The notes: a model not told the origin generated them from the letters alone. A DNA stretch of 42,421 nucleotides from Gemmatimonadota bacterium (GCA_947504615.1 CANNKR010000001.1:1-42421), one strand, 5' to 3'. Shown: positions 1 to 42,421, counted from the stretch's first letter. Translations and numbers: made by a program.

Positions 1-7
1 AGGACAG

Positions 8-58
8 CGAAAAAGCCAAAGGGGGTGTGGCTGCCAGTATGGCTTGCCACACCCCCTT
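8..58 (-). terminator. Rho-independent terminator downstream of the SURF1-like gene
   Basis: Perfect 13-bp stem (19-31 AAGGGGGTGTGGC, 46-58 GCCACACCCCCTT) with a 14-nt loop. Read on the minus strand it is followed by the T-rich tract TTTGGCTTTTTCG. Confidence 0.65.
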
Positions 59-96
59 AAAGGGTTTTGCCGTTCTCCGCGGCCCTCTGCGCACCT

Positions 97-203
97 CCGG
101 TCTCCGCGTTGAACGAACGAATCCCCGCGTTGAAAAAACCGGTCTCCGTGTTGAACGAACGAATCCCCGCGTTGAAAAAACCGGTCTCGGCGTTGAACGA
201 ACG
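97..203. repeat. 42-bp tandem repeat (2.5 copies) with internal 21-bp phasing
   Basis: Unit CCGGTCTCCGCGTTGAACGAACGAATCCCCGCGTTGAAAAAA occurs at 97-138 and 139-180, with a partial copy at 181-203. The core CG(C/T)GTTGAA starts at 105, 126, 147 and 168, and the variant GGCGTTGAA at 189, spaced exactly 21 bp apart. Confidence 0.9.
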
Positions 204-205
204 AC

Positions 206-913
206 CTACGCGCGCTCCAGCACTTGTCGCACCAGCAGCGACCCGCCGATCAGTGCCACCAGCGCAAAGGTGAACCACTGGATCGCGTAGCTCTTGTGCG
301 AGCCGTCGTCGAGCACCGGTTCGCCCAGCCGCACCGGGCGCGCCACGTTCCGGGCGCTGTCGGACGTCAACACCAAATAGTAGGGCTGAATCGCGGAGCC
401 CACGCGCGTCGCCACGGCCGCCGAGTCCAGCGTGCGCACCAGGCGCTGCGCCGGCGGCAGTGGGGCCGTCTCGCGTCCCATCCACGTTTCGGCGTAGCCT
501 ACCACGGTCACCGTGTCGCCTTCGTGTTCGCGCCATTTGGTGAAATCGATGGTGCGGGCATCGGGCGAGTACACCCAGCCGCGGTTGACCATGACCACTG
601 TGTCGTTGGCCAGTCGGAGCGGAGTCAGGACATGCACCCCGGGCGACCCTTGGCTGCTTCGGGTGGCCAGCGCCACCTCGGCGGCGAAGTCGTAAACGCC
701 GCGTGCGCTGACGCGGCGGTAGTGTCCGACCCCTGAATCGGCTGAGAGCGACGTCACCACGACTGGTGGCGCGGCCAGGCGTTCTTCGAGGTGCGCATTG
801 TACGCGCGCCGTTCGCCGAGCCGGCTCAGTTGCCATGCCCCCAGCCACGCGAACAGGGCCGCGCCGGCGAGGGAGAGGATGATTGGGATGAGGGCTTGGC
901 GGGTGAATCGCAT
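206..913 (-). CDS. SURF1 family protein (cytochrome oxidase assembly)
   Basis: Start set at the internal ATG at 913 of ORF 206..1420. The product MRFTRQALIPIILSLAGAALFAWLGAWQLSRL... has N- and C-terminal TM helices and the GxWQxxR-type motif typical of SURF1/Shy1. The longer ORF would overlap the divergent giant gene. Confidence 0.8.
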   Translation of the reverse strand: MRFTRQALIPIILSLAGAALFAWLGAWQLSRLGERRAYNAHLEERLAAPPVVVTSLSADSGVGHYRRVSARGVYDFAAEVALATRSSQGSPGVHVLTPLRLANDTVVMVNRGWVYSPDARTIDFTKWREHEGDTVTVVGYAETWMGRETAPLPPAQRLVRTLDSAAVATRVGSAIQPYYLVLTSDSARNVARPVRLGEPVLDDGSHKSYAIQWFTFALVALIGGSLLVRQVLERA

Positions 914-989
914 GGACGTTCTGCAAGCTAACCGCGACGTCTCCGGCAGGCATCGCCGGGCCGCTTGGAGGGCGCTCACCCCGCATTTC

Positions 990-1045
990 GGGACAAAATG
1001 CCGTTTTCTGCTATAATGAGTGACCCAAATCACATAATATTGTGA
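990..1045 (+). promoter_or_regulatory. Candidate promoter region of giant lipoprotein gene 1
   Basis: AT-rich island in GC-rich DNA. It reads GGGACA (990-995), a 16-nt spacer, then TATAAT (1012-1017). The box CACATAATATTGTGA (1031-1045) recurs upstream of the paralog at 9003-9016. Confidence 0.3.
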
Positions 1046-1094
1046 CAAATTGCCCTCGCGAGACTGGGTAAGGCACCCTACCTTACCAGCCTGT

Positions 1095-4000
1095 ATGGCT
1101 TCCCCCTCCCCTGCTCGCCGACTCGCGCTATTCACAGGACTGCTCACTGCAGTCCTGATCAGTTGCGGTCGTGAAATCACCGGCCCCGGCTCGGTGACGG
1201 TGAATGCGTTCAAGCGCGTCGCCGCATTCTCGTTCAGCCCGCAGTACGAAACGGCAGTGCCCAGTTCAGCGTTGCACGCCGCGCTCACGCAGGTCGCGTT
1301 CGAGCGGGTACGCATTACGCTGCGGCGCGAAGACGGCACCATCGCGCTCGACACGGTGGTGGACTTTCCCGCCGGCGCCGATTCGCTGACGCTCTCGCTC
1401 GTGGTGCCGCTGGCGGCCAATGCGCCGGCCAGCGGCGTGCCGCTGAGCCTGAACCTTGGCTATGTGAATGCCGCCGGTGATACCGTATTCAAGGGCGGCC
1501 CCTTTCCCGTGACGGTCACGCCGTCCACGGGAGGTGCACCGCCACCGCCCGTGCAGGTTCCGGTGCATTACACGGGTACGGGGGCCAGTGCGGCGTCGGT
1601 CGTGATCTCACCGAAGACCGTGAACGGCACGGCGGGACAGACCACCACGTTCAGCGCACAGGCGCTTGCATCCAATGGGCAGGTGATCGCCGGCACGCCG
1701 GTGGTCTTCACCAGTTCCAACGCCGGCATCGTTCGCGTGAATGCCACCACGGGGGCCGCCGACCTGCTGGGGCGCGGCACTGCGCGTGTGTATGCCCAGT
1801 TGTTGACCGGCCTCATCGACAGCGCCACCGTCTCGGTGATTCTGCCAGCTGCGCGTCTCGAACTCGTCTCGGGCAGCGCGCAGACCGCGCCGGCCAGCAC
1901 GACGCTGCCGCAGCCGGTGATTGCGCGGGTGCTTGCCTCCGACGGCGTGGCCGTGTCAGGGGTGACGGTGACATTTGCCGTCACATCGGGCGGCGGATCG
2001 GTGACCCCGGCGACCGCGGTCTCTGCGGCCGACGGGTCGGTGAGCGCTTCATGGAAGCTCGGCAGCACCGTGGGTGCCCAGGCGCTGTCGGTCAGTGCGG
2101 CGGGGCTGACGGGGTCGCCGCTGGCGGTGAGCGCGACGGCATTGGCAGTGACGCCGACGAAGCTCGTGATGGTTGCACAGCCGGCCAATGGCGCGGCCGC
2201 TTCCGCGCTCGGCGCGGTGTCGGTGGCCGCCCAGACGGCTGACGGGGTGACGGTCACGGTGTTCACCGGCGACGTCACGGTGGCGCTTGGTGCCAATCCC
2301 GGGGGCGCAACGCTCGGCGGCACGACGACGGTGAAGGCCGTGAATGGCATTGCCACGTTCTCTGGCCTGACGCTGAACAGGCCGGGATCGGGATACACGT
2401 TCGTGTTCGCCAGTACCGGTTTGACGAACGCCACCTCGTCGTCGTTCAACATCGTCGCCGGCAATCCGGCGAAGCTCGTCTTCTCTGGGATGCCTTCGTC
2501 CGTTGACGTCGGGATCGCCATTGCACCGCCCATTGTGGTGACCGCGCTGGATTCCGACGGGAATACTGTGACGTCGTTCACCGGCGCTGTCACCGCGGCG
2601 CTCGGTGCCAACCCGGGCGGCTCGACCCTCTCGGGCACTCTCACTCGCACGGCAGTTGCCGGTATCGCCACGTTCAACGACCTGTCCGTCAACAAAATGG
2701 GGTCGGGCTACACGTTCACCGCATCGGCCACGGGCTTGGCAAGCGGTACGAGCGCGGCGTTCAACGCGATGCCGGGGGCGCCGGTGGCCATCTCGCTGGT
2801 GACTGGCGGGGGCCAGACGGCAGTTGCTCTTTCGACTCTCGCGCCTGTGGTGTTGAAGGTGCGCGACGCCCTTGGCAATGGCATCGTCGGTGTGACGCTC
2901 ACGCTGGCCGTCGCCACTGGCGGCGGTTCACTGGGCGCGGCGACGGCTGTTACGGACGCAGACGGCGTGGTCACGGTGATGTGGACGCTTGGCGCACCGA
3001 ATGGCGCGCAGAGCATGACCGCTTCGACCGCGGGCCTTTCGACTTTGACTGTCACGGCCACTGCGACCGGCGGTACGACGGACCAGCTCGTCGTGACGAC
3101 GGCACCCGGCACGACGCAGACGGCGGGCGTGGTGTTCACGCCGGGCGCGTTGGTAGCGTACAAGAATGCGGCCGGCGTATTGCAGACGGGCTTTACGGGC
3201 GCGGTGACCGCGAGCGTACTGAACGGCCCGGCCGGCGCCACGCTGCTCGGGACGACGACCGTGAACGCCGTGAATGGCGTTGCATCGTTCAGCGCGCTGC
3301 GCGTGAACAAGGCCGGCACGTACTCCCTGCAGTTCAGCACGAGCGGCGCAGGCAGCGGCAGCACGGCGAGCTTCACGGTCCTCGCGGCCGCGGCCAAGAT
3401 CATCGCGGCCGACAGCGGTCAGGCGCAGACCGGCACCGCCGGCGCGACCTTGGCGCAGCCGCTGGTCGTGTTGGTGACCGATTCGCTGGGCAACCCGATC
3501 GCCGGACGCAGCATCACCTGGGCGGTGGCCACCGGCGGCGGGTCGGTGGACTCGACGACGACGGTGACGAATGCGGCAGGACGCACGCGAGTGCGTCTCA
3601 CACCGGGCGTCGGCGCGAACAGCGTGACGGCGACGAGCGCGGGGCTTGTCGGGTCTCCGTTGACGTTTACGGCGACCGGCACCGGCAGCATCGCGACGAC
3701 AACCGTCACGCCTCACCTCGATACGATCGTCTCGTTAGGTGCGACCTTCGCGCTGGCGGCGCAGGCACGCGATGGTGCAGGCAGCCCGATGTCGGGGACG
3801 TTCACGTGGGTCAGCCGCAAGCCCTCCGCCGTGACGGTCAACAGTGTCGGTGTCGCGACCGCGATAACGTCGAGCGACTCCGCCTGGGTCGTCGCGACGG
3901 AAGCCGGCGGCACGAAAGACTCGGCGCTGATCGTGGTGCAGCAGCGCGTGGCGACGATCAACGTGACGCCCGGGACGCGCAGCATCTACAAGACGCGCAA

Positions 4001-7000
4001 TTACGCCTTCACGGCGACTGCGGTGGACGGCATGGGGAACGTGATGCCTGGCATCACGGCATTCACATGGTCGTCAGTCACGCCCTCTGTGGCGACCGTC
4101 GATACGGCGGGCAAGGTCACAGCCGTTGCGCTGGGCAGCACGCAAGTGCGCGCGGTCAACGGCGCGATCACGGGCGTCACCACCGTCACCGTGCGCACGC
4201 CGATCACGCGCATCATCGTCGGGCGCGATTCTCTGGGGGTCCCGGTCACCGACACGACGTCCCTGACGTCACTTGGCGTTGGCCGGTACTTCCGGGCCGA
4301 GGCGCGTGACACCCTGGACGCAGTGATGACCGGTGTGACGTTCGCGTGGTCGTCGGACAACGGATCGGTGGCGATGATGGATTCCATCACCGCGACGCGG
4401 GCACGCGCATTGTCGAACGCGAACGGGTCCACGAGGATCTTTGCCACGGCCGAGGGCGTCAACACGTATTTCGCACCACTCAAGGTGCAGCAGGTGCTCG
4501 CCGCCATCGAGCTCACGCCGACGCCCGACACCATCGGCGTCACCGGCACGGTGCAGCTCACCGCCCGAGGCAAGGACGCGAACGGACGTTATATCTCGGG
4601 AGGCAGCTTCACGTACGCGTCGGGGACGCCGGCGATTGCCACCGTGTCCGTGGTCGGCGTGGTCACCGGCATCGCGCTTGGTACGGCGAACGTCACGGCG
4701 ACGAGCGGCGCGATCACTTCGAACAACGCGGTGATCGAGGTCAGCACCACGGTGCCGCCGAGGATCTCGTTCGGCCGGGACACGCTGACGGTCGGTCGTG
4801 GGGCCAGCACGTCGATCCCGATCTTCCTGAGCCGGCCCAACACGTCGGCGGTGACGGTCAACCTCGCCGCGCGTGACACGAATGCCTACTTCTCGGTGGC
4901 AAGCGTCAGCATTCCGAGCGGAACGACGGCCGTCAATGTGACGCTGAACGGCCGCAATGCCGGCACGACGCAGATCTACGCCACCGATGGCGGTGGCGGC
5001 GGATTCAGCGGCGACACGGCGGCCGTCGCCGTGCAGGCCAACATGCGCATCGCGCAGACCTCGTGGTCGCTCAATGCCACCGACCAGGTGGCGTCGCAAG
5101 TGCTGCTCTCCGACCCGTCGCCGGCCGGCGGCACGTTCGTGACGTTCACGTACGGCACGGCTGGACGCGCGCAGGTCTCGCCCGATCCGGCGTTCATTCC
5201 GCAGGGACAGCTGGCGTCGAACATCGTGATCACCGCACTCGGCTTGACGAGTGGATCCACGACGATCACGCCTGTGGCGACGGGGGTCAACGGCACGGCG
5301 TCGACTCTCAACATCTCCGCGCCGGTGCTGACCATCAGCGCCGGAGCCGCCGCGACGCTGGGTGCCGGGCAGTTCGAGGGCAACTGGTACGTGTATACGC
5401 CGCAGTACGTGAGCGTCGCCCTGCCGCTCACGTACACGAGCAGCGACACGAGCAAGGTGACGGTCGCTCCGCTCGCGGGCTCCATTCCCGGCGGCCTGTA
5501 CTACCAGTACTTCACGGTCAGCGGCAAGGCGCCGGGCACAGCCAGCGTCATCGTCTCGGCGCCGGGCTGGAAGCCGGACACGCTGTTCATGACCATCTCC
5601 TCGCCGCGCACGATGATCTCCGGCACGACTTCGCTCAACACGACGTCGCCGGTCACATCGCTGACGGTGTACGCCACCGACTCGGCGGGCACCGCGCGCA
5701 ATCGCACCAGTTCGCTTGCGCTGACCATTAGCTCCAGCGACACGAGTGTCATCCAGATCATCGACAAGACGCCGACTATCGCGGCCGGACTGTACTACGC
5801 TGGCGGTATTCGTTACCAGCCCGGCGGCGCGGGCGGCACCGCCTACGTCAAGGTCGTTGCCGGGGGGCACCGGCCGGACTCGATGCTGGTCACGGTCGTC
5901 GGCCCGAAGCTCCAGTTCAGCTGGAACGCCAACCAGGTTGGCACGGGACAGTACGAGCCGAACGTTTACGTCTACACGCCGAACAACGTCGTGAATCCGC
6001 TGACCGTCACGCTCGCGAACTCAGGCAGCACGAAGGCCACGATTCCCGCTTCGGTGACGGTTACAGCGGGAAGCTCTTACGTGTACTTCAATGTCTCCGG
6101 CCTCGACACCGGCGTCGTCACGTTCATCGCGACAGCCCCGGGGTATCAACCCGACACGGCGACCTACCGGATTTCGAGCCCGCGCGTCACGCTCAGCGGT
6201 GGCGGCACGTTCAACAACTTCCGCGCACCGACCGGGTTCACCGTCTACTCCACCGACAGCGCCGGGACGGCACACTACCGCACCGCACCGCTCGCCTTCA
6301 CGCTGCGCTCCACGAACACGGCGGTGCTCACCGTCGACTCGGCCACCGCGACCATCGCGGCCGGTCTCTACTATCACAACACTGCGCGTGTGAGCTTCAT
6401 CGGCATCGGCACAGCGTACCTCGTCGCGGAGGCGCCCGGACACCGGCCCGACTCGGTGCTCTACACCGTACAGACGCCCAAGCTGAATTTCAGCTTCACC
6501 AGTGGGTTGCTCGGCCGGCGGCAGAGCACCACCGCGACGGATTACTACGTGTATACCCCTGACTCGCGCGCGGGTAGCGTTCCGGTGACGATCACCCAGA
6601 CGCGACCGAGCTCGGACTCACTGACGGCCACAGCGCTGACGATTCCGGCAGCGAGCTACTACGCGTACTTCGGCGCGTTTGGGCTCACGCCCGGCGTCGA
6701 CACGCTCATCGCCTCGGCGTCCGGGTACCTGCCCGACACCGCGTTCATCCGTGTTGGGCCACAACGCCTGACCGTCAGCGGCCTGCCGGGCACGGCGCTC
6801 ACCACGAGCCCGTCAGGGAGCGTCACGGTGTACGCAACGGACAGCGTCGGCAATGCGCATTACTCCATGGACACGGTGGTCGTCCGCGTTACGTCGAGCG
6901 ACACCACGGTGATCAAGCCGACGCTGGCGTACGTACGAATTCCGAAGGGGCTGTACTACATCAGCGCCGGCTATTCGTACTTCGGGCCGGGCACCGCCAG

Positions 7001-8294
7001 CCTCACGTTCACCGACTCTGCCGGTTCCGGTTACGGCTCGGTGACCACCAATAGCGTCACCGTCACCGGCCCGTCGCTGATCTTCAGCAACACCAATGCC
7101 ATGTACGGCATGCGGCAGCGCGGTGGCACCAGCGACTACTACGTCTATACCCAGAACAACGTCGCCTCGAATACCACGGTGAATCTGGTCAGCACCGACA
7201 CGCGCGTCGCCACCGTGCCGGCGTCGGTAACGATCCCGGCGGGCTCGTATTACGCGTACTTCACGATCACCGCGCAGGACACCGTCGGCACCATCCAGGT
7301 GCAGGCAACCGCTGTCGGTTTCGGTCCGCCGACGCCCATCAACGTGCAGGTGACGCAACCCAAGTTCACCTACAGCATCAACACCAGCGCGCGCACGACC
7401 CAGGGCCCGCAAACGATCACCGTGTACGCCGCCGATGCCAACGGCACCGCGCACTACGCCACGGAAAACGTGACGGTCGATCTGGCGTCATCGAGCGGTG
7501 CCGTGGCGAGCCTCGATTCATCCACCGTCACGATCCTCGCCGGGAACTACTACCACAACACGTCGCATTGGCTCCCGGTGTCGGTGGGCAGCGCGCAGAT
7601 CTCGGCTACCGACGCCCGCGCCGCGATCTACAAATACAACCCAGCCACCGCCAACGTCGCGGTGACGACCCCTAGCCTGAGCTTCAGCTGGAACGTTTTT
7701 ACACTGGGGCTTGGCCAGTACGTCGATAGCAATTACGACGGAAGTTTCTACGTCACCACGCCAGACTACCAGGCGGTACCGCTTCCTGTCACGCTGTCGC
7801 ACGTTGGCTCGGCGCGCACAACGACGCTCGCCAGCGTGACCATTCCGGCGTCGAGCTACTACCAGTACATTCGGCTCACCGGCGCGGCGATCGGCACCGA
7901 TTCGCTCATCGCGACGACGGCGTCCCCGCTCCATAACGCCGACACGGCCTTCACGGTCGTCGGCCTCGGCCGCATCAACAACATCCTGAGCTGGCCCTCC
8001 GCGTCCATGCGCGTCGGCGACTCGGTCGCGGTGACCCTTCGCACCCTTGACCCCAATGCGGTGAGCGTTCGGCGCGTCGCCGCCGCGACGACCTTTGCGC
8101 TCGCGCCCAACGCAAACATCGAGTTCCGTTCGGGTGGCGCCGGAAGCACGACGATCACCAGCGTGATCGTGCCGGCCGATGGATCGCAGGTCACGTTCTA
8201 CGTCAAGGCACTCGCGAGCGGCAGCGGAACCTCGACCATCACCAATGCGAATTACAACACCTACCTGCCTCCTGCCGTGACGGTGATCCCATGA
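1095..8294 (+). CDS. Giant surface/adhesin-like lipoprotein with Ig-like (Big_1/Big_2-type) repeats and a C-terminal array of about 190-200-aa super-repeats
   Basis: ORF 1050..8294. The ATG at 1095 is preferred because it aligns with the paralog N-terminus. Lipobox LISC-G. Repeated about 100-aa beta-sandwich-like modules include Big_2-like segments around nt 3690-4745. The signpost P-x-L-x-F-S recurs every 570-600 nt from about 5320. Confidence 0.85.
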   Translation: MASPSPARRLALFTGLLTAVLISCGREITGPGSVTVNAFKRVAAFSFSPQYETAVPSSALHAALTQVAFERVRITLRREDGTIALDTVVDFPAGADSLTLSLVVPLAANAPASGVPLSLNLGYVNAAGDTVFKGGPFPVTVTPSTGGAPPPPVQVPVHYTGTGASAASVVISPKTVNGTAGQTTTFSAQALASNGQVIAGTPVVFTSSNAGIVRVNATTGAADLLGRGTARVYAQLLTGLIDSATVSVILPAARLELVSGSAQTAPASTTLPQPVIARVLASDGVAVSGVTVTFAVTSGGGSVTPATAVSAADGSVSASWKLGSTVGAQALSVSAAGLTGSPLAVSATALAVTPTKLVMVAQPANGAAASALGAVSVAAQTADGVTVTVFTGDVTVALGANPGGATLGGTTTVKAVNGIATFSGLTLNRPGSGYTFVFASTGLTNATSSSFNIVAGNPAKLVFSGMPSSVDVGIAIAPPIVVTALDSDGNTVTSFTGAVTAALGANPGGSTLSGTLTRTAVAGIATFNDLSVNKMGSGYTFTASATGLASGTSAAFNAMPGAPVAISLVTGGGQTAVALSTLAPVVLKVRDALGNGIVGVTLTLAVATGGGSLGAATAVTDADGVVTVMWTLGAPNGAQSMTASTAGLSTLTVTATATGGTTDQLVVTTAPGTTQTAGVVFTPGALVAYKNAAGVLQTGFTGAVTASVLNGPAGATLLGTTTVNAVNGVASFSALRVNKAGTYSLQFSTSGAGSGSTASFTVLAAAAKIIAADSGQAQTGTAGATLAQPLVVLVTDSLGNPIAGRSITWAVATGGGSVDSTTTVTNAAGRTRVRLTPGVGANSVTATSAGLVGSPLTFTATGTGSIATTTVTPHLDTIVSLGATFALAAQARDGAGSPMSGTFTWVSRKPSAVTVNSVGVATAITSSDSAWVVATEAGGTKDSALIVVQQRVATINVTPGTRSIYKTRNYAFTATAVDGMGNVMPGITAFTWSSVTPSVATVDTAGKVTAVALGSTQVRAVNGAITGVTTVTVRTPITRIIVGRDSLGVPVTDTTSLTSLGVGRYFRAEARDTLDAVMTGVTFAWSSDNGSVAMMDSITATRARALSNANGSTRIFATAEGVNTYFAPLKVQQVLAAIELTPTPDTIGVTGTVQLTARGKDANGRYISGGSFTYASGTPAIATVSVVGVVTGIALGTANVTATSGAITSNNAVIEVSTTVPPRISFGRDTLTVGRGASTSIPIFLSRPNTSAVTVNLAARDTNAYFSVASVSIPSGTTAVNVTLNGRNAGTTQIYATDGGGGGFSGDTAAVAVQANMRIAQTSWSLNATDQVASQVLLSDPSPAGGTFVTFTYGTAGRAQVSPDPAFIPQGQLASNIVITALGLTSGSTTITPVATGVNGTASTLNISAPVLTISAGAAATLGAGQFEGNWYVYTPQYVSVALPLTYTSSDTSKVTVAPLAGSIPGGLYYQYFTVSGKAPGTASVIVSAPGWKPDTLFMTISSPRTMISGTTSLNTTSPVTSLTVYATDSAGTARNRTSSLALTISSSDTSVIQIIDKTPTIAAGLYYAGGIRYQPGGAGGTAYVKVVAGGHRPDSMLVTVVGPKLQFSWNANQVGTGQYEPNVYVYTPNNVVNPLTVTLANSGSTKATIPASVTVTAGSSYVYFNVSGLDTGVVTFIATAPGYQPDTATYRISSPRVTLSGGGTFNNFRAPTGFTVYSTDSAGTAHYRTAPLAFTLRSTNTAVLTVDSATATIAAGLYYHNTARVSFIGIGTAYLVAEAPGHRPDSVLYTVQTPKLNFSFTSGLLGRRQSTTATDYYVYTPDSRAGSVPVTITQTRPSSDSLTATALTIPAASYYAYFGAFGLTPGVDTLIASASGYLPDTAFIRVGPQRLTVSGLPGTALTTSPSGSVTVYATDSVGNAHYSMDTVVVRVTSSDTTVIKPTLAYVRIPKGLYYISAGYSYFGPGTASLTFTDSAGSGYGSVTTNSVTVTGPSLIFSNTNAMYGMRQRGGTSDYYVYTQNNVASNTTVNLVSTDTRVATVPASVTIPAGSYYAYFTITAQDTVGTIQVQATAVGFGPPTPINVQVTQPKFTYSINTSARTTQGPQTITVYAADANGTAHYATENVTVDLASSSGAVASLDSSTVTILAGNYYHNTSHWLPVSVGSAQISATDARAAIYKYNPATANVAVTTPSLSFSWNVFTLGLGQYVDSNYDGSFYVTTPDYQAVPLPVTLSHVGSARTTTLASVTIPASSYYQYIRLTGAAIGTDSLIATTASPLHNADTAFTVVGLGRINNILSWPSASMRVGDSVAVTLRTLDPNAVSVRRVAAATTFALAPNANIEFRSGGAGSTTITSVIVPADGSQVTFYVKALASGSGTSTITNANYNTYLPPAVTVIP

Positions 8295-8833
8295 TGAGCA
8301 CCCAGATGCCGCCGCGAACCGTTGCGATGCGCACCGCGGTGATCACGCTCGCGCTGGCATCGGCCAGCATCCTCGCCGCACAGGGCGTCCCAATTGCAAC
8401 GCGAGCCCCGCGCGACTCGCAGCCCGCGCTGCGCGTGCCCGTGTCGCCCAGTCGCCCGCCGTCTGCGGTGGCCCCGCGCGGGCCGGCCCGAGCCGTGCAG
8501 GCGCGTGCCATCGCGGACTCGGCGCCACGGACCATGCAGTCGCCCAGCCTGCCCGTCGACTCAGTGCGGCCCGCACCGGTCCCGCTCAACGTCATCGATC
8601 CGCGCCGGGCGCCTCCGGCACAGGCGGCACCGCCCACCCCGCGCTCAACCCGCGCCATCGTCGCAGAACCGCGTGTCGCGCCGGCCTCCGACGTCCCGCC
8701 CGCCAACGCCACAGCGCGGTGCAAGGACGGCACGTTCCTGGTCGCTCCGGTCGAGCAGAGCAACTGCACCGATCACGGCGGCCTCGCGGTGGTGTTTCCT
8801 CAGCATCAGGTACCGAGACGCCCCCAGCCGTAG
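8291..8833 (+). CDS. Secreted Pro-rich protein with a C-terminal DUF3761-like Cys motif
   Basis: The ATG overlaps the upstream TGA as ATGA (8291-8294). It has a signal peptide (MRTAVITLALASASILAAQG), a long Pro/Ala/Arg-rich linker, and the C-terminal motif ARCKDGTFLVAPVEQSNCTDHGGLAVVF (DUF3761 pattern C-x-DG-T...C-x-x-HGG). Confidence 0.7.
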   Translation: MMSTQMPPRTVAMRTAVITLALASASILAAQGVPIATRAPRDSQPALRVPVSPSRPPSAVAPRGPARAVQARAIADSAPRTMQSPSLPVDSVRPAPVPLNVIDPRRAPPAQAAPPTPRSTRAIVAEPRVAPASDVPPANATARCKDGTFLVAPVEQSNCTDHGGLAVVFPQHQVPRRPQP

Positions 8834-8859
8834 GTTCCACGCCCCATCCGACTACGCGC

Positions 8860-8883
8860 GGCCTGTGACCCACGTCACAGGCC
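8860..8883 (+). terminator. Hairpin downstream of the DUF3761-like gene
   Basis: Perfect 10-bp stem GGCCTGTGAC / GTCACAGGCC with a 4-nt loop, followed by GCATTGGCTTTGG (a weak U-tract). Confidence 0.4.
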
Positions 8884-9064
8884 GCATTGGCTTTGGTCAC
8901 TCGCGAGGCAGGGCCGACCCCCGTACCTTATGGGGCGGTTGACGAATCCTTCGGCCCCCCTCGCTGGCGCGATGCCATTAGGGATTCGTCCTCTAGGTAG
9001 TCCACATTATTGATGAGCGCGGGATGCCGACGGCGGCAGCCCGCGCGTAGCCCGCATCCGCTCA

Positions 9065-12000
9065 ATGACACACTCCACGCCTCCCGCCCGCCGCCTCGCG
9101 CTCGTCGCCGGTCTGCTCACTGTCGCGCTCATCAGCTGCGGCAGAGAGATCACCGGCCCCGGCACGTCGCCGGTGAACGCGTTCAAGCGCTTTGCTGCGT
9201 TCGCGTTCAGCCCGCAGTACGAGACGGTGGTGCCGAGTACGGCGCTGCAGGCGGCATTGACGCAGGTGGCGTTCGAACGCGTGCGCATCACGCTGCGCCG
9301 CGAGGACGGCACCATTGCGCTGGACACGGTGGTGAGTTTCCCCGCCGGCGCCGATTCGCTGACGCTCTCGCTCATCGTGCCGCTCGCGGCCAGCGCGCCG
9401 GCCAGCGGCGTGCCGCTGACCCTGAACCTCGGCTATGTGAATGCGGCCGGTGATACGGTGTTCAAGGGCGGCCCCATTCCGGTGACGGTCACGCCGTCCA
9501 CGGGCGGCGCCCCACCGGCACCCGTGCAAGTCCCGGTGCACTACACGGGCACGGGATCCAACGCGACGGCGGTCAGTATTTCGCCAAAGAGCATCACTGG
9601 ATTAGCAGGACAGTCCAACGCGTTCACGGCGCAAGCACTCACGGCGACGGGCCAGGCGATTCCCGGAACTCCGATTGTCTATACCAGTTCGAACGCGGGC
9701 GTGGTGCGCGTGGCCAACCCATCATCCGGCGCCGCGGACTTCATCGGGCGCGGCACGGCGTTTGTCTACGCGCAACTGCTCACCGGACCCAAGGACAGCG
9801 CCGTGGTGACGGTCACGCTGCCTGCGTCGACGCTCGCACTGGTGTCTGGCAGCAATCAGACGGCATCGGCGGGCTCCTCGTTGCCGCTGCCAATCGCGGC
9901 CCAAGTGCGCGCAGTCGACGGGATCGGCGTGGCGGGCGTCACCGTTAACTTCGCTGTGGCCTCCGGCGCGGGGACCATCACGCCGTCCAGCGCCATCTCC
10001 GCGTCAAACGGCCAGGTGAGCGCCAGCTGGAAGCTCGGCACGACCGCGGGAGCGCAGTCGATGACGGTGTCCGCCCCAGGACTCAGCGGATCGCCCATCA
10101 CGGTGAACGCCACCGCGCTGGCACTCGTCGCGTCGAAGTTGGTCATGACGACGGCGCCCTCCGGTGGCAAGGCGGGGGGCGTGCTTCCCGTTACGGCAGT
10201 CACGGCCCAGGATGCGCTCGGCAACACGGTAACGACGTTCACGGGTGACGTCAGCGTCGCCCTGAGCACCAACCCGGGCAGCGCCACGCTCGCCGGCACC
10301 ACGACAGTGAAGGCCGTCAACGGCGTGGCAACGTTCGGCACGCTGACCCTCAATCGACCCGGCACCGGCTACACCTTCCTCTTTACCAGCAGCGGACTCT
10401 CGAGCGTCGGTTCGACTTCCTTCGACATCGCGACGGGGGACGCCGCGAAACTCCTCTTCGGGGCGATGCCCTCCACGGCAGACGCGGGGATAGCCATCGC
10501 ACCGGCCATCCAGGTCACGGCACAGGATTCCGCCGGGAACACGGCGACGTCATTCACCGGCGCAGTCACTGTGGCGATCGGCGCCAACCCCGGCGCCTCC
10601 ACGTTGGGCGGCACGGCGACACGCACCGCCGTCGCGGGCGTCGCCGCCTTCAACGATCTGGTTCTGAACAAGAAGGGAATCAGCTACTCGCTGCGCGCGT
10701 CGTCTCCCGGGTTAAGCGACGGCGTCTCGAACGCGTTCAGTATCTCCCCAGGCACACCAGTTGCACTCGCGGTGGTGAGCGGAAACGCCCAGTCGAAACC
10801 GGCCGGTAGCGTGCTGGACGTGATTACCGTGCGCCTGCGGGACGCGCAAGACAACGGCATTGAGAGCGAGCGCGTGGCATTCGCCGTCACAGGTGGAGGC
10901 GGCGTGCTTTCTGCCGCAAGCGCACTCACCGATGCATCGGGCTCCGCAAGCGTAGCCTGGACCATCGGCACCGGTCCGCAAACCATGACGGCGACGTCAG
11001 GCACGCTCGCCCCCCTCACCCTGACCGCCACCGCCACGGCACCACCGGGCGGGACCGCCACACAGTTGGTCATCACGCGCCAGCCACGGACGAGTTCCGC
11101 CTCCGGCGCTCTTGACACCGTCATCGTGACGGCCAAAGACTCCAGCGGAAGCGTCGCCGCCAGCTTCACGGGCACCGTGGCGATGGGCATCGTGAGCGGG
11201 CCAGTCGGCGCGTCGGTCATCGGACCAACGTCGCTGAACGCCGTGGCCGGCATAGCCTCGTTCAACGGCATCGCGTTCGACAAGGTGGGAAGCTACATGC
11301 TCCGGTTCGCGTCGAGCGGGTTGTCGAACGCGACGACCGGCTTCGTCACGGTGACCGCAGGCCCGGCGAAGAACATCGTCGCGGATTCCGGCGTGAACCA
11401 GACGGGCCCCACCAGCCAGGCGCTGCCCATCCCGCTTGTTGCGCGCATCACCGACCAGTACGGCAACAAGGTGACGGGCGCGAGCGTCTCGTGGGCCGTA
11501 GCCTCGGGCGGCGGCACGCTCTCTCCCACCACGACCGTCTCGGACACGGGCGGCCGGGTGCGCGCGCAGTGGACGCTGGGCGGCACCGTCGGCACACAGA
11601 GCGTGACGGTGTCGAGCACCGGGCTCACGGGCAGCCCGCTCACCTATACCGCCACGGCCACGGCCGTGGCCAGCGCCTATGCGTCGGTGGGTGTCGGCGG
11701 CAGCTGGGACAACCCGGCGTCGTGGTCGCCCGCGGGCATTCCCGGCATTCTCGACGACGTGACCATCGGGCTGAGCACGTCGATCGTCCTGACGGCAACC
11801 GCCGCAGTGCACACGCTCAACATCACCGGCGGCACGCTGGACCTCGGCGCCAACGAACTTAAGATCGGCGGCAACGTCGCGGCCGCTTCGGCGACCATCA
11901 ACGGGATCGGCAAGCTGTCGATGACCGGCGGGGGAGCGCGCACGCTGTCGCTCGCCCAGGTCAGCAACCTCTATGTCGACACCAGCACGGTGGTGTCGCT

Positions 12001-14080
12001 GGGCTCCAACGTCACCGTCACGGGCAACGTCGCGGGTACCGGCAACGTCTCCGTGGCCGGCCAGCTGTGGCCCAACGGACACACGCTGACTGTCTCCAAC
12101 ACCAACGCCCCGTCATACGGCAGCCAGCTGAGCATCTTGCCCACGGGCAACCTGAAGATGACGCTGCCGGCCGACAGCGTCCTGGCCTACAACGCGGACT
12201 TTGGCGGCGTAGCGAGCGACACGTCACTCACGGCCGGCTTCCTCCGCCTGGATAACAGCTTCTCGCAGTCCGGTGATGCGAAGTCCTTTGCGCCCACCGG
12301 AACGCACGTCACGTCGCTCAAGGCCACCGCCTTTAACAATGCCCTGCGCGCCATCACCGAAACGGCCGTGCCCACCCGCACCCGCCGGAGCATGGCGTTC
12401 AACCTCCTGCAGTTTGCCAACCCGGGATACACGGCATCGCATTTCAACATCCTGCGACTCGACCAAAACAACTTCTCCGTGGACCTGGGATCGAACGTGT
12501 ATGCCAACCGCGTCGTCACCGGCGACACATTGCGGACGCGGACGGTGTCCGGTTCGGGAAGCACATTGTTCATGAAGGACGGCAGCCTGGTGAATCTCAG
12601 TTTCAGCGGTGCGCTGCTGCAGGTGGATTCCGCCGTCACAACCACCCAGCTCGATTCGGTGTCGTTCTACGCGCAGGCGGTCACAGCCGACCAGATAACG
12701 CTCAACCTCACAAGCGGAGCCACGCCGACGCTCACCAACCTGTCGTTCGGCGCGGCACCGACCACCGGGCGCTACCTCGTGGTCAACGGGGCCGGCACTG
12801 CGACGATGGGGAACCCGAATCCGGGCGCGCACGGCGGGTTCGTCGGCACCACCGGCGGCGCGGCAATCAGCGGCTGGATCGCGTCGCGCAACATGACGGC
12901 GGCGACCTCCGGGGACTGGAGCACACCAGCGACCTGGTCACCAGCCGGCCTCCCTTCCATGCACGACACCGTCACCATCGCGACGGGGGCCACCGTCCAG
13001 CTCACCGGGGGAGGAAGCGTCAAGCACATGGTAATGGCCGCCGGCGCGGGCTTGAATATCCAGAGCTTCCAGACCCTCAACGTCTACGGCAACTGGACAT
13101 CCGACACCACCAGTTCAGTGACGAGCGGCGGCTACGCGACCTACACGAACTTCTGGGGCGATGCCCTGGTGCGCGGTCGGCTGTGGGGCGCAAGCGTCAA
13201 CAAGAGCATGACGCTGGTTGGGCGTACCATTTTCGACGGTGATGTCAGCGTCGGAGACCAGGCCTCGTACAACCCGGTCGTGCTCGACATCAATGGCCAG
13301 GTGGCGACCACGAACTTCTATTTCAGCACGATGACTGGCGGCCGGCTGAAGATGACCGACCCCGCAGGCGTCCTGAACCTGCAGTATGGCGGAACCTTCA
13401 ACGGTGCCTCCACCGACGGTCTCCTGACCAACGGTGTCATGAACCTGAAGGGCACCTTCGGCGCCTCGGGTGTTTCCTTCTCTGCCACGGGCTCGCACGT
13501 CACCAATTTCGTCGGCATCACCAGCATCGACTTTCAGGGGCAGGGCGGATTTGGGTCGACACTCGGCCACTTCGCGACCGTCACCAACACCCTGCCCTTT
13601 GCCCAAGGCGCGATCATGCTGCAGAGCGACGTGTGGGCCGAGGGCAACCTGAACTCGGCGCCCGCCACGTCCGACTCCGTGCGGTTCCTCTCGACCGTGC
13701 CGCACACCTTCCATGCACGGGGGTTCAGCACGACCTCCGTGTCGGCGGCGACCCGCACGGTGTTCGACGGTGTGGCCGTCGACCTGGCCGACGGCGGGTC
13801 AATGGCCAGCACGGTGTACGGCCTGTCGTTCCGGAATCTGGCCGGCATGACCGCGTTCAAACTGACGCGCAGCGTGACCCCGGCCATCACCTTCAATGGA
13901 TGGGCCTTCCAGTACCTCAGCGTCGGCACACCCACCAAGTTCATCGACGCCACATCCACGGTCTCCCCGATGACGATCACGATGACCGGCCACACGCCGT
14001 CGCTGGCGCAGCTCACCACAAACTCTCTCGTGCTCAGCAATTTCCTGGTCACGTCGAACGCGTCGGTGACCTGGCCCTAA
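9065..14080 (+). CDS. Giant lipoprotein, paralog of 1095..8294, with a different C-terminal half (two repeats of about 400 aa, possibly beta-helix-like)
   Basis: Same N-terminus and lipobox (ARRLALVAGLLTVALISCGREITGPG). It is colinear with gene 1 for about 860 aa. After about nt 11670 it switches to two large repeats, each opening with W-x-x-P-A-(S/T)-W-S-P-A-G-x-P...D-x-V-T-I. Confidence 0.85.
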   Translation: MTHSTPPARRLALVAGLLTVALISCGREITGPGTSPVNAFKRFAAFAFSPQYETVVPSTALQAALTQVAFERVRITLRREDGTIALDTVVSFPAGADSLTLSLIVPLAASAPASGVPLTLNLGYVNAAGDTVFKGGPIPVTVTPSTGGAPPAPVQVPVHYTGTGSNATAVSISPKSITGLAGQSNAFTAQALTATGQAIPGTPIVYTSSNAGVVRVANPSSGAADFIGRGTAFVYAQLLTGPKDSAVVTVTLPASTLALVSGSNQTASAGSSLPLPIAAQVRAVDGIGVAGVTVNFAVASGAGTITPSSAISASNGQVSASWKLGTTAGAQSMTVSAPGLSGSPITVNATALALVASKLVMTTAPSGGKAGGVLPVTAVTAQDALGNTVTTFTGDVSVALSTNPGSATLAGTTTVKAVNGVATFGTLTLNRPGTGYTFLFTSSGLSSVGSTSFDIATGDAAKLLFGAMPSTADAGIAIAPAIQVTAQDSAGNTATSFTGAVTVAIGANPGASTLGGTATRTAVAGVAAFNDLVLNKKGISYSLRASSPGLSDGVSNAFSISPGTPVALAVVSGNAQSKPAGSVLDVITVRLRDAQDNGIESERVAFAVTGGGGVLSAASALTDASGSASVAWTIGTGPQTMTATSGTLAPLTLTATATAPPGGTATQLVITRQPRTSSASGALDTVIVTAKDSSGSVAASFTGTVAMGIVSGPVGASVIGPTSLNAVAGIASFNGIAFDKVGSYMLRFASSGLSNATTGFVTVTAGPAKNIVADSGVNQTGPTSQALPIPLVARITDQYGNKVTGASVSWAVASGGGTLSPTTTVSDTGGRVRAQWTLGGTVGTQSVTVSSTGLTGSPLTYTATATAVASAYASVGVGGSWDNPASWSPAGIPGILDDVTIGLSTSIVLTATAAVHTLNITGGTLDLGANELKIGGNVAAASATINGIGKLSMTGGGARTLSLAQVSNLYVDTSTVVSLGSNVTVTGNVAGTGNVSVAGQLWPNGHTLTVSNTNAPSYGSQLSILPTGNLKMTLPADSVLAYNADFGGVASDTSLTAGFLRLDNSFSQSGDAKSFAPTGTHVTSLKATAFNNALRAITETAVPTRTRRSMAFNLLQFANPGYTASHFNILRLDQNNFSVDLGSNVYANRVVTGDTLRTRTVSGSGSTLFMKDGSLVNLSFSGALLQVDSAVTTTQLDSVSFYAQAVTADQITLNLTSGATPTLTNLSFGAAPTTGRYLVVNGAGTATMGNPNPGAHGGFVGTTGGAAISGWIASRNMTAATSGDWSTPATWSPAGLPSMHDTVTIATGATVQLTGGGSVKHMVMAAGAGLNIQSFQTLNVYGNWTSDTTSSVTSGGYATYTNFWGDALVRGRLWGASVNKSMTLVGRTIFDGDVSVGDQASYNPVVLDINGQVATTNFYFSTMTGGRLKMTDPAGVLNLQYGGTFNGASTDGLLTNGVMNLKGTFGASGVSFSATGSHVTNFVGITSIDFQGQGGFGSTLGHFATVTNTLPFAQGAIMLQSDVWAEGNLNSAPATSDSVRFLSTVPHTFHARGFSTTSVSAATRTVFDGVAVDLADGGSMASTVYGLSFRNLAGMTAFKLTRSVTPAITFNGWAFQYLSVGTPTKFIDATSTVSPMTITMTGHTPSLAQLTTNSLVLSNFLVTSNASVTWP

Positions 14081-14108
14081 GCCAGAGCGCTCACTGAGTG
14101 AGAATGAC

Positions 14109-14137
14109 AACGGCCGCGAGCGATGCTCGCGGCCGTT
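14109..14137. terminator. GC-rich hairpin between convergent genes
   Basis: AACGGCCGCGAGC-GAT-GCTCGCGGCCGTT gives a 13-bp perfect stem with a 3-nt loop. It lies between the stop of the giant gene (14080) and the stop of DUF72 (14162). Confidence 0.6.
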
Positions 14138-14140
14138 GTT

Positions 14141-14164
14141 CTACCGTCTACCGTCTACCGTCTA
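14141..14164. repeat. Heptamer tandem repeat (CTACCGT) x3.4
   Basis: CTACCGTCTACCGTCTACCGTCTA. The last CTA is the TAG stop of the minus-strand DUF72 gene. Confidence 0.9.
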
Positions 14165-14971
14165 GAACAGCGCCAACTGTTCGCCGAGCTGCCCCGGCTC
14201 CACCACCTTCAGCCCCAGCGCCCGTCGCAGTTGCCGCACATCCGCCGGACTGTGCCCGCTGAAGTGGTTGTTCGCGAAACCGTAGACCGTCTTCACCTTC
14301 TTCGCGATGGCCGGAATCACCTTCAGCCACGCGTCGATCTCCTTGGACCGGTCGTGCTGCACGCGCGAGTAATCCACGATGTCGCGATTGGGCCCCATCC
14401 ACCGCAAGTATGCAAAGTCCGCCGTGGGACGCTCGGCGAGCTTCAACATCGTCGACCGGGGAATCCATCGCGCGTCCACCAGGGCGAGCGCCACGTGATG
14501 CTCGGCGAGCAGCGCCAGGATGCCGTCGTTGATCCAGCTCCGCTGGCGGAACTCCACGGCAATCTTGATGTCGCGCGGCAGTGTGGGCAGGAAGGCCGCC
14601 AGCGCGGGCAGCTCCGACGGCCCGAAGTCGGGTCCGAACTGCATCAGGACGGGGCCCAGCTTGGGGCCGAGTTCGCGTGCCACGTCGAAGAACCGCTGGG
14701 TCGCGTCGTCGCAGTTCCGCAGGCGGTGTTCGTGCGTGATCTCCTGCGGCAGCTTGAGCGCGAAGGTGAAAGCGGCCGGCACACGCGAGGCCCAGGCGCG
14801 CACCGTCTGCGGGCTGGGAATCGCGTAGAACGTGCTATCCACTTCCACGGTGTCGAAGGCGCGCGCATACACCGGCAGGAAGTCCGCCGGCCGCGTGCGA
14901 TCGGGATAGAACGGCCCCACCCAGGCGGTGTAGTTCCACCCTTGGCAACCGAGATGCAGCGTCGCGCTCAT
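14162..14971 (-). CDS. DUF72 (YecE-like) family protein
   Basis: The product MSATLHLGCQGWNYTAWVGPFYP...FYAIPSP...ANNHFSGHSPA matches the characteristic DUF72 pattern. The ATG at 14971 is preferred over the GTG at 14995. Confidence 0.85.
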   Translation of the reverse strand: MSATLHLGCQGWNYTAWVGPFYPDRTRPADFLPVYARAFDTVEVDSTFYAIPSPQTVRAWASRVPAAFTFALKLPQEITHEHRLRNCDDATQRFFDVARELGPKLGPVLMQFGPDFGPSELPALAAFLPTLPRDIKIAVEFRQRSWINDGILALLAEHHVALALVDARWIPRSTMLKLAERPTADFAYLRWMGPNRDIVDYSRVQHDRSKEIDAWLKVIPAIAKKVKTVYGFANNHFSGHSPADVRQLRRALGLKVVEPGQLGEQLALF

Positions 14972-15099
14972 GCATGAAATCGGCGCGAAAATCACTGCGC
15001 GAGCAAGCCCCTCGGTTCGTTATTCTTCCGTTTCAGGGCATTCGACAGTGCCACGAGCCAATGAGTAAGTCATTTGCTTACATATGGTTACAGGAAAAT

Positions 15100-15128
15100 T
15101 TGACAACTTGATTCCATAGTGATATCAT
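15100..15128 (+). promoter_or_regulatory. Sigma70-type promoter of the SPFH gene
   Basis: TTGACA (15100-15105), a 17-nt spacer, then TATCAT (15123-15128). It sits in a conspicuous AT-rich island about 30 nt upstream of the ATG at 15158. Confidence 0.55.
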
Positions 15129-15157
15129 ATTGGCATCACCTTCCTCGAGTGATTCCT

Positions 15158-16027
15158 ATGTATCGCGAAAAACAGTACCCGGCGTTCAACGGTCTCGTGG
15201 CCCTGCTTGGGCTCATCGTCATCGCGCTGCTGTCGTTCTTCAGCATCGTGCGCGCGGCACCGCAGCAGCAGACAGGCGTCCTCTTATTGAGTGTCCTGGT
15301 GCTCGTTGTCTCGCTCTTCCTGATGGGTGGACTGTTCATCGTCAACCCGAACGACGCCAAGGTGCTGGTGCTCTTCGGCAAGTACGTCGGCACGGTGAAG
15401 ACCGACGGCTTCTTCTTCGCCAATCCGTTCCTCATCAAGCGCCGGATCTCGCTGCGCGTGCGGAACTTCGAGACGGCCAAGCTGAAGGTGAACGACAACC
15501 AGTCCAACCCGATCGAGATCGGCGCGGTGGTCGTGTGGAAGGTCGTCGAGACCGCCGAAGCGCTGTTCGAGGTGGAGAACTACGAGAAGTACGTGGCGGT
15601 GCAGACGGAATCGGCGCTGCGTGCCACGGCCTCGCAGTTTGCCTACGATGCGCATGTGGACGGCCAGGAATCGCTGTCCACGCACGCCACCGAAGTGAGC
15701 AAGCACCTGCAGTCCGCCATTCAGGACCGGCTCAAGGCGGCGGGCGTCGAAGTGGTGGAGGCGCGTATCTCGCATCTGGCCTACGCGCAGGAAATCGCCG
15801 CGGCCATGCTGCAGCGCCAGCAGGCGAGCGCAATCATCGCCGCGCGCTTCAAGATCGTCGAGGGCGCGGTCGGGATGGTGGAGAACGCGCTGGCCCTGCT
15901 CTCGCAGAAGGGAATCGTCACGCTCGACGAGGAGCGCAAGGCGGCGATGGTCAGCAACCTGCTGGTCGTGCTCTGCTCGGAACGTTCCACGCAGCCGATC
16001 GTGAACACCGGCTCGCTCTACACCTGA
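15158..16027 (+). CDS. SPFH/Band-7 (stomatin/prohibitin-like) membrane protein
   Basis: Two N-terminal TM helices are followed by the SPFH core ([32 protein letters not shown]...ISLRVRNF...) and an Ala-rich coiled C-terminal segment. Confidence 0.85.
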
Positions 16028-16033
16028 CCGACT

Positions 16034-16085
16034 GACGGCAGGCGGTAGACGGCAGGCAGTCGATCCCCGTCTACCGTCCACCGTC
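16034..16085. repeat. Inverted pair of degenerate heptamer arrays forming a hairpin
   Basis: GACGGCAGGCGGTAGACGG (16034-16052) pairs with CCGTCTACCGTCCACCGTC (16067-16085), giving a 19-bp stem with 3 mismatches. It is built from ACGGTAG-like and CTACCGT-like units and starts 7 nt after the SPFH stop. Confidence 0.8.
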
Positions 16086-16095
16086 TACCATCCCC

Positions 16096-16281
16096 ATGCC
16101 CCGCAAGCCCTTCCTGCTCCGTGTCGACGACCAGCTGCTGGCCGCAATCCAGCGCTGGTCGGCGGACGACATGCGCAGCCTGAACGGGCAGATAGAATTT
16201 CTGCTTCGCGACGCCCTCAAGCGCGCAGGCCGGCTCCCCAAGCGGGCGCTGGTCGAGCCCGCCGAGCAGGAACAGGAGTAA
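16096..16281 (+). CDS. Arc/MetJ-type ribbon-helix-helix DNA-binding protein
   Basis: The product MPRKPFLLRVDDQLLAAIQRWSADDMRSLNGQIEFLLRDALKRAGR matches the common Arc-family pattern (FLLRxxxxLxxxxxxWAxxxxRSxNxQIExLL). Confidence 0.75.
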   Translation: MPRKPFLLRVDDQLLAAIQRWSADDMRSLNGQIEFLLRDALKRAGRLPKRALVEPAEQEQE

Positions 16282-16284
16282 TCC

Positions 16285-16569
16285 ATGCTCATCATCCCGC
16301 CGCAACGCCCCAGCCAGCCCATCGATCCACGCAAGGCACGGCACGATACGACCGTAGGCATGATGGTGATGGCCCTCATCGCGCTGGGCATCGCTGTCTT
16401 CGTGTTCGCCGTCGGACCGCGCAGCAATAACCCCCCGCCATTCCTGGTCGGCGTGGCGGTACTCGGCCTCGCCGTCATTTTCGGCGTCGTCTCCTTCTTC
16501 TCGTGGATGCGCGAGCAGCAGGACGAGGACGAGTCCCCGCAGGACCACAACCCGAACGAGGAGCAGTGA
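16285..16569 (+). CDS. Small two-TM membrane protein with an acidic C-terminal tail (hypothetical)
   Basis: AGGAG lies 6 nt upstream of the ATG. The gene starts 3 nt after the RHH stop and its stop overlaps the next ATG (TGATG). It has two clear hydrophobic helices. Confidence 0.55.
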   Translation: MLIIPPQRPSQPIDPRKARHDTTVGMMVMALIALGIAVFVFAVGPRSNNPPPFLVGVAVLGLAVIFGVVSFFSWMREQQDEDESPQDHNPNEEQ

Positions 16570-18467
16570 TGTTCGTTCCGATCTCCTCGCGCGGCCGCCG
16601 CGGCGGCAACCGCAATGCGCAGATCGCCGCCACCGTGCTGGGCGGCGTGGCCGCCGTGCTCGGTACCGGCATTTCGAGTGCCCGCCGCCGCCAGTGGCAC
16701 GTCAGCGAACCCTGGATGATGTTCGCCGGCATCATCCTCGGCCTCGCCATCTTCCTCCTGGTACGCCGCCTGCAGACGTCGGAACGCAGCGAGGAGCGCG
16801 TCAGCGAGCGCACGGAGTCCATGTCGGCCTTCGACGCGACCACCGAGGACCGCCGGCCGTGGCTGGTGGTGCTGATCGCCATCGTCGCCAGCCTGCTCGC
16901 CGTTGGCCTCTTCCTCGCCCTGTCGCCGCGCGCGGCCGCCAGCCAGGAGCCCGCGCTGCAGTCGGCCTTCGTGCTCACCAAGGGGACCGACACCCTCGTG
17001 GTGGAGCGCCTCACGCGCGGCCGCTCGAGTGTCAGCGGCGACCTCGTGATCAAGGGCCAGGCGCGCATGACGTTCATCGCCGAGCTCACGCCGGGACCGA
17101 GCGTGCCGATGCTGTCGTTCAAGGCGTGGGGGAGCGGCGCGTCCATCGACTCGCCGCCGCTGCAGAGCGGCACGCAACGGCTGACCGCCGACTCGGCGTA
17201 CATCGTGGTCAACATCGGCGGCGCCGAACGCAAGATGAGCCGGGCGATCTCGAAGAACCCGCTACCCATCATGAACAACGACTTCGCGATGATCGAACTC
17301 GCCATCGCGCGGGCGAAGGCGAAGGGCGGCGCCAGCGACACGGTGCCGATGTTCGCACTCACTGGTGGCGTGCAGCTCGACTGCACCATCGAGTTCGTGG
17401 GCCGGGACACCGCCGTCTTCCGTATCGCCGGCCAGGAGAACCGATTCGGCATCGACGCCGCCGGACGCATCATGGGTGGCACACTCCCCGCCCAGAACAT
17501 CGTGATCACGCGCGTGGACGGCCCGGCCGTGGACAAGATCTCCATCGGACGTCCCGACTACGGCGCACCGGCTGGAGCGCCATACAGCGCCGAGGAAGTA
17601 ACGGTGAAGACGCCGATGGGACACGTGCTCACCGGCACGCTCACCATCCCGAAGAACGCCAAGGGCAAGGTGCCTGCGGTCGTGACGATCACCGGCAGCG
17701 GCCAGGAGGACCGTGACGAGTATATCTCGCTGGTGCCGGGCTACCGCATCTTCCGCCAGGTGGCCGACACGCTGGGGCGCCGCGGCATCGCGGTGCTGCG
17801 CATGGACGACCGCGCGATCAACGGCAGCGGCGGTGACGTGAACAAGGCGACCAGCGCCGACTTTGCGGACGACATCCGTGCCGGCATCGCGTTCCTGCGC
17901 GCACGCAGCGAGATCGACGGCACCCGCATCGCGCTGGTGGGGCACAGCGAGGGCGGGATGATCGCGCCTCTTGTGGCGAGCACCGATGCCAGGATCGCCG
18001 CCATCGTCCTGATGGCGGGGCCGGCCTTCACGGGGCAGCGCATCATCGACTTCCAATTGAAGAACGGCATCATGGGCGCCGAGTCGATTCCGGCGGCGAG
18101 CAAGGATTCCGCGTTGCGAGTGACGAAGGCCCAGTTCGACTCCACCAGCGGCAAGGTGCCGTGGATGAAGTATTTCCTGACGTACGACCCTGTGCCGACA
18201 GCGAAGAAGGTGAAGACGCCGGTCCTCATCATGCAGGGTGGCACGGACCAGCAGGTGACGCCCGACCAGGCGCCGGTGCTCGAGCAGGCGTTCAAGGCGG
18301 GTGGCAACAAGGACGTGACGATGCGGGTGTTCAAGGACCGCAATCATCTCTTCCTGAACGATCCGAGCGGTTTTCCGGGCGGCTACGTGAAGCTCACGAA
18401 CGGCAAGATCGATGGCGAGGTGATGGGGGCGCTGGCGGATTGGTTGGGGGTGAGGTTGAAGCCGTAA
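16569..18467 (+). CDS. Membrane-anchored alpha/beta hydrolase (S9/dienelactone-hydrolase-like serine hydrolase)
   Basis: The ATG at 16569 overlaps the upstream stop. N-terminal TM helices and a beta-rich middle domain precede a C-terminal hydrolase with the nucleophile elbow VGHSEGG plus QGGTDQQV and DRNHLF (Ser-Asp-His). Confidence 0.8.
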   Translation: MFVPISSRGRRGGNRNAQIAATVLGGVAAVLGTGISSARRRQWHVSEPWMMFAGIILGLAIFLLVRRLQTSERSEERVSERTESMSAFDATTEDRRPWLVVLIAIVASLLAVGLFLALSPRAAASQEPALQSAFVLTKGTDTLVVERLTRGRSSVSGDLVIKGQARMTFIAELTPGPSVPMLSFKAWGSGASIDSPPLQSGTQRLTADSAYIVVNIGGAERKMSRAISKNPLPIMNNDFAMIELAIARAKAKGGASDTVPMFALTGGVQLDCTIEFVGRDTAVFRIAGQENRFGIDAAGRIMGGTLPAQNIVITRVDGPAVDKISIGRPDYGAPAGAPYSAEEVTVKTPMGHVLTGTLTIPKNAKGKVPAVVTITGSGQEDRDEYISLVPGYRIFRQVADTLGRRGIAVLRMDDRAINGSGGDVNKATSADFADDIRAGIAFLRARSEIDGTRIALVGHSEGGMIAPLVASTDARIAAIVLMAGPAFTGQRIIDFQLKNGIMGAESIPAASKDSALRVTKAQFDSTSGKVPWMKYFLTYDPVPTAKKVKTPVLIMQGGTDQQVTPDQAPVLEQAFKAGGNKDVTMRVFKDRNHLFLNDPSGFPGGYVKLTNGKIDGEVMGALADWLGVRLKP

Positions 18468-18472
18468 CGGAC

Positions 18473-18536
18473 ACGAACGCACGAACGCACGAACGCACGA
18501 TTGCACGAGCGCACGAGCGCACGAGCGCACGATTGC
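18473..18536. repeat. 8-bp tandem repeat x8 with 32-bp higher-order structure
   Basis: (ACGAACGC)x3, ACGATTGC, (ACGAGCGC)x3, ACGATTGC. The array begins 6 nt after the hydrolase stop codon. Confidence 0.9.
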
Positions 18537-18634
18537 GCCTACGTGCATCCCGACGAGGTGCACCTGACCAATGGCATGCGCCCCGAGCAACCACGGCGCG
18601 ACGGCAACGTTAGACACTCACCGGGAACAGACGC

Positions 18635-18997
18635 ATGGTGAAGCTCTCCATCAAGGACGACACGCTGGTCGTCTTCGTCCTCGGCAGCCACAAGTTCTTC
18701 GCCCTGAAGACCCAGCTGCTCGTATCGCTCTCGCATGTCCGGAGCATCCGGCACGATCCCGGGCACGCGGAGCGGTGGTGGCACGGCATCAAGATGCCGG
18801 GCACGGACATTCCCGGCTTCTTCGTGGCCGGGACGTTCTGGACGTCCGACGGCTGGCGCTTCTGGGACGTGCGCCACCCGGCGAACGCGGTGACCATCGA
18901 GCTCCACGACGAGCAGCTGGCGGAGATCATCGTGGAGGTGGAGGACCCCGAGGCGGCGGTGGCGATGATCAACGAGGCGATCAAGCGGGCGCCGTGA
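18635..18997 (+). CDS. Hypothetical protein, PH-domain-like small protein
   Basis: 120-aa ORF starting at an ATG with GC3-rich codon usage. The sequence pattern (LVVFVLGSHKFFALKTQLLVSLSHVRSI...IPGFFVAGTFW...) resembles conserved small bacterial PH-like proteins. This assignment is from memory only. Confidence 0.5.
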   Translation: MVKLSIKDDTLVVFVLGSHKFFALKTQLLVSLSHVRSIRHDPGHAERWWHGIKMPGTDIPGFFVAGTFWTSDGWRFWDVRHPANAVTIELHDEQLAEIIVEVEDPEAAVAMINEAIKRAP

Positions 18998-19027
18998 GCT
19001 CCACGGCCGACCTCACCGGTACCGAGG

Positions 19028-19858
19028 TTATTTGGAGCCCAGTTGCATCGCCCGCCCCTTGAACCGCCGCTTCATCACCGAAATGGCGGTGCGGCTGGAA
19101 TCGACCAGCACGCAATCGCGTCCATTGCGGTCGGCCGCATCACCGAATGACCCGCTGCCGGCAAAGAAGTCGAGCAACTGATCGCCGGGATTGGAATGCA
19201 CGCGCACGATGCGTTCCAGGATGCCGAGCGGCTTCTGCGCGGGATAACCGGTCTTCTCCTTCCCCGTCGGACTCACGATGGTGTGCCACCACGTATCGGT
19301 GGGCACCTTGCCCCGCGCGGCCTTCTCCGCCCCGGCCAGTCCCGGCGCCAGATACGGCACGCGATCGCTGGCGTCCACGTTGAACGTGAAGCGCCGCGGA
19401 TCACGCGCATACCACAGGATATTGTCGTGCTTGGGGCTCCAGCGCTTGTTGGTGCGCCCCCCGTAGTCGTACGCCCAGATGATCTCGTTGATGAACGACG
19501 CGCGCCCGAACAGCTGGTCGAGCATCACCTTGGCGTAGTGCACTTCGCGATAGTCCAGGTGCACGAACAGCGACCCGGTGGGCGACAGCAGCCGGCGCGC
19601 CTCGACCAGCCGCGGCTCGAGGAAGCCCAGGTAGTCGTCGAACTCGTCGGCGAACGACCGGCTCCCCACCCGCACCTGGGTGTAGCGCTCGCCGTTGAAG
19701 GCGACGCGCCCCCCCTCACTCACCCGCGTGGACTTCCAGCTCGTGCGCACCTGCGCCCGCCCCGTGTTGAACGGCGGGTCGATGTAGATGAGGTCGAAGC
19801 TCGCGTCGCCCAGGCGCGCGAGGACGTCGAGGTTGTCGCCGTGATGGATGGTCAGCAC
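19028..19858 (-). CDS. Beta-class N6-adenine/N4-cytosine DNA methyltransferase (PF01555-like), apparently orphan
   Basis: Motif IV (IYIDPPFN) is near the N-terminus and motif I (LLDFFAGSGSFGDAA) near the C-terminus, which is the beta permutation. It has a GTG start. No adjacent endonuclease-like ORF is present. Confidence 0.85.
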   Translation of the reverse strand: MLTIHHGDNLDVLARLGDASFDLIYIDPPFNTGRAQVRTSWKSTRVSEGGRVAFNGERYTQVRVGSRSFADEFDDYLGFLEPRLVEARRLLSPTGSLFVHLDYREVHYAKVMLDQLFGRASFINEIIWAYDYGGRTNKRWSPKHDNILWYARDPRRFTFNVDASDRVPYLAPGLAGAEKAARGKVPTDTWWHTIVSPTGKEKTGYPAQKPLGILERIVRVHSNPGDQLLDFFAGSGSFGDAADRNGRDCVLVDSSRTAISVMKRRFKGRAMQLGSK

Positions 19859-19917
19859 ACGGACAATCTGCGGGGGGGCCGTGTCCTGCAGAAGGGCCGG
19901 GGCCCTTCCCGGACGCC

Positions 19918-20481
19918 TTACTTCCCCGCCGCCCGGAACGCGAGGTTGAAGTTCACCGCCACGTCTTCTGCGATCGGGTTCATCGTGGAGTTGAAGACGA
20001 TGCCGAAGTCCGAGCGCTGGATCGTGAACTGCCCCTTGAAACGCCCGGCCTGCGCCTTGTCGTCCCAGAAGACCAGCGTCACCGGGATCGTCACCGACTT
20101 CGTGATGCCGCGCATCGTCAGGTCACCGGTGATGTTCAGCTTCGTGTCGCTGATCCTGTTCACCAGCTTCGACGTGAAGGTGATCTGCGGAAACGAGTCG
20201 GCGGCGAAGAAATCCTTGCTGCGCAGGTGATTGTCGCGCATGACCACGCGCGTGTTCACGCTCTTGCTGTCGATGACGAGCTTCACCGACGACTTTTCCC
20301 AGGCGGCAGGGTCCAGCGCGAGTTCGGCGTCCCACTTTTCCCAGAAGCCATGCGCGTCCAGCAGGCGCGACTCGGCGACGAAGTTGATCTCGCTGTGCGC
20401 GGCGTCCTTCACGAACTTCACGTCCTGCGCACCGGCGGCGGTGGCCGAGAGCAACACCAACAGAACAGCAATGCGACGCAT
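19918..20481 (-). CDS. YceI family periplasmic (polyisoprenoid-binding-like) protein
   Basis: It has a signal peptide and YceI motifs (HSEINFVAESRLLDAHGFW..., LRSKDFFAADSFPQITFTS, ITGDLTMRGITKSVTIPV). Confidence 0.85.
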   Translation of the reverse strand: MRRIAVLLVLLSATAAGAQDVKFVKDAAHSEINFVAESRLLDAHGFWEKWDAELALDPAAWEKSSVKLVIDSKSVNTRVVMRDNHLRSKDFFAADSFPQITFTSKLVNRISDTKLNITGDLTMRGITKSVTIPVTLVFWDDKAQAGRFKGQFTIQRSDFGIVFNSTMNPIAEDVAVNFNLAFRAAGK

Positions 20482-20546
20482 GTGGAACGACTCCTGCCGT
20501 GGGAATGACGTGGCTACGCGCCGAGGGAGGCGAGGCCACGGCGGGG

Positions 20547-20575
20547 AGATTAACTTAGTACTGAGATATATGCAA
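20547..20575 (-). promoter_or_regulatory. Candidate promoter of yceI-like gene with an embedded AGTACT-core near-palindrome
   Basis: On the minus strand it reads TTGCAT, a 17-nt spacer, then TAATCT. The spacer contains CTCAGTACTAAG (20554-20565). The architecture parallels the mntH promoter candidate. Confidence 0.35.
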
Positions 20576-20597
20576 GGCCCCCCGTGCCGCCCGCCGA

Positions 20598-21275
20598 CTA
20601 TCGCCGGTCGTCCCGGATGTAGACCCGTGTCGCCACCGTCACCCCGATGACGTGCCGCGCCCGTCCCACCGCTACCGTCAGCGGCCCGTCAAACGGCGCG
20701 CGATCCACCAGGCGCAGCGTCACCCCGGGGCGAATGCCCAGCTCGCCGAGGTAGCGCAGCAGCGCCGGATCCCGATCACTCATCCGCGCCACGCGCCCCT
20801 GCTCCCCGACGGCGAGATCATTCAGCACCGGCAGTCTCGCATCATCCACCGTGCCGTCGGCACGGGGGATCGGCGCCCCGTGCGGATCCACCGTGGGGTC
20901 CCCGAGGGCGGCCGCCATCCGGTCAATCAGGTCGGGGCTCGCGGCGTGCTCCAGCCGCTCAGCCTCGTCGTGCACACCGTCCCAGCCATAGCCGAGTCGC
21001 GTTACGAGGTAGCTCTCGAGTACGCGGTGGCGGCGAATCATCTGCAGCGCCACGCGCCGTCCCTTGGGTGTGAGCCGGACACCGCGGTAGCGTTCCACGA
21101 CCACCAGTCCCTGCCGAGCGAGCCGGCGGACCATGCCGCTCACCGACGCCGGCGCAATGTGCAGCCGCTCGGCGATGGCCGTGGTGGCCGCCGCCTCGCC
21201 GTCGCGCTCGATCTCGTAGATCACCTTCAGGTAGTCTTCCGCCTGCCCCGTCAGGGCGGCACGCCCCGGAGTCAC
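20598..21275 (-). CDS. mntR: DtxR/MntR family metal-dependent transcriptional regulator with a C-terminal FeoA/SH3-like domain
   Basis: It has the pattern AEDYLKVIYEIERDG, the HTH segment TTAIAERLHIAPASVSGMVRRLARQGLV, a metal-binding helix region and a FeoA-like tail. The GTG start (21275) overlaps the usp TGA stop. Confidence 0.8.
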   Translation of the reverse strand: MTPGRAALTGQAEDYLKVIYEIERDGEAAATTAIAERLHIAPASVSGMVRRLARQGLVVVERYRGVRLTPKGRRVALQMIRRHRVLESYLVTRLGYGWDGVHDEAERLEHAASPDLIDRMAAALGDPTVDPHGAPIPRADGTVDDARLPVLNDLAVGEQGRVARMSDRDPALLRYLGELGIRPGVTLRLVDRAPFDGPLTVAVGRARHVIGVTVATRVYIRDDRR

Positions 21276-21712
21276 GGCGCGCCCTTGGGGTGCGGCTCGC
21301 GCACCATCAGCACGGGCACGTGGGTGCGATGGCGCAGTTCGCTGGCCACGCTGCCGCGCAGCAGGTCGTTCAGCCCGCGGTGCCCGTGCGTCGCCATGGC
21401 GATGAGATCGGCGCCCTCGCGCACGGCGGCGGCCGTGATCTCGTCCGCCGGGTTGCCGCAGGCGAGCACCGCGTCGCACGACAGTCCGTCGGCGGTCAGT
21501 TCTTCGCAGATGGCGTCCAGGTACTGGCGGTCGCGCCGCATCTCCTCGCTTTCGCGCAGGTCGAGCTGCTGCAGGTTGCGCGCGGCGAAGCCGTCGGCCA
21601 CGTGAATGAACACCACCGACGCGCCGCAGTGGCGGGCCAGCGCGCGCACGTGGGCGATGACCACCCGGTCGGTGCGCGTGTTCTCGAGCGGAACGAGGAT
21701 CTTCTGATACAT
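21272..21712 (-). CDS. Universal stress protein (UspA family)
   Basis: The product [18 protein letters not shown]...GADLIAMATHGHRGLNDLLRGSVASELRHRTHVPVLMV is Usp-like. The ATG at 21712 overlaps the mntH stop as ATGA. Confidence 0.85.
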   Translation of the reverse strand: MYQKILVPLENTRTDRVVIAHVRALARHCGASVVFIHVADGFAARNLQQLDLRESEEMRRDRQYLDAICEELTADGLSCDAVLACGNPADEITAAAVREGADLIAMATHGHRGLNDLLRGSVASELRHRTHVPVLMVREPHPKGAP

Positions 21713-23109
21713 CAGCTCATCCACCCCGCAAAGGTCTGAACCAGCAGCCAGGCATTGAGGATCGCGATGACGAAGGCCACGCTGTACGCCGACACCTTCA
21801 GCCAGCGCGGGTTCACGAACTCGCCCATCTTCACCCGGTCCGAGGTGAAACGTACGAGCGGGAAGACCGCAAAGGAAAGCTGTAGCGACAGGATGACCTG
21901 GCTGAAGATGAGCAGTTTCGCCGTGCCGCTGTCGCCGTAGAGGCTGGCGACGATCACCGCCGGCACAATGGCGATGGCTCGGGTGATGAGCCGGCGTACC
22001 CAGGGGCGCAGGCGGAGGTTGAGAAAGCCCTCCATCACGATCTGGCCCGCCAAGGTGGCGGTCAGCGTCGAATTCTGGCCGCTGGCCAGCAGCGCCAAGG
22101 CGAAGATGGTCGACGCGCCACTGACACCGAGCAGCGGCGTGAGGAGCTTGTATGCGTCCTGGATCTCGGCCACTTCGGTGTTGCCGCTCGAATGAAACGT
22201 GGCCGCCGCGACGATGAGAATGGCGGCGTTGATGAACAGCGCGGTGCTGAGCGCGATGGTGGAATCGAGAAAAGCGAACTTCACCGCCTCGCGTTTGCCG
22301 TGCGCCGTCTCCTCGTAGCGCCGCGTCTGCACGATGGACGAATGCAGGTAGAGGTTGTGCGGCATCACGGTGGCGCCAAGGATGCCGATGCCGATGTAGA
22401 GCATCTCGCGATCGCGCAGGATCTGGGTCGTTGGCAGGAAGCCGGCGGCAACCCCCGCCATGTCGGGGCGCGAGATGAAGATCTCGAACAGGAAGCAGGC
22501 GCCGATGGTGGCGATGAGCACGATGACGAGCGCCTCGAGCATGCGGAAGCCGCGATGCTGGAGGAAGAGGATGAGCATCACGTCGAGCGCGGTGATGCAG
22601 ATGCCCCACGTGAGCGGGATGCCGAAGAGCAGGTTGAGGGCGATGGCGGTGCCGATCACCTCGGCCAGGTCGCAGGCGGCGATGGCGATCTCGCACAACA
22701 CCCACAGGAACAGCGACACGGGCCGCGAGTAATGGTCGCGGCACGCCTGGGCGAGGTCGCGCCCGGTGACGATGCCCAGCTTGCTCGAGAGCCCCTGCAG
22801 CAGCACGGCCATCAGGTTCGAGAGCAGGATGACGCTCAGCAGCGTGTAGCCGAAGCGGGAGCCGCCGGCGAGCGAGGTGGCCCAGTTGCCGGGGTCCATG
22901 TAGCCCACCGCCACCAGGTATCCCGGGCCGGAGAAGGCGAGCAGCTTCCGGAACCAGGTGGTGCCGTTCACCGGGATGGAGCGATGCACCTCGGCGAGCG
23001 ACGGGGTGACGCGCGCGCGCCGCCAGCCCGGAGCTGCGGATTCGCCGGTCGGCGGCTCGCCTGTGGATGGCCCCTCGGCGTCGGGGGGAATTGAGATAGG
23101 GTGTACCAC
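21712..23109 (-). CDS. mntH: Nramp-family divalent metal (Mn2+/Fe2+) transporter
   Basis: It carries the [23 protein letters not shown] motif, about 11 TM helices and the Nramp consensus MPHNLYLHS. The start is uncertain: GTG at 23109, with an in-frame GTG further downstream also possible. Confidence 0.9.
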
Positions 23110-23115
23110 AAATAC

Positions 23116-23143
23116 AAGTTAGTACGTACTAACATTATTGCAA
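23116..23143 (-). promoter_or_regulatory. Candidate mntH promoter with a 16-bp perfect palindrome (MntR/DtxR-type operator candidate)
   Basis: On the minus strand it reads TTGCAA (23143-23138), a 16-nt spacer, then TAACTT (23121-23116). The palindrome GTTAGTACGTACTAAC (23118-23133) spans the spacer and the -10, and contains the TTAG...CTAA arms reminiscent of DtxR/IdeR boxes. Confidence 0.5.
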
Positions 23144-23282
23144 GAGCAGGGGGCGGGCGGGACGGCGGCCCGCGAACCGACAGCATGGCGGCGCTCCGGC
23201 GCGTAGGAAGCAGGTCGCCGACCCTCGCCCCCGACGGGCCAAGGCGCTAACGTCTCCGCTCCACATCGCTCCTCGAGGATCC

Positions 23283-26267
23283 ATGCGCCGCAGAATTCTG
23301 GCCGCCGTCTTGGCGACCCTTGCCGCCGCCCCGGCGGTCGTCGCCCAGCAACCCGCCGCCGCAGGCACGCCCGCAACCACCGCGCCACGCGTGCTGTCGC
23401 TCACCGACCTGCTGACCTGGAAGTCCATTCGGACGCCGCAGTTTTCCAACGACGGCAAGTGGATTGCTTACATCCTGGCGCCGAACGAAGGGGACGCGGA
23501 TGTCATCATCCGCCCGGCCGCGGCGGCCGGCAAGGAGCTGAAGTTCGCGATCGGCGAAGTGCCGGCCGGCGGGGGCGGGGGGCCGGGTGGCGGGGGCGCT
23601 GTTGCATCGGTCGCGCTGTCGGGGAACGGACGCTGGGGGGCCTTTACGGTCTATCCCAAGTCCGCCGACGCCAAGCGCGCGCGGCGCGACCGCCGGACGC
23701 TCAGCAACAAGCTGTCGGTGATTGAACTCTCCACGGGAACCAAGCGCGACTTCGACCGTGTGCGCGCGTTCCGTTTTGCGGGCGACAAGTCGGAATGGCT
23801 GGCGGTGCACCATGCGGCGCCAGACGCTCCGTCGGGCCCGGGAGCAGCGGGCGCCTCGCCCGCCCCCTCGGCCGGCGGTGGCACGGTGCTGGAACTGGTG
23901 GATCTCGCGGGCGGCGCACCGATCACGATGGCCGGCGTTGGCGAGTTCGCCTTTGACGAATCGGGACGCTGGATCGCCTACACCATCGACTCGCGCGACT
24001 TGATCGGGAACGCGATACAGCTGCGCGAACTGGCCACGGGGATCACGCGGTCGCTCGAGACGCAGAAGGCGAGCTATCGCCGGCTGGCGTGGATCGATTC
24101 GGGCGATGCGCTCTCGGCGTTGCGCTCGACGGTGGACAGCGCCTCGAATGACACGTCGTTCGCCGTGATCGGCTGGACGCACCTTGGTGCGGCGACGCCA
24201 ACGGCGGTGGAGGTCACCGCCAAGTCGGCCGGCATCGATGGTGGCCTCGTGGTCAGCGGCGACCGCGCCCCGCGCTGGGGTGAAACGCAGAACGTGCTCT
24301 ACTTCGGCCTGCGCGAACCCCGCGCGCCGCGTCCGCGTGAGACCGGGTCGTTTACGCCGCCGAGCCCGGGAGGCGTGGCGCCTGGTGCGGGGAACACCGG
24401 CCAGGTGGCGGCCGCTCCGCAGACCGACGAGGACACGCCGTCGCTGATCCTCTGGCACTGGAAGGACCCGCGGTTGCAGGCGCAGCAGCAGGTGCAGGAA
24501 TCGCAGGACAAGAGCTTCAGCTATCTCGCGGCCTTCACGGTGAGCCCCGGCAAGGTCGTGCGTCTCGCGGACGTGAAAGTGCGCGACGTGCAGGTATCGA
24601 ACCGCGACCGGTGGGCCGTCGGCACCGACATCACGCCGTATGAGCGACAGGCGAGCGTGGACGGCAAGGCGTTCCGCGACTTGTATGCAATCGACATTGC
24701 CACCGGCACACGCAAGGCGCTGGCGACCAAGCTGCGCGGCGGCGGCGGGTTCGGCGGAGCGGGCGCCTTCTCGCCCGACGGCGAACGGATGGCCTACTAC
24801 AATGACGGCGACTACAAGGCGTACGAGTTCGCCACCGGCAACACCCAGACGCTGACCACGGGCGTCAAGGCGAATTTCTGGGATGACGAAGACGACCACA
24901 ACACGATCAAGCCGGCTGCTGCACCGCCGGTGGGCTGGAGCAAGGACGGGAGTGCGCTGCTGGTGCGCGACAACTGGGACATCTGGAAGCTGCCGTTGAA
25001 GGGGACGGCGCTGAACATCACGAACAACGGCAAGAAGGACCGCATCCGGTACCAGATGCGGGTCGGCACCCCATTCCGCGAGCGCGGCATCGACCTGTCG
25101 AAGCCGATGTTCGTGGAGACCTACGGCGAGTGGACCAAGAAGGAGGGGCTCTCGCGCGTGGACGGCACGAAGGGCGGCTCCACGGTGGTCTCGTGGGAAG
25201 ACGCGAAGGTCGACTACCGCAAGGCGCGCGACGCCGACACATGGCTCATCACGCGACAGACGAACGTGAAGTTTCCCGACCTGTATGCGGCCGACGCCGG
25301 GCTCGCCGGCGAACGGCGGCTCACCGACGCCAACCCGCAGCAGAAGGATGTGGCGTGGTCCAGCGGCTCGCGCCTGATCACCTACACCTGTGATCATGGC
25401 GACACGTTGCAGGCCGCGCTCTTCCTGCCGGCCAACTACGAGGCGGGCAAGAAGTATCCGACGCTCACCTACATCTACGAGCGGCTGTCGCAGGGGCTCA
25501 ACGTCTATCCGCAGCCGAATGCGACGCGATACGCCAACCCGGCGGTCTACACGTCACGCGGCTACGCCTACCTGCAGCCGGACATTTCCTACAAGCTGGA
25601 TGATCCGGGCCGCTCGGCGGTGGCATGCGTGGTGCCGGCGGTGAAGGCGGCGATTGCCACGGGCATCGTGGACCCGACGAACGTGGGGCTGCAGGGACAC
25701 AGCTGGGGCGGCTACCAGACGACGTTCATCACGACGCAGACCAACATCTTCAAGACGGCCATCGCCGGCGCGCCGCTGACCGACATGGTGTCGATGTTCA
25801 GCTCGGTCTACTGGAATTCCGGCACCGCCAACCAGGGGATCTTCATCTCGAGCCAGGGCCGGTTTTCCGATTCGTATGCGCGGAACCCCGACCCGTACAT
25901 CCGCAACTCGCCCAACCGGTTCGCCACGAACCTCAACATCCCGTTCATGATCCTGCACAACGACCGGGACGGCGCGGTGGACTTCAACCAGGGCATCACC
26001 TACTACAACACGCTGCGCGAACTGGGCAAGGACGTGGTGCTGCTGGAGTACGTGGGCGAGAACCATGGCCTCGCGCGCGCCGCCAACCAGAAGGACTACG
26101 CCGTGCGGATGCAGGAGTGGTTCGACACCTTCCTGCGCGACCAGCCGGCGCCCGATTGGCTGAAGAACGGCGTGCCGCGCCTGCAGATGGAGCAGCACCT
26201 GAAGGACCGCAAGACGCTCGTTGATCCCACCGCGAAGAAGGCGGAGGAGAAGAAAATCACCCCGTAG
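23283..26267 (+). CDS. S9 family prolyl oligopeptidase/dipeptidyl-peptidase-like serine peptidase with an N-terminal beta-propeller region
   Basis: It has a signal peptide, a long propeller-like N-terminal part, and a C-terminal catalytic domain with GLQGHSWGGY (GxSxGG), NDRDGAVD and GENHGL. Confidence 0.85.
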   Translation: MRRRILAAVLATLAAAPAVVAQQPAAAGTPATTAPRVLSLTDLLTWKSIRTPQFSNDGKWIAYILAPNEGDADVIIRPAAAAGKELKFAIGEVPAGGGGGPGGGGAVASVALSGNGRWGAFTVYPKSADAKRARRDRRTLSNKLSVIELSTGTKRDFDRVRAFRFAGDKSEWLAVHHAAPDAPSGPGAAGASPAPSAGGGTVLELVDLAGGAPITMAGVGEFAFDESGRWIAYTIDSRDLIGNAIQLRELATGITRSLETQKASYRRLAWIDSGDALSALRSTVDSASNDTSFAVIGWTHLGAATPTAVEVTAKSAGIDGGLVVSGDRAPRWGETQNVLYFGLREPRAPRPRETGSFTPPSPGGVAPGAGNTGQVAAAPQTDEDTPSLILWHWKDPRLQAQQQVQESQDKSFSYLAAFTVSPGKVVRLADVKVRDVQVSNRDRWAVGTDITPYERQASVDGKAFRDLYAIDIATGTRKALATKLRGGGGFGGAGAFSPDGERMAYYNDGDYKAYEFATGNTQTLTTGVKANFWDDEDDHNTIKPAAAPPVGWSKDGSALLVRDNWDIWKLPLKGTALNITNNGKKDRIRYQMRVGTPFRERGIDLSKPMFVETYGEWTKKEGLSRVDGTKGGSTVVSWEDAKVDYRKARDADTWLITRQTNVKFPDLYAADAGLAGERRLTDANPQQKDVAWSSGSRLITYTCDHGDTLQAALFLPANYEAGKKYPTLTYIYERLSQGLNVYPQPNATRYANPAVYTSRGYAYLQPDISYKLDDPGRSAVACVVPAVKAAIATGIVDPTNVGLQGHSWGGYQTTFITTQTNIFKTAIAGAPLTDMVSMFSSVYWNSGTANQGIFISSQGRFSDSYARNPDPYIRNSPNRFATNLNIPFMILHNDRDGAVDFNQGITYYNTLRELGKDVVLLEYVGENHGLARAANQKDYAVRMQEWFDTFLRDQPAPDWLKNGVPRLQMEQHLKDRKTLVDPTAKKAEEKKITP

Positions 26268-26892
26268 CGCGCGTTCTGTCGCGCATCACGAACCAGACCC
26301 CCCACCCCACGCACCAGCCGAACAGCGCGCCAAGCGTCACGTCGCTCAAAAAGTGGGCGTGGGCCAGGATGCGGGTGACACCGCATCCCGCGGCCAGCGC
26401 GTACCAGACCCACCGCGCGCGCGGGAACAGTCGCGCCATCGCGGTGGCGGCCGCGAAGGCGACCATCGTGTGGCTGCTCGGCCAGGCGAGGCCGCCCGTC
26501 GAGAAGGGATGGTCGCTCCACGGGCGGAAGCCGTAGAAGCCGTCGTTGACCTCGGGGCGCTGGCGCCGCAGCAGCAGCTTGAGGATCTCGGCCAGCAGCC
26601 CGCCGGCGATCGGCGCCGTCACCAGGTACCACGCGCGCGATGCCGCGCGTGCGGCGTCCGCCGGACGTTCGTGCAGCCACATGGCCAGCGCCCCGATCCC
26701 CCACGTGGGGGCGAAGCCCATCACGCGCAGCAGGCGGGCCCAGTCCTGGTCGTAGACGTTCTTGTAGTGGGCATGATCGAACACCCACTTGTCGGCCAGC
26801 ATCGGCACCGCACCGAACAGCAGCACGCACCCCACCAGCCACATCGTGCGCTGCGCCGTGCCGCCGCCCCACTGCGGATGGGATTCGTTCAT
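26257..26892 (-). CDS. PAP2 superfamily membrane phosphatase
   Basis: All three PAP2 motifs are present: KLLLRRQRP (Kx6RP), PSSH (a PSGH variant) and TRILAHAHFLSD (SRx5Hx3D). The ATG overlaps the upstream NUDIX stop as ATGA. Confidence 0.8.
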   Translation of the reverse strand: MNESHPQWGGGTAQRTMWLVGCVLLFGAVPMLADKWVFDHAHYKNVYDQDWARLLRVMGFAPTWGIGALAMWLHERPADAARAASRAWYLVTAPIAGGLLAEILKLLLRRQRPEVNDGFYGFRPWSDHPFSTGGLAWPSSHTMVAFAAATAMARLFPRARWVWYALAAGCGVTRILAHAHFLSDVTLGALFGWCVGWGVWFVMRDRTRATG

Positions 26893-27479
26893 CGCCAGAG
26901 TTCCTCGAAGGTGCGCAGGATGTGCTCAGTCAGGCCCCAGATGTCGTGCTCCCCGACGGCAATCGCCGAACGTCGCAGGTGCGCATTGGAGAAGTGGATG
27001 GTGATCTCCTTGCGCTGCGCCGGATCGTAGACGCTGCTCAGCGGCACCCAGAACGCGTCGGCCACTTCCTCGTTGAGCACCAGCACTGGGCGTTCCCGGA
27101 TGGCAAAGACGTAGGGCCGCACGATGACCGGCGGCAGTCCGGGATTCCGCGGACGCAACTCGTCGAGTTCGCCCAGCAGTTCGCCCTGCGCGGCCAGGTC
27201 GAGGCCGATCTCTTCGAGGGTCTCGCGCACGGCCGTGTGCACCAGGCTCTCCTCGCCGTGGTGACGACGGCCGCCCGGCAGTGCGATCTGTCCGCTCCAC
27301 GGGTCACCCGCGCGCGTTGCCCGCTTGATGAACAGCGCCTCCAATCCGTCAGCATCCGGATACAGCACCAGCGCGACCGCCGCCTCGCCGAACGGCTCGT
27401 CACGCTCGGCAGGCCTGGCCGCACGCACGGCGAGCGCACCCTGAATGCGCGTCAACTCCGGGTGGTGGACAGAGGTCAA
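26889..27479 (-). CDS. NUDIX hydrolase, CoA-pyrophosphatase-like
   Basis: It has the Nudix box GGRRHHGEESLVHTAVRETLEEIGL, preceded by LFIKRATRAGDPWSGQIALPGG (NuCoA-like motif). The start is uncertain: TTG at 27479 or TTG at 27455. The long upstream ORF extension reads through the heptamer array and is rejected. Confidence 0.7.
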   Translation of the reverse strand: MTSVHHPELTRIQGALAVRAARPAERDEPFGEAAVALVLYPDADGLEALFIKRATRAGDPWSGQIALPGGRRHHGEESLVHTAVRETLEEIGLDLAAQGELLGELDELRPRNPGLPPVIVRPYVFAIRERPVLVLNEEVADAFWVPLSSVYDPAQRKEITIHFSNAHLRRSAIAVGEHDIWGLTEHILRTFEELWR

Positions 27480-27480
27480 G

Positions 27481-27519
27481 ACGGTAGACGGTAGACGGTA
27501 GACGGTAGACAGTAGACGG
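27481..27519. repeat. Heptamer tandem repeat (ACGGTAG) x5.5
   Basis: ACGGTAG x4, then ACAGTAG, then ACGG. It is the reverse complement of the CTACCGT unit at 14141 and lies between the divergent NUDIX and rhomboid genes. Confidence 0.9.
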
Positions 27520-27699
27520 CCTGAGAAGGAGGAAAGGTAGGGGCGGAGGGTGGCGTGGACAAATCGCCGGGGGTGGGGACGTTCCCGGCAGAGCGCGACC
27601 GGTGGAATCGCGGCTTCCGTGACGTACATTTCGCCAGCCGCTCCACCCCGGCGACGTCGCGTGTACCGGCGCCGGGCCCCACTGCCTGGAGTTCGTCCG

Positions 27700-28470
27700 A
27701 TGACCCCCTGGGTCCAGCGCCTGCTCTTCGCGAACATCGCGATGTTCTTCGTGCAGAAGACCATGCCGCAACTGGCCGAGCCGCTCGTGTTCGTGCCGAT
27801 GGCGGTGCTCACGCACCCGTGGTCGATTGTCACGTACATGTTCCTGCACGGCGGCTTCACGCACATCCTGTTCAACATGATGGCGCTGTTCTTCTTTGGC
27901 CCGCGGGTCGAGGAGCGCGTCGGGTCGCGGCGGTTCATCACGCTGTACTTCGTGGCCGGCGTCTCCGGCGCGCTGCTGTCGTTCCTGTTTGCGCCCTACG
28001 CCGGCGTGATCGGCGCGTCGGCCGGCGTCTTCGGGGTGATGATGGGATTCGCCTGGTTCTGGCCGCGCGACCAGATCCTGATCTGGGGCATCCTGCCGAT
28101 CGAGGCGCGCTGGCTGGTGGTCATCACCACGGTGCTGGCGCTGTACAGCGGGTTTGGCGGCTCGGCCGGGGGGGTGGCGGACTTCGCGCACCTCGGCGGT
28201 TACGCGGGCGCGTTCCTGTACCTGCGCTGGATCGGCACCCCGCACGGCATGCAGCGCTTCCAGAAGAAGGCGTTTGCCGGCGCAGGCGCGAGCGCGCTCG
28301 GCAAGTGGAAACAGATCGACCCGCGGTCGGTGCACGAGCTCAACCGGGACGAAGTCAATCGCATTCTCGACAAGATCAGCGCGTCGGGGCTGACCAGCCT
28401 GTCGCCGCAGGAGCGGCAGTTCCTGTCCAACTTCGTGCCGCCCGACGACCGGGTGCCGCCCGTCGCCTGA
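27700..28470 (+). CDS. Rhomboid family intramembrane serine protease
   Basis: It has the HxxxN motif (THILFNMMALFFFG), the catalytic GASAGVFG and FAHLGGYAGAF, and six TM helices. The ATG is at 27700. Confidence 0.85.
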   Translation: MTPWVQRLLFANIAMFFVQKTMPQLAEPLVFVPMAVLTHPWSIVTYMFLHGGFTHILFNMMALFFFGPRVEERVGSRRFITLYFVAGVSGALLSFLFAPYAGVIGASAGVFGVMMGFAWFWPRDQILIWGILPIEARWLVVITTVLALYSGFGGSAGGVADFAHLGGYAGAFLYLRWIGTPHGMQRFQKKAFAGAGASALGKWKQIDPRSVHELNRDEVNRILDKISASGLTSLSPQERQFLSNFVPPDDRVPPVA

Positions 28471-28491
28471 GCGCCGGGCGGTCCGTCCGCC

Positions 28492-31272
28492 TTACACGTA
28501 CGCGAAGAGCATCGCGTAGACGATCCCCAGCACGATCAGCGTCCCCATCGCCAGCGCCGTCCAGGCGAAGGTGCGGATGGTGCGGATCACGATCGGCTGA
28601 TAGGGCACCACGAGGTGCTCTTCCAGCTTGCCCGACGCCACCAGCTCCGCGTACTCGTCCGGCTTGTCGTGCTTCAGCTCTTCCACCGTCATGCGGCCGG
28701 TGAAGATCACCAGGTCCATCGGGAACTTCTCCGGACGCAAGTGCGTGTTGAAGAAGTGGATGGTGAAGATGAAGCCGGTGGCGAGCAGCGCTTCGTCGCT
28801 GTGGACGATGGTGGCCACGTTGACGAACCAGCCCGGGAAGAACCTGGAGAAGAAGACCGGGAACCAGAGCATCAGCCCGGTGGAGCCGATGACGAAAATG
28901 CCCCAGAACACGGCGAAGTAGTCGAACTTCTCCCAGTAGGTCCAGCGGCCGTACGTCGGGCGCTTGCCCTTGCCAAGGAACCACTTCACCGACCCGATGA
29001 GTTCACGCAGGTCGCGCTTGTTGAACATCATGGAGCCCGGGCCGAGCACCAGGTCCATCCAGGTGGTGCCGTCGCGGCGCTTGCGCTTGACGAGGTCCAC
29101 GAGGTGGGTGATGAAGACGGCCACCATGATGACGGCCGCATAGCGGTGGAAGTAGCCCGTGGTCTCGAATCCACCAAGCATGTGCGAGACCGCCACCGCC
29201 CATCCGGTATACGAGAACTTCAGCGTCATGCCCGTGAGGGCAAGGCTGATGAAGCTCAGGATCATGAAGACGTGCATCGCGCGGTGCAGCGGCGTGAAGC
29301 GCTGGTATTCGAGCTCGCCTTCCTTGGCGGGCGGATGGCGGCCGAACTCCTTCCGCATCTGGAGCGCGCGCGGGAGCCACATGAGCGTGTGCGCGCCGCT
29401 GACGGTGAAGGTCACCACCAGCAGCGTGGTCATGGCCCAGAAGACCCAGAACAGGATCGGATACTTGTTCAGGTCATGGTGCGTCGCATGCGTCAGGTAG
29501 CCGGCGAACTTCCGCGACGCGCCGACGTGGCACTTGGCGCAGGTCGCCACCACGTTCTGCCGGCTGAGGTGCGACCGGACGTCCGTGACCTTCAGGATGT
29601 CGTGCGCCCCGTGGCAGTCGTAGCACTGCGCCGTCTTGGTGTAGCCGAGGCGCGACACCTTGCCGTGGTAGGTCTCGAAGTAGGACTCGGCGATTTCCTT
29701 GTGGCAGCTGCCGCACTGCCCCATGATCTTGAGCTTGAAGCCGTCCGCGTCCGTGCGCCCGATGGTGTGGGCCGAGTGGCAGTCGTTGCAGACGGGGAGC
29801 TTCTTGCCGGACTTGCTGACGAGGGCCGAGTGGATGCTCTGCTCGAACTTCTTGGCAATGCCGTCGTGGCAGCCGCCGCAGGTGCGGGGCAGGTTGTTGC
29901 GGTTGACGCTCGACTGCGTGCTGTCGCGCGGCAGGACGCTGTGCGCGGTGTGGCAGCTCGTGCAGGTGGCGGTGACGACGAGGCCGCTCTCGATGAGTCC
30001 CTTGCCGTGGATGCTCTCGGCGTAGCGCTCGACGATCTGCGTCTCCGTCCCCGTGTAGGCGAGGGCCGCCTTCTTTCCGGTGCGGTGACAGCGCGCGCAG
30101 AGATCGGGGACGTGCGTCGGGAAGGACGTCGATCGCGGATCGGCCTTGCCCAGCACGTCGTGCGTGCCGTGGCATTGCTTGCAGCTGGGTCCGTTGGGGT
30201 CCTGCTTCGCCTCGAGCTGTCCGTGCGTGCTCTTCTGGTAGAGCGTGCCGATCTCGGCGTGGCAGGCCGCGCAGTTGACCTTTTGCGTGATCGTCTCGCA
30301 GGGGCGCATGCGTGACGGCGAGACGCCCGTGTGGCACTGGCTGCAGGACTGCTTCACATGCTTGGAGCCCGCGAGCTTCAGGCTGTCGACGAACAGCGAG
30401 CGGCCGTCCTTGGAGGCCTTGATGTCCTTGCGCTCGTGGCACCGCATGCAGTCGCGGTCGGCCATGCCCTGGTCGTAGAAGACCTTGCGGGCCTTGTGCG
30501 GCTCGTGGCAGTCCACGCAGGCGGGGAGGACGTGCGACTCACGCTCCCACAGCTTGCCCTGGATGACCTTGCGGTGCACCGCCTCGATGGCGGCGTGGCA
30601 GGTGGAGCAGGTCGCCGCGATGTTGGCGCGGGCGATCGACGACTTGGCGTCGGTGTGCGGCAGGATGGAGTGGGCCGTGTGGCACGACACGCACGTGGCC
30701 GTGACCGTCAGGCCCTTGTTCATGAGCGCATCGCCGTGGATGCTCTCGGTGTAGTTGGTGATGATGTTCGACTGATGGATCACGCGCTGCTTCTGGACGC
30801 GTCCGCCCTCGGAGTGGCACTGGCCGCAGAGGTACGGGATGCGCGTGGGCAGCACGGGCGAGCGCGGATCCTTGACCGCCAGCATCTCGTGCGTGCCGTG
30901 GCAGTTGCTGCAGTGTGGCGCCAGCTGGTCGCCGCGGGCGATCGCCTTGCCGTGCAGCGACTGCTCGTGCTGCTTCTGCTGGACGGCGTGGCAGCCGCCG
31001 CAGGTGGCCGGCTTCAGGGTTTCGTCGTGCGGAAGATCCTTGCCCTTCAGGTCGGCGTGACAGCCGATGCAGAGCGTCTTGCCATGGACCGTGCCCTCGA
31101 ACTTCGCCTGGTCCACGAACAGCGAAACAGTCTTGCCGGCGCGCTTCTTGGTGAGCGCCTTGTCGGTGTGACACGAGAGGCAGTCATCGTTCGCCTGCGC
31201 TCCGGCACTCCCCGGGACACCGAGCAGGAGCGCCAGGACGGCGGCGAATACAAGCGATGTCACGCGGTTCAT
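28492..31272 (-). CDS. Fusion cytochrome: a 19-heme c-type periplasmic domain plus a C-terminal FdnI/HydC-like b-type membrane domain (CbcL-like architecture)
   Basis: A signal peptide is followed by 19 CXXCH motifs (aa 31-585) with doubled-CXXCH spacing. Then about 5 TM helices carry conserved His residues (LHRAMHVF, YFHRYAAVIMVAVFITH, IVHSDEALLATGFIFTIHFFNTH). Confidence 0.85.
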   Translation of the reverse strand: MNRVTSLVFAAVLALLLGVPGSAGAQANDDCLSCHTDKALTKKRAGKTVSLFVDQAKFEGTVHGKTLCIGCHADLKGKDLPHDETLKPATCGGCHAVQQKQHEQSLHGKAIARGDQLAPHCSNCHGTHEMLAVKDPRSPVLPTRIPYLCGQCHSEGGRVQKQRVIHQSNIITNYTESIHGDALMNKGLTVTATCVSCHTAHSILPHTDAKSSIARANIAATCSTCHAAIEAVHRKVIQGKLWERESHVLPACVDCHEPHKARKVFYDQGMADRDCMRCHERKDIKASKDGRSLFVDSLKLAGSKHVKQSCSQCHTGVSPSRMRPCETITQKVNCAACHAEIGTLYQKSTHGQLEAKQDPNGPSCKQCHGTHDVLGKADPRSTSFPTHVPDLCARCHRTGKKAALAYTGTETQIVERYAESIHGKGLIESGLVVTATCTSCHTAHSVLPRDSTQSSVNRNNLPRTCGGCHDGIAKKFEQSIHSALVSKSGKKLPVCNDCHSAHTIGRTDADGFKLKIMGQCGSCHKEIAESYFETYHGKVSRLGYTKTAQCYDCHGAHDILKVTDVRSHLSRQNVVATCAKCHVGASRKFAGYLTHATHHDLNKYPILFWVFWAMTTLLVVTFTVSGAHTLMWLPRALQMRKEFGRHPPAKEGELEYQRFTPLHRAMHVFMILSFISLALTGMTLKFSYTGWAVAVSHMLGGFETTGYFHRYAAVIMVAVFITHLVDLVKRKRRDGTTWMDLVLGPGSMMFNKRDLRELIGSVKWFLGKGKRPTYGRWTYWEKFDYFAVFWGIFVIGSTGLMLWFPVFFSRFFPGWFVNVATIVHSDEALLATGFIFTIHFFNTHLRPEKFPMDLVIFTGRMTVEELKHDKPDEYAELVASGKLEEHLVVPYQPIVIRTIRTFAWTALAMGTLIVLGIVYAMLFAYV

Positions 31273-31305
31273 GTCACGGTTCCCTGGCCGAAAGGTGCTC
31301 CACGA

Positions 31306-33459
31306 TCACGCCGACGGATCGTCGGCATCGTCGGTCCCGCGCTCTGCCTGCTTCTCCTTCAGCCGTTCCAGTTCGAGCGGGTGCTCATCGAGCATTTCCC
31401 GCTCGGTCAGCGTGACCTTCCAGAACGCAAGGTTGATCGGGTAGATCTCGGGATTGAAGATCACGAAGTACATGTGCCACACGAGGATCGCGAGCGTGGC
31501 CAGCCAGGCCTCGTAGTAGTGCACGGTGCGCGCGACGTCCCAGCCCAGCTTGGTCAGCAGGCCGATGAACGTGTTGTCGAACCACAGGATCACGCCGGTG
31601 CCGCCCATCAGGATGGTGCCCCACACCAGCGCCCAGTATTCGCTCTTCTCGATGTAGCTGAAGCGCTCGAACTGCGGCTTGATGGCGGACAGCCCGAGGT
31701 TGTACTTCATCACGCCGATGGCGTCGCGGAGATCCTTGAACCCCGGGAGCAGGTCGCGGAAGAGCTGCCGTCCGCGCGGGACGAAGGCCAGGTAGTAGCA
31801 GTGATAGAGGCTGGCGATGACCATCACGATGCCGGCCACGCGATGCACGATGCTTCGGATGCCGAAGATCGACGGGCTGAGGCGCTGGAGCGGCGCGACC
31901 CACCAGGCTTCGGGGAACTTCAGCGCGAATCCGGTGATGACGAGCGTAAGGAAGCTCACCACCAGCGTGCCGTGCTGCAGCCGCTCACCAAGGGTCATGC
32001 GGACGTAGAGCGCGTGCCCGACGTGTTCTTCCTCGATCAGCCCGCGACGCAGCATCAGCTGCCGCTTCGACTTCTTGATGAAGTCGAGGAGGTTGTGCAC
32101 CAGCATGCCGCCGATGATCAGGACGATCAGGAGGATGTACGAGGTCGCGACCCAGTACAGCAGCGGCTCCTGCTGTTCGGTCAGCGTGATATGCACCGAT
32201 CCGATGGCGAAGCGCTCGTTGGCCTTGGGGTGGCACCGGCCGCACGTGATGATGAGGTTCGCCTTGTTGACGCTCGACGTCGGGTCGCTGGACGGCTTGA
32301 TGTCGTGGCCACTGTGGCAGCTCGCGCAGTTGGCCACCTCCAGCGAGCCCCCGCGGCTGGCGAGCCCGTGGTAGCTGTCGGTGAAGGTCCGGAAGCGGTC
32401 GCTCTTGAGCCCGTACTTGGCCGAGAGCAGGACCGACTGGTGGCACGGCGAGCAGACCTGCGACGACAGGTTCTTGGACGCCGTCCGCGACTCGGGATTC
32501 TTGCTGGACAGGATCGTGTGCTCGCCGTGGCACGTCGTGCACACCGGCGAGTCGGAGTTGCCCTTGGCCACGGCGGCGCCGTGGACGCTCTGCGCGTACG
32601 CCTCGGCGACCTTGGCGTGACACTGCGCACAGGTCGTCGGGATATTGGCGCGGTTGACGAACGAGGCCGGATCCGAGCCCTTCTTCATGTCGTGGCTGCC
32701 GTGGCAGCTCACGCAGTTGGCGGCCTTCGCCTCACCGCGGGCCAGGGCGGAGCCGTGCACGCTGGTGTCGTACGCCTTGATGAACCCCGCCGTCGGCGAG
32801 GTCCGCGCACGCACGTCCGGGTCATCGCGATGGCACGACAGGCAGAGCTCTTCCTGGGCGCGCTTGACCGACAGCGAATCGCCCGTGCCGAGCACGAACG
32901 CGACCGCACCGCGATGGCACGTCAGGCAGTTGGGCGCGCCCTTGACGCCGGCCGCCAGCGCCTTGCCGTGCGCAGACGCCGGGAAATGCTCCAACGCCTT
33001 CTTGTGGCACGATCCGCACGATTCGGTGAGGCGTCCCGGGGAGAACCTGGCGCCGGGACTCTTGGTCGACTCGACCATGTGCGTGCCGTGGCAGTCCTTG
33101 CACAGCGCACCGGGCTTGCCTGAGGCCTTGGCGGCCCCGCGGTGGAACTGGTGCTTGAACGCCGCCTTGGCGTGGCACCGCTGGCAGGCCACGGGCTCGA
33201 TAGTCGCCTTGTGCGGCAGGTCTTCCGGATTGAAGCCCGTATGACACGCGACGCACGCCAGCTTGGCGTGCGCCGATTTGTTGAGGTCAGACTCCCGGGC
33301 AAAAAGGGAGATCACCTTCTTGCCCGGACCTTCCTTGGTCAGCGTGGAATCGCTGTGACACTCGAGACAGACGGCTCTCGTCTGTGCGAGAGCCGAAGAT
33401 GCACCCAGTTGAAAGAGCCCGGCGAGCAACACCATCAACACCAGAACGCGCTGTCTCAT
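31306..33459 (-). CDS. Fusion cytochrome: a 13-heme c-type domain plus a FdnI/HydC-like b-type membrane domain; paralog of 28492..31272
   Basis: A signal peptide is followed by 13 CXXCH motifs (aa 31-410), then a TM domain with matching His positions (LQHGTLVV, IVHRVAGIVMVIASLYH, TVHYYEAWLATLAILVWH). The N-terminal 100 aa aligns with the 19-heme protein. Confidence 0.85.
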   Translation of the reverse strand: MRQRVLVLMVLLAGLFQLGASSALAQTRAVCLECHSDSTLTKEGPGKKVISLFARESDLNKSAHAKLACVACHTGFNPEDLPHKATIEPVACQRCHAKAAFKHQFHRGAAKASGKPGALCKDCHGTHMVESTKSPGARFSPGRLTESCGSCHKKALEHFPASAHGKALAAGVKGAPNCLTCHRGAVAFVLGTGDSLSVKRAQEELCLSCHRDDPDVRARTSPTAGFIKAYDTSVHGSALARGEAKAANCVSCHGSHDMKKGSDPASFVNRANIPTTCAQCHAKVAEAYAQSVHGAAVAKGNSDSPVCTTCHGEHTILSSKNPESRTASKNLSSQVCSPCHQSVLLSAKYGLKSDRFRTFTDSYHGLASRGGSLEVANCASCHSGHDIKPSSDPTSSVNKANLIITCGRCHPKANERFAIGSVHITLTEQQEPLLYWVATSYILLIVLIIGGMLVHNLLDFIKKSKRQLMLRRGLIEEEHVGHALYVRMTLGERLQHGTLVVSFLTLVITGFALKFPEAWWVAPLQRLSPSIFGIRSIVHRVAGIVMVIASLYHCYYLAFVPRGRQLFRDLLPGFKDLRDAIGVMKYNLGLSAIKPQFERFSYIEKSEYWALVWGTILMGGTGVILWFDNTFIGLLTKLGWDVARTVHYYEAWLATLAILVWHMYFVIFNPEIYPINLAFWKVTLTEREMLDEHPLELERLKEKQAERGTDDADDPSA

Positions 33460-33495
33460 ATGCCGGCTAATCTCTCAACTGGGGGGAATGGCGTA

Positions 33496-34029
33496 CTAGG
33501 CCGCAGGCTTCTTGTGCGCGATCTTGGCCCAGCTCTCTTCGAAGTTGAAGGCCTTCGCCGTCGGGCTCTTCTCGTTGTGGCAGGTCTTGCACATCGCTTC
33601 GATGGCTGCCTTGTCCGCAAACGCCACCATGCCCTTCGCGACCGCATCGGCACGGACCTTCATCACGGCCATGCCCTTGTAATCGGCGCCCGCCCCGTGG
33701 CACGTCTCACACTGCACGCCGTCCTTTACATCGGCCTTGGCATCGCCAACGATGGCATGGCACTTGAGGCATTCCGGAGAGGCCGCCGCAGCCGTCGTGA
33801 GCCCCTTCGCCTTGGTGATGGAATCAGCCGCCGGCGTGGTCAGCGTCGTGTACGCGCCCGCATGCTTCGACTTCTCCCACACGGGACCCTGGAGTCCCTG
33901 CTTCTCGGTCTTGTGGCACATGGTGCAGCCCTTCACGCCGGCGTACGCGTGCGGCGCCTGTGCGCCGGCCAGGTTCGCGAGGGACAGCGTGGCGGCGAGC
34001 ATTGCGGAAACAGACAGTGTGCGCATCAT
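33496..34029 (-). CDS. Periplasmic tetraheme c-type cytochrome
   Basis: GGAG lies 6 nt upstream of the ATG at 34029. It has a signal peptide and four CXXCH motifs (CTMCH, CLKCH, CETCH, CKTCH). Confidence 0.8.
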   Translation of the reverse strand: MMRTLSVSAMLAATLSLANLAGAQAPHAYAGVKGCTMCHKTEKQGLQGPVWEKSKHAGAYTTLTTPAADSITKAKGLTTAAAASPECLKCHAIVGDAKADVKDGVQCETCHGAGADYKGMAVMKVRADAVAKGMVAFADKAAIEAMCKTCHNEKSPTAKAFNFEESWAKIAHKKPAA

Positions 34030-34065
34030 GAAGTGCTCCTCTTGTCGGTGCGGTATGAATCGACC

Positions 34066-34079
34066 CAACTCATGAGTTG
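34066..34079. promoter_or_regulatory. 14-bp perfect palindrome in the divergent cytochrome control region
   Basis: CAACTCATGAGTTG lies 37 nt upstream of the tetraheme start codon. It is flanked by a direct repeat TATGAATC at 34054-34061 and 34112-34119. Confidence 0.3.
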
Positions 34080-34200
34080 ACCGGGCGTCGCGATCGGCGT
34101 CCCTGGTACGCTATGAATCTCAACAGGCGTACGGGTGATGGAAAGTGTGGAACTACGGTCGTCTTCTTGCGGGAATTGCTGACACGCAGGTAAGGGAATA

Positions 34201-34241
34201 GCGCAGGGCGCGGCGGCGCCTGTTGCCGCCTCGCCCTGCGC
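34201..34241 (+). promoter_or_regulatory. Strong GC hairpin upstream of the ImcH-like gene
   Basis: GCGCAGGGCGCGGCGGC (34201-34217) pairs with GCCGCCTCGCCCTGCGC (34225-34241), giving a 17-bp stem with 1 mismatch and a 7-nt loop. It ends 69 nt before the ATG at 34310. Confidence 0.35.
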
Positions 34242-34309
34242 AGAACGGTGCACGGGATATTACTGTTGCGACGTGCTGTTTCCGTCGCGAGCAACCGGAG
34301 AGTGGTGTC

Positions 34310-35845
34310 ATGCGTTCGAAACTTCCTTCGTCCTTCGTCAATCCGATCACCTTTGGCGGCCTGGCGATAGCGGCGATCAGCTTCATCGTCATCATTTTTC
34401 TGGCGGTGCTCGAATACTTTGCCAAGTCGCCCAATCCGTACATGGGCATCCTGGCCTTCGTCATCGTGCCGTCGGTGCTCCTCAGCGGCGTGGCCATCGC
34501 GGCGTTCGGCGTCTGGCGCGAGCATCGCCTGCAGCAGAGTGACCGCCCGATCGAGCGTCGCCTGCCCACGGTCGACCTCAACAACCCGAGTCATCGCACC
34601 GCGCTCGCCCTGGTCGCGTTCGGATCACTGGCGCTCATCCTGTTCTCGAGCTTTGGCAGCTTCAAGGCGTACGAGCACATGGAGTCGGACGCGTTCTGCG
34701 GGCAGAGCTGCCACACCGCGATGGAGCCGGAATACACCCTGTACGCCAACTCGCCGCACGCCAAGGTGGGATGTGTGCAGTGCCACATCGGCTCAGGCGC
34801 CGGCTGGTTCGTCCGCTCGAAGCTCTCGGGCAGCTACCAGTTGTACGCCGTGCTCTTCAACAAGATCTCACGCCCCATCCAGACGCCGATCACCAACCTG
34901 CGCCCGGCGCAGGAGACGTGCGAGCAGTGCCACTGGCCCAAGCAGTTCTACAGCGCCAAGCTGCGCAGCATGACGTACTACACGTCGGACGAGAAGACCA
35001 CCAAGTGGGAACTGGATCTCCTGATGAAGATCGGCGGCGGCAACCAGAGCGCCGGCCCGACCAACGGGATCCACTGGCACATGAACATCGGGAACAAGGT
35101 GACGTACGTGCCGACCGATCTGTCGCGGCAGACCATCCCCTGGGTGCGCTCCGAAGGTCCCGATGGCACCGTGCACACGTACCGGAGCACCGAGGTGGCG
35201 CTGACCGCGGCCGACTCGATCGCCAACCCGGCCCGGCGCATGGACTGCATCGATTGCCACAACCGCCCGTCCCACATTTACACGCCACCGGCACGCGCGG
35301 TGAATCACCTGATGGCGCTTGGCTCCATCGATCCGACGCTGCCGAACGCCAAGGACCTGGCCGTCTTCGTGCTCGAGACCCCGTATTCGACCACCCAGGC
35401 CGGCGTGGACAGCATCAAGATCGCGATCAACGAGTACTACGCCGGCAACTACCCAGCGCTGCTGACCACCAAGCGCAAGTCGATCGACCAGATGATCAGC
35501 GAGGTGCAGGGGTTCTACAGCAAGAACTACTTCCCGCTGATGAAGGCCGACTGGAAAGCGTTCCCGAACAACATCGGGCACATGTACTTCCTCGGCTGCT
35601 TCCGCTGCCACGACGGCAAGCATGTCGCCGAGAACGGCAAGGTGCTGTCCAAGGACTGCAACGTCTGCCACGCCATTCTCGCACAGAAGTTCGAGCGGGA
35701 CACTATCCGCATTGCACTGAAGGGGATCAAGTACCAGCACCCCGTGGACGTGGGCGATGAGTGGCAGACCTCGAACTGCAGCGAGTGCCACAACCCGCCG
35801 GCCTCCAAGAAACCACGGGCGATCGGCGAGCACGTGACGAAGTAG
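34310..35845 (+). CDS. Membrane-anchored multiheme c-type cytochrome, NapC/NirT-related, ImcH-like (3 TM; 6 CXXCH plus 1 CX3CH)
   Basis: GGAG lies upstream of the ATG at 34310. Three N-terminal TM helices are followed by the heme sites CGQSCH (CX3CH), CVQCH, CEQCH, CIDCH, CFRCH, CNVCH and CSECH. Confidence 0.8.
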   Translation: MRSKLPSSFVNPITFGGLAIAAISFIVIIFLAVLEYFAKSPNPYMGILAFVIVPSVLLSGVAIAAFGVWREHRLQQSDRPIERRLPTVDLNNPSHRTALALVAFGSLALILFSSFGSFKAYEHMESDAFCGQSCHTAMEPEYTLYANSPHAKVGCVQCHIGSGAGWFVRSKLSGSYQLYAVLFNKISRPIQTPITNLRPAQETCEQCHWPKQFYSAKLRSMTYYTSDEKTTKWELDLLMKIGGGNQSAGPTNGIHWHMNIGNKVTYVPTDLSRQTIPWVRSEGPDGTVHTYRSTEVALTAADSIANPARRMDCIDCHNRPSHIYTPPARAVNHLMALGSIDPTLPNAKDLAVFVLETPYSTTQAGVDSIKIAINEYYAGNYPALLTTKRKSIDQMISEVQGFYSKNYFPLMKADWKAFPNNIGHMYFLGCFRCHDGKHVAENGKVLSKDCNVCHAILAQKFERDTIRIALKGIKYQHPVDVGDEWQTSNCSECHNPPASKKPRAIGEHVTK

Positions 35846-35856
35846 GCGACGCCGCG

Positions 35857-37566
35857 ATGCACGAGGACCACGCCCCCGGGGCCGAACCGGCGCTGGCCGA
35901 GACCCTGCGGCATCTCGAGCAACGCCTGGCACGCATCGAGGCGCAGCTGGCGCTTCCGCCGCTCCCGGCGGTGGCGTCAACCGTGACTGCAGGGTCACCC
36001 GGCGCGCCCGAGTCCGCGGTGCCAAGCATCGCTGCGGCCGTGGTGCCGGACGAAGTACCGGGCGGCACCCAGGACAGCACCCAGGGCGAGGGCGAACTCG
36101 AGTTCGTCGTGGGGCAGAACTGGCTGGCGAGCGTGGGCATCCTCGTGCTCACGTGCGGCGTCGGCTTTGCGCTGCTGCTGCCGCTGGCCGGACTTCCCCC
36201 GGTGGCACCGTCGCTTGCCGGCTGGGTGGTGGCCGGGTGCCTGCTGGCGCTGGCGCACCGATGGCGCACCTCGTTCGAACTCGTCTCGGGCTATTTCCGC
36301 GGTGCCGGCATGGCGCTGCTGTACTTCGCCACGCTGCGGCTGTTCTTCTTTGGCGCCACGCACGTGCTCGACATCGGCTCGGCCATCGGCCGGGTGCTGC
36401 TGTGTGGCGTGGTGATCGGCAACCTCGTGGTGGCGTTGCGGCAGCGGTCCGCCTGGCTTCTGGGCCTCGCGCTCGTCACCGGGTTCATCACCACGGTTGC
36501 CGTCGGCGCTCCGGCCTTTGTCTTTGCGGGCGTGGCGCTGCTGCTGGCGCTCGCCGCATATGCCGCGGTCGCGCACGACTGGCCCTGGCTCCCGCTGCTG
36601 GCGATCCCGGCAGGGTACCTGGCGCACCTCATCTGGCTGCTGAATCGCCCGTGGTCTGGGCGATCGTTCGAGATCGTCGGCAAGCCGGCCGTCGCGCCAT
36701 TCGTGGTGCTGGCGTACGTACTGATCAATGCGATGGCCTCGTACCGGCGGCGCGACCGGTCGGCGGAGGACCCGGCCACGGTCATCGCGGTGCTGATCAA
36801 CTGCGGCGGCTACGGGCTGTTCGTCCTGGCAACGATGGGGACGGCGCCGGCGATGTTCGGGCCGGCGCACCTGGCGGCGGCGGTCGTCTTCCTGGGGCTT
36901 GCCGTGGCATTCTGGCGCAGCGAGACGAGCCGCATCGCGACGTTCTTCTATGCCATGACCGGCTACATGGCCCTCAGCGTCGCGCTCGCGAAGCTGATTC
37001 CCGTCCCGAACCTGTTCATCTGGCTTTCGGGTCAGAGCCTGCTGGTGGTGGCGACGGCGCTCTGGTTCCGGAACAAGCTGATCGTCGTCGGCAACTTCTT
37101 CATCTACGCCTCCATCGTCGGCGCGTACATGGTGGTGGCGACGTCCGAGAGCGGCATCAGCATCGGCTTTGGCGTGGTCGCACTGATGACCGCCCGCATC
37201 CTCCATTGGCAGCAGCAGCGCCTGGAACTCAAGACCGAGATGATGCGCAATGCCTACCTGGCCAGCGCGTTCATCGTCTTTCCGTACTCGCTGTACCACC
37301 TGGTGCCACGGGCGTTCGTCGCCGTGTCGTGGGTGGGAGTCAGCGTGGTGTACTACGTGATGAACCTCATGGTACGCAGCCCCAAGTACCGGTGGATGGG
37401 GCACTTGACGCTGCTGCTCACGGCCCTGTACATGATCGTCATCGGCATCTTCCAGCTGGCCCCGATGCTCCGGATCGTGTCGTTCCTCGTGTTGGGGACC
37501 GTCCTGCTGGTGGTCTCGCTGATTTTCACCCAGGTGCGCGCGCGGGCGAAGACCCATTTACATTGA
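35857..37566 (+). CDS. DUF2339-like polytopic membrane protein
   Basis: The ATG lies 12 nt after the upstream stop. It has an N-terminal coiled segment (LRHLEQRLARIEAQL), then EFVVGQNWLASVGILVLTCGVGFALL and more than 12 TM helices, the typical DUF2339 layout. Confidence 0.7.
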   Translation: MHEDHAPGAEPALAETLRHLEQRLARIEAQLALPPLPAVASTVTAGSPGAPESAVPSIAAAVVPDEVPGGTQDSTQGEGELEFVVGQNWLASVGILVLTCGVGFALLLPLAGLPPVAPSLAGWVVAGCLLALAHRWRTSFELVSGYFRGAGMALLYFATLRLFFFGATHVLDIGSAIGRVLLCGVVIGNLVVALRQRSAWLLGLALVTGFITTVAVGAPAFVFAGVALLLALAAYAAVAHDWPWLPLLAIPAGYLAHLIWLLNRPWSGRSFEIVGKPAVAPFVVLAYVLINAMASYRRRDRSAEDPATVIAVLINCGGYGLFVLATMGTAPAMFGPAHLAAAVVFLGLAVAFWRSETSRIATFFYAMTGYMALSVALAKLIPVPNLFIWLSGQSLLVVATALWFRNKLIVVGNFFIYASIVGAYMVVATSESGISIGFGVVALMTARILHWQQQRLELKTEMMRNAYLASAFIVFPYSLYHLVPRAFVAVSWVGVSVVYYVMNLMVRSPKYRWMGHLTLLLTALYMIVIGIFQLAPMLRIVSFLVLGTVLLVVSLIFTQVRARAKTHLH

Positions 37567-37613
37567 TGCTACGTTCCGAGGTCCTTTCCATGTCCATCCC
37601 AGGAGTTCGTAGC

Positions 37614-38432
37614 ATGCGTGGCTCCCTGACACTACTGCTGGTCGCGTCCACCGCGATCGGCTGCTATTCCAAGACCGATACCGACGACTCCGCCAAGGTT
37701 CCCCTCGGCCAGATGCCTGCCGCGGCCGCCGCGGCCCCCGCCGCCCCGGCTGAAGGGCTGACCGGCAAGGTCGTCGAACTGTTGCCGGCCTCGCCGTACC
37801 TCTATATCCGCGTCAAGACGTCCACGGGCGACGTCTGGGCCGCCGTGCCGGAGACCAAGCTGGCGAACGGCGCCACGGTGACCGTGTACAGCGCGATGCT
37901 GATGACCAAGTTCGCGTCCAAGACGCTCAAGCGGACCTTCGACGAGGTCTACTTCGGCACGCTGACGCCGCCGGAGGCGGGCGCGGCAGGCGCCATGGGC
38001 GGGGCAATGGGCGGCGCTGCTGACGCCGCTGGTGCCGCGGGTGCCGCGGGTGCCTCTGGCACCAGCCCACACACGGGTGCGCCGGCTGCGGCCCCGGTCC
38101 AGGTGGGCAAGGTGGAGAAGGCCACGGGCGCTGACGCCAAGACGGTCGCCGATGCCTGGGCGCAGAAAGCGGGCCTCGCCGGCAAGACGGTCACCATCCG
38201 CGGCAAGGTCGTGAAGTTCAACGGCGCCGTGATGGGGAAGAACTGGATGCACCTGCAGGATGGCAGCGGCGACGCCACCAAGGGCACCAACGACATCACC
38301 GTGACCTCGATGGCCGAGGTGAAGGTGGGCGACCTCGTCACCATCACGGGGACCGTCCGCACGGACAAGGATTTCGGCGCGGGCTACTTCTACGCGATCA
38401 TCGTGGAAGACGCAAAGGTCGTGAAGAACTAG
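37614..38432 (+). CDS. Lipoprotein with two OB-fold-like domains separated by an Ala/Gly-rich linker
   Basis: AGGAG lies 8 nt upstream of the ATG. Lipobox LVASTAIGC. There are two similar beta-rich modules (GKVVELLPASPYLYIRVKTSTGDVW... and TIRGKVVKFNGAVMGKNWMHLQDGSGD...). Only the 3' part of track ORF 36153..38432 is used. Confidence 0.7.
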   Translation: MRGSLTLLLVASTAIGCYSKTDTDDSAKVPLGQMPAAAAAAPAAPAEGLTGKVVELLPASPYLYIRVKTSTGDVWAAVPETKLANGATVTVYSAMLMTKFASKTLKRTFDEVYFGTLTPPEAGAAGAMGGAMGGAADAAGAAGAAGASGTSPHTGAPAAAPVQVGKVEKATGADAKTVADAWAQKAGLAGKTVTIRGKVVKFNGAVMGKNWMHLQDGSGDATKGTNDITVTSMAEVKVGDLVTITGTVRTDKDFGAGYFYAIIVEDAKVVKN

Positions 38433-38442
38433 GCCTGCCGCT

Positions 38443-38473
38443 CCTGAACGCCGCGTCCTCCGCGGCGTTCAGG
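38443..38473. terminator. Bidirectional hairpin terminator between convergent genes
   Basis: CCTGAACGCCGCG-TCCTC-CGCGGCGTTCAGG gives a 13-bp perfect stem. The right arm overlaps the pdxH stop codon (38469-38471). Confidence 0.6.
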
Positions 38474-39107
38474 GGGCCAGGCGGTCGATGCGCCAGCTCC
38501 GGTCGTCCTGGAGCGAATACTGGAAACGGTCGTGGAGGCGATTGGCGCGCCCCTGCCAGAACTCGAACGCGGCCGGCGTGACGCGGTAGCCTCCCCAGAA
38601 CGAGGGGAGCGGCACCTTGCCGTCGGCGAACTTCCGCGACATCTCGTCCCACTTCATCTCGAGCAGCTTCCGCGACTCGATGATGCGGCTCTGCGGCGAC
38701 GCCCATGCCGCGAACTGGCTGCCGAGGGGGCGCGAGATGAAATACGCCACCGTCTCGGCCATCGAGATGCGCTCCACCGCGCCGGTGATCTTGACCTGAC
38801 GTTCCAAGCTGATCCACGGGAACAACAGCGCGGCGTGCGGGTTTTCAGCGAGCTGTGTCGCCTTGGTGCTCTCGAGGTTCGTGAAGAAGACGAACCCGCG
38901 CTGGTCGAACTGCTTGAGCAGCACCGTACGGATGGTCGGGCGCGCGTCGCGGCCGGCGGTGGCCAGGCTCATCGCGTTCGGTTCCACCAGCCCGGCCTGT
39001 CCGGCCTGCTCGTACCAGAGGCGGAACTGATCGACCGGATCGGGGAGCAGGTCGGCGCGCCGGATTCCGGTGCTGGTATACGAGGCACGAATGTCGGCGA
39101 GATCCAT
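38469..39107 (-). CDS. pdxH: Pyridoxamine 5'-phosphate oxidase
   Basis: Full-length match to the PdxH pattern (RTVLLKQFDQRGFVFFTNLESTKA..., ERQVKITG, SRPLGSQFAAWASPQS, PSFWGGYRVTPAAFEFWQGRANRLHDRFQY). The ATG is at 39107. Confidence 0.9.
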   Translation of the reverse strand: MDLADIRASYTSTGIRRADLLPDPVDQFRLWYEQAGQAGLVEPNAMSLATAGRDARPTIRTVLLKQFDQRGFVFFTNLESTKATQLAENPHAALLFPWISLERQVKITGAVERISMAETVAYFISRPLGSQFAAWASPQSRIIESRKLLEMKWDEMSRKFADGKVPLPSFWGGYRVTPAAFEFWQGRANRLHDRFQYSLQDDRSWRIDRLAP

Positions 39108-39242
39108 GGGCGAGAGTCGGGGATCGTGTGGCGGTGAAACAGACGTGATGGAAATGTGGTGGATCAACTCCGTCGCGGACACCCGTGCGAACCACCCGAA
39201 CGTTCGCCAGCTTTCCTGAGCCTTTCACTCCGGGGACGCTCC

Positions 39243-39659
39243 ATGACCAGCATTCGCCTGACGATCACCGCCGCCACGCTCGCGCTGACCACCGGCACCC
39301 TTGGCGCCCAGCAGGGCGCGGCGCCGGCTGCTGCGCCACCCGCGCTCACGCGCACCGTGCTGGTGCAGAAGACGCTGAGCGCGCCGGGGCGCGACGGGGT
39401 GCTGGTGCGCGCCGAGCTCGTGGCCGGAGGGTCATCGGTGCGGCACACGCATCCCGGCGAGGAGTTCGGGTACGTCCTGGACGGCACGGTGTCGTTCGAC
39501 CTCGCCGGGCAGCCGACGCAGCTGCTCAAGGCCGGCGATTCGTTTTTCATCCCACCCAACACGCCGCACATCGCGCACAACACGGGCACGACCCCGGTGA
39601 AGCTCATCAGCACGTACATCGTGGAGACCGGAAAGCCGCTGTCCACGCCAGCGCCGTAG
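39243..39659 (+). CDS. Secreted cupin-domain protein
   Basis: It has a signal peptide and the cupin motifs HTHPGEEFGYVLDG and FFIPPNTPHIAHN. Confidence 0.75.
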   Translation: MTSIRLTITAATLALTTGTLGAQQGAAPAAAPPALTRTVLVQKTLSAPGRDGVLVRAELVAGGSSVRHTHPGEEFGYVLDGTVSFDLAGQPTQLLKAGDSFFIPPNTPHIAHNTGTTPVKLISTYIVETGKPLSTPAP

Positions 39660-39727
39660 GTGGCGCGGCGCGGCGTCATGCCCGCGACGTGATAGCCGCG
39701 CCTTGCACCCGGGGGTAGCTTCTCCCC

Positions 39728-40984
39728 GTGCACTTCGCCCTCAAGGTTCTCCTCGGCTTGGCCGCCGGTTTCGCCGTCGGCCTCGCGATCGCCACCGGCC
39801 ACGCCGACTTTCTCACCCCGGTGGCCCGCGTACTCGACACGGGCGGCACCATGTGGATCGCCGCCATCCGCATGACGGTCATCCCGCTCGTGATGAGCAG
39901 CATCATCGCGGGCGTCAATCGCGCCCCTGACGCCTCGACCATCGGTCGGCTCGGCGGGCGTGCCATGACTTTCTTTGTGGTGACCACGGCCATCGCCGGC
40001 GCGATGAGCGTGGCCATCGGCGCGCCGCTCCTCGGCCGCATCTCGCTCGACCCGGCCGCGGTGGCGGCGTTGCGCGCGACGGCGAGTACCGCGGGCGGAC
40101 CCGCCGGCACGATGCCCACACTGTCGCAATGGCTGGTCGACCTGGTCCCGCTGAACCCGGTGAAGGCGGCCGCGGACGGCGCCATGCTGCCGCTCATCGT
40201 CTTCACCGTCTCCTTCGCCATCGCGCTCTCGCGCGTGGACGCCGCGCGCCGCGCGCCGCTCGTCGCCGCCATCGAGGCGGTGGAGGATGCCACGCTGCGT
40301 CTGGTGCGCTGGGTCATCAACCTCGCGCCTTATGGTGTGTTCGCCCTGGCGGTGCCGCTGGGCGCCAAGCTGGGGCTCTCCGCCCTCGGCGCCATGGCGA
40401 GCTACACCGTGATCGTCTGCGGCGTCAGCGTGTTCTTCTGCGCGACCGTGCTCTACCCGGCGGCAGCTCTCCTCGGGCCCATCCGACTCTCGGTCTTTGC
40501 GCGCGCCTGGCTGCCGGCGCAGGCGGTGGCCTTCAGTGCACGGTCCTCGATGGCGGCCTTGCCGGCGATGATCGAGATCGCGCGCGACCGGCTGAAGCTG
40601 CCGCCGTCCATCCATGGCTTCCTCATTCCACTGGCGGCCTCGACGTTCCGCCCAGGCGCAGGGGTCGGACAGATCCTCGGCGCGCTCTTCATCGCCAAGC
40701 TGTATGGCATCTCGATCAGTATGGGTGGACTGGTCGCCATCGGCGCCACCGCCGTGGTGACCTCGTTTTCGGTGCCCGGCATTCCGGGCGGTTCGATCGT
40801 CGCGATGGTCCCCGTGCTGATGGTCGTGAACCTTCCGGTCGAGGGGATCGGCATCCTGCTCGGTGTCGACACCATCCTCGACATGTTTCGCACGACGACC
40901 AACACCACAGGGCACCTGGCCTCCGCGCTGGTGCTGGCGCACGGCGAGCGGTTGACCGATGGCGAGTCGGCGACCGCCGAGTGA
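39728..40984 (+). CDS. Dicarboxylate/amino acid:cation symporter (DAACS/GltP family)
   Basis: It has a GTG start and family motifs (MWIAAIRMTVIPLVMSSIIAGV, SSMAALPAM, PGIPGGSIVAMVPVL, DTILDMFRTTTNTTG). Confidence 0.85.
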   Translation: MHFALKVLLGLAAGFAVGLAIATGHADFLTPVARVLDTGGTMWIAAIRMTVIPLVMSSIIAGVNRAPDASTIGRLGGRAMTFFVVTTAIAGAMSVAIGAPLLGRISLDPAAVAALRATASTAGGPAGTMPTLSQWLVDLVPLNPVKAAADGAMLPLIVFTVSFAIALSRVDAARRAPLVAAIEAVEDATLRLVRWVINLAPYGVFALAVPLGAKLGLSALGAMASYTVIVCGVSVFFCATVLYPAAALLGPIRLSVFARAWLPAQAVAFSARSSMAALPAMIEIARDRLKLPPSIHGFLIPLAASTFRPGAGVGQILGALFIAKLYGISISMGGLVAIGATAVVTSFSVPGIPGGSIVAMVPVLMVVNLPVEGIGILLGVDTILDMFRTTTNTTGHLASALVLAHGERLTDGESATAE

Positions 40985-41033
40985 ACCGCAGGGCGTACCG
41001 CCGCGTTGACCGTGGAAGTTCCCCCGCCCTGCC

Positions 41034-42191
41034 ATGACCGTGCCCACACCGCTGTTGTTCGCCCTCCCCTGGCTGGTGCTGCCCGGCCTCGTGCTCTGGC
41101 GTCTGTCTCGCTCGACCTTCCTCAGGGACGAACCGAACACCCCACCTGACGATGCGCCGTTCGTCAGCGTCATCTGTCCCGCGCGCGACGAGGCGCGGCA
41201 CATTGACGCGTTCGTGCGCGCCGCGCTGGCCAGCACGTATCCCCGTTTCGAACTCATCGTCGTCGACGACCATTCCACCGACGGCACCGGTATGATGGCC
41301 CGCGCCGCCGGGGCCGATGACCCGCGCCTCGTCGTCGTCGACGCACCGCCGCTCCCCATCGGCTGGTTCGGCAAACAATGGGCCTGCCACGCGGGCGCAC
41401 TCCGCGCACGCGGCGACGTGATGCTCTTCACCGACGCCGACACGCGACACGGCCCGGAACTGCTGGTGCGCGGCATCAATGCCATGCGCCGCCGACAGAG
41501 CGACCTGCTCTCGATCGCCGGGCGCCAGGAACTGGGTTCGTTCTGGGAGCGCGTCGTGCAGCCCGCCATCTTCGCCACGCTCTTCTCGACATTCGGCGGC
41601 ACCGAGGCGGTCAGCGACTCCCAGCGCCCACGCGAGAAAATCGCCAACGGCCAGTGCCTGCTGGTCCGCCGCGATGCGTACGACGCACTCGGCGGCCACG
41701 CCGCCGTGCGCGCCTTCGCCGCCGAGGACCTGATGCTCGCGCAGCAATGGTGCGCGGCCGGCAAGCGCGTGCATCTGGTGGCGGGCCTCGAATACTTGTC
41801 CACGCGGATGTACGCATCGCTCGGCGAGATCATCGACGGCTGGGCCAAGAACACATTCGCCGCCGGCAAGTACGTGATGCCCGACCACCCGGCCGCGCTG
41901 TGGCTGCTGCGGCTGGGGATGCCACTGGGGCCGGCGACCGGATGGATTCCGGTGCTGGCGCTGGCGCTCGGCATCGCTGGCGTCGCGCCGGCGTCCTGGG
42001 CGCTGTTCGGCGGCGCGGCCTACGGTGCATCGGTGCTGTACTGGCTGATCATCGTCCGTTTGACGGAGATCCCGCTGGGTTACGCGCTGCTGCACCCGCT
42101 GGGGGCGATGGTAGCGAGTTACATCTACGCGAAGGCGGCGTGGAACGGGGATCGGGTGAAGTGGAAGGCGAGGAGTTACACCGCGAAGTAA
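41034..42191 (+). CDS. Family 2 glycosyltransferase with C-terminal TM helices (CrtQ/HpnI-like)
   Basis: It has an N-terminal TM helix and the GT2 core VSVICPARDEARHI...LIVVDDHSTDGT...GWFGKQWACHAG...FTDADT...ANGQCLLVRR...AEDL. Confidence 0.8.
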   Translation: MTVPTPLLFALPWLVLPGLVLWRLSRSTFLRDEPNTPPDDAPFVSVICPARDEARHIDAFVRAALASTYPRFELIVVDDHSTDGTGMMARAAGADDPRLVVVDAPPLPIGWFGKQWACHAGALRARGDVMLFTDADTRHGPELLVRGINAMRRRQSDLLSIAGRQELGSFWERVVQPAIFATLFSTFGGTEAVSDSQRPREKIANGQCLLVRRDAYDALGGHAAVRAFAAEDLMLAQQWCAAGKRVHLVAGLEYLSTRMYASLGEIIDGWAKNTFAAGKYVMPDHPAALWLLRLGMPLGPATGWIPVLALALGIAGVAPASWALFGGAAYGASVLYWLIIVRLTEIPLGYALLHPLGAMVASYIYAKAAWNGDRVKWKARSYTAK

Positions 42192-42198
42192 CCCGCGG

Positions 42199-42280
42199 AG
42201 TGCGGGGTGCGGGGTGCAGATGAGGAGGTGAGGGGTGCGGGGTGGCGGGTGCAGGTGGGTGAGTGAGGGGGTGGGGTGAG
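42199..42280 (+). repeat. G-tract-rich degenerate repeat (GTGCGGG-like units) downstream of the GT2 gene
   Basis: At least 8 runs of GGG or longer fall within about 80 nt (for example GGGG at 42204, 42211, 42232, 42239 and 42273, and GGGGG at 42267). Confidence 0.8.
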
Positions 42281-42341
42281 TGCAGAGTGAATGCAGAGCG
42301 AGGCACGCATCTTCCGGCCAAACTCAACCCCCTCACCTGCA

Positions 42342-42421
<80 letters not shown>

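Follow-up and report, generated by a model that had tools for sequence, protein, structure and literature searches.

We propose that a divergent group of multiheme cytochrome genes in a Gemmatimonadota bacterium represents the form that a widely conserved inner-membrane quinone/cytochrome oxidoreductase cluster takes in this phylum, and that it would serve electron exchange between quinol and periplasmic cytochromes. We assign this reading a probability of roughly 0.55. It builds on what was observed at the locus, namely domain identities, conservation of heme ligands, predicted membrane topology and gene linkage. The window, that is, the whole stretch of DNA analysed, comprises 42,421 nt (GCA_947504615.1, CANNKR010000001.1:1-42421). 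The four cytochrome genes, here called A to D, and their surroundings are as follows.

28492..31272, minus strand: C, whole gene, 926 aa, 19 CXXCH
28492..29472, minus strand: C, membrane part, with TM anchor, FdnI-type cytochrome b domain and extra C-terminal TM helix
29473..31272, minus strand: C, periplasmic part, with signal peptide and 19-heme c domain
31306..33459, minus strand: B, whole gene, 717 aa, 13 CXXCH
31306..32184, minus strand: B, membrane part, with TM anchor and four-helix FdnI-type cytochrome b domain
32185..33459, minus strand: B, periplasmic part, with signal peptide and 13-heme c domain (aa 1-425)
33496..34029, minus strand: A, periplasmic tetraheme cytochrome of the c554 type, 177 aa
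34030..34309, no strand: divergent intergenic region between A and D, 280 nt, presumed site of both promoters
34310..35845, plus strand: D, ImcH-family inner-membrane cytochrome, 511 aa, three TM helices, CX3CH plus six CXXCH
35857..37566, plus strand: DUF2339 polytopic membrane protein (PF10101, E 9.8e-13), 569 aa in the public call

An earlier note, made from the sequence alone, had reported these four ORFs, and its coordinates, heme-motif counts, intergenic gaps and divergent layout all proved exact on recount. ORF calling places A-B-C on the minus strand and D divergently on the plus strand, the coordinates leave gaps of 36 nt between A and B and 33 nt between B and C, and a motif scan finds CXXCH four times in A, 13 times in B, 19 times in C and six times in D, which has one CX3CH in addition (42 + 1 in sum). 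The public gene calls on the source contig agree, with 177 aa for A, 717 aa for B and 926 aa for C. For D, we place the start at the ATG at 34310 instead of the TTG at 34223 of the ORF as listed, because both the length of its homologs (497-511 aa) and the public call on the source contig (511 aa) put it there. When every frame of the 42-kb window was scanned for stop-to-stop ORFs of at least 80 aa, no further ORF contained even two CXXCH motifs, and the concentration of motifs is therefore not due to chance. A sigma-70 consensus scan of the A/D intergenic region gave no match, this consensus being uninformative for the lineage. The DUF2339 gene starts 11 nt past D; it is found next to the cluster in another Gemmatimonadetes genome as well, and it adjoins imcH-like genes in five other loci; it is a possible accessory gene of the cluster.

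As judged from its sequence, D is a member of the ImcH family, the architecture already ascribed to it in the earlier note. Hydropathy indicates three N-terminal TM helices (aa 16-34, 47-65 and 98-116 of 511), followed directly after TM3 by an atypical heme-1 motif, CGQSCH (CX3CH), at 130-135 and by CXXCH motifs at 155, 204, 313, 430, 450 and 490. The ImcH of Geobacter sulfurreducens (GSU3259, 507 aa) has published TM helices at 13-35, 45-67 and 100-122 and motifs at 132, 156, 205, 311, 428, 448 and 486, so that motif and TM positions agree within 4 residues, in a comparison of published positions and not of aligned sequences. The heme-1 ligands of ImcH, H137 and Q179, and the conserved K173 at its proposed quinol site (bioRxiv 10.1101/2023.05.03.539133) correspond to H135, Q177 and K171 of D with a constant offset of -2, again matched by position and not through an alignment with GSU3259; all three residues of D are invariant in an alignment of 32 sequences. 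Homology to NapC/NirT/NrfH over TM3 and the first hemes is common to D and ImcH, and D matches PF03264 (E 9.4e-10; score 38.9 bits, cutoff 24.1) as well as the NrfH model TIGR03153 of NCBIfam (E 1.6e-12, 48 bits, under the equivalog cutoff of 134, as expected). A further mark of the family, genetic and physiological in kind, is that the protein is needed to reduce high-potential extracellular acceptors. In the 2018 survey of Zhong and Shi (PMC6295460), the Geobacter group shares 31-49% identity with other ImcH homologs.

Our analysis confirms that B and C carry FdnI-type di-heme cytochrome b domains, as had been supposed from the sequence. Their hydrophobic helices lie at about aa 436-668 in B and 606-924 in C; B is predicted to have five TM helices in all (one anchor and a four-helix bundle) with a cytoplasmic C-terminus and a soluble tail, and C six, including an extra C-terminal helix. 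PF01292 is matched above its cutoff of 30.1 bits by both, B with 55.8 bits (E 6.5e-15) and C with 31.4 bits. The two structure models are of low confidence (pLDDT 63 and 58); with the model of B, the best Foldseek match is FdnI (1kqf_C, probability 1.00, target TM-score 0.70), which is the sole match with E < 0.001, and the only other high-probability match is the Hyd-1 cytochrome b 6g94_A (probability 0.97, E 0.88). B and C share the four-helix di-heme b fold of FdnI (1KQF chain C) and HyaC, and all four heme ligands of FdnI are kept in register: H496 and H539 of B align with H18 and H57 of FdnI, and H824 and H839 of C with H155 and H169 (E 3.8e-4). Six TM histidines of the B and C clades show conservation of at least 97%, the counterparts of the FdnI ligands being among the invariant ones, which bears out the earlier placement of these histidines inside TM helices. 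Differences from FdnI and HyaC are the N-terminal TM anchor, joined to a cytochrome c domain only in B and C, and the absence of FdnG/FdnH or hydrogenase subunits at the locus. Two further membrane histidines are invariant in B and C, beyond what the FdnI model explains. The JGI label of formate dehydrogenase gamma subunit or hydrogenase cytochrome b was rejected: TIGR01583 scores 41.2 and 36.6 bits against an NCBIfam equivalog cutoff of 115.85, TIGR02125 scores 26.2 against 121.5, and no such subunits are encoded at the locus.

Both proteins have signal peptides, and their periplasmic parts appear well provided with heme ligands. The alignment of B with its homologs contains 13 invariant histidines outside the motifs, enough for bis-His ligation of all 13 hemes, and that of C contains 19 for its 19 c hemes. 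The c domain of B matches the Pfam models of cytochrome c7, cytochrome c3 and Paired_CXXCH, the latter two being among those that the earlier note had proposed for a search. That of C is built from two tandem eight-heme modules of 243 aa, 38% identical to each other (E 2.9e-58), plus three hemes. The two proteins had been described as a duplicated CbcL-like type; this is not supported, since the identity between B and C is just 29%, whereas several phyla have separate orthologs of B and of C at 60-87% identity. They are ancient paralogous subfamilies and not a local duplication. Homologs of each protein of the cluster number in the thousands.

The architecture of B and C is that of the CbcL family (CbcL, GSU0274), in which a periplasmic multiheme c domain is fused to a C-terminal FdnI/HydC-type b domain and which likewise lacks an FeS, flavin or molybdopterin partner. 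CbcL and C both have six TM helices with similar spacing, as seen by comparing published motif and TM positions and not sequences. B, with five, departs from the usual six; in the 2018 survey, four or five helices are predicted for a few members (PMC6295460). The B and C clades have six invariant TM histidines, against three conserved family-wide in that survey. With nine hemes in CbcL, 13 in B and 19 in C, the heme count is indeed greatly expanded relative to Geobacter, as had been noted, but the expansion is not new to the family: members with 3-23 motifs were tabulated in 2018, and the 19-motif C type was catalogued there as a CbcL/MtrH/MtoC homolog (including the Gemmatimonadetes ortholog MAF27600.1, 951 aa, same spacing), more than 12 other 19-motif entries sharing the spacing of C (PMC6295460). 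Among the survey table rows covered, we found none matching the 13-motif B type. In relatives, the C type occurs as separate c and b subunits, the break falling after TM1. This split type, present in many Bacteroidota and Ignavibacteriota, consists of a multiheme subunit that ends in a single TM helix and a four-helix b subunit of about 290 aa, and by description its layout resembles that of CbcA/CbcB in the CbcBA complex of G. sulfurreducens, which has 7 hemes as compared with the 19 of the fused C in the window.

Protein A can be assigned by its motifs to the cytochrome c554-type tetrahemes, in line with its earlier description as a tetraheme periplasmic cytochrome. It has a Sec signal peptide, four CXXCH and just three spare histidines, and it matches PF13435 (E 8.1e-13); all four CXXCH are in register with those of Nitrosomonas c554 (1bvb_A), in an alignment of weak similarity (E 0.014 against the PDB chain). 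The c554 of Nitrosomonas europaea is also a tetraheme protein with one heme that lacks a spare histidine ligand, but it is longer (211 aa versus 177 aa). Its partner is the NapC/NirT-type cM552, and the A gene likewise adjoins a gene for a NapC/NirT-related membrane cytochrome. In nitrifiers, cytochrome c554 passes electrons inward to the NapC/NirT-type cytochrome. Neither the window nor the related loci contain a gene like that of hydroxylamine oxidoreductase, the enzyme that c554 partners; A-like genes are present in many of these loci.

The presence of both membrane cytochrome types at one locus, which the earlier note had singled out, is real here but not special to the window: imcH beside b/c fusion genes is the rule in many phyla. 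Of 71 reference-genome loci, 58 have a b-domain ORF of the B or C type no more than 10 kb from the imcH-like gene; this ORF is adjacent in 47 loci, and upstream and co-directional in 45. Among three contigs found from B or C homologs, two have imcH alongside, and the second Gemmatimonadetes genome has the same gene layout. In G. sulfurreducens, by contrast, imcH (GSU3259) and cbcL (GSU0274) are distant by locus tag. We found no published statement of this linkage in the literature. The related loci considered here include the best 80 listed in one scan of a genome collection. Genes near the cluster in relatives encode Rieske/cytochrome b, more multiheme proteins, Crp/Fnr regulators, HemN and a NiFe hydrogenase, as well as a 14-heme cytochrome and a 6-heme lipoprotein accompanied by a candidate barrel protein. 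These neighbours point to anaerobic electron transport. The 42-kb window itself contains neither an outer-membrane conduit, as already remarked in the earlier note, nor a terminal reductase. In neither the window nor the related loci are the genes linked to a nitrite, hydroxylamine or sulfite reductase, the systems that the note had named as the alternative.

The earlier interpretation as a whole is partly supported. The checks proposed with it turned out as it predicted, and neither of the findings that would have refuted it was obtained. It had gone on to outward electron export and metal respiration, whereas the sequence leaves the direction unfixed. We know of no metal reducers among the Gemmatimonadota. 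Besides this and the contents of the window, the inward flow through c554 in nitrifiers, the low confidence of the models, the five helices of B and the two extra invariant histidines speak against the reading that we favour. MtoC, a member of the same b/c fusion family, occurs in Fe(II) oxidisers and was proposed to reduce quinone (PMC6295460), so that the family does not fix the direction. It is conceivable, although in our view rather unlikely, that B and C work inward or reversibly, accepting electrons from donors in the periplasm or outside the cell, for example Fe(II) or reduced cytochromes fed by periplasmic dehydrogenases, and reducing quinone at the cytoplasmic face, electrogenically as in formate dehydrogenase-N and with A as a c554-like donor. 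This would agree not only with MtoC but also with the c554 type of A and with the b domain, the characterised direction of FdnI being quinone reduction. However, ImcH homologs were found in the 2018 survey only in organisms transferring electrons outward (PMC6295460), the Crp/Fnr, HemN, hydrogenase and conduit-like genes of relatives suggest anaerobic respiration, and the surroundings of the cluster genes showed neither Cyc2-type nor MtoAB genes.

The tight operon linkage would reflect a single functional unit if B and C reduced quinone at the cytoplasmic face from low-potential periplasmic cytochromes and D re-oxidised the quinol periplasmically, feeding higher-potential cytochromes, such that flow between two periplasmic pools builds proton-motive force. 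Such a coupled redox loop, which we hold to be improbable, would be consistent with the very frequent and co-directional linkage of imcH to b/c fusions across phyla, and with quinone sites of ImcH and CbcL proposed on opposite faces of the membrane. Yet it is purely inferential, and in Geobacter the two enzyme types can be separated genetically and act as alternatives instead of partners (PMC5322298). Moreover, B and C occur without a nearby imcH in some genomes, and the two homologs of Caldithrix abyssi (Cabys_319 and Cabys_1801) are far apart by locus tag. It is highly improbable that the proteins provide the membrane anchor and electron supply for an ordinary reductase or oxidase of the periplasm, such as an Nrf, Hao, Phs or Fdn type system. 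The gene for a catalytic subunit is neither in the window nor recurrent in 80 related loci. This reading would be favoured by the automatic JGI names 'formate dehydrogenase gamma subunit' and 'nitrate/TMAO reductase tetraheme subunit' and by weak NCBIfam matches to FdnI, NrfH and NrfB, but these matches are all far under their curated cutoffs (e.g. TIGR01583, 41 versus 116 bits; TIGR03153, 48 versus 134 bits).

In the reading that we favour, we infer as follows which way electrons flow, which quinone and partners take part and what the terminal acceptor is. D would oxidise menaquinol next to heme 1 at the periplasmic face, releasing protons to the periplasm and sending electrons along its seven c hemes. 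In B and C, the di-heme b bundle would move electrons across the membrane, between a quinone site near the cytoplasmic face and, on the periplasmic side, a wire made of 13 or 19 c hemes with bis-His ligation, and A would be the soluble shuttle that takes them onward. By analogy with Geobacter, from whose literature the energetic roles are taken, the three enzymes may be alternative exits from the quinol pool, with differing energy yields and working potentials, and would support anaerobic respiration with acceptors in the periplasm or outside the cell. The cluster is real and well formed, yet it is no new kind of system, its parts coming from families known in Geobacter.

The locus is real, cleanly organised and was correctly recognised from the sequence, and it belongs to known families rather than being a new kind of system. 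All four cytochrome genes described in the earlier note were reproduced in our list of open reading frames at the same coordinates:

33496-34029, minus strand: A, c554-type tetraheme cytochrome, 4 CXXCH
31306-33459, minus strand: B, b/c fusion cytochrome, 717 aa, 13 CXXCH
28492-31272, minus strand: C, b/c fusion cytochrome, 926 aa, 19 CXXCH
34310-35845, plus strand: D, ImcH-like cytochrome, 511 aa, start ATG at 34310, 6 CXXCH and one CX3CH

Spacers of 36 nt between A and B and of 33 nt between B and C agree with these coordinates, and a direct motif count matched the total of 42 heme sites plus one CX3CH. No further stop-to-stop ORF of at least 80 aa, in any frame of the window, carries two or more CXXCH motifs. 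The ORF list starts D at a TTG at 34223; since its relatives are 497-511 aa long and the public gene call on the source, an ENA metagenome contig of 87,407 nt, is 511 aa, we place the start at the ATG. Among the matches listed, the named proteins closest to B, C and D come from Gemmatimonadota MAGs (83%, 87% and 65% identity, respectively). A scan for promoter and terminator consensus sites found them no commoner than in shuffled sequence and left the divergent intergenic region empty, the sigma-70 consensus being uninformative for this lineage.

The hydrophobic helices of D (aa 16-34, 47-65 and 98-116, numbered from the ATG) and its heme motifs (CGQSCH at 130-135, then CXXCH at 155, 204, 313, 430, 450 and 490) agree to within four residues with the published positions for Geobacter sulfurreducens ImcH, a protein of 507 aa with transmembrane segments at 13-35, 45-67 and 100-122 and motifs at 132, 156, 205, 311, 428, 448 and 486, as tabulated by Zhong and Shi 2018 (PMC6295460). 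D also matches the NapC/NirT N-terminal region of Pfam above cutoff (E 9.4e-10), and the NrfH model of NCBIfam at E 1.6e-12, well under the equivalog cutoff. The description of a divergently transcribed, NapC/NirT-related cytochrome with three membrane helices and seven heme sites is thereby borne out. In ImcH, heme 1 is coordinated by His137 and Gln179, and Lys173 is conserved (bioRxiv 10.1101/2023.05.03.539133); by position match these residues correspond, at a constant offset of -2, to H135, Q177 and K171 of D, which are invariant in 32 homologs. At E ≤1e-10, D has over 7,000 relatives in the database, and it remains about 60% identical to Bacteroidota and Ignavibacteria proteins. We conclude that D is an ImcH-family protein. 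The AlphaFold model of D (mean pLDDT 57.8, below 50 in the heme region) was too poor for a fold search.

Both B and C carry Sec-type signal peptides, and their multiheme domains match the cytochrome c7, c3 and Paired_CXXCH models of Pfam. In alignments of 30 homologs each, the invariant histidines outside the motifs number exactly 13 in B and 19 in C; as these counts equal the heme counts, bis-His ligation of every c heme fits the alignments. Among solved structures, clear sequence similarity to the heme modules at the N-termini of B (E 5e-8) and C (E 5e-7) is shown only by a 278-aa 'Cytochrome c', PDB 28pb (chain A). The central claim of the earlier note, that the membrane domains are cytochromes b of the type of FdnI, the formate dehydrogenase-N gamma subunit, holds on the following evidence. 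PF01292 scores 55.8 bits in B and 31.4 bits in C, with a gathering score of 30.1. The AlphaFold model of B, of moderate quality only (pLDDT 63), has Escherichia coli FdnI (1kqf_C) as its best PDB match (E 4.5e-4, probability 1.00, target TM-score 0.70), the cytochrome b of Hyd-1 (6g94_A) ranking third by E-value (0.88, probability 0.97). In sequence alignments of the membrane domains, H18 and H57 of FdnI align to H496 and H539 of B, and H155 and H169 to H824 and H839 of C. These four FdnI residues are the crystallographic heme ligands, and the corresponding columns are 97-100% histidine across 59 fused proteins of the family taken from the fetched loci. A full-length B family profile searched against the PDB was dominated by the c domain and did not reach FdnI, which membrane-domain queries alone did. 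The automatic names 'formate dehydrogenase gamma subunit' and 'nitrate/TMAO reductase subunit' were rejected: B and C score far under the cutoffs of the NCBIfam FdnI and hydrogenase cytochrome b models, and the gene calls around the locus include no catalytic subunit gene, so that the former is wrong as a functional label.

The 2018 survey of these families (PMC6295460) already lists CbcL-family homologs of 416-1034 aa with 3-23 CXXCH motifs in 15 phyla, including one in Gemmatimonadetes, and ImcH homologs in 12 phyla, two of them in Gemmatimonadetes. The Gemmatimonadetes entry of its Table S2, MAF27600.1 (951 aa, 19 motifs), has the motif spacing of C after a 22-residue offset, and more than 12 further entries have 19 motifs; the examined portions of the table hold no 13-motif entry of the B type. 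The earlier note had called the heme count greatly expanded; such expansion is, according to these tables, a catalogued trait of the family. In Tables S2 and S3, the locus tags of Geobacteraceae bacterium GWB2_52_12 for its homologs of ImcH (A2X80_11560) and of CbcL (A2X80_11570, nine hemes) are two steps apart, which indicates that imcH and cbcL homologs can be close even in Geobacteraceae.

The CbcL-like type had been regarded as duplicated at this locus. This view does not survive comparison: B and C are only 29.5% identical over 719 columns, which rules out a recent local duplication, and orthologs of each, distinct from those of the other, occur at 60-87% identity in Gemmatimonadota, Bacteroidota, Ignavibacteriota, Acidobacteriota and Latescibacteria (5,639 database homologs for B and 3,732 for C). 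They are two old paralogous subfamilies. C owes its extra hemes to an eight-heme module of 243 aa that is repeated in tandem within the protein (38% identity between the copies, E 2.9e-58). B has five transmembrane helices, an anchor and a four-helix bundle, to which C adds a sixth at its C-terminus. Many Bacteroidota and Ignavibacteriota have the C type as two proteins, divided at the cytoplasmic loop that follows TM1: a 19-heme subunit with a C-terminal anchor and a b subunit of about 290 aa, the same layout as described for CbcBA of Geobacter (bioRxiv 10.1101/2023.05.03.539133). A Gemmatimonadetes MAG with the divergent arrangement seen here carries a B-like gene of 449 aa with 12 hemes and without the cytochrome b domain (L002, 649-1998, minus strand).

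A scan of one genome per species yielded at least 595 ImcH-like loci, of which the best 80 were fetched with 10-kb flanks; linkage was counted over the 71 of these with at least 2.5 kb upstream. An ORF with a B- or C-type b domain lies within the flank in 58 of the 71 loci, is adjacent to the imcH-like gene (<400 nt) in 47, and stands directly upstream on the same strand in 45. B-type genes (9, 11, 13 or 18 hemes) occur in 56/71 loci, C-type genes in 19/71, and both together in 17/71. Taking B and C homologs as the starting point, imcH adjoins them in two of three contigs, the remaining one, from Acidobacteriia, having C and B but no imcH. Clusters of Bacteroidota and Ignavibacteriota usually run from an A-like gene through B, C (often split) and imcH to genes for a Rieske protein, a PF00033 cytochrome b, a cytochrome with 11 hemes and a c554-like tetraheme cytochrome. 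The position of the last four directly downstream of imcH (L003, L007, L010, L084, L086 and others) indicates that a Rieske/cytochrome b unit is embedded in the cluster; no such unit is present in the window. In the window, imcH is inverted and diverges from A-B-C, as it also does in L002 and in a second Gemmatimonadetes genome (L082). The literature covered, which was incomplete, contained no statement of a linkage between imcH and b/c cytochromes, and the genome papers on Melioribacter, one of which touches multiheme cytochromes in passing, do not describe the cluster. The conserved linkage of ImcH to FdnI-type b/c fusions across phyla is thus apparently undescribed so far.

The surroundings of the four genes include a rhomboid protease, NUDIX, PAP2, S9 peptidase and Nramp proteins, and the following features:

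35857-37566, plus strand: DUF2339 polytopic membrane protein, starting 11 nt past D
37614-38432, plus strand: putative lipoprotein, 272 aa, no Pfam match, after the DUF2339 gene
1050-8294 and 9065-14080, plus strand: large Ig-like ORFs of 2414 and 1671 aa with Big_1 and Big_2 domains, no heme motifs
39164-41974, minus strand: ORF of 936 aa, no Pfam match

The trio of D, DUF2339 protein and putative lipoprotein recurs in the second Gemmatimonadetes genome, and DUF2339 is also found beside imcH-like genes in L020, L032, L038, L044 and L073. The two Ig-like ORFs probably encode surface proteins that have nothing to do with the cytochrome locus. The 936-aa ORF overlaps plus-strand gene calls for a cupin protein, an SDF transporter and a glycosyltransferase, and was dismissed as a spurious frame of a type common in high-GC DNA. 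Among the Acidobacteriota loci (e.g. L078, 13026-13745; L051, 11783-13048), 18 have a Crp/Fnr-type regulator at a distance of about 3 kb from imcH, and 11 have a radical-SAM/SPASM protein immediately after it.

No outer-membrane conduit had been seen in the window, and we likewise recognised none there, nor further cytochromes. In about 15 Bacteroidota and Ignavibacteriota loci, three further genes stand 3-6 kb downstream of imcH, for a barrel-like 438-aa protein without Pfam match, for a cytochrome with 14 hemes and for a 6-heme lipoprotein that bears the Geobacter-type CX4CH...CXXCH motif. From them a candidate porin-cytochrome conduit can be proposed:

L035, 11543-12859; L017, 9653-10888; L013, 16368-17342; about 12 more loci: barrel-like protein, 14-heme cytochrome and 6-heme lipoprotein

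The family assignments of the cytochromes are well supported, and from analogy with Geobacter we infer what the set would do. ImcH oxidises menaquinol at the periplasmic face in an electroneutral reaction, and CbcL-type proteins have been proposed to oxidise it near the cytoplasmic face and to pass electrons outward via two b hemes, conserving less energy but allowing acceptors of lower potential to be used (bioRxiv 10.1101/2023.05.03.539133). On the strength of the Geobacter ImcH and CbcL work, we favour, at a probability of roughly 0.55, the reading that D, B and C would each take electrons from quinol as alternative exits, the electrons then reaching a periplasmic heme network through A. 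The same proteins might instead operate inward or reversibly, as proposed for MtoC. A parallel can be drawn with c554, which runs inward in nitrifiers; we consider this alternative rather unlikely. Service to an ordinary reductase, to which the automatic names and the NrfH match might have pointed, appears extremely improbable, and the vicinity of the cytochrome genes, in the window as in the related loci, shows no recurrent NrfA, HAO or sulfite reductase.

The frequent company of imcH and the fusion genes also raises the question of whether they act together. A coupled redox loop running from B/C to D would depart from the Geobacter model, in which ImcH and the b/c cytochromes are independent alternatives, and we regard it as quite improbable. 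The broader idea, that ImcH and the fusions form one co-evolved unit and that B and C possess a membrane element absent in FdnI, is doubtful as well, if somewhat less so. Such a unit could take the form of a periplasm-to-periplasm redox loop via the quinone pool or of a physical supercomplex. Beyond the four FdnI-type ligands, two transmembrane histidines are at least 97% conserved in the 59 fused proteins, which come from many phyla: H455 of B (nt ~32095-32097; H628 of C) at the end of the anchor helix that faces the cytoplasm, and H553 of B (nt ~31801-31803; H723 of C) in TM3, 14 residues below the periplasmic-side ligand. In the split forms, the first of them stays on the anchor of the cytochrome c subunit. 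FdnI has no counterpart of either, so that four histidines lie at the cytoplasmic level in B and C as compared with two in FdnI. The anchor and TM3 histidines may bind a further b heme, the third, or make up a quinol site of their own.

Alternative quinol exits remain the reading we favour, and the main value of the locus is as a pointer to the conserved cross-phylum linkage: alone, the window is just one further Gemmatimonadota example, and more is gained from the comparison that followed from it. Beyond Geobacter, imcH usually stands in an operon-like block with one or two FdnI-type b/c fusions and a c554-type tetraheme cytochrome. ImcH and CbcL serve as metagenome marker genes for extracellular electron transfer, and the 2014 paper first describing ImcH named its interacting proteins as the missing piece for sequence-based prediction. 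The linkage nominates concrete partners of ImcH, and we suggest treating the module as one unit, both in annotation and in further study, across Acidobacteriota, Bacteroidota/Ignavibacteriota, Gemmatimonadota and other phyla. Many of the phyla that carry it abound in soils and sediments, and little is known of how they respire anaerobically.
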